25,684 bases of DNA from a virus (IMGVR_UViG_3300044657_000552:1-25684), one strand, 5' to 3'. Counted from the stretch's first letter, positions 1 to 25,684 are shown. Translations and numbers: made by a program. Notes: a model not told the origin generated them from the letters alone.

Positions 1-683
1 CCATCAAACGTCGTAATCGCAGACCCGTTCGCAGCCAACTCGACCGCTGTAGCACCAGTAGCGCCAATCAAACGGCCACCAACAAACCGGATGATCTCAT
101 CGTTCGTTGTGTGCCCCGCCAACGTAGAAGGCGCAGCCGTGCTACCCAGCGTTGTCGTGTGCAACGTATCCGACGCACCATACGCCAACCACAACGTCGT
201 ACCGTCAGAATCAAAATCAGTGATCGTTGGCGTGCCAGCAATCGAAGTCACCGTAGACCATGTAGGCGACGCAGTATCAAAATCGGTCGAGAAGTACATT
301 GTGGACCCGTCCACGACATACAAATACTCAGCCGCTCCGTTGCGAAACTGCTTCATGATCACGTCAGTGCCAGTGTTGCCCTTATCTACCGTTTTCGCCA
401 GCAACGACACCTGACCCTCAGTCCACACATCCACACCAGACGACGTGTAGAACCGGCGACGATCCGAGTCAGGATTATCCAGAAACTCCTGACCAGCGCC
501 GTACGACCAGTCAGTTTGCGACCGCACCCACATCTGCGTCGTCAACTGCTGCTCGCCAGCCTCATCAGACGTGTCCCGCTGCTCACGCAAAACAGGAATC
601 GTTGTACGACTGTACCCCTCGGTATCAATCATGTACGAGGTGCCATTGATCGCAACCGGCAGATACTCAGGCGAATGCGCCAT
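1..683 (-). CDS. Partial tail nozzle/stabilisation-like (beta-propeller) protein, runs off the window edge
   Basis: Not in the ORF track because there is no stop in the window. ATG at 683, 3 nt after the upstream stop, reads MAHSPEYLPVAINGTSYMIDTEGYSRTTIPVLREQRDTS...WVRSQTDWSYGAGQEFLD...SSGVDVWTEGQVSLL and stays open to position 1. It is beta-rich and follows the adaptor-like gene. Function is inferred from position. Confidence 0.7.
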   Translation of the reverse strand, partial: MAHSPEYLPVAINGTSYMIDTEGYSRTTIPVLREQRDTSDEAGEQQLTTQMWVRSQTDWSYGAGQEFLDNPDSDRRRFYTSSGVDVWTEGQVSLLAKTVDKGNTGTDVIMKQFRNGAAEYLYVVDGSTMYFSTDFDTASPTWSTVTSIAGTPTITDFDSDGTTLWLAYGASDTLHTTTLGSTAAPSTLAGHTTNDEIIRFVGGRLIGATGATAVELAANGSAITTFD

Positions 684-686
684 CGT

Positions 687-1619
687 TTACACCCCTCGGT
701 AAATCGAAGTCTGAGTGCGCCCACCGGAACGAGTCCAGATAGCCGGATACTGGCCGTTCAAACGAGTCGCTTCAGCATTGATCCGTTCCAAACGCAACCC
801 GCGCAGATCCCGCATCGACGCCGACACGGCACCAGCAGGCACCTCCTCAGCCATCCTCGAGGAACCCTGCTCGTCAAGAAACTCGCGACGGATCGGACGC
901 GACGACATCAGGCGCAGCGCCGCACCCAACACCGGCAGGTCGTAGCCCTCAGCATGCAACCCTGTCGTGGACAGCGCAGTAGTCGAATCAGTCAACGTAG
1001 AGAACCCGGTCTTGTACAGCACCCGTACTGTCTCTCCCGGCCACGCATCCGAATGCAGGATCAGGCCGTACCCTGACGGAAACGACGAAGTGTTACGGTC
1101 CCGTCGCAACGAAAACTCGGTGATCGACGGCTCCGACGCCTCAGACCCAGGATCCGAATACGTCACCTGATACACCGACAGAATGTCGTCCGTCACCCCA
1201 GTCAAGTCGTAGCCGTCCTGCGCAGCGTTGAACGTCAACTCTACTGTTTTGATCTGGAACAGGCCGTGTTGCGGCGACGACAAATCCCGCAACTCGTGAT
1301 TCAAAGCGTCAAGGATCTGATACGCAGGGAACTTCGGGTTCACCGTGACAAGCGAACCAATAGCGTGCGACGAAGCCTCAGAACCCTTATAGCCGCGGCG
1401 CACTGTCGCTGCACCAGAAGTCACCGAAAAGACGTACATCAATTCGGTGCCGACCTCGATCGTCGCGCCAGCAACCACACCCGGCACTGTCGCTGACGGC
1501 AACGCAAACGAAACCACCGTTTCGCTCGCATTCAACGCCGCACCCAACGTCGCCTGCTCCTCAACGTAATCCGTCAACAACAGATCACGGGTTTCATCAA
1601 TCCAAGTCTGAGCAGTCAT
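687..1619 (-). CDS. Putative head-to-tail adaptor / tail tubular protein
   Basis: 310 aa, with an ATGA overlap with the upstream gene. Helical termini surround a beta insert with the virion-protein motif 'IEVGTELM...VRRGYKGSEASSHAIG'. It precedes the nozzle-like gene. Confidence 0.6.
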   Translation of the reverse strand: MTAQTWIDETRDLLLTDYVEEQATLGAALNASETVVSFALPSATVPGVVAGATIEVGTELMYVFSVTSGAATVRRGYKGSEASSHAIGSLVTVNPKFPAYQILDALNHELRDLSSPQHGLFQIKTVELTFNAAQDGYDLTGVTDDILSVYQVTYSDPGSEASEPSITEFSLRRDRNTSSFPSGYGLILHSDAWPGETVRVLYKTGFSTLTDSTTALSTTGLHAEGYDLPVLGAALRLMSSRPIRREFLDEQGSSRMAEEVPAGAVSASMRDLRGLRLERINAEATRLNGQYPAIWTRSGGRTQTSIYRGV

Positions 1620-2014
1620 GTCTCACCCAACGCATCGCGAACTAGCCCCATCCCACGCTTACGACCCGTCGAGGTCGCAAACGTGTGACCGGAGTTTACC
1701 TCATGCTTCTCCTCCGCTTTAGCTTCCAGCTTCGCAGCCCCGTTTATCGACGGAGGCTGCACCCCGTCCTTGCGTAGCCGCTTGTACGCAGCCATATCCG
1801 CATCCTTCTCACGCTCCGCACGCCGCGTAGCGTCAAAATCAATCACGTTATTGCGTGACGGCACCGCCGACGGAGACACATACGGCATCCCCATCAACTT
1901 CCCCATCACTGCTCCGCACTCCATACAGTGCATATCCGGTTCATCATCGAACCCGTGCAACACTTCCTCAACCGCACCACAAACCTGGCAACGGTAGTCA
2001 TACCTCGGCATCAA
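1616..2014 (-). CDS. FmdB-family zinc-ribbon protein
   Basis: The N-terminus MPRYDYRCQVCG...HCMECG matches the FmdB CxxC...CxxC zinc-ribbon pattern. Overlaps both neighbours. Confidence 0.85.
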   Translation of the reverse strand: MMPRYDYRCQVCGAVEEVLHGFDDEPDMHCMECGAVMGKLMGMPYVSPSAVPSRNNVIDFDATRRAEREKDADMAAYKRLRKDGVQPPSINGAAKLEAKAEEKHEVNSGHTFATSTGRKRGMGLVRDALGET

Positions 2015-2295
2015 ATCTCCTCCACTGAGTAGCCGGCAGCAGTCAACGCGTCCGCTTCTGCTGATGTCAGATCAGTAGGCGACTCATGCCCGCCATAAAT
2101 TGTGCGGCTAATCAACGCCGGATCACCCGGCTGTCGAGTCGTTACTGAACCGTTCGTCAAAATAAACACGTTCCGGCCTTTCGCCCCCGGTGTACGGAAC
2201 CGTGCCAGGTTCCGCGCCGGATCAGAAACGTGATACGGGACAACGTCAACCTGCGGAAGAATGTTTTCTGTAGGCAACACGACACGAAATGCCAC
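2011..2295 (-). CDS. Hypothetical virion-associated protein (94 aa)
   Basis: Fills the gap between the fibre and zinc-ribbon genes. Same strand and codon bias as its neighbours, and its stop overlaps the next start. Confidence 0.7.
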   Translation of the reverse strand: MAFRVVLPTENILPQVDVVPYHVSDPARNLARFRTPGAKGRNVFILTNGSVTTRQPGDPALISRTIYGGHESPTDLTSAEADALTAAGYSVEEI

Positions 2296-2309
2296 AGGTC
2301 GCCCCTAAC

Positions 2310-3593
2310 TTACCCAGCTTCTAACGCTTCAACCCGAGCAGACAATTCCTGAACTGCTTTGATAAGAACAGGGACAAACTCTCCATAGTTCAACCCTTCC
2401 GTCCCATCAACAATGGGATCGCCCGTCAAAGGATCAACGGTTTGCTTATGCCACATCCCCACGTTTTGCGGACGGCCATAAGCATCCAACACTGTCCGAA
2501 CGTTCTGCGCCGACAACCACTCATGCTGCTCGTAAACCCCATCTGAATCGTCAGTCCAAACACCAGAAAAAGGGTTCAAATCGTTGATGAAATCAAGACC
2601 AAGCGCATCATCCAACATGGTCTTCCTGCGTTCATCAGACGTTTGGATAGTGCCGTTATCAGCCCAAACCTGAAGCCACTGCTGACCGCTCGCACCAAGC
2701 TCCTCAGTGCCATCCGTGTAAGGCACAACAGCAGTCGTCGTAACCCTCATACCGCCAGTACCGCTGTTAACAGTTATTGCAACTACGCCGCCAGCAGGTT
2801 GCCATATTCCACTGTCAGTATCAGTCCCGAAATAATATGATGGAGCGCCCACACTCCCCGTAGCAGCTTTATACCTTGTCGTGTCAAGAACATTTGACGA
2901 CGCATTGTAAGACAACCCAGTGTCGTACTTGACCTGCTGCGTACCGCCAGCAGTATTCAACAAGGCTGGGTAAGCACTAGAATCAGATGTTGACCCAGTA
3001 GAAACGTTCGTAGCGTTCGTAGCGTTCGTAACCGTACCAACAGTTGTCGAAATAGAAGCATTCGCAGAACCATCAATCGTCGTAGACCCAGTCACGTCGC
3101 CCGTCAACGACAACGTCCTCGCAGTCGTCCACTTATCCGCAGTCTCAACACCACCAGACACGCTCGTAGCAGTCGCAGCATTACCCGTAATGTCGCCATT
3201 CAACGTCGCCGTCGAAATATCCAAAATCGTTGCACCCAACGAATCCAGAATGTCGCCCGACAACCGGGCATTCACCGCAGTCACATCACCAGACAACGTC
3301 GCGTCCACAGCCGTCAAATCAGCCGACAACGTAACATTCGCCATCGAAGGCGAATCAGTCCACGCCGAAGTAGAACCCGACGCACACCCCAACACCTGAT
3401 TCGCAGAAGGCGTCGAAGACCCAATACCAACCTTCGTTTCAATCTGCTGAACAGCGTCACCAAGATTCTGATGCAAACCGGCATGAGTCGGATGACCCGA
3501 AGTCGAATCATCCAACGCCGTAACAGCCTCAGGCTCAGTGCCGCCACCAACATTCGTAGTCGCGTCAAGACTCCCAGGATAATTCGTAGCCAT
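2310..3593 (-). CDS. Tail fibre/spike protein with C-terminal intramolecular chaperone (Peptidase S74-like)
   Basis: The C-terminus has IQTSDERRK...LGLDFINDLNP...GLNYGEFVPVLIKAVQELSARVEALE, the S74 autocleavage chaperone signature. Fibre motifs include ADKWTTARTLSLTGDVTGS and ~11-aa TLSGD repeats. Thr/Ser/Gly-rich. Confidence 0.88.
   Translation of the reverse strand: MATNYPGSLDATTNVGGGTEPEAVTALDDSTSGHPTHAGLHQNLGDAVQQIETKVGIGSSTPSANQVLGCASGSTSAWTDSPSMANVTLSADLTAVDATLSGDVTAVNARLSGDILDSLGATILDISTATLNGDITGNAATATSVSGGVETADKWTTARTLSLTGDVTGSTTIDGSANASISTTVGTVTNATNATNVSTGSTSDSSAYPALLNTAGGTQQVKYDTGLSYNASSNVLDTTRYKAATGSVGAPSYYFGTDTDSGIWQPAGGVVAITVNSGTGGMRVTTTAVVPYTDGTEELGASGQQWLQVWADNGTIQTSDERRKTMLDDALGLDFINDLNPFSGVWTDDSDGVYEQHEWLSAQNVRTVLDAYGRPQNVGMWHKQTVDPLTGDPIVDGTEGLNYGEFVPVLIKAVQELSARVEALEAG
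3005..3031. repeat. 9-bp tandem repeat (CGTTCGTAG x3, last imperfect) encoding TNATNATN in the fibre
   Basis: Directly visible: cgttcgtag cgttcgtag cgttcgtaa. Confidence 0.8.
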
Positions 3594-3688
3594 CAGCGCT
3601 TACCCTTCTTCTTCTTCGCAGCAGCCTTCTTCGCCGCCGCCTTACCCGCCTTCGTATACGGATACTTCTTGCCACCAACCATCGGCAT
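3593..3688 (-). CDS. Small Lys/Ala-rich basic peptide (31 aa, MPMVGGKKYPYTKAGKAAAKKAAAKKKKGKR)
   Basis: Below the ORF-track cutoff. GGAG SD lies upstream, and its TGA overlaps the fibre ATG (TGATG). It fills the gap after the capsid terminator. Confidence 0.8.
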   Translation of the reverse strand: MPMVGGKKYPYTKAGKAAAKKAAAKKKKGKR

Positions 3689-3703
3689 AACCGGCTCCAA
3701 ACG

Positions 3704-3740
3704 TGAAAAGAGGGGCCGAGACCGGCTCCCGACCCCTCTT
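3704..3740 (-). terminator. Rho-independent terminator after the major capsid gene
   Basis: The minus strand reads AAGAGGGGTCGGGAG-CCGGT-CTCGGCCCCTCTT followed by TTCACGTTT, ~20 nt after the MCP stop. Confidence 0.8.
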
Positions 3741-3762
3741 CACACTACACCATCAACGCTTA

Positions 3763-4701
3763 TCAGTTAGCGCCGATGCTCGAAGACGTTTCAATCCGAC
3801 GGATCGAAGCCTCACGGAAACGGCTGTACCCGACAAGGTGGTACCAACCGACCGGCTGGAACCGGCGCAGAGTATCGGTCACCGGGCCGAACACGACCGA
3901 CGGATCCGAACCGAAACCGGTTGCACGGGAGTGCGCCTTCGCAAGCGCCTGCTTGCCGCAGACCACCGTGTTGTAGGCGTCCACAGTGCCGCTACCGCCG
4001 TCAGCGGTGATCTCAAGACGAGGAGTCTCGATGAAATCCACGCCACCGAAAGTACCGATGCTGCCTGCACGCACAGCGCCGCCGTCCTGACGGATCTGGT
4101 ACTGAATGATGTCAGTCACAGCGGTGTCTTCACGAAGGTCGAACGACACGTCAGGGTGAATGAACCCGACATAGACGTTGCCCATCATCGGCATAGCGGA
4201 ATCGCTACGCAGATTCGCGACAGCCTCACGAATGTCGCCGGCGTCAAGGTTGTCGGTAGCGTCAAGCGTCGCCGTCGAGGTCGCATCGCCACCGTACGCA
4301 ACGTTGCTGCCAGCAACAAGCACGTCGTGAACGACGTTGTCGATGCTGTTCGCCATGTTGTAACCGATGATGTTCGCAGCATCAGCGTCCACGTTCAGGA
4401 ACGAGGTGCCACGCAGCTTCGCCGTGGTGATAACAGCGTTGCCGTACTCGGCAAGAGTCACCGTCACGGTCGAATCGCTAAGCGCAACAGCGGTCACGTC
4501 CGACGTTTCGGTCAGAGCCGAAGTCGCCTGGGCAAGATCGTTGTAAATGTTGAACTGAACCGACGAGCCGGGGTGCGACTGGTTGGTCGTCTTCACATCC
4601 GCAACCATCTCGAACATCGGCTGCGAACGCAACGCGAAGTACGCAAACTGTTCAAATGCGGTGGTATCCGAAGACACCGAAGAGGTCTGAGTGTAAGCCA
4701 T
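3763..4701 (-). CDS. Major capsid protein, N4-gp56-like family (HK97 fold)
   Basis: 312 aa with TSALTE, VTVTLAEYGNAV, YVGFIHPDVSFDLR, IGTFGGVDFIETP and DTLRRFQPVGWY...RRIET, which are typical of N4-gp56-family capsids. It follows a scaffold-like gene and precedes a terminator. Confidence 0.9.
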   Translation of the reverse strand: MAYTQTSSVSSDTTAFEQFAYFALRSQPMFEMVADVKTTNQSHPGSSVQFNIYNDLAQATSALTETSDVTAVALSDSTVTVTLAEYGNAVITTAKLRGTSFLNVDADAANIIGYNMANSIDNVVHDVLVAGSNVAYGGDATSTATLDATDNLDAGDIREAVANLRSDSAMPMMGNVYVGFIHPDVSFDLREDTAVTDIIQYQIRQDGGAVRAGSIGTFGGVDFIETPRLEITADGGSGTVDAYNTVVCGKQALAKAHSRATGFGSDPSVVFGPVTDTLRRFQPVGWYHLVGYSRFREASIRRIETSSSIGAN

Positions 4702-4736
4702 TGGGATTCCTTCCCATCCGGCCTACCTCGGCTATG

Positions 4737-5189
4737 TCAAACTGCTGCGTTAATTGTGCCGCCGTGAGCTTCGATCAGAGCCGCAAGCTCTTCAGCATTG
4801 TTCGTCTGGGAGACCAGACTTGACCACTCAGGTGGCGACACAGGCCCAGCATCGTCAGCCGCCATCGCGATCCGCTGCTCCGCACCGTAATCAACGGGCG
4901 GTGCCTGCGCTGCTGGGGGATTACTGTCCCCAGCCAACCCAAGCTCAGTGGCTTCAGCACGAATAGCGTCCACAGTCATTTCGCCTTCGTAGCCCCGCAT
5001 AAAGTATTGACCCTGCTTTGACTGCGGATCAACACCTGCATTACGGAACGACACCTCGCGTCGCAACTGCGCCAACTCGGCAACCGCCTCATCCCCGGCT
5101 TTAGCCCGGTTCTCGAGGTCACGTCGCCAATTTGGCTTCGATTCTTGGCTAACAGAGTCTTCAGCCTCGGTAGGCATTTCATCTGTCAT
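4737..5189 (-). CDS. Putative capsid scaffolding protein
   Basis: 150 aa, acidic, with an N-terminal coiled coil (NWRRDLENRAK...AELAQLRRE). Lies directly upstream of MCP, with GAAGGTGAG SD. Confidence 0.75.
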   Translation of the reverse strand: MTDEMPTEAEDSVSQESKPNWRRDLENRAKAGDEAVAELAQLRREVSFRNAGVDPQSKQGQYFMRGYEGEMTVDAIRAEATELGLAGDSNPPAAQAPPVDYGAEQRIAMAADDAGPVSPPEWSSLVSQTNNAEELAALIEAHGGTINAAV

Positions 5190-5210
5190 ATGTCACTCAC
5201 CTTCGATACG

Positions 5211-5278
5211 CGTCTGCAACGGTGGAATGCAGACGGAGGATGGGTGGAACAGCTCACCTCGCATGAGGGCCGATCCAC
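5211..5278 (-). promoter_or_regulatory. Structured 5' leader (two hairpins) of the scaffold/capsid transcript
   Basis: Hairpin 1 is GTGGA-T-CGGC-CCTC-ATGC-GAGG-TGA-GCTG-T-TCCAC (5278-5244). Hairpin 2 is CGTCTGCA-TTCCACCGT-TGCAGACG (5235-5211), a perfect 8-bp stem. Confidence 0.55.
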
Positions 5279-5283
5279 TCGCC

Positions 5284-5313
5284 ATGTTAAGTCAACCTAA
5301 CAACAAGTGTCAA
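5284..5313 (-). promoter_or_regulatory. Sigma70/SigA-type promoter for scaffold-capsid genes
   Basis: TTGACA (5313-5308), an 18-nt spacer, then TAACAT (5289-5284). The -35 box overlaps the upstream stop codon. Confidence 0.7.
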
Positions 5314-5330
5314 GCACCATTACTCAAACC
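5310..5330. repeat. 21-bp direct repeat, copy 1 (TCAAGCACCATTACTCAAACC)
   Basis: Exact match to 6533-6553. The flanking bases differ on both sides. Confidence 0.97.
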
Positions 5331-5945
5331 TGTTGCTTCAAACAACAAACGCTGGGCATTAACCTCATCCAACCAGTTAGTCAACCGGCGAAGGTTCGCA
5401 TCTGGCCCGAAAACCAAAAACGTACCGTCAACCGAATCGCAACCAATCCAAGTTGCGTATCGCAAACGACGGAGGCTATTGACCCTCCCCATGTGCGCCC
5501 ATACTCTACGGTGATTCGCTTCGGCAACGATCGACCGCGCTTCCGACCCGAGCTTCCATTCCGTTGTGCCGCCGACGAAAACTGCACCGATCGCATCCCA
5601 CGGGACTGTGTCAACAGTTGCGCCGTCTTGCAAAACGATTGCTAACGGAACCGGCCAGTCGTCTTTCGGGAACTCATCCCATCGGCGCAGAGTCGCTGCC
5701 CAATCACCGACGACATCCGGCACCGTGACGAACAATGCGTTCGGATGATCGGCAACAAGTTTCCGATACTTTGCCAATGTGAACGCATCAGGTTGAGAAA
5801 AACACCCGTTATCAATGATCGTTGAAATGCCGTCTGTGACCCGCAGACGATTACCTTGAGCGGGCGTAATAATCGCTCCGAAGTCATCACGAGTCGCCAT
5901 TGCACAACGGATCGATTCAGTTGACGGATTTCCGAAGTAGATCAA
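5310..5945 (-). CDS. TGT-fold, DpdA-like 7-deazaguanine transglycosylase (putative)
   Basis: The motifs DNGCF, PDVVGD, VLQDG, FVGG, HMGRVN and DSVDGT fall in the same order as the TGT motifs DSGGF, D, QGG, GG, YLMG and DMFD (catalytic Asp). There is no CxCxxC zinc domain. Translationally coupled to a VUT transporter gene. Confidence 0.7.
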   Translation of the reverse strand: MIYFGNPSTESIRCAMATRDDFGAIITPAQGNRLRVTDGISTIIDNGCFSQPDAFTLAKYRKLVADHPNALFVTVPDVVGDWAATLRRWDEFPKDDWPVPLAIVLQDGATVDTVPWDAIGAVFVGGTTEWKLGSEARSIVAEANHRRVWAHMGRVNSLRRLRYATWIGCDSVDGTFLVFGPDANLRRLTNWLDEVNAQRLLFEATGLSNGA

Positions 5946-6499
5946 CTATCGCCTGAGACCATCACCGTGAACTCGGTCAGCGGCTGCTCGTATCGCTGAC
6001 GGGCCATCGCGACGATCGGGAGAGCAACAGCGACCATGATCGCCTTGCCGACGATCTGCCCGGTAATGTAGTTGAGCGACCCGAACGCGAGCCAGAGGAA
6101 CACGATCGAGTCTGCGATCGACCCGACGACGTTCGACGCAGCGACAGCGATCGGCCAGTTGCGCTCTCGTAGCGGTGCGTACACGCCGAGATCGAACAGC
6201 TCGGCAAGTAGGAACGCTGCGCCTGATGCGACGGCGATTGACGTTACGCCTCCGGGGATCGAGACGGCGTCGCTCAGCAGCCACGAGAGACCGGCACCTG
6301 CGACGATCGCAGGGACCACGGCGCGGACCCCGCCGTACTCGTGGATGGCGTCGCGCAGCCCGAACGTCAGGCCGGCGAAGAACACCCCGGCTGGTGCGGT
6401 AAGACCGAGACCGATGCCGATCACCCCCCACGTTTCGAGCGCCCAATTCGCTCCAATAATTGTAAGCAGAAATGCACCAATAGTTGCTTTTAACTTCAC
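5942..6499 (-). CDS. VUT/YhhQ (DUF165-like) queuosine-precursor transporter
   Basis: 185 aa and hydrophobic, with several TM segments. Motifs ANW, PAGVFFAGLTFGLRDAIHE, ASGAAFLLAELFDLGVY, ASNVVGSIADSIVFLWLAFG and GQIVGK are characteristic of VUT. GTG start with AAGGAG SD. Confidence 0.88.
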   Translation of the reverse strand: MKLKATIGAFLLTIIGANWALETWGVIGIGLGLTAPAGVFFAGLTFGLRDAIHEYGGVRAVVPAIVAGAGLSWLLSDAVSIPGGVTSIAVASGAAFLLAELFDLGVYAPLRERNWPIAVAASNVVGSIADSIVFLWLAFGSLNYITGQIVGKAIMVAVALPIVAMARQRYEQPLTEFTVMVSGDS

Positions 6500-6532
6500 A
6501 GGGTTTCTCCTTTTGAGTTTTGTGTAATTTTA

Positions 6533-6553
6533 TCAAGCACCATTACTCAAACC
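6533..6553. repeat. 21-bp direct repeat, copy 2 (TCAAGCACCATTACTCAAACC)
   Basis: Exact match to 5310-5330. Encodes the GLSNGA-stop end of the 402-aa gene. Confidence 0.97.
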
Positions 6554-7741
6554 GACGACACCCGCTCGAGTCATCAACGCACCAGACTGGCGAACACCAC
6601 GCTGCTCACGCAACGCCCGCAACCGGGCAAGGTCCGCAGTAGCCTCAGAATCCAACCCGAACTCGGCGGCAGCAAACTCCGAAGACGTAAACTCTTCCTC
6701 ACCAACAAGCTGCTGCGTAATCGCACGTTGCCCACGGAACCGCTCAGCAATCTCACGTTGCTGCACATTCATGTCCACAAGCCGTTCAGCAACCCCAGTT
6801 TCAAACCCTGCCCCCAAAGTGCTGAAAGACGCAGACGACAAACCAGCCGCTTCAAGCTGCAACCGCTGCTCAATAACATTAGTGCCACGCTGCGGGTCAA
6901 GGTAGTAGGCGATCAGTTCGCCGTCGTTCTCGACACCAACCCCGTACATCTCCTGCAACTGTGCTTTCAAATTCGGGTCGATCGACCGGACAGCTTCAGC
7001 CGCCAACGCGATCCGTTCACCCATCTCGTTCTGAGACACGTCGTTACCGATGAACTCTGCGAAATCATCAACCGAATCGTAGAAACCCTCGGGGATGCCG
7101 GCAGTCATCATCATGTTGCGATATTGACGTTCAAGTTCGATGTATTGGGCAGGGCTGATCTGTGCATGGTTGTTAGCGCGCCGCAGTTCCAAACCAGGGA
7201 ACCGTGCAGCAAACTCAGGAGTTTGCCGTAGCCGCAACAGAACAGCTTGCGGACCAAGACCATCAAGCAGCATGTTGTACGCCTGGTCTGCGAGTCCCTC
7301 AAGGCCGTAGAGAGCTAGTTCGTCTTTGATGATCTCTAACGCGTTGAGGGCTTCTTGTTCAGCTTGTTCTTCTGCGAGCCCTTCAAGAACATCCATGCCG
7401 CCATCAACGCCGCTGCTGCCTGTACCGGTAGCCCCGCTTGTACCGGTAGCCCCGCTTGTACCGGTAGCCCCAGCCCCGCTTGTGCCAGTACCTACAGGAA
7501 CGGACCCGCCGGCCATCGCCCTAAGTGCCGCTTTTTGTTCTTCTGTCGCAGTTGCGCTGAACTGCCTAAGCGCTTCCAACTCCGCTGGCGACAACGCAGC
7601 GAGCGCCGCCCGCTCTGCTTCAGTCAACTGCTGAGTCGTCGTTGTTGATGGCGTGGATGTGCCAAACGGACGATACGGGTCCAAATCCCCCATCGTCGTA
7701 GGAATCTGATCTAGGTACGCAAACCCTTCACCTTCAGCCAT
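6533..7741 (-). CDS. Putative internal virion/ejection protein (402 aa)
   Basis: Helical and Ala/Glu-rich, with a low-complexity linker. Last of the run of tightly coupled large ORFs between portal and scaffold. Function is inferred from context. Confidence 0.6.
   Translation of the reverse strand: MAEGEGFAYLDQIPTTMGDLDPYRPFGTSTPSTTTTQQLTEAERAALAALSPAELEALRQFSATATEEQKAALRAMAGGSVPVGTGTSGAGATGTSGATGTSGATGTGSSGVDGGMDVLEGLAEEQAEQEALNALEIIKDELALYGLEGLADQAYNMLLDGLGPQAVLLRLRQTPEFAARFPGLELRRANNHAQISPAQYIELERQYRNMMMTAGIPEGFYDSVDDFAEFIGNDVSQNEMGERIALAAEAVRSIDPNLKAQLQEMYGVGVENDGELIAYYLDPQRGTNVIEQRLQLEAAGLSSASFSTLGAGFETGVAERLVDMNVQQREIAERFRGQRAITQQLVGEEEFTSSEFAAAEFGLDSEATADLARLRALREQRGVRQSGALMTRAGVVGLSNGA
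7421..7483. repeat. 18-bp tandem repeat (TGTACCGGTAGCCCCGCT, ~3 copies) encoding SGATGT linker
   Basis: Units at 7421-7438 and 7439-7456, a partial unit at 7457-7471, then a degenerate copy. Confidence 0.9.
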
Positions 7742-7743
7742 AG

Positions 7744-9681
7744 CTACGCCACCTCTCCAAACACTTCGCCAATAGCGAACGTCAACGCATACGCCGCATC
7801 AATACCCTGCGAAGACTCCTGCCACTCAGGCAACCCTCGAGCAAACCGGCGAACCTCGTTCAACGTCATCGGACGCATCTCGCCGTTCTCTGCCATATAG
7901 CTCACAACCTCAGGAAACTCCTCGTACAAATCAACGTTCGGACGCCCCAAGATCCGTTCCAACTCGTACTTGTACGGAGCAAAATACTGTTCAGGAGTGA
8001 TGTTGGCAGCAAGAGCATTAGCCAACATCGGGTACTTCGCCGCAGCCTGCTCCTTGAACATCTGCTCGACACCTTCAGGAGTTTGATTACCGAAGTAAAT
8101 GTCTTGAGCCAGAGTCGAAGCATCGTAAGTGCCAATCGGCGTGTAATAACTCTTTGACAACGACACCAACGAATCAGTAATCGCAGCAAAACTTGAACTT
8201 TCAACAACCGACAGATCGTAGCCGCCCTGTCCAACAAGCGTTTGCCGGATGAAATCAATGTCGTCAGCTTCGCCCAGATACAGAATGTCGTTCGCCATCT
8301 GCATCGCAAGCTCATCGGTCAAGCTCACACCGAGGAACACCGCTTCGTCTTTGAGTTGCTCCAGAACCGGATCGAAGTATTCTTTCTTCTCCAGATCCGT
8401 CATGTTCGCCATCAACGCGTCATGGCGACGCATAGCGTTATCAGTGGTCTGATACCAAGTCGTTTGCTGAACTACTTTGAGAACCTGGTTCGGGTCAACA
8501 ATGCCGTACTCGACCATCATGTCAACGACGTTCATGACCCTTGTTGCACGGGGATCGTCTGTTGGTACGGGTGAGCCGTCAGCGGTGACACCGACTTGGA
8601 GTTGCTGGTCGTATTTGTCGAGGAAGAATGTGATGCCGCCGAATCGTTCGATTAGTAGGCGTTGAACTTCGGACATGTCTGCGGCAGCAGTTGCGACAAC
8701 ACCGCCGCCACCGGTAGTGCCGCCGCTTCGAGTACCGCTAGAAGTGCCGTCGTCGGCTGTAGTGATTTTAAACCCCAAACCTTCCAGCATTGCTTTAGCA
8801 TCAGCAACATTTATTGCTGGTTCTGCTGTTTCTTCTGGTTTGTCAGGCCCCAGGTCGTAACCCATCTCGTTCAAAGCAAACAGGCGGTTGCCTTCGGCTA
8901 CCCGCTGCTCATCAGCAGACATCGTAGGCTGTCGCGTTCCAAACTCAGACGGCGGCCCCTGAAACTGCGTCGTAGCCTGACCCAAATCCCGAGTCGCAGG
9001 AGCAGGAGGCGTATAATTACTCACCGCAGCTAACTGCGCCTGAACATTCTCATCTCGAGCAGCAGGCGCAGTCGGCACCAGGCCAGAAATCACATCAGGC
9101 GGCACCAACTGACCCAACGCCGCCACCTGCGACCCAACATCCTCCTGATTCAACTGCTCTTCAATAGGACGCAACTGTTGAAGAGTTTGCTGATACTGCT
9201 CAATCTGTTGCCTCGAATCGGCAAGATCAACGTCTGAAACGTCTTCCCACAAACTCTCAATGCGACCAACAGTAAGGTCAACACCGTACGGCTCAATCCC
9301 CTCAATGTCACCCTCTTGGTCAGCAACAGCAGAAGCCAACTCAGAAAAAGTAAACGAACCATCAAGTGCAAGTCCGTTGCTAAGAACAACTCCTTGAATA
9401 TTTTGCGGACCTTCTAGCAAACGCTGCAACGTCAACTGTTCATCACGTCTACGCCGCTCTTGAGTATTGATCTCAACAACAACACCAAGAAGACCACGAA
9501 TAAGACGCTCTAAATCAGATTCACCAAGCCGGCCTTCACCGCCGCCCAACAAAAGCTGAACCCGCTGAAGATTTTCAATATTTTTTTCAGCTTCACGAAC
9601 ACTGCTCTCCGCATCGCTGATCTCATTTTCAAGTTTCTTACGCTCTGAATCAAGCAGATCGTCGTACTCTTCCCAAGCCAT
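7744..9681 (-). CDS. Putative internal virion/ejection protein (645 aa)
   Basis: Long ORF with a coiled-coil N-terminus, a P/T/G linker and a helical C-terminal region. Start overlaps the upstream stop (TAATG). Confidence 0.6.
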   Translation of the reverse strand: MAWEEYDDLLDSERKKLENEISDAESSVREAEKNIENLQRVQLLLGGGEGRLGESDLERLIRGLLGVVVEINTQERRRRDEQLTLQRLLEGPQNIQGVVLSNGLALDGSFTFSELASAVADQEGDIEGIEPYGVDLTVGRIESLWEDVSDVDLADSRQQIEQYQQTLQQLRPIEEQLNQEDVGSQVAALGQLVPPDVISGLVPTAPAARDENVQAQLAAVSNYTPPAPATRDLGQATTQFQGPPSEFGTRQPTMSADEQRVAEGNRLFALNEMGYDLGPDKPEETAEPAINVADAKAMLEGLGFKITTADDGTSSGTRSGGTTGGGGVVATAAADMSEVQRLLIERFGGITFFLDKYDQQLQVGVTADGSPVPTDDPRATRVMNVVDMMVEYGIVDPNQVLKVVQQTTWYQTTDNAMRRHDALMANMTDLEKKEYFDPVLEQLKDEAVFLGVSLTDELAMQMANDILYLGEADDIDFIRQTLVGQGGYDLSVVESSSFAAITDSLVSLSKSYYTPIGTYDASTLAQDIYFGNQTPEGVEQMFKEQAAAKYPMLANALAANITPEQYFAPYKYELERILGRPNVDLYEEFPEVVSYMAENGEMRPMTLNEVRRFARGLPEWQESSQGIDAAYALTFAIGEVFGEVA

Positions 9682-10454
9682 TATCGACCACCAATCCCCA
9701 ACACCTGCATCAACATCCCAGCAGCATTAGCGTAATCCATCGCCGCCGCCTCATTCGGAGCCTGCTGCCGAGCAAACGCCTCCGCACGAGCAGGCACACT
9801 GATCGAAGACACCCCAGACGCCTGCAACCCGTGAATCATCTTCACAAACGACTGCTGCTCCGCAGGCGACGCCATACGGCCCGTCACCGACGCCGAAGCC
9901 TGCTTCGCCGCGTCAGCCAACGCATACGGATCAATATAGTTGATAACTCGACCACCGCCGCCGGCAGTAGCCGCCGCCTTCGCCTGAGCCAACGCAGCGC
10001 TCAAATTCTCAGGAGTGCTGTTGTAGTTGCGAAGCAACACACTCAGAAAGTCAGTGTCCACCCCAAAATTTGTTGACTGCCTAGCAAGCTCGATCGTGTC
10101 CTGCACCTTGTCCACGAAATACTGCTGGTCAAGTTCGCCTTCTTCAGAAAACATGTAGTCGAGGTTCTCGTACACGCCGACTGTAAACATGTCGATCGCT
10201 AACAGTCCTTGTTCTTCACGCGACAGCCCGGTCAGGATGTTTCTGATGTCGCTGAACATCACAGGCGTCGGAGCCATCCCTGGCCCTGCCTGCACCGGTT
10301 CCGCATACTCACGGTACTGGAGCCGCCCAGGCTGCATGCTTTCCGGTCCGAACCCGATAAACGAATCGCCAGAAGCTTGTGCTTCTCGGTCAGAAGCGGC
10401 TATGGCATTTACTTGGGCGTCACGTTCGGCTCTCGTAGGCGACGGTGTAGTCAT
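9681..10454 (-). CDS. Putative internal virion protein (257 aa)
   Basis: Ala-rich and helical, with 1-nt stop/start overlaps on both sides. Confidence 0.55.
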   Translation of the reverse strand: MTTPSPTRAERDAQVNAIAASDREAQASGDSFIGFGPESMQPGRLQYREYAEPVQAGPGMAPTPVMFSDIRNILTGLSREEQGLLAIDMFTVGVYENLDYMFSEEGELDQQYFVDKVQDTIELARQSTNFGVDTDFLSVLLRNYNSTPENLSAALAQAKAAATAGGGGRVINYIDPYALADAAKQASASVTGRMASPAEQQSFVKMIHGLQASGVSSISVPARAEAFARQQAPNEAAAMDYANAAGMLMQVLGIGGR

Positions 10455-13400
10455 CAGAACAACCCTTCAAAAGCATCATCATCAACAAACGTTCTAGGAT
10501 CCAAACTGTCACGTTCAAAGTAACGGTCATAAATCGCAGAAAACTCGGGAATCAAACTCAACTCCGCTTTCGCCTGCTCCCAATACAACAATAGATCCTC
10601 ATTCGACTTATTGCCGATATTGTCCGAACCGCCCTCAGACTCCCGTTCCTGCAAACGAGTCTGCACATACATCCGCAAATCGAAATACTCGATCACATGC
10701 CGAGTCGAAGGACGCTGCAACAACTGTTCGTCCTGCAACCCGGCAACAAACCCGTCCACAACATCTTTCATACGGGCCGTAGAAGAACCGTAATCATCGA
10801 ACTGTTCAGCCCACGCCGGATACTTCTTCCGCAAAGCATCGATCTCCCGCTCCACATACGCAGCCAACGGACGCATATGCGAAGCGTTCAACGAACCCGA
10901 CATGCCCGCAGCAATCGCCTCCTCCTCCTTACTGCGCTTGTAATCAGCCAGATCCGTGTACGCCTTCCACCCCAACTCGGCCTGCGTATCAAGCATCGCC
11001 TCCAACGGCGTCTTCCGCGACCGGCGAGTCTCATCAGACCCAGGAGCCAACGCCATGTTCATCTGACGCCGATACACAGCCTGCGAAAACACGAACTTCT
11101 CATCCGAAGACCCAAGACTGGCTGTCACCCACGCACCAATTTCAGGATGCGCCTGCACCAAATCCTGATGCTTCATATACAACTCTTCAGACTCAATCGA
11201 CGCAGCAACCCCATCGTTCAACTGCGTCATACGGGCAGTCAACGCAAAGAAATCTTCGCCATACAACTCGAGGAACATCGAGTTGCCTTCAAGAGTGCCG
11301 TGTTCACGTTGCAACCGGCGGGCCTCTTGCACCAACGGCTCGTACGGTGACAGAAGCGTTGTAGACGTAGGCGAGAAGAACCCAGCAGCGACACGGAACA
11401 GCGAGAACTGTTTGGCCCGGTCGTTCGCTAGCTCAATCGCAGCGTTCAACTCGAGGTCGTCTGCCCAGTCGATCGGGTCGCCGGCTTCGGCGCGTTGCGT
11501 AACGATGTCTTGGAAGAATCGTTGCACGAGTCGTTCAGTTGTTTGCGAATCACGGAAATAATCGTCAAGCGACTTCGCCCATGTCGGCAGGTTGCCTTTG
11601 ACGGCACGGTCAAAGAAACCGCCTTCGGGATGCCCGAACGGGAACATGAACCCGAACGTTTCTTCCAACCCCGGCTTCTCAAGGATCGCTTCACGCACCG
11701 GCACCGTAATAAGCGGCCCGAACCCTGGCAGCGGCGCTGACGTGATCGTGTTCAACCCTTCCTTCGAGAACCGGACAGTAGCGTCTTGATCTTGCAACAT
11801 CTTCGGGATCAGCAAGTTCCGCATCGTCGGAGACATCGCATCGAAAATCGTTGTTTCGTTGCCGTCCGAGTCGTAAGCAGGACCGAACGGTCGGAACATC
11901 AGATACGTCGGGCCTTCAGTGCCGTCATCGTTCTCGATCGTGACTTCGCTGATACCAAGAGCCTGAGCGTCCCATTCCTTGCGGTACAGACGCGCCATGT
12001 TGCCAACGAACGTCGGGTTCTCCAAAGCAAACCCGCCCCAACGGCCAAGCACTTCTTGCCACGCATTGAAGAACGGCATCGAGTTGCCGACCATCTCACT
12101 GATACGAGTGTTCTCAGCAAGGTCGTACATCACTTCGCGTACTTCTGTCAGCGCCGAGTCGCGAGCTTGTTTCTCCAACTGGTCAATTTGTTTCTGAGAC
12201 AACCGGACGTTGCCGTCAGGGTCTGTGATGAGCGCTACCCGGCGTCGCAGTTCTCGTTCGTACCGGGTGCTGAAGAACGGGTTACGGGCAAGTTCGTCGG
12301 TCGGGAGCGTACCGAACATTTTGAACAGGTCTTCAGCCCATACAGCTACTTTCTCTCCCCAAACTGTTCGTGATGCCCCCTGATGCGAGATCGGTTCAGG
12401 AGCAACCGCTTTCCCAAACCCAGGATACCCGTTTTCTCGCATCCACATGATCTTGTGGTGAAGAGCCCAGTCGTCCCCCCACCCTTCCATGTCATTCAAT
12501 TCGTCAACAACGGTTTGCCATTTTGGCGGTTGACCTGATTGAGCCGCCTCACGCAACTTGCCGAAATAATCGCTTGGAAGAACATTCTCGTACTCTTCAA
12601 CAATGTTTTTGGCAATCGCCGTCAACTCGCCTTCAGCCAAATCCTTATAATGGGCTGACACCAAATTGTTGAACAACGTGCGATCTTTCTCCAACAACTG
12701 TGCAAGAGCTTCAATACGTTCATTTAAGTCCCCAGACCTCCAAACAATGTCGTAGAACTCTTGACCGTAACCTGCGGACGTATACATGTTCATCATGTTC
12801 GACCACTCGCTATCAAGATGAACAACGTTGATCGCCTCACCATCTTTGAAAACGACCGAATCCCACGCTTTGAAATCCACGTTCTGGAACTGCCGCAACT
12901 GGCGTTCGGCGTCACGCAACGCACCCGAATACACCGCCGACTGCGACCTAGAAGCAGACACACTCGCCCGAATCTGTTCTTGGAACCGAGGATCGTCACC
13001 AAACGCGTTACGGAACGACAACCCCCCAATCGACAACCCGCCAACACCAGCCTTCTGCATCAACTCCTCAGCAGCATCAAACGTATTCTTCGCTTCCGTA
13101 GCCTTGCCAGCAACCGCCGCATCCTCAGAATCAATCAACTTCTGAATATGAGTGGCGTCGTCCAACATCTTGCGCGCCTCAGCAGCTTCCTCTGGGCCAA
13201 CAGCGTCTTTCAACAACTGCTGGGCCTCGCTACGCAACCTCCCTGCATAATTCAACGCAGCTTTCCGCTCGAGCGCCCGATTGATGTTGCGTCGTTTACT
13301 CGTAGCCGCAACAAACCCGTACAACCCGCCGGCGACAGGGTTCCCCATCAACGCACCGAAGGCGATTCCTTTCAAAGCTGCGTTACGACCCAGGCGACGA

Positions 13401-15868
13401 GCATTGCTCTGACGTTTCTTCAACTGGCGTGCGTTCAAAACTTTCTCACGGGTCAACTGCTTTACAGCGTCGTTAAGCCCGTCTTCACCAGCCGCCTTGT
13501 ACAAGTCGTACAACGTCTCAACGCCTTCATCGCCAACGTCTTTGCCGACCTTCTCTTTCAGAATCCTAGTGATCGCATCAATATCGGTTGCTTCATCAAT
13601 CCCATCAAGTTTGTGCAACGCAAACGCACGCCGAAGTTGAGGAAACCTCGTAATCAAATTGCCAAGCGAAGTTATTCCGCCGAGAACCGCTGCCGCACGC
13701 AACTGCTCATCCAACCCGACACGCATCGGCCACTTCGGAGTCAACAACATGCCTGAACGCCACGCCTGCTGCGGCTTGTCCAAAACGTGACGGCCACGCC
13801 CAACAACGCCTCGAGAAACGTCACCAACCTTCACAGCAACCCGACGCGGCCCTACGCTTTCACGAGCCTGCGCCAACTCGATGTGGCGCTGCACAACGTC
13901 ATAACGAGGCTGCACCGCAGAGTTCTGCACCTGCGAAGGCGACATACGATGGTTCACAACAATTTTCCTGCCATCAGGCAACTGTCGAGTAGTCGTAACC
14001 TGCCCTGCCTGGTCTGTTACCCCAACCGCACGCGACGCTTCCTCCTGCCAGTCACGCGACGCTTTCCCATATTCATCTGACAACGTGCGCCGGAACGGAT
14101 CTATGTCCACCCCAAGATCAGCATCATCCAACAACCCGTCAATACGCGTATTCAACTGCTCCACAGTGTTCACATACAACTGGCGCATCAGTTCTTTGTC
14201 GCCTTTCAACGACATGCGCCGAAACGACGACACCAGCTTCGCAGCCTGATCCGCAGCAAGAAGCGTTTCGCCGTTGACAACAACCCTGTTCGCTTGCGTC
14301 AACACCCGCTCAAACTGGTCAACAGCACTCGGATCATCAAAGAAAATGTGCGTCTGCGGAGTGCGCTCCGAAATCACCCGAATAGCTTTGCCATAGAAAC
14401 CGCCACGGCTACCCCCCACCGTGTGCGGATTATAAAACTCTGACAACACAACCTCGTCCGTCAAATTCTGATCAAGAACGTCCTGGTGCTGCCGCAACAA
14501 ACCGCTAAGACGATTACCAAACGGCAACTGACGAACCTGCCCGGCGTTCAACCCCAAGTTCACGTCATCAGACGTTGCAATAATGTTTTCCAAAGCTGCA
14601 CGCAACAACGCGTCATCTTCAGTAGCAGCAAAATCCGTTAAATACCGGGCTTCGTTTGTGTAATAACGGCCATTGATAAACTTAACGTTGAACTGTTGCG
14701 AATCAAACAACGCGTCCCTGAACTGATGCATCACAGCCCAGTCCACCTGTTCCGACAATTTAATGAACCGATTCGTTGCCTCAGAATTCGCTGTCTTCGG
14801 ATCCCTCAAATCTCGAACAATCGAAGTCCAGTCGTCGCCTTTTGTAATGTCCAACAACTCTGACGCCAGATCACTGACCTCTTGCATCACAGTCATGTCG
14901 CCGGCAAGCGCCCGCATCGTGACCTTGCGTGCCTCAAACGTTTGAGCATTCGCCAACAACTCGACTGCTTCATTCGTCATCTTCAAACCGGCACGCCCGG
15001 TTTCTTGACGAAACGCTTCGGACCGTTCCGCAGCCGTCGCATATTTCGCCATCGCCGCATCAACACGTTTGAAATCTTTGCTTTCAACAAACGCTTGCGC
15101 CCGCTGCGACGTATGCGACTGAATGATCTCAATACGATTTGAAAGCTGATCTGACGTTTTGAACCTGACCGGACGAAGCCCCGTGCCACCCCCATACACC
15201 CTCGTAATATCTCGAGGAGCGCCGATCAACGCTCCACGCGTCGGACGGGTCGCTTTCCCGAACACGGCAGCGCCACGAGCAGATTTCAACGCAGTCCCGC
15301 CAAAGATCGTCACCGGGTCAATGAATTCCTGCACAAAGTCGGCGGTGCCTGAAATCAGGTTGAAAATCGGGTCGTCTTGAATCGAGTTGTATTCGTCTTC
15401 GTCAAACGGATCAATATAAAACAGGTTCGCAGCGAACGACTGACCAAACGTGCGTTTGTCGTTGATGTCCCACGCTTTCGCATACGTCTGAGCATCAAAC
15501 AACGACTGGATACCGGTTTGATGCGTCGCGTTGACCACGGTAAAAATTGTGCCCAACGGGCGGTCAACGACTTCCTGAATCGTCCAGTCCCACGCACCCA
15601 ACACCGGGTCAATAACCGTGCGGGCAGGGGCACGAACTTCTTCCGGCAACGCACCGATCAAAGCGCCACCGATACCCTCAGGACCAAACAACCCGCCGAT
15701 TGTTTGCGTCAACAAATCTTCTTGCGCCGAATTGATGACCTGCTCCGCAGCGCCACCAAAATCGCCGGTCACCGCCGTACGGGCAGCACCAACCAAATCA
15801 ACAACAAATTCGCCAGGACCAGTGACAGCATCAATCGCGCCGTTGAAAACCTTGTCCAGAAACCCCAT
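10454..15868 (-). CDS. Large internal virion/DNA ejection protein (1804 aa)
   Basis: Very long and mostly helical, with Gly/Ala amphipathic segments and a C-terminal LPGFGPL...PFG region. Its size and position resemble podoviral large core proteins. No enzymatic motif was recognised. Confidence 0.65.
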   Translation of the reverse strand: MGFLDKVFNGAIDAVTGPGEFVVDLVGAARTAVTGDFGGAAEQVINSAQEDLLTQTIGGLFGPEGIGGALIGALPEEVRAPARTVIDPVLGAWDWTIQEVVDRPLGTIFTVVNATHQTGIQSLFDAQTYAKAWDINDKRTFGQSFAANLFYIDPFDEDEYNSIQDDPIFNLISGTADFVQEFIDPVTIFGGTALKSARGAAVFGKATRPTRGALIGAPRDITRVYGGGTGLRPVRFKTSDQLSNRIEIIQSHTSQRAQAFVESKDFKRVDAAMAKYATAAERSEAFRQETGRAGLKMTNEAVELLANAQTFEARKVTMRALAGDMTVMQEVSDLASELLDITKGDDWTSIVRDLRDPKTANSEATNRFIKLSEQVDWAVMHQFRDALFDSQQFNVKFINGRYYTNEARYLTDFAATEDDALLRAALENIIATSDDVNLGLNAGQVRQLPFGNRLSGLLRQHQDVLDQNLTDEVVLSEFYNPHTVGGSRGGFYGKAIRVISERTPQTHIFFDDPSAVDQFERVLTQANRVVVNGETLLAADQAAKLVSSFRRMSLKGDKELMRQLYVNTVEQLNTRIDGLLDDADLGVDIDPFRRTLSDEYGKASRDWQEEASRAVGVTDQAGQVTTTRQLPDGRKIVVNHRMSPSQVQNSAVQPRYDVVQRHIELAQARESVGPRRVAVKVGDVSRGVVGRGRHVLDKPQQAWRSGMLLTPKWPMRVGLDEQLRAAAVLGGITSLGNLITRFPQLRRAFALHKLDGIDEATDIDAITRILKEKVGKDVGDEGVETLYDLYKAAGEDGLNDAVKQLTREKVLNARQLKKRQSNARRLGRNAALKGIAFGALMGNPVAGGLYGFVAATSKRRNINRALERKAALNYAGRLRSEAQQLLKDAVGPEEAAEARKMLDDATHIQKLIDSEDAAVAGKATEAKNTFDAAEELMQKAGVGGLSIGGLSFRNAFGDDPRFQEQIRASVSASRSQSAVYSGALRDAERQLRQFQNVDFKAWDSVVFKDGEAINVVHLDSEWSNMMNMYTSAGYGQEFYDIVWRSGDLNERIEALAQLLEKDRTLFNNLVSAHYKDLAEGELTAIAKNIVEEYENVLPSDYFGKLREAAQSGQPPKWQTVVDELNDMEGWGDDWALHHKIMWMRENGYPGFGKAVAPEPISHQGASRTVWGEKVAVWAEDLFKMFGTLPTDELARNPFFSTRYERELRRRVALITDPDGNVRLSQKQIDQLEKQARDSALTEVREVMYDLAENTRISEMVGNSMPFFNAWQEVLGRWGGFALENPTFVGNMARLYRKEWDAQALGISEVTIENDDGTEGPTYLMFRPFGPAYDSDGNETTIFDAMSPTMRNLLIPKMLQDQDATVRFSKEGLNTITSAPLPGFGPLITVPVREAILEKPGLEETFGFMFPFGHPEGGFFDRAVKGNLPTWAKSLDDYFRDSQTTERLVQRFFQDIVTQRAEAGDPIDWADDLELNAAIELANDRAKQFSLFRVAAGFFSPTSTTLLSPYEPLVQEARRLQREHGTLEGNSMFLELYGEDFFALTARMTQLNDGVAASIESEELYMKHQDLVQAHPEIGAWVTASLGSSDEKFVFSQAVYRRQMNMALAPGSDETRRSRKTPLEAMLDTQAELGWKAYTDLADYKRSKEEEAIAAGMSGSLNASHMRPLAAYVEREIDALRKKYPAWAEQFDDYGSSTARMKDVVDGFVAGLQDEQLLQRPSTRHVIEYFDLRMYVQTRLQERESEGGSDNIGNKSNEDLLLYWEQAKAELSLIPEFSAIYDRYFERDSLDPRTFVDDDAFEGLF

Positions 15869-16267
15869 CTACAGATCCCCAACATCAGGCATCATCCCTT
15901 TATCAGCAAACTGGCTGATGTCCGGCGACTGCGACCGCAAACGACGAGCAGCGTTACGAGCAAACGGCGACGCATACGGCGTCGAAGAAATCGCTTCATA
16001 CAATGCCGCAGCGTTCGCCACACGAAACTCCTGCACCGGATCCGTTCTCGGAGCAGCAGAAACCGGCGACCCCGGCGTCATAATCGACTCGTTCAGGCGT
16101 TCCGACCGGCGCGCAAACGCAGCTTGCCCTGGTTTCATCAACCGACGCGGCGGCTGCATCTGAGGCAACGGAACCGCCGCCTGCGCCTCTTCCTGCGCTT
16201 GCGCCTGACCATACTGCTGACCAGAAGCAACCCGAGTGGCCTGCTGACCTTGACCTCGACGTGGCAT
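15869..16267 (-). CDS. Hypothetical virion-associated protein (132 aa)
   Basis: Coupled to the portal stop (TAATG) and abuts the next ATG. Q/P/A-rich, with GQQYG near the N-terminus. Confidence 0.7.
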   Translation of the reverse strand: MPRRGQGQQATRVASGQQYGQAQAQEEAQAAVPLPQMQPPRRLMKPGQAAFARRSERLNESIMTPGSPVSAAPRTDPVQEFRVANAAALYEAISSTPYASPFARNAARRLRSQSPDISQFADKGMMPDVGDL

Positions 16268-18021
16268 TACAACGCTCCTAACAACTCAGCCAAACCCGGC
16301 GGGGCCGCAGCCGGAGCGCCACCGCCCGCCTCAGCACCCGCACCCGGCAAAGCAATCCCCGGCTGCGCCTCAGGGGCACCCGGCTCAACCTGCTCCGCTT
16401 GGCGTTCCTGCGCCTCACGCTGCACCTTCTCCACGGCCTCAGCCAAATCATGCTGATCGTTTCTCACCAACTGCATGATCCGAGCCAGATCAGACGGCGG
16501 CAACGCACCCTGCGCTGCTTGCTGCTGCAATCCTGCTAGCAGCGACTGCTCCAACTGTTCCGCAACAACAGCGTCACGTTCCTTCTCGACATCCTCTACG
16601 AGAGGGTCGATTCGCATGAACGCTTCTTTGGACATTGTTCCCATTGCGACCCGCTGACCGCCCGCGATAACGAGATTGTTGATGTCAGCACCAGCTTGTG
16701 AATAGGAAACAACATTGTCATCAGTCGAAAAATGCTTGTTCGGGGTGTAGTCAACTTTGCCCTTCACCTTTCCCATCGACACATAGAACGAACGAGGCTT
16801 GTTGCCTGCGTACGCCTTGCACTGCGCAATCGCGATCCGGTTCTCTTCCTCGAGAGCCCGTGCGAGCGTCTTCTGCGTTTCCTGAACCGTGAAATCGACC
16901 ACAGCAGAAAGCACAGCGTCACCGCGGCGACCCGTTCGTATATTGCTAGTGGATTCACCGCCAAACTCCGCAGGGATACCCGCAGTCAAACGCTGCGCCC
17001 GTTCCAACCTGTCAATCGCCGGGTTCGTCATAAACCCAGGCTGCATCTGCATGTCACGCAACGAACCGCCACGCACCACACCAATCTCACCCGTCAACCC
17101 GTTCGCCGTGTTCACAATCTTCGGCTGCTCGCCGGCGTTACCGACAAGCCAAGTATCAGGGAACACACCCTTCTGCACAGCCAACACTTCCAAAGCCATC
17201 AGCTTCGCCTGCTGCTGATACATGCCAAGAATCCCGTCGAACTGGCCTCGAGACTCGTCCAGCGAGATCCGGTTCGACACGACAACCGGACACTTGCCGA
17301 TCAGGTTCGGGACACGTTCCAACTCGGCTATAACCGGGCCGCCGTCGTTCTGCTGAAACCCGTGCGTCTGCGGGTTACGAACAGCGATCAACACCGTTTC
17401 CTCATGATCAACATACTCGATCATCTCGATCGGCTGATCCGTTTCATACGGCGCGTCTTTCGTGCCGCCAGCAAACCGCAACGCCGCCTCGGGATAGAAC
17501 CGTTGAATCCACCCGTAGGAGCGTTCGTAGCCGAACACGCAGTCAGCCGGAGTCATGTCTTCCACGCCACGCAGGTTCGACGGGAACGCTGTCAGCGGGT
17601 CACGGCAATGCCACGTCGGAACGCCTTTCTTCGGATCAAACCGCAACTGCGTCACAGCCTGCGAATACCCAATCAAATGACGAGCACGCTTCGCCAACTG
17701 CAAATCCATAGTCGAGTTCTGCCACCACCCAAACATCGCCTTACGACGAATCTGCGCGTGCTTACGCGACTGCTTTGAACTGTCATCTGCTGGCGGGCAC
17801 ACAATGTCAGGCAGCACCGACGACACACGCATCGCAGTCTGATCCAACCCCTGCGCCAACAGGTTTGCTACCGCAGCCGACTCGGTCGTGTCGATCTCCG
17901 GCAACGGCACCACAACGTCACCGTTGTAATGGTCACGAATATGCCGCATACGCGACTTCACACCAGCATGGTTCTGAGACCTGCCGTAATACAGGTCAAC
18001 GATCTCTTCAGCAGATTTCAC
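16267..18021 (-). CDS. Portal (head-tail connector) protein
   Basis: About 584 aa from the GTG at 18021, which overlaps the terL stop (GTGA) and is preferred over the track start at 18057. Size, position after terL and a Q/A/P-rich helical C-terminal tail fit a podoviral portal. Confidence 0.85.
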   Translation of the reverse strand: MKSAEEIVDLYYGRSQNHAGVKSRMRHIRDHYNGDVVVPLPEIDTTESAAVANLLAQGLDQTAMRVSSVLPDIVCPPADDSSKQSRKHAQIRRKAMFGWWQNSTMDLQLAKRARHLIGYSQAVTQLRFDPKKGVPTWHCRDPLTAFPSNLRGVEDMTPADCVFGYERSYGWIQRFYPEAALRFAGGTKDAPYETDQPIEMIEYVDHEETVLIAVRNPQTHGFQQNDGGPVIAELERVPNLIGKCPVVVSNRISLDESRGQFDGILGMYQQQAKLMALEVLAVQKGVFPDTWLVGNAGEQPKIVNTANGLTGEIGVVRGGSLRDMQMQPGFMTNPAIDRLERAQRLTAGIPAEFGGESTSNIRTGRRGDAVLSAVVDFTVQETQKTLARALEEENRIAIAQCKAYAGNKPRSFYVSMGKVKGKVDYTPNKHFSTDDNVVSYSQAGADINNLVIAGGQRVAMGTMSKEAFMRIDPLVEDVEKERDAVVAEQLEQSLLAGLQQQAAQGALPPSDLARIMQLVRNDQHDLAEAVEKVQREAQERQAEQVEPGAPEAQPGIALPGAGAEAGGGAPAAAPPGLAELLGAL

Positions 18022-19985
18022 GCGTACGCTTCCCCAGACAACCACGACGGACGCCACTGGCGTGCCATCTCGACAGACGGAGTATGAATCTTTTCAAGAT
18101 TATGCTCCATAAACCATTGTGCCATAACACAATCATCCGTGCGGGAACCAGTCCCTTCAGGATTCCATTTTGTTACTTCATCAATAAGAAGAAACGAATG
18201 CGGACGAGCCGATGTTTGCTGACGGCCAGGTAACCGTACACGCCCCGACTTATACAACGGAGCCAACATTTGCACCCCATACTTCGGGTCGCCCTTATTT
18301 TTTGAATGCGTATAGTGCGGCACAAGTTCTACGCCACGAGACGACGCCCAACGCCGGAAATGGTCATACTGAAGAATGAATTTCTGTGCAGCGTTCGCTT
18401 CAACAATCCAATACTGAATCGGATGCCCCATGTCGTTACTGATCTGCCACCACTCCTCAGCGATCCCCGTAAACTCCTGCCGATCATGATTCCAGTCCAA
18501 AAATGACGGCGCATCCATCTTGCGACGATACGACTCGAGCAGATACCGGTAATCGGATTCTTCAACGTACGCCCAGCATTGCAACGCCCAAAAGTTTGTA
18601 GGCGACGGGTCCGCTGACGCCAAAATCAGCGGATCAGACGGCAAATACGGCGGCAACTCCCACAAGTCACGGTCGGAGTCCCAACAACCGACATGCTGCA
18701 CACCGTCACGACCCACCCCGCCAGAAATCCACAACGGATCAACAAGCACCGACGCAGGATCAGCGTCTTCCTGCTGATACAGAATCTCGTACCGGTCAGG
18801 AGTCTGCGCCTTAATATGCCTGATCTTCTTCCACGGCAGGCGTCGAGGATACAACAAGCAGCCGTCAGGCCACGGGGCATCATCCAGCTTGTGATTGTTT
18901 TCACATTTGTCTTCGTAATGCACCTGATACTTCAGGTGATGATATTTCGATTCCTCAGTGGGGGAGGGTGTTTCACAAGGCAAGGAGGAAGCCTGTTCTG
19001 GGATCTCCCCAGACACCATGCCCTCCCCCACCGATTCTTGCTCGTCCTCATCAAGAGGCGCTTTCTTGTCGAGCGCATACCGGTAGATGTCATCGGAAGA
19101 CATCCTTTGCCCATTCAACACTAACAAACCGCCAGGTTCGAGACGGGTTTCAGCGACCTCGTCCCACCAGCGGTACATATCCGAACGCGATTCGGAGTTC
19201 CGCATTTTGCGTGGATCCCACACGTCGTCCCAGATAACCAGATCAAACCGGCCACCGAGGAAACCGGAGTCCATCCCGAACGCTGACCATGTCGGTTCTT
19301 TCTGCGATAACGGCTGATCGTCTGGTTGCAGAATCGTGAACGCTTCGGCCCGCCAAATTTCTTTCGCATCAGGTTTGAACGCACCAAAGTCCTGCTGCAT
19401 CGTCCGAACAGCGTCAACAGCAATCCCGATCTTCTGATCGTTCAACTCGGCACGGGCAACATGCTCCCGCTCAAACTCTGCCCGCAGGCGACGCGTGTAC
19501 CACTCAGCCAGCCGTTGCGTCGAAGAACCAATCATGCCCCTCAGGGCACGGTTGCGGACAGTCGCCCACGCCGGCAGCACCTTCGCAAAGAACGTGGACT
19601 TGCCAGAACCGGGAGGAGCGTTGATAACGATGTACTCCTCAGTAAGCGTGTTTAGCAGTTCGTTTACTTTTTCGGTGGCTTCGATCTGCCAGGGTTGAAG
19701 GATGATGCCGAAGTAACGGAGCGCAAATGCTTCGATGTTGTCAAATGCTTCTTGGGCTTCAGGTTCCAGTTGGTCATACGAAGGGATCTTAGACACGCCG
19801 ATCTTGTCAACTTGTTCTTTGGCGTGCATCCACGAACGCGTCGAGGTGCGACCCGATTCGTTATCACGCGCCGAGTGATAGTTCACGCCTGCTTTGATCG
19901 CAGACTGACGCATCGACTCGCCGCCGCGGCGAAGCAACAAATACTGAACCCACTGCTCCGTACTTGTGTGCTTCCCAGACGGCAT
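18018..19985 (-). CDS. terL: Terminase large subunit with N-terminal HTH-like extension
   Basis: LQPWQ adenine-binding motif, Walker A APPGSGKST, Walker B LVIWDD, YQQ, and nuclease motifs ASADPS, VEANAAQ and TDDCVMA. Confidence 0.93.
   Translation of the reverse strand: MPSGKHTSTEQWVQYLLLRRGGESMRQSAIKAGVNYHSARDNESGRTSTRSWMHAKEQVDKIGVSKIPSYDQLEPEAQEAFDNIEAFALRYFGIILQPWQIEATEKVNELLNTLTEEYIVINAPPGSGKSTFFAKVLPAWATVRNRALRGMIGSSTQRLAEWYTRRLRAEFEREHVARAELNDQKIGIAVDAVRTMQQDFGAFKPDAKEIWRAEAFTILQPDDQPLSQKEPTWSAFGMDSGFLGGRFDLVIWDDVWDPRKMRNSESRSDMYRWWDEVAETRLEPGGLLVLNGQRMSSDDIYRYALDKKAPLDEDEQESVGEGMVSGEIPEQASSLPCETPSPTEESKYHHLKYQVHYEDKCENNHKLDDAPWPDGCLLYPRRLPWKKIRHIKAQTPDRYEILYQQEDADPASVLVDPLWISGGVGRDGVQHVGCWDSDRDLWELPPYLPSDPLILASADPSPTNFWALQCWAYVEESDYRYLLESYRRKMDAPSFLDWNHDRQEFTGIAEEWWQISNDMGHPIQYWIVEANAAQKFILQYDHFRRWASSRGVELVPHYTHSKNKGDPKYGVQMLAPLYKSGRVRLPGRQQTSARPHSFLLIDEVTKWNPEGTGSRTDDCVMAQWFMEHNLEKIHTPSVEMARQWRPSWLSGEAYA
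18948..19037. repeat. In-frame palindromic insertion in terL (11-bp inverted repeats, 6-bp flanking direct repeat)
   Basis: GTGGGGGAGGG (18958-18968) pairs with CCCTCCCCCAC (19021-19031). CGATTC occurs at 18948-18953 and 19032-19037, 84 bp apart. Two internal hairpins. Confidence 0.65.
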
Positions 19986-19987
19986 CG

Positions 19988-20278
19988 TTACTTCTTCGTT
20001 GACTTGCCGTTAGCGCCCTGACGGGCACGGTTCCGGCTCGAGTCTTCCGGCACCATCCGACCCGACCTTGTATGCGACATGTCCTTGCCACGCAAATCAA
20101 CGCCACGATTCTCCGCAGCACGACGAGCCTTCTTCAACTCGTTACGTTTCACCACTTCAGAACGACGAGCGTTGAACTTCCGGTCATACGCCTGCTTCTT
20201 TTTCGCAGCTTTCGGATTGTCCCGATAATAACGGGCAGTTCGACCAAGCTGACTACGAGGTTTCTTTGGAGGTGCCAT
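19988..20278 (-). CDS. Basic protein with reduced HNH-like motif (96 aa)
   Basis: Very K/R-rich. GKDMSH...SSRNRAR resembles the D-x-x-H...NR pattern of small phage HNH-like proteins. Lies directly upstream of terL. Confidence 0.6.
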   Translation of the reverse strand: MAPPKKPRSQLGRTARYYRDNPKAAKKKQAYDRKFNARRSEVVKRNELKKARRAAENRGVDLRGKDMSHTRSGRMVPEDSSRNRARQGANGKSTKK

Positions 20279-20435
20279 CAGGATCCACCCTTACCGCCCA
20301 CACACACGGGTCATCGCCATCTTCAAACATCTGAATTTCTTCATCCGACATCGCAACGTCATGCGAAAAACAAATCTCTCGCGAGCAATACCCGGCCTGC
20401 CGCCCGATCTCAAGCCACTCGTCGTATGTCACCAT
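20253..20435 (-). CDS. Small acidic Cys/His protein (60 aa), possibly metal-binding
   Basis: YDEWLEIG...YC...ICFSHD...DPCV carries spaced C/C/H/C ligands. AAGGAG SD upstream. Fills the gap between two genes. Confidence 0.7.
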   Translation of the reverse strand: MVTYDEWLEIGRQAGYCSREICFSHDVAMSDEEIQMFEDGDDPCVWAVRVDPDGTSKETS

Positions 20436-20713
20436 TTCTCCTTGTTCGCCCAGTACGCGGCAGACATCTTGCCTTTCGCAATGTTCTTGCCGTGACGGGC
20501 TTTGAACGACTTGCGACGCGCCTTCTCAGAAGCAGTCTTCGGGTTCTTCCCCGCACCCTTCACGCCCTGCTGCCCAAACCGGATCGTCTTAACCCTGTCG
20601 CCCTCTTTCGCCACCACAACATGCGACTTCTTCGGATGATTCGGCGTCCGCTTCGGCTGGTTGAAACCAGACACGCCTGCCCGCGCCAACCGAGGATCCT
20701 TCTTCGCAGGCAT
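20429..20713 (-). CDS. Small basic phage protein (94 aa; IRFGQQG...RRKSFKARH...SAAYWA family)
   Basis: Motif set recurrent in small basic proteins of aquatic phages. Abuts the upstream stop. Function unknown. Confidence 0.8.
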   Translation of the reverse strand: MPAKKDPRLARAGVSGFNQPKRTPNHPKKSHVVVAKEGDRVKTIRFGQQGVKGAGKNPKTASEKARRKSFKARHGKNIAKGKMSAAYWANKEKW

Positions 20714-20866
20714 CTACCGCTTCTTCCGAGTCTTAGCCGACTGCTTAAACGCCTTCGCAGTAGGCGCACCCTTCGAGCCCGGTTTCCGCATCTTCTCACC
20801 CGAACCAGCTTTGATCCGTTTCCGTTTCGCGTGAATGTTCGCGTACAAACCTTTCTTAGCTGCCAT
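20714..20866 (-). CDS. Small basic protein (50 aa, MAAKKGLYANIHAKRKRIKAGSGEKMRKPGSKGAPTAKAFKQSAKTRKKR)
   Basis: The ATG at 20866 is preferred over the track start at 20944. GLYANIHAKR...GAPT is a recurrent phage small-protein motif. Confidence 0.8.
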   Translation of the reverse strand: MAAKKGLYANIHAKRKRIKAGSGEKMRKPGSKGAPTAKAFKQSAKTRKKR

Positions 20867-21014
20867 CACCAAACTCTTTCTCAAGATCCTTCTTGGACCA
20901 ACCGAGTTCGATAGCCAACCCTTGAGCGACACGTTTCCAATCACGCGTCTGAACAGCAGCCGGTTTCTTTACAGCCTTCTTCACTGTTTTCTTGACTGGT
21001 TTCTTCTCAGGCAT
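20856..21014 (-). CDS. Small protein with Lys-rich N-terminus (52 aa, MPEKKPVKKTVKKAVKKPAAVQTRDWKRVAQGLAIELGWSKKDLEKEFGDGS)
   Basis: Below the track cutoff. GGGAG upstream, start coupled to the upstream TGA, and an 11-nt overlap with the next gene. Confidence 0.7.
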   Translation of the reverse strand: MPEKKPVKKTVKKAVKKPAAVQTRDWKRVAQGLAIELGWSKKDLEKEFGDGS

Positions 21015-21145
21015 CACACACCACTCCCGTGACATTTACATCGACAAACCGGACGGGCCTTACGCCGCACGCTGTCATACAACGACCCGGCGACACACTC
21101 TAAGCCGTCTTCAACTACGCATTCGTGTTTCTTACGGCGTTTCAC
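21014..21145 (-). CDS. Small Cys-rich peptide (43 aa, MKRRKKHECVVEDGLECVAGSLYDSVRRKARPVCRCKCHGSGV)
   Basis: GTG 2 nt after the upstream stop and a TGATG overlap downstream, so it fills the gap exactly. HxC...C...CxCxCH suggests metal binding. Confidence 0.6.
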   Translation of the reverse strand: MKRRKKHECVVEDGLECVAGSLYDSVRRKARPVCRCKCHGSGV

Positions 21146-21147
21146 GG

Positions 21148-21420
21148 TTACGGCAGCTCAGGTTCGGGCGGCGGGTCACACGGCGTCCCCAACCCGTCAG
21201 GGTACGTTCCTGCGATGAGGTCCGACACTGGGGCACGCCAATCGTCCGCAGCTACCTCGACAACCGCCGTGTAGTCGGTGGTCTGTTGGGCGTCGGGTTC
21301 TGGTTCGCCGGTTGCTTGGTTTTCTCCGATCCACGGCATGCCGAGTCCGGTTTTGACGGCGGTGTGCCATGTGTCGAAGCCGGGGTTCTTGGTTTGCCAT
21401 GTGTACCAGTGCATCGTCAT
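21148..21420 (-). CDS. Hypothetical protein (90 aa), possible fibre accessory/chaperone
   Basis: GGAG SD, directly downstream of the fibre gene. Acidic, with a Pro-rich C-terminus. Confidence 0.7.
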   Translation of the reverse strand: MTMHWYTWQTKNPGFDTWHTAVKTGLGMPWIGENQATGEPEPDAQQTTDYTAVVEVAADDWRAPVSDLIAGTYPDGLGTPCDPPPEPELP

Positions 21421-21435
21421 TTGATTCTCCGATCG

Positions 21436-24054
21436 TTAGAGGGTGATGCCCCACTTGTTTGCGAGGTAGTTTTCGACTCGGCTGATCTCATCAGCAGTCA
21501 ACGTGCCGTCAACGACAATGAACTCTGCTATAGCACCGTCCATGTACCCGGTAGCCGTGTATCGGCGGGCAAGAGTTACACCGTTGAGCACTTGAGTTCC
21601 AGTGTCGCCTGCTATAACACTGGCCCCGTTTTTGCGAAGCCCTCCCGATGAGCCAAAGGTTGCAGTCAATAACGACACGTCAGTAGTCAATGCGCCTGCA
21701 GTGCTGTTCAGAGAGTTACCGCTGTACATCTGATAGCGAGTAGAAGTTGTCTGAAATACAGTTTGCCGATTCGTGTCGGTACCATCAAACACATACGGTC
21801 CGCTTGCAGTAGAATCTGATTGTAGAACAATGAAATGAACCGTCGAAGATGACGTTGCTGCTCCGAATATTTTTTGCATGTAATCACTAGTGCCATCGAA
21901 GTCGAGCACGTTCAGGCCATTGATCGTGCGAGTGCCGGTCGTCGGTTGATCGGCCCCCGTTCCCTGTGTCAGATGGTTGCCGTTACCCGACTTGTCGTTC
22001 CACTGCGACACCGCACCAGACGTTTCAATAATCGTGTACGGATCAGAAGCATCGAACCACGCCGTCGCACCCACCTGCAACGGGATCGGCTGAATCCCCC
22101 ACTTGTCTGCGAGGTACGCCTCCATCTGAGCGATCTCCGCATCAGACAGGACACGATCAAACACCGCCATCTCAGCAACCGTGCCGTCCCATTGACGACC
22201 GGTTGCAGCTTGGTTACCGACATCTAAAACAGTCATCCCAGAGGTTCCTGCGTCACCTGAAACATCAAGCGATCCGTCCACATAAATGGACGACGAGGTT
22301 GAGTTAGCCGTGTATCGGAAAAGCAAACCGGTAGACAACGCTAGCGGCGTGCTGCCTTGAAGATTTGTGCCGGAATACAGTCGAGCGGTTTGATTGAATG
22401 CTTGGAATGCTGTTGAACTTCCGTTTACAAGAAACTGCGGAGTAGCTCCTGACGTATCTAGCGTAGCTACAGCGAACAACGTTATAGGTTGCGAAATATT
22501 GAACGACGCTGCCGATATGACATCATTCGGAATGAAATCGATTACGTTGAGACCGTTCAACGTGCGGGTGCCCGTTGTCGGCTGCAACGACGACGTGGCC
22601 TGTACCAGGTCGTTACCGTTGCCCGACTTGTCCTGCCACTCCGACACCGACCCCGACGTTTCAACAATCGTAGACGTATCAGACGCATCCAACCACAGAG
22701 CCGCACCCAACGCCTCCGGCACCGGGGTAATCCACTTCTCAGTCAGGTAGTTCTCGACCAGCGTGATCTCATCAGCCGTCAGAGTGCCATCCACGAGGAT
22801 CACCTCGGCAATATCACCGACCGGCCGAGAAGCATCGTTTGTGAAGCTAAACGGTTGCAGCCCTACTGTGGCGGTTCTGTCCGTTTCTAGCGTCACAACT
22901 TTTGTAGACGAAGCGAGTTCATTGTAAAGGTCGCCGCGAGTCGTCCCAGAAAACGGTGTCCCATCAAACCGAAACGACACCGTGCTGAAGTTGAAACTCA
23001 GGACCGTGCTTGAACCACCAGATTCGCCGACGCCTGCGTATACGAATGAAAGGGATGTTCCCAACAACATGAAGTTTTGAGACGAATGCCGGAACACGGC
23101 AATCATCGTCAACCCTGTGAACGAGATATCTGGCGTCAGCAACGAGTCGTTGCCGTCGTAATGGATGACGTTCAAGCCGTTGACCGTGTCAGTACCCGTC
23201 GTGGGCTGCTGAGAGGCCGTGCCCTGCGTCAAATTATTGCCGTTGCCGGACAGATCGTTCCACTGCGACACAGCCCCGCCCGACTGCGTAATCGAATCAG
23301 TATCCGACGCATCAAACCAGGCGGCAGCTCCGACCCGCAACGGAACCGGAATCCACTTCTCGGTCAGGTACGCCTCAGTGTCAGCGATCTGCTGCGCCGT
23401 CAACGTGCCATCAACGACGATCACCTCAGCCATCTTTTGCTCAGCAATGCCACCTGACGGATTGGTTGGGTATCCGAACGGGGCAAGAATGCTGTTGATA
23501 GTTCCATCAGAGACAATACGCACGATGTGCGGACCCTCAGCCAATGCCGTGTACAAGTCACCACGCGTAGTTCCAGTAAACAAAGTACCGTCAATATGGT
23601 ATGTGATCGTTCCCATGTTCGAATCGAGAACCGTACTGGAACTGCCTTCACTCATTACAAGTGCATACGTTGACCCGTTGCTCGTTCCGAGTTGATACGA
23701 GGTTGTTTCAGCGATGTGCTCAAACACCATCCAAGCCGTAAACCCAGTAAGCGAAACCGCGCTATCCGTGTCAAGATAATCAGCACCGTCGTTGTAGATC
23801 GTATTTCGACTATTGAGAGTATGTGTGCCAGTGATCGGCTGGTAGGTGCTACTCGCCTGTTTCAGATCGTTGCCGTTCCCCGACTTGTCGCTCCACTGCG
23901 ACACGGCACCGCCACCCGGCCCCGACAACGTCGTTTCATCCGACGCGTCCAACCACAACGCCGGAGACAAATCCAACGGCGAAAACACCGAAGCAGTCGA
24001 AACGCCAACACCCGCAGGCATCGGCAACGACAACGCAGAACCAATCAGCGGCAT
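21436..24054 (-). CDS. Putative head-spike fibre with four tandem LamG/ConA-like domains (~872 aa)
   Basis: The ATG at 24054 lies 1 nt after the spike-base stop. Four ~210-aa repeats run W(L/F)DASD...VS(Q/E)WxDxSGNGN...AE...YLxxKW, typical of LamG-like jelly-roll domains. Confidence 0.8.
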   Translation of the reverse strand: MPLIGSALSLPMPAGVGVSTASVFSPLDLSPALWLDASDETTLSGPGGGAVSQWSDKSGNGNDLKQASSTYQPITGTHTLNSRNTIYNDGADYLDTDSAVSLTGFTAWMVFEHIAETTSYQLGTSNGSTYALVMSEGSSSTVLDSNMGTITYHIDGTLFTGTTRGDLYTALAEGPHIVRIVSDGTINSILAPFGYPTNPSGGIAEQKMAEVIVVDGTLTAQQIADTEAYLTEKWIPVPLRVGAAAWFDASDTDSITQSGGAVSQWNDLSGNGNNLTQGTASQQPTTGTDTVNGLNVIHYDGNDSLLTPDISFTGLTMIAVFRHSSQNFMLLGTSLSFVYAGVGESGGSSTVLSFNFSTVSFRFDGTPFSGTTRGDLYNELASSTKVVTLETDRTATVGLQPFSFTNDASRPVGDIAEVILVDGTLTADEITLVENYLTEKWITPVPEALGAALWLDASDTSTIVETSGSVSEWQDKSGNGNDLVQATSSLQPTTGTRTLNGLNVIDFIPNDVISAASFNISQPITLFAVATLDTSGATPQFLVNGSSTAFQAFNQTARLYSGTNLQGSTPLALSTGLLFRYTANSTSSSIYVDGSLDVSGDAGTSGMTVLDVGNQAATGRQWDGTVAEMAVFDRVLSDAEIAQMEAYLADKWGIQPIPLQVGATAWFDASDPYTIIETSGAVSQWNDKSGNGNHLTQGTGADQPTTGTRTINGLNVLDFDGTSDYMQKIFGAATSSSTVHFIVLQSDSTASGPYVFDGTDTNRQTVFQTTSTRYQMYSGNSLNSTAGALTTDVSLLTATFGSSGGLRKNGASVIAGDTGTQVLNGVTLARRYTATGYMDGAIAEFIVVDGTLTADEISRVENYLANKWGITL

Positions 24055-24055
24055 A

Positions 24056-24319
24056 TCACCACAAAGCCACAATCGACGTAGCCGTCGTGCCCGTCGAATA
24101 CACCCGATCAACACGCACAGGCAACACCGAACCAGCCGTCACACCAACAAACGTCACAGTCCCCGACCCGTACATGTCAACCTTCACATCACCCGCAGCA
24201 CCCACATACAACGCTCGGGTTGTGTCGGTGAGGTCAGCGCCGTCGTTCGGCGTCACCGCAACAGCATGATGCGCCGGACCCCACTGCTGATTACGATCAT
24301 TCACCCACAAATTAGGCAC
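24056..24319 (-). CDS. Head spike base protein (RcGTA Rcc01079-like)
   Basis: PAHHAVAVTPNDGADL..TRALYVGAAGDVKV...GTVTF..V.AGSVLPVRVDRVYSTGTTATSIVALW matches the pattern and length of the GTA head-spike base family. Confidence 0.88.
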   Translation of the reverse strand: MPNLWVNDRNQQWGPAHHAVAVTPNDGADLTDTTRALYVGAAGDVKVDMYGSGTVTFVGVTAGSVLPVRVDRVYSTGTTATSIVALW

Positions 24320-24385
24320 AACTCAACTCCCGTCCTCAAACGCCACCAACATAACACACCTCACACACACAACAACGCGAATCAC

Positions 24386-24553
24386 TCACTGGCACGACTC
24401 GCACGACTCAGGGTTCTCCAAATCACACGACGCCTCAACCGGGTCATCAGCACCCTCACCCCAATCAATATCACCAAAATCGCCGCCCTTCTCAGCAGCA
24501 ACCAACACCTCAGGAATCACAACACCCGACCTTCGCAAAGAATCAGCCAACAC
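24386..24553 (-). CDS. Small acidic peptide ending CDLENPESCESCQ (55 aa)
   Basis: Below the track cutoff. Strong AGGAGG SD 8 nt before GTG. Sequence: MLADSLRRSGVVIPEVLVAAEKGGDFGDIDWGEGADDPVEASCDLENPESCESCQ. Confidence 0.75.
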   Translation of the reverse strand: MLADSLRRSGVVIPEVLVAAEKGGDFGDIDWGEGADDPVEASCDLENPESCESCQ

Positions 24554-24925
24554 AACAACAACCTCCTCAAGTCACCTGCTACACTACACCACGCCGGCAC
24601 CCCAACCCGGCAAACCGTTGGGGCCACCACTAGCACTGGTGAGCGTCGCCCGTCAAAGGGGCCTCAGAGTCATGCCCGAGACACGACGGCTCCCAGGGAC
24701 GGAGCGGACATGACCGCCAACACACAAAGCCGATAGTTGGCAGGCGATCAACCTAAACTGACGGAGGGACCCAGGGCACGGTCCCAACACAACACCACAC
24801 ACACACCACCAAACCAAAACCCCCAACACACACATAGCATGTTACTTACAGGCATGTGCCTCGGCACATACCCCCTTAGTGTTCCTCGTTCCTCGTCACT
24901 GTCGCAACCTGGGTCGGGTTTGGGC

Positions 24926-24970
24926 GTACGTGTGTTCGTGGGTACGTGTGTTCGTGCGTACGTGTGTTCG
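24926..24970. repeat. 16-bp tandem repeat, core GTACGTGTGTTCG x3
   Basis: Units start at 24926, 24942 and 24958. Confidence 0.9.
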
Positions 24971-25259
24971 GGTGGGGTCGGCAGGGTGAGGGTCGGCGCC
25001 GGCGTGCCCTATCGAAGGCCCCGAGGTCATCGAGCTCGCCGAGGTCCTCACCGAGATCCGCACCGAGCGCACCGAACCAGGCACCGAGCACAGCAAGACC
25101 AGCAGCCCACGAAACCGGCAGCCCATCGCTAGACATACGGATGGGAGGGAGTGCTAGCGCACGAGCGCGGGCGCTCGTTTGCTGTCGGGTTGGGTTCAGT
25201 CTCGCCGGCGGGCCTGGGCGTGTCGTTCGGTATCGCTGTGAGGAATGTTGTTGGAGTGC

Positions 25260-25289
25260 TTGCCCTTGTGTCACGCATCCGCCTATGAT
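25260..25289 (+). promoter_or_regulatory. Putative SigA-type promoter for rightward genes
   Basis: TTGCCC, 18 nt, TATGAT, located ~37 nt upstream of an ATG with GGGAGG SD. Confidence 0.55.
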
Positions 25290-25326
25290 GGGCGCACTAG
25301 CTACTACTGAGCCGGGAGGCTTGATC

Positions 25327-25611
25327 ATGACTACTAACTATGGAGATCGGCTGTTGTCGGTCGCGTTGGACGCTGAAGCAGCGTTTGAGAAGCATAAGGA
25401 ACCGTTCACCGAGTACAGCCGGCAGGACGGGTCCGCCGAGTTCCTAGGCGCTTACGCAACTGTTCGTTACTTAGGCGGAGAGGACGCAACGCACCTAGTC
25501 GTAGGTGTCAACCTCGCCGACTTCACCGTCTGCATTGTGAACGACGACGGAGGACGTACGCGGCTCAGCTTGCTTGACTTTGAGTCTTTCGACATTACCG
25601 AAAGAAGCTGA
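25327..25611 (+). CDS. Hypothetical (probably early) protein, 94 aa
   Basis: GGGAGG SD precedes the ATG at 25327 (MTTNYGDRLL...). The upstream part of the track ORF 24946..25611 runs through repeats and looks non-coding. Confidence 0.75.
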   Translation: MTTNYGDRLLSVALDAEAAFEKHKEPFTEYSRQDGSAEFLGAYATVRYLGGEDATHLVVGVNLADFTVCIVNDDGGRTRLSLLDFESFDITERS

Positions 25612-25621
25612 AGGAGAAGCC

Positions 25622-25684
25622 ATGCAGTTTCAACTAACCGCCCAAGTGAAGCTAGGAAATGCCGAGATGGTCAACGCGGTCGAC
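25622..25684 (+). CDS. Partial hypothetical protein (MQFQLTAQVKLGNAEMVNAVD...)
   Basis: AAGGAG SD just after the previous stop. Open to the window end. Confidence 0.65.
   Translation, partial: MQFQLTAQVKLGNAEMVNAVD

Follow-up and report, generated by a model that had tools for sequence, protein, structure and literature searches.

The two overlapping genes at positions 5310-6499 of this aquatic phage sequence probably form a mobile cassette, whose transporter would import a 7-deazaguanine and whose TIM-barrel enzyme would swap it for guanine in phage DNA. A pairing of DpdA with YhhQ only has already been catalogued in phages, and the pair is widespread, a variant of phage 7-deazaguanine DNA modification. 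What appears to be new, judging from the sequences, is an enzyme branch with a different pocket, a split between making and importing the base, and a cassette that can be removed exactly and was found both filled and empty.

Gene pair and genomic setting

The window, by which we mean the whole stretch of DNA analysed, is an entire assembled linear virus record of 25,684 nt, estimated to be about 70% complete; three complete relatives measure 36.6-38.4 kb. In profile scans (Pfam, PHROG, NCBIfam), the minus strand was seen to carry genes for the terminase, the capsid and the tail fibres. Near-identical DNA of this aquatic phage occurs in estuary, freshwater and marine sequencing runs. A host search in 401 genomes of one actinobacterial class gave no match to the phage capsid protein. 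The window contains neither a tRNA gene nor an integrase. Upstream of the terminase, an 892-aa protein (21436-24114) carries four lectin-like virion domain repeats (PHROG 10356, Laminin_G_3), and a FmdB-like zinc-ribbon gene (1616-2014) lies amid the tail genes.

Both ORFs of the pair were confirmed on the minus strand, at the place that the sequence-only reading had given them. The upstream gene (5942-6499, minus strand) encodes a small membrane transporter of 185 aa of the Vut_1/YhhQ (COG1738) type (Pfam PF02592; PHROG 4899); it has a GTG start with AGGAG 7 nt upstream. The second gene (5310-5945, minus strand) begins with TTG in a 4-nt overlap with the TGA of the transporter gene and encodes a compact, zinc-less protein of 211 aa, predicted by AlphaFold, Foldseek and hhalign to be a DpdA/TGT-type transglycosylase. 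The data support a coupling of enzyme and transporter that looks obligate.

The assignment of the transporter to the VUT family held, with a PF02592 (Vut_1) score of 50.9 bits (E = 2.8e-13) against a curated cut-off of 27.2 and five hydrophobic segments. It scored below both NCBIfam YhhQ models (NF008406, 35.5 vs 252 bits; TIGR00697, 32.4 vs 50.95 bits). The protein is 34% identical to the "putative preQ0 transporter" of CAjan and 47% identical to the Vut protein of phiLM21. YhhQ subgroups are described as differing in their substrates.

The enzyme family

The 211-aa enzyme has no match in Pfam or NCBIfam, but belongs to PHROG 15826 (function not given; E = 4.5e-55). This family comprises 4,226 proteins among 4,400 candidates (90% clustering), in 2,494 clusters at 50% identity, and none of its members matched another PHROG consistently. 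In the GenBank phage collection, 27 records matched the enzyme by tblastn; none of these matches was a DpdA1 gene, and homology to DpdA1 is thus remote only. Neither of the phages nt-1 (DpdA2) and phiST (DpdA3) was among the 27. Only three phages of about 60 kb from enteric bacteria or Vibrio carry a homologue in this collection. Several homologues are labelled "DpdA-like tRNA-guanine transglycosylase" in GenBank by SEA-PHAGES annotators.

The motifs DNGCF, PD, QDG, GG, HMG and DSVD, from which TGT-like character had been proposed, are all present in this order. Two family alignments of 107 and 119 rows, with five rows common to both, showed D77, Q106, G125, G126, H151, R154, N156, D173 and G174 to be invariant; D45 was kept in 107/107 and 117/119 rows. 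The DSVD motif stood in modified form: its invariant aspartate is the second one, D173, whereas D170 varies (kept in 88/119 rows). The proposed lack of the zinc domain of tRNA TGTs was borne out across the family, with CxCxxC in 0/107 and 0/119 rows.

Longer forms of the protein also occur, with unannotated C-terminal extensions (351-755 aa), a zinc-ribbon fusion or a DUF6884 fusion (L106, L107, L132, L141, L147, L129, L169, P0258). In phiG7, the homologue is split into two overlapping ORFs (phiG7_20 and phiG7_21; L176:4929-5521) beside a canonical DpdA in a Seuratvirus deazaguanine cluster.

The AlphaFold model of the enzyme (pLDDT 94.1) is a beta/alpha TIM barrel. A Foldseek comparison, suggested earlier as a check, placed structures of the TGT family (Cap10, Z. 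mobilis TGT) in positions 1-7 among PDB entries (E from 5e-5 to 1e-4), with Cap10 at 4.8e-5 and TGT at 7.0e-5. VIA-align ranked an archaeal TGT first (Z 14.1, rmsd 4.4, 208 aligned), Cap10 fourth and DpdA tenth, with the highest identity (15%) for DpdA 7ui4. Because these Z-scores lie within about one Z unit of those for unrelated TIM barrels, the fold alone is not decisive. A sequence search of the PDB, with the protein and with one family alignment (A1), returned nothing below E 0.4.

Sequence profiles, unlike the fold, place the predicted enzyme with DpdA rather than with tRNA TGT. With hhalign, the best match was a family of 226-aa proteins, which includes MED16 gp38 and matches SEN1, SW9 and 7-11 (96.5%, E = 8.8e-10). 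Three phage DpdA1 proteins followed (93.5%, E = 2.3e-7; reversed control 0.2%), in a local alignment that is solid only over residues 37-130 and with a template of three rows, because a wider locus search yielded Sonali only. Nine bacterial tRNA TGTs reached 1.4%. None of the 107 family members matched the Pfam DpdA model PF23859 at E up to 1, and neither the enzyme nor these members matched the Pfam TGT model PF01702. DpdA4/DUF6610, a short viral TGT-like protein (PMC10516641) and the nearest named cluster by language-model features (0.90, 187/256), was considered as the family and ruled out by hhalign (1.2% against a 120-row DUF6610 alignment) and by 0/107 matches of PHROG 15826 members to PF20314. 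The PHROG 15826 family is a separate branch, closest by profile to DpdA1 and to the singleton DpdAs of MED16 and 7-11.

In the putative active site, D45, D77, Q106, G126 and D173 correspond to D102, D156, Q203, G230 and D280 of TGT (numbering from PMC5699537), and D45, D77 and D173 align with the DSG, LD and DSS motifs of DpdA1; D173 is assigned from the global alignment, from the fact that it is invariant and from an alignment with TGT that is weak. The aspartates also correspond to D95, D130 and D256 of Salmonella DpdA, in which D95A and D256A abolish exchange (PMC10164549). At the position of TGT Gln203, a Gln is found in 107/107 and 119/119 rows, while the three aligned DpdA1 proteins have His; in bacterial DpdA, His181 (S. 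Montevideo) reads the base edge (PMC10164549). The residue after the first Asp is mostly Asn in the family and Ser in DpdA. Because Gln replaces His and mostly Asn replaces Ser, the specificity may differ from that of DpdA. The pocket of the family would be marked by N46 in place of Ser, Q106 in place of His and a polar T127/T128 that follows GG, together with an invariant R154-x-N156 and a near-invariant K131.

Source of the base

The sequence-only reading had described a salvage-only system, on the ground that folE, queD, queE and queC were not seen in the window. This absence was upheld: no que/folE family was found among the 21 window ORFs scanned, and QueC had no match in the record, which is the whole assembly and covers about 70% of the genome. 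Since about 30% of the sequence is missing, salvage alone is not provable for this particular genome, and the search of the rest of the genome that had been proposed reached as far as the record does. What could be retained is import at the level of the family.

A survey of gene neighbourhoods, also proposed earlier, covered 172 loci (92 viral and 80 prokaryote), the best matches of 581 and 258 confirmed stretches, respectively, duplicates included. The transporter was found beside the enzyme in 109/172 of these best loci, in 89 directly upstream, in 6 upstream with a gap and in 14 downstream; after grouping at 80% identity, the count was 74/114 groups. The remaining 63 best loci had no Vut gene, and most of them had no que genes close by. 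Whole records were searched for 48 of the 92 viral loci, picked for length, and for two GenBank phages. Among these 50 virus records, Vut_1 was present in 39 (36 above cut-off), QueC in 5 and FolE in 3, and none of the 39 Vut_1 records contained QueC or FolE (Fisher p = 2.2e-4, or 0.018 for 20 near-complete records, in a test that takes no account of kinship or of incomplete contigs). In a FastTree tree, the five QueC loci occupy four positions. In one locus the order is queC-queE-queD-enzyme (L044), and in another queD-queE-queC-enzyme with folE nearby (L063), where queD and queE were named by eye from motifs. The QueC case of Sonali is weaker, because its que genes accompany another DpdA, a canonical one. 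The pair is found without QueC and FolE in complete cultured phages, among them the Arthrobacter phage Aoka, the cluster P1 phage GreaseLightnin and ReqiPine5. The gene contexts of the family support import instead of synthesis at this level. For the present genome, five long relatives with an empty site had neither QueC nor FolE.

In 7/172 best loci (L031, L036, L038, L082, L092, L098, L108) and in Aoka (gp39, L174:3667-3996), the enzyme gene has as its neighbour a QueF-like gene in which the catalytic Cys is present. It encodes a T-fold protein of about 105 aa (HLCP, ELHSL, ISHE), often lies between Vut and enzyme, and could make dG+ or dPreQ1.

The reverse survey started from the transporter. 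Of 151 viral Vut loci, the best 80 were surveyed, and 75 of these had a TGT/DpdA-type enzyme within 4 kb: 24 of the PHROG 15826 family, 36 of the singleton-DpdA family, 14 of Pfam DpdA and 1 DpdA1-like, with none in 5. All four neighbours of Vut that belong to family C scored E 4e-56 or better on PF23859. As the same viral Vut clade pairs with PF23859 proteins and with the 226-aa family related to MED16 and 7-11, the enzyme partner seems to be interchangeable. The split between making and importing the base and the 75/80 best viral Vut loci with a DpdA-type enzyme speak for phage YhhQ as a functional component of the module. Loci with Vut and other DpdA-type genes include L283-L299 and L342 (e.g. 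L286:4449-5222) and L301-L356 (e.g. L304:1533-2213).

With the same DNA chemistry, the base could come mainly from the host pool, which the transporter would top up, and the modification could be a sparse self mark, directed against Dpd-type systems or a single particular restriction system, or have a role in packaging rather than act as general armour. CAjan synthesizes preQ0 itself, and deletion of its yhhQ is described as silent; 7-11 and MED16 reportedly carry low dADG without synthesis genes, 63/172 best loci lack Vut, and the cassette is dispensable, the site being empty in 60/66 informative loci of the capsid search. On the other side, Vut stands beside the enzyme in 74/114 groups and is absent exactly where QueC or FolE occur. 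Moreover, 30 of 40 carrier prokaryote genomes (out of 80) had no TGT, leaving 10 with TGT above cut-off, and the 30 therefore probably have no Q pathway to draw on. We consider a base from the host pool possible but unlikely, and import by the transporter the better account.

DNA or RNA as target

A DNA target is favoured by the profile neighbours, by the absence of the zinc domain, by a predicted DpdC fusion and by DNA-modification genes in the neighbourhood. The fusion is a single case, in which the enzyme is joined to DUF6884 (DpdC; P0258); a DUF6884 partner was found in 0/50 virus records. A gene for a DNA methylase, a PAPS-reductase-type, ParB-like, Mom, GP88 or TAGT protein occurs within 6 kb in 53/114 groups, a count made without a background control for genes that are common in phage genomes. 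Avoidance of palindromes (CGCG 0.46, GGCC 0.51, GATC 0.92) was uninformative on the target motif.

Within 6 kb, one contig (L018:8768-13124) carries a C5 methylase, a PAPS-reductase-type gene, a DUF6610 gene and an enzyme of PHROG 15826. In Streptomyces elements (L125, L127, L139, L143-L145, L149, L150, L160, L161, L170), the enzyme is found without Vut, amid PAPS-reductase-like and Mom-family genes.

The assumption that such modification blocks restriction is contradicted for the nearest assayed relative, MED16. The dADG content per million nucleotides was reported as 354 for MED16 and 50 for 7-11, and the dADG level as 0.13% and 0.02%, respectively (PMC6884629, PMC8306585); MED16 DNA was still cut by the G-containing enzymes tested (PMC8306585). 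Orion, with DpdA alone, is described as unmodified; dpdA was not found in the stretch 1-14000 of Orion. In Sonali and phiG7, a PHROG 15826 member occurs beside a canonical DpdA1, and this co-occurrence hints at a different job.

YhhQ together with TGT is an experimentally proven minimal bacterial salvage set. The pair in the window could likewise be a minimal tRNA salvage kit, by which queuine or preQ1 is imported and inserted into host or phage tRNA, as in the set described in the passage on Chlamydia in PMC5699537. Q106 would fit, since it matches TGT Q203 and not the His of DpdA, as would the lack of TGT in most carrier hosts; Z. mobilis TGT fills the Foldseek list, and the PDB has many such entries. 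However, profile similarity is 1.4% to tRNA TGT compared with 93-96% to DNA-acting DpdAs, the zinc domain that TGT uses for dimerisation (PMC5699537) is missing, and the window has no tRNA gene. Partners of the family, moreover, include QueC/D/E, QueF-like proteins and one DpdC-like fusion. These observations make tRNA an improbable target.

The enzyme might also insert a base new to DNA, such as queuine or a non-deazaguanine purine analogue, or reverse or edit canonical DpdA marks. The subfamily-specific pocket (N46, Q106, T127/T128, R154-x-N156, K131), the divergent Vut and the co-occurrence with canonical DpdA1, in Sonali and, with the homologue split in two ORFs, in phiG7, are consistent with this. 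Yet operon links to preQ0 synthesis (L044, L063) and the QueF-like genes point to preQ0, and Table 2 of Hutinet 2019 (PMC6884629) gives dQ as below detection for each of its 7 phages and for 1 mutant, so that we rate a new base or an editing role as quite improbable. Of the earlier suggestion that substrate and target may be new, the short and divergent sequence and the distinct pocket thus stand, while a new base or an RNA target is not the likeliest outcome. Very improbable is an anti-defence pair that binds or drains the 7-deazaguanines of QueC-dependent defences (type IV CBASS, QatABCD): Cap10, a TGT-family protein described as binding a deazaguanine-protein conjugate and keeping the catalytic Asp, came top in Foldseek and fourth in VIA-align, but its lead over TGT is negligible (E 4.8e-5 vs 7.0e-5), family members sit in preQ0-making operons, and the sequence profile groups the enzyme with DpdA.

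For the preferred reading, modification of phage DNA with an imported base, we propose the following course. The base that the transporter would import is a 7-deazaguanine, preQ0 or one of its close derivatives being the likeliest, and the compact enzyme would exchange guanine for it at a limited set of phage DNA sites. By the chemistry of TGT and DpdA, D173 would attack C1' and, with D45 serving as acid/base, release guanine; the base edge would be read by D77, Q106 and the backbone of G125-G126, and N9 of the new base would resolve the intermediate. Across the PHROG 15826 family, gene context suggests that the base may be imported (Vut), synthesized (queC-queE-queD-folE) or drawn from the host, and that some members also have a QueF-like gene, whose product would modify the nitrile. 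No promoter-like site belongs to the cassette itself, which would be transcribed together with the virion genes and may therefore act late, around packaging. The benefit, the weakest step of the proposal, would probably be the shielding of particular sites from host defence.

Relation to known systems

The singleton DpdAs (MED16 gp38, 7-11, SEN1, SW9; group 3 of Hutinet 2019) are likewise compact and zinc-less and share the DNG and PD(V/I) motifs. They are also the best profile match (96.5% for the family, 90.8% for MED16 gp38), are likewise without synthesis genes, and have aquatic relatives that occur together with this Vut clade in 36/80 best loci. However, the proteins are only marginally similar when compared pairwise (25% over 73 aa, E 0.006), the singletons have His and FGSS where the window enzyme has Gln and GG(S/T)T, and the PHROG differs. 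On the singleton family-B model, the window enzyme scored 5 bits compared with 162 bits for MED16 gp38, and thus does not cluster with the singletons by sequence; by profile, theirs is a sister family. MED16 and 7-11 were assayed for dADG (PMC6884629, PMC8306585), whereas the PHROG 15826 branch is known from sequence.

DpdA1 (Rosebush gp2, Sonali gp87, phiG7_16/CAjan type) shares the aligned catalytic Asp trio and GG motif with the window enzyme. Where Rosebush has parB-dpdA-queC-queD-queE-folE beside the terminase, ReqiPine5 has the pair, and CAjan-type clusters include YhhQ, 34% identical to the window transporter. In contrast, DpdA1 proteins measure 296-385 aa compared with about 205 in PHROG 15826, have His instead of Gln, and usually go with full preQ0 synthesis, about 30% of G reportedly being replaced. 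The tRNA TGTs (bacterial and archaeal) and CBASS Cap10 have the TIM barrel and the D102/D156/Q203/G230/D280 pattern in common with the window enzyme, which is about half as long, without zinc domain and at a profile value of 1.4%.

The same gene content, DpdA and YhhQ only with no que genes, is listed for phiLM21, CDKM15 and eHP-6 in Supplementary Data 1 of Hutinet 2019 (PMC6884629); their DpdA was not matched by the window enzyme in the phage collection. That paper counts 76 DpdA-only phages, proposes precursor uptake from outside and reports "no correlation" of YhhQ with any group, whereas the link between PHROG 15826 and Vut is tight. DpdA3 and DpdA4 were defined by Cui 2023 (PMC10516641). 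None of the carrier phage names searched appears in the tables of Hutinet 2019 and Cui 2023, and we found no paper on the PHROG 15826 branch, although one of the seven clusters in the MED16 paper (PMC8306585) could contain it.

In what is known of 7-deazaguanines, the DpdA-only phages of group 3 are the part that lacks an explanation, both for the source of the base and for its purpose, and the PHROG 15826 branch is large and absent from the tables of the two published surveys checked. As there are cultured carriers on laboratory hosts that are harmless and have no queuosine pathway, base feeding offers a direct test of DNA modification that depends on import. A zinc-free transglycosylase of 211 aa would be the smallest handle for DNA base exchange.

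A removable cassette

The pair is bounded by a 21-bp direct repeat, whose two copies are 100% identical. The upstream copy (6533-6553) forms the last 7 codons of a conserved gene for 402 aa (6533-7741, minus strand; PHROG 8424, function not given), which lies between portal-region genes and the capsid gene and may encode a virion protein. The downstream copy (5310-5330) forms the last 7 codons of the enzyme gene. On this side the cassette is flanked by a gene for 150 aa (4737-5189, minus strand; PHROG 7813, function not given), a putative scaffold gene that immediately precedes the gene for the major capsid protein (3763-4701). Apart from the two copies, exact 21-mers occur in the window solely in a tandem array at 7410-7490. 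This array of 18-bp units within the 402-aa gene encodes Gly/Thr/Ser/Ala repeats, and run X5 has one unit fewer.

Among 80 loci of a search with the capsid protein, 60 had an empty site, 4 were filled, 2 had the 3' end of the enzyme gene and 14 were too short; the site was thus empty in 60/66 informative loci. In run X14, a contig of 355 nt corresponds to 6533-6871, and the 16 letters that follow are those of 5294-5309; this is an exact empty allele with one copy of the repeat. A contig of the filled junction is present in the same run. A contig of run X1 joins 5278 to 6567. An assembly artefact at the 21-mer was ruled out by a contig of 1,458 nt (run X2) that spans 5186-6643 with no difference.

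Both repeat copies are present in three metagenome contigs. In one locus (L001) and two other metagenome contigs, an identical one-base change occurs in both copies, as expected if recombination resets them. Filled relatives of 75% identity (L005-L007) lack the repeat. In an unrelated phage with a Mu-type portal (L002-L004), the cassette is found at 94% identity between the protease and portal genes, with 97-99% over much of the enzyme gene and with unrelated flanks (L003), and we therefore conclude that it was recently exchanged between lineages. An exact empty site in relatives and a near-identical copy in an unrelated phage characterize this cassette as mobile and of the moron type; recombination would be the route of its gain and loss. 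Its GC content is not distinct.

A promoter-like site (TTGACA-18-TAACAT; 5284-5313, minus strand) overlaps the stop codon of the repeat with its -35 box; one such site was found compared with 1.1 expected by chance. Relatives with an empty site (L192) or a filled one (L005-L007) likewise have TTGACA or TTGACG at this stop codon. The site would drive the scaffold-like and capsid genes, a reading that is weak when taken alone. Coverage in two RNA runs is limited to pieces of the capsid and scaffold genes and says nothing either way on the cassette.

A bolder reading takes PHROG 15826 as a fifth type of DpdA, a very large branch with its own importer clade, that writes a 7-deazaguanine new to DNA (e.g. 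queuine, in view of the Gln in place of His and of the polar pocket) or marks a new motif and spreads as a 1.2-kb repeat-bounded cassette, gained and lost at the capsid promoter, with mixed modified and unmodified virions as the outcome. We regard this combination as improbable.

The position of the pair among late genes had been called unusual. This view had to be given up, as a terminase or portal gene lies within 6 kb in 25/114 groups, and in both Rosebush and ReqiPine5 the module is found beside the terminase.
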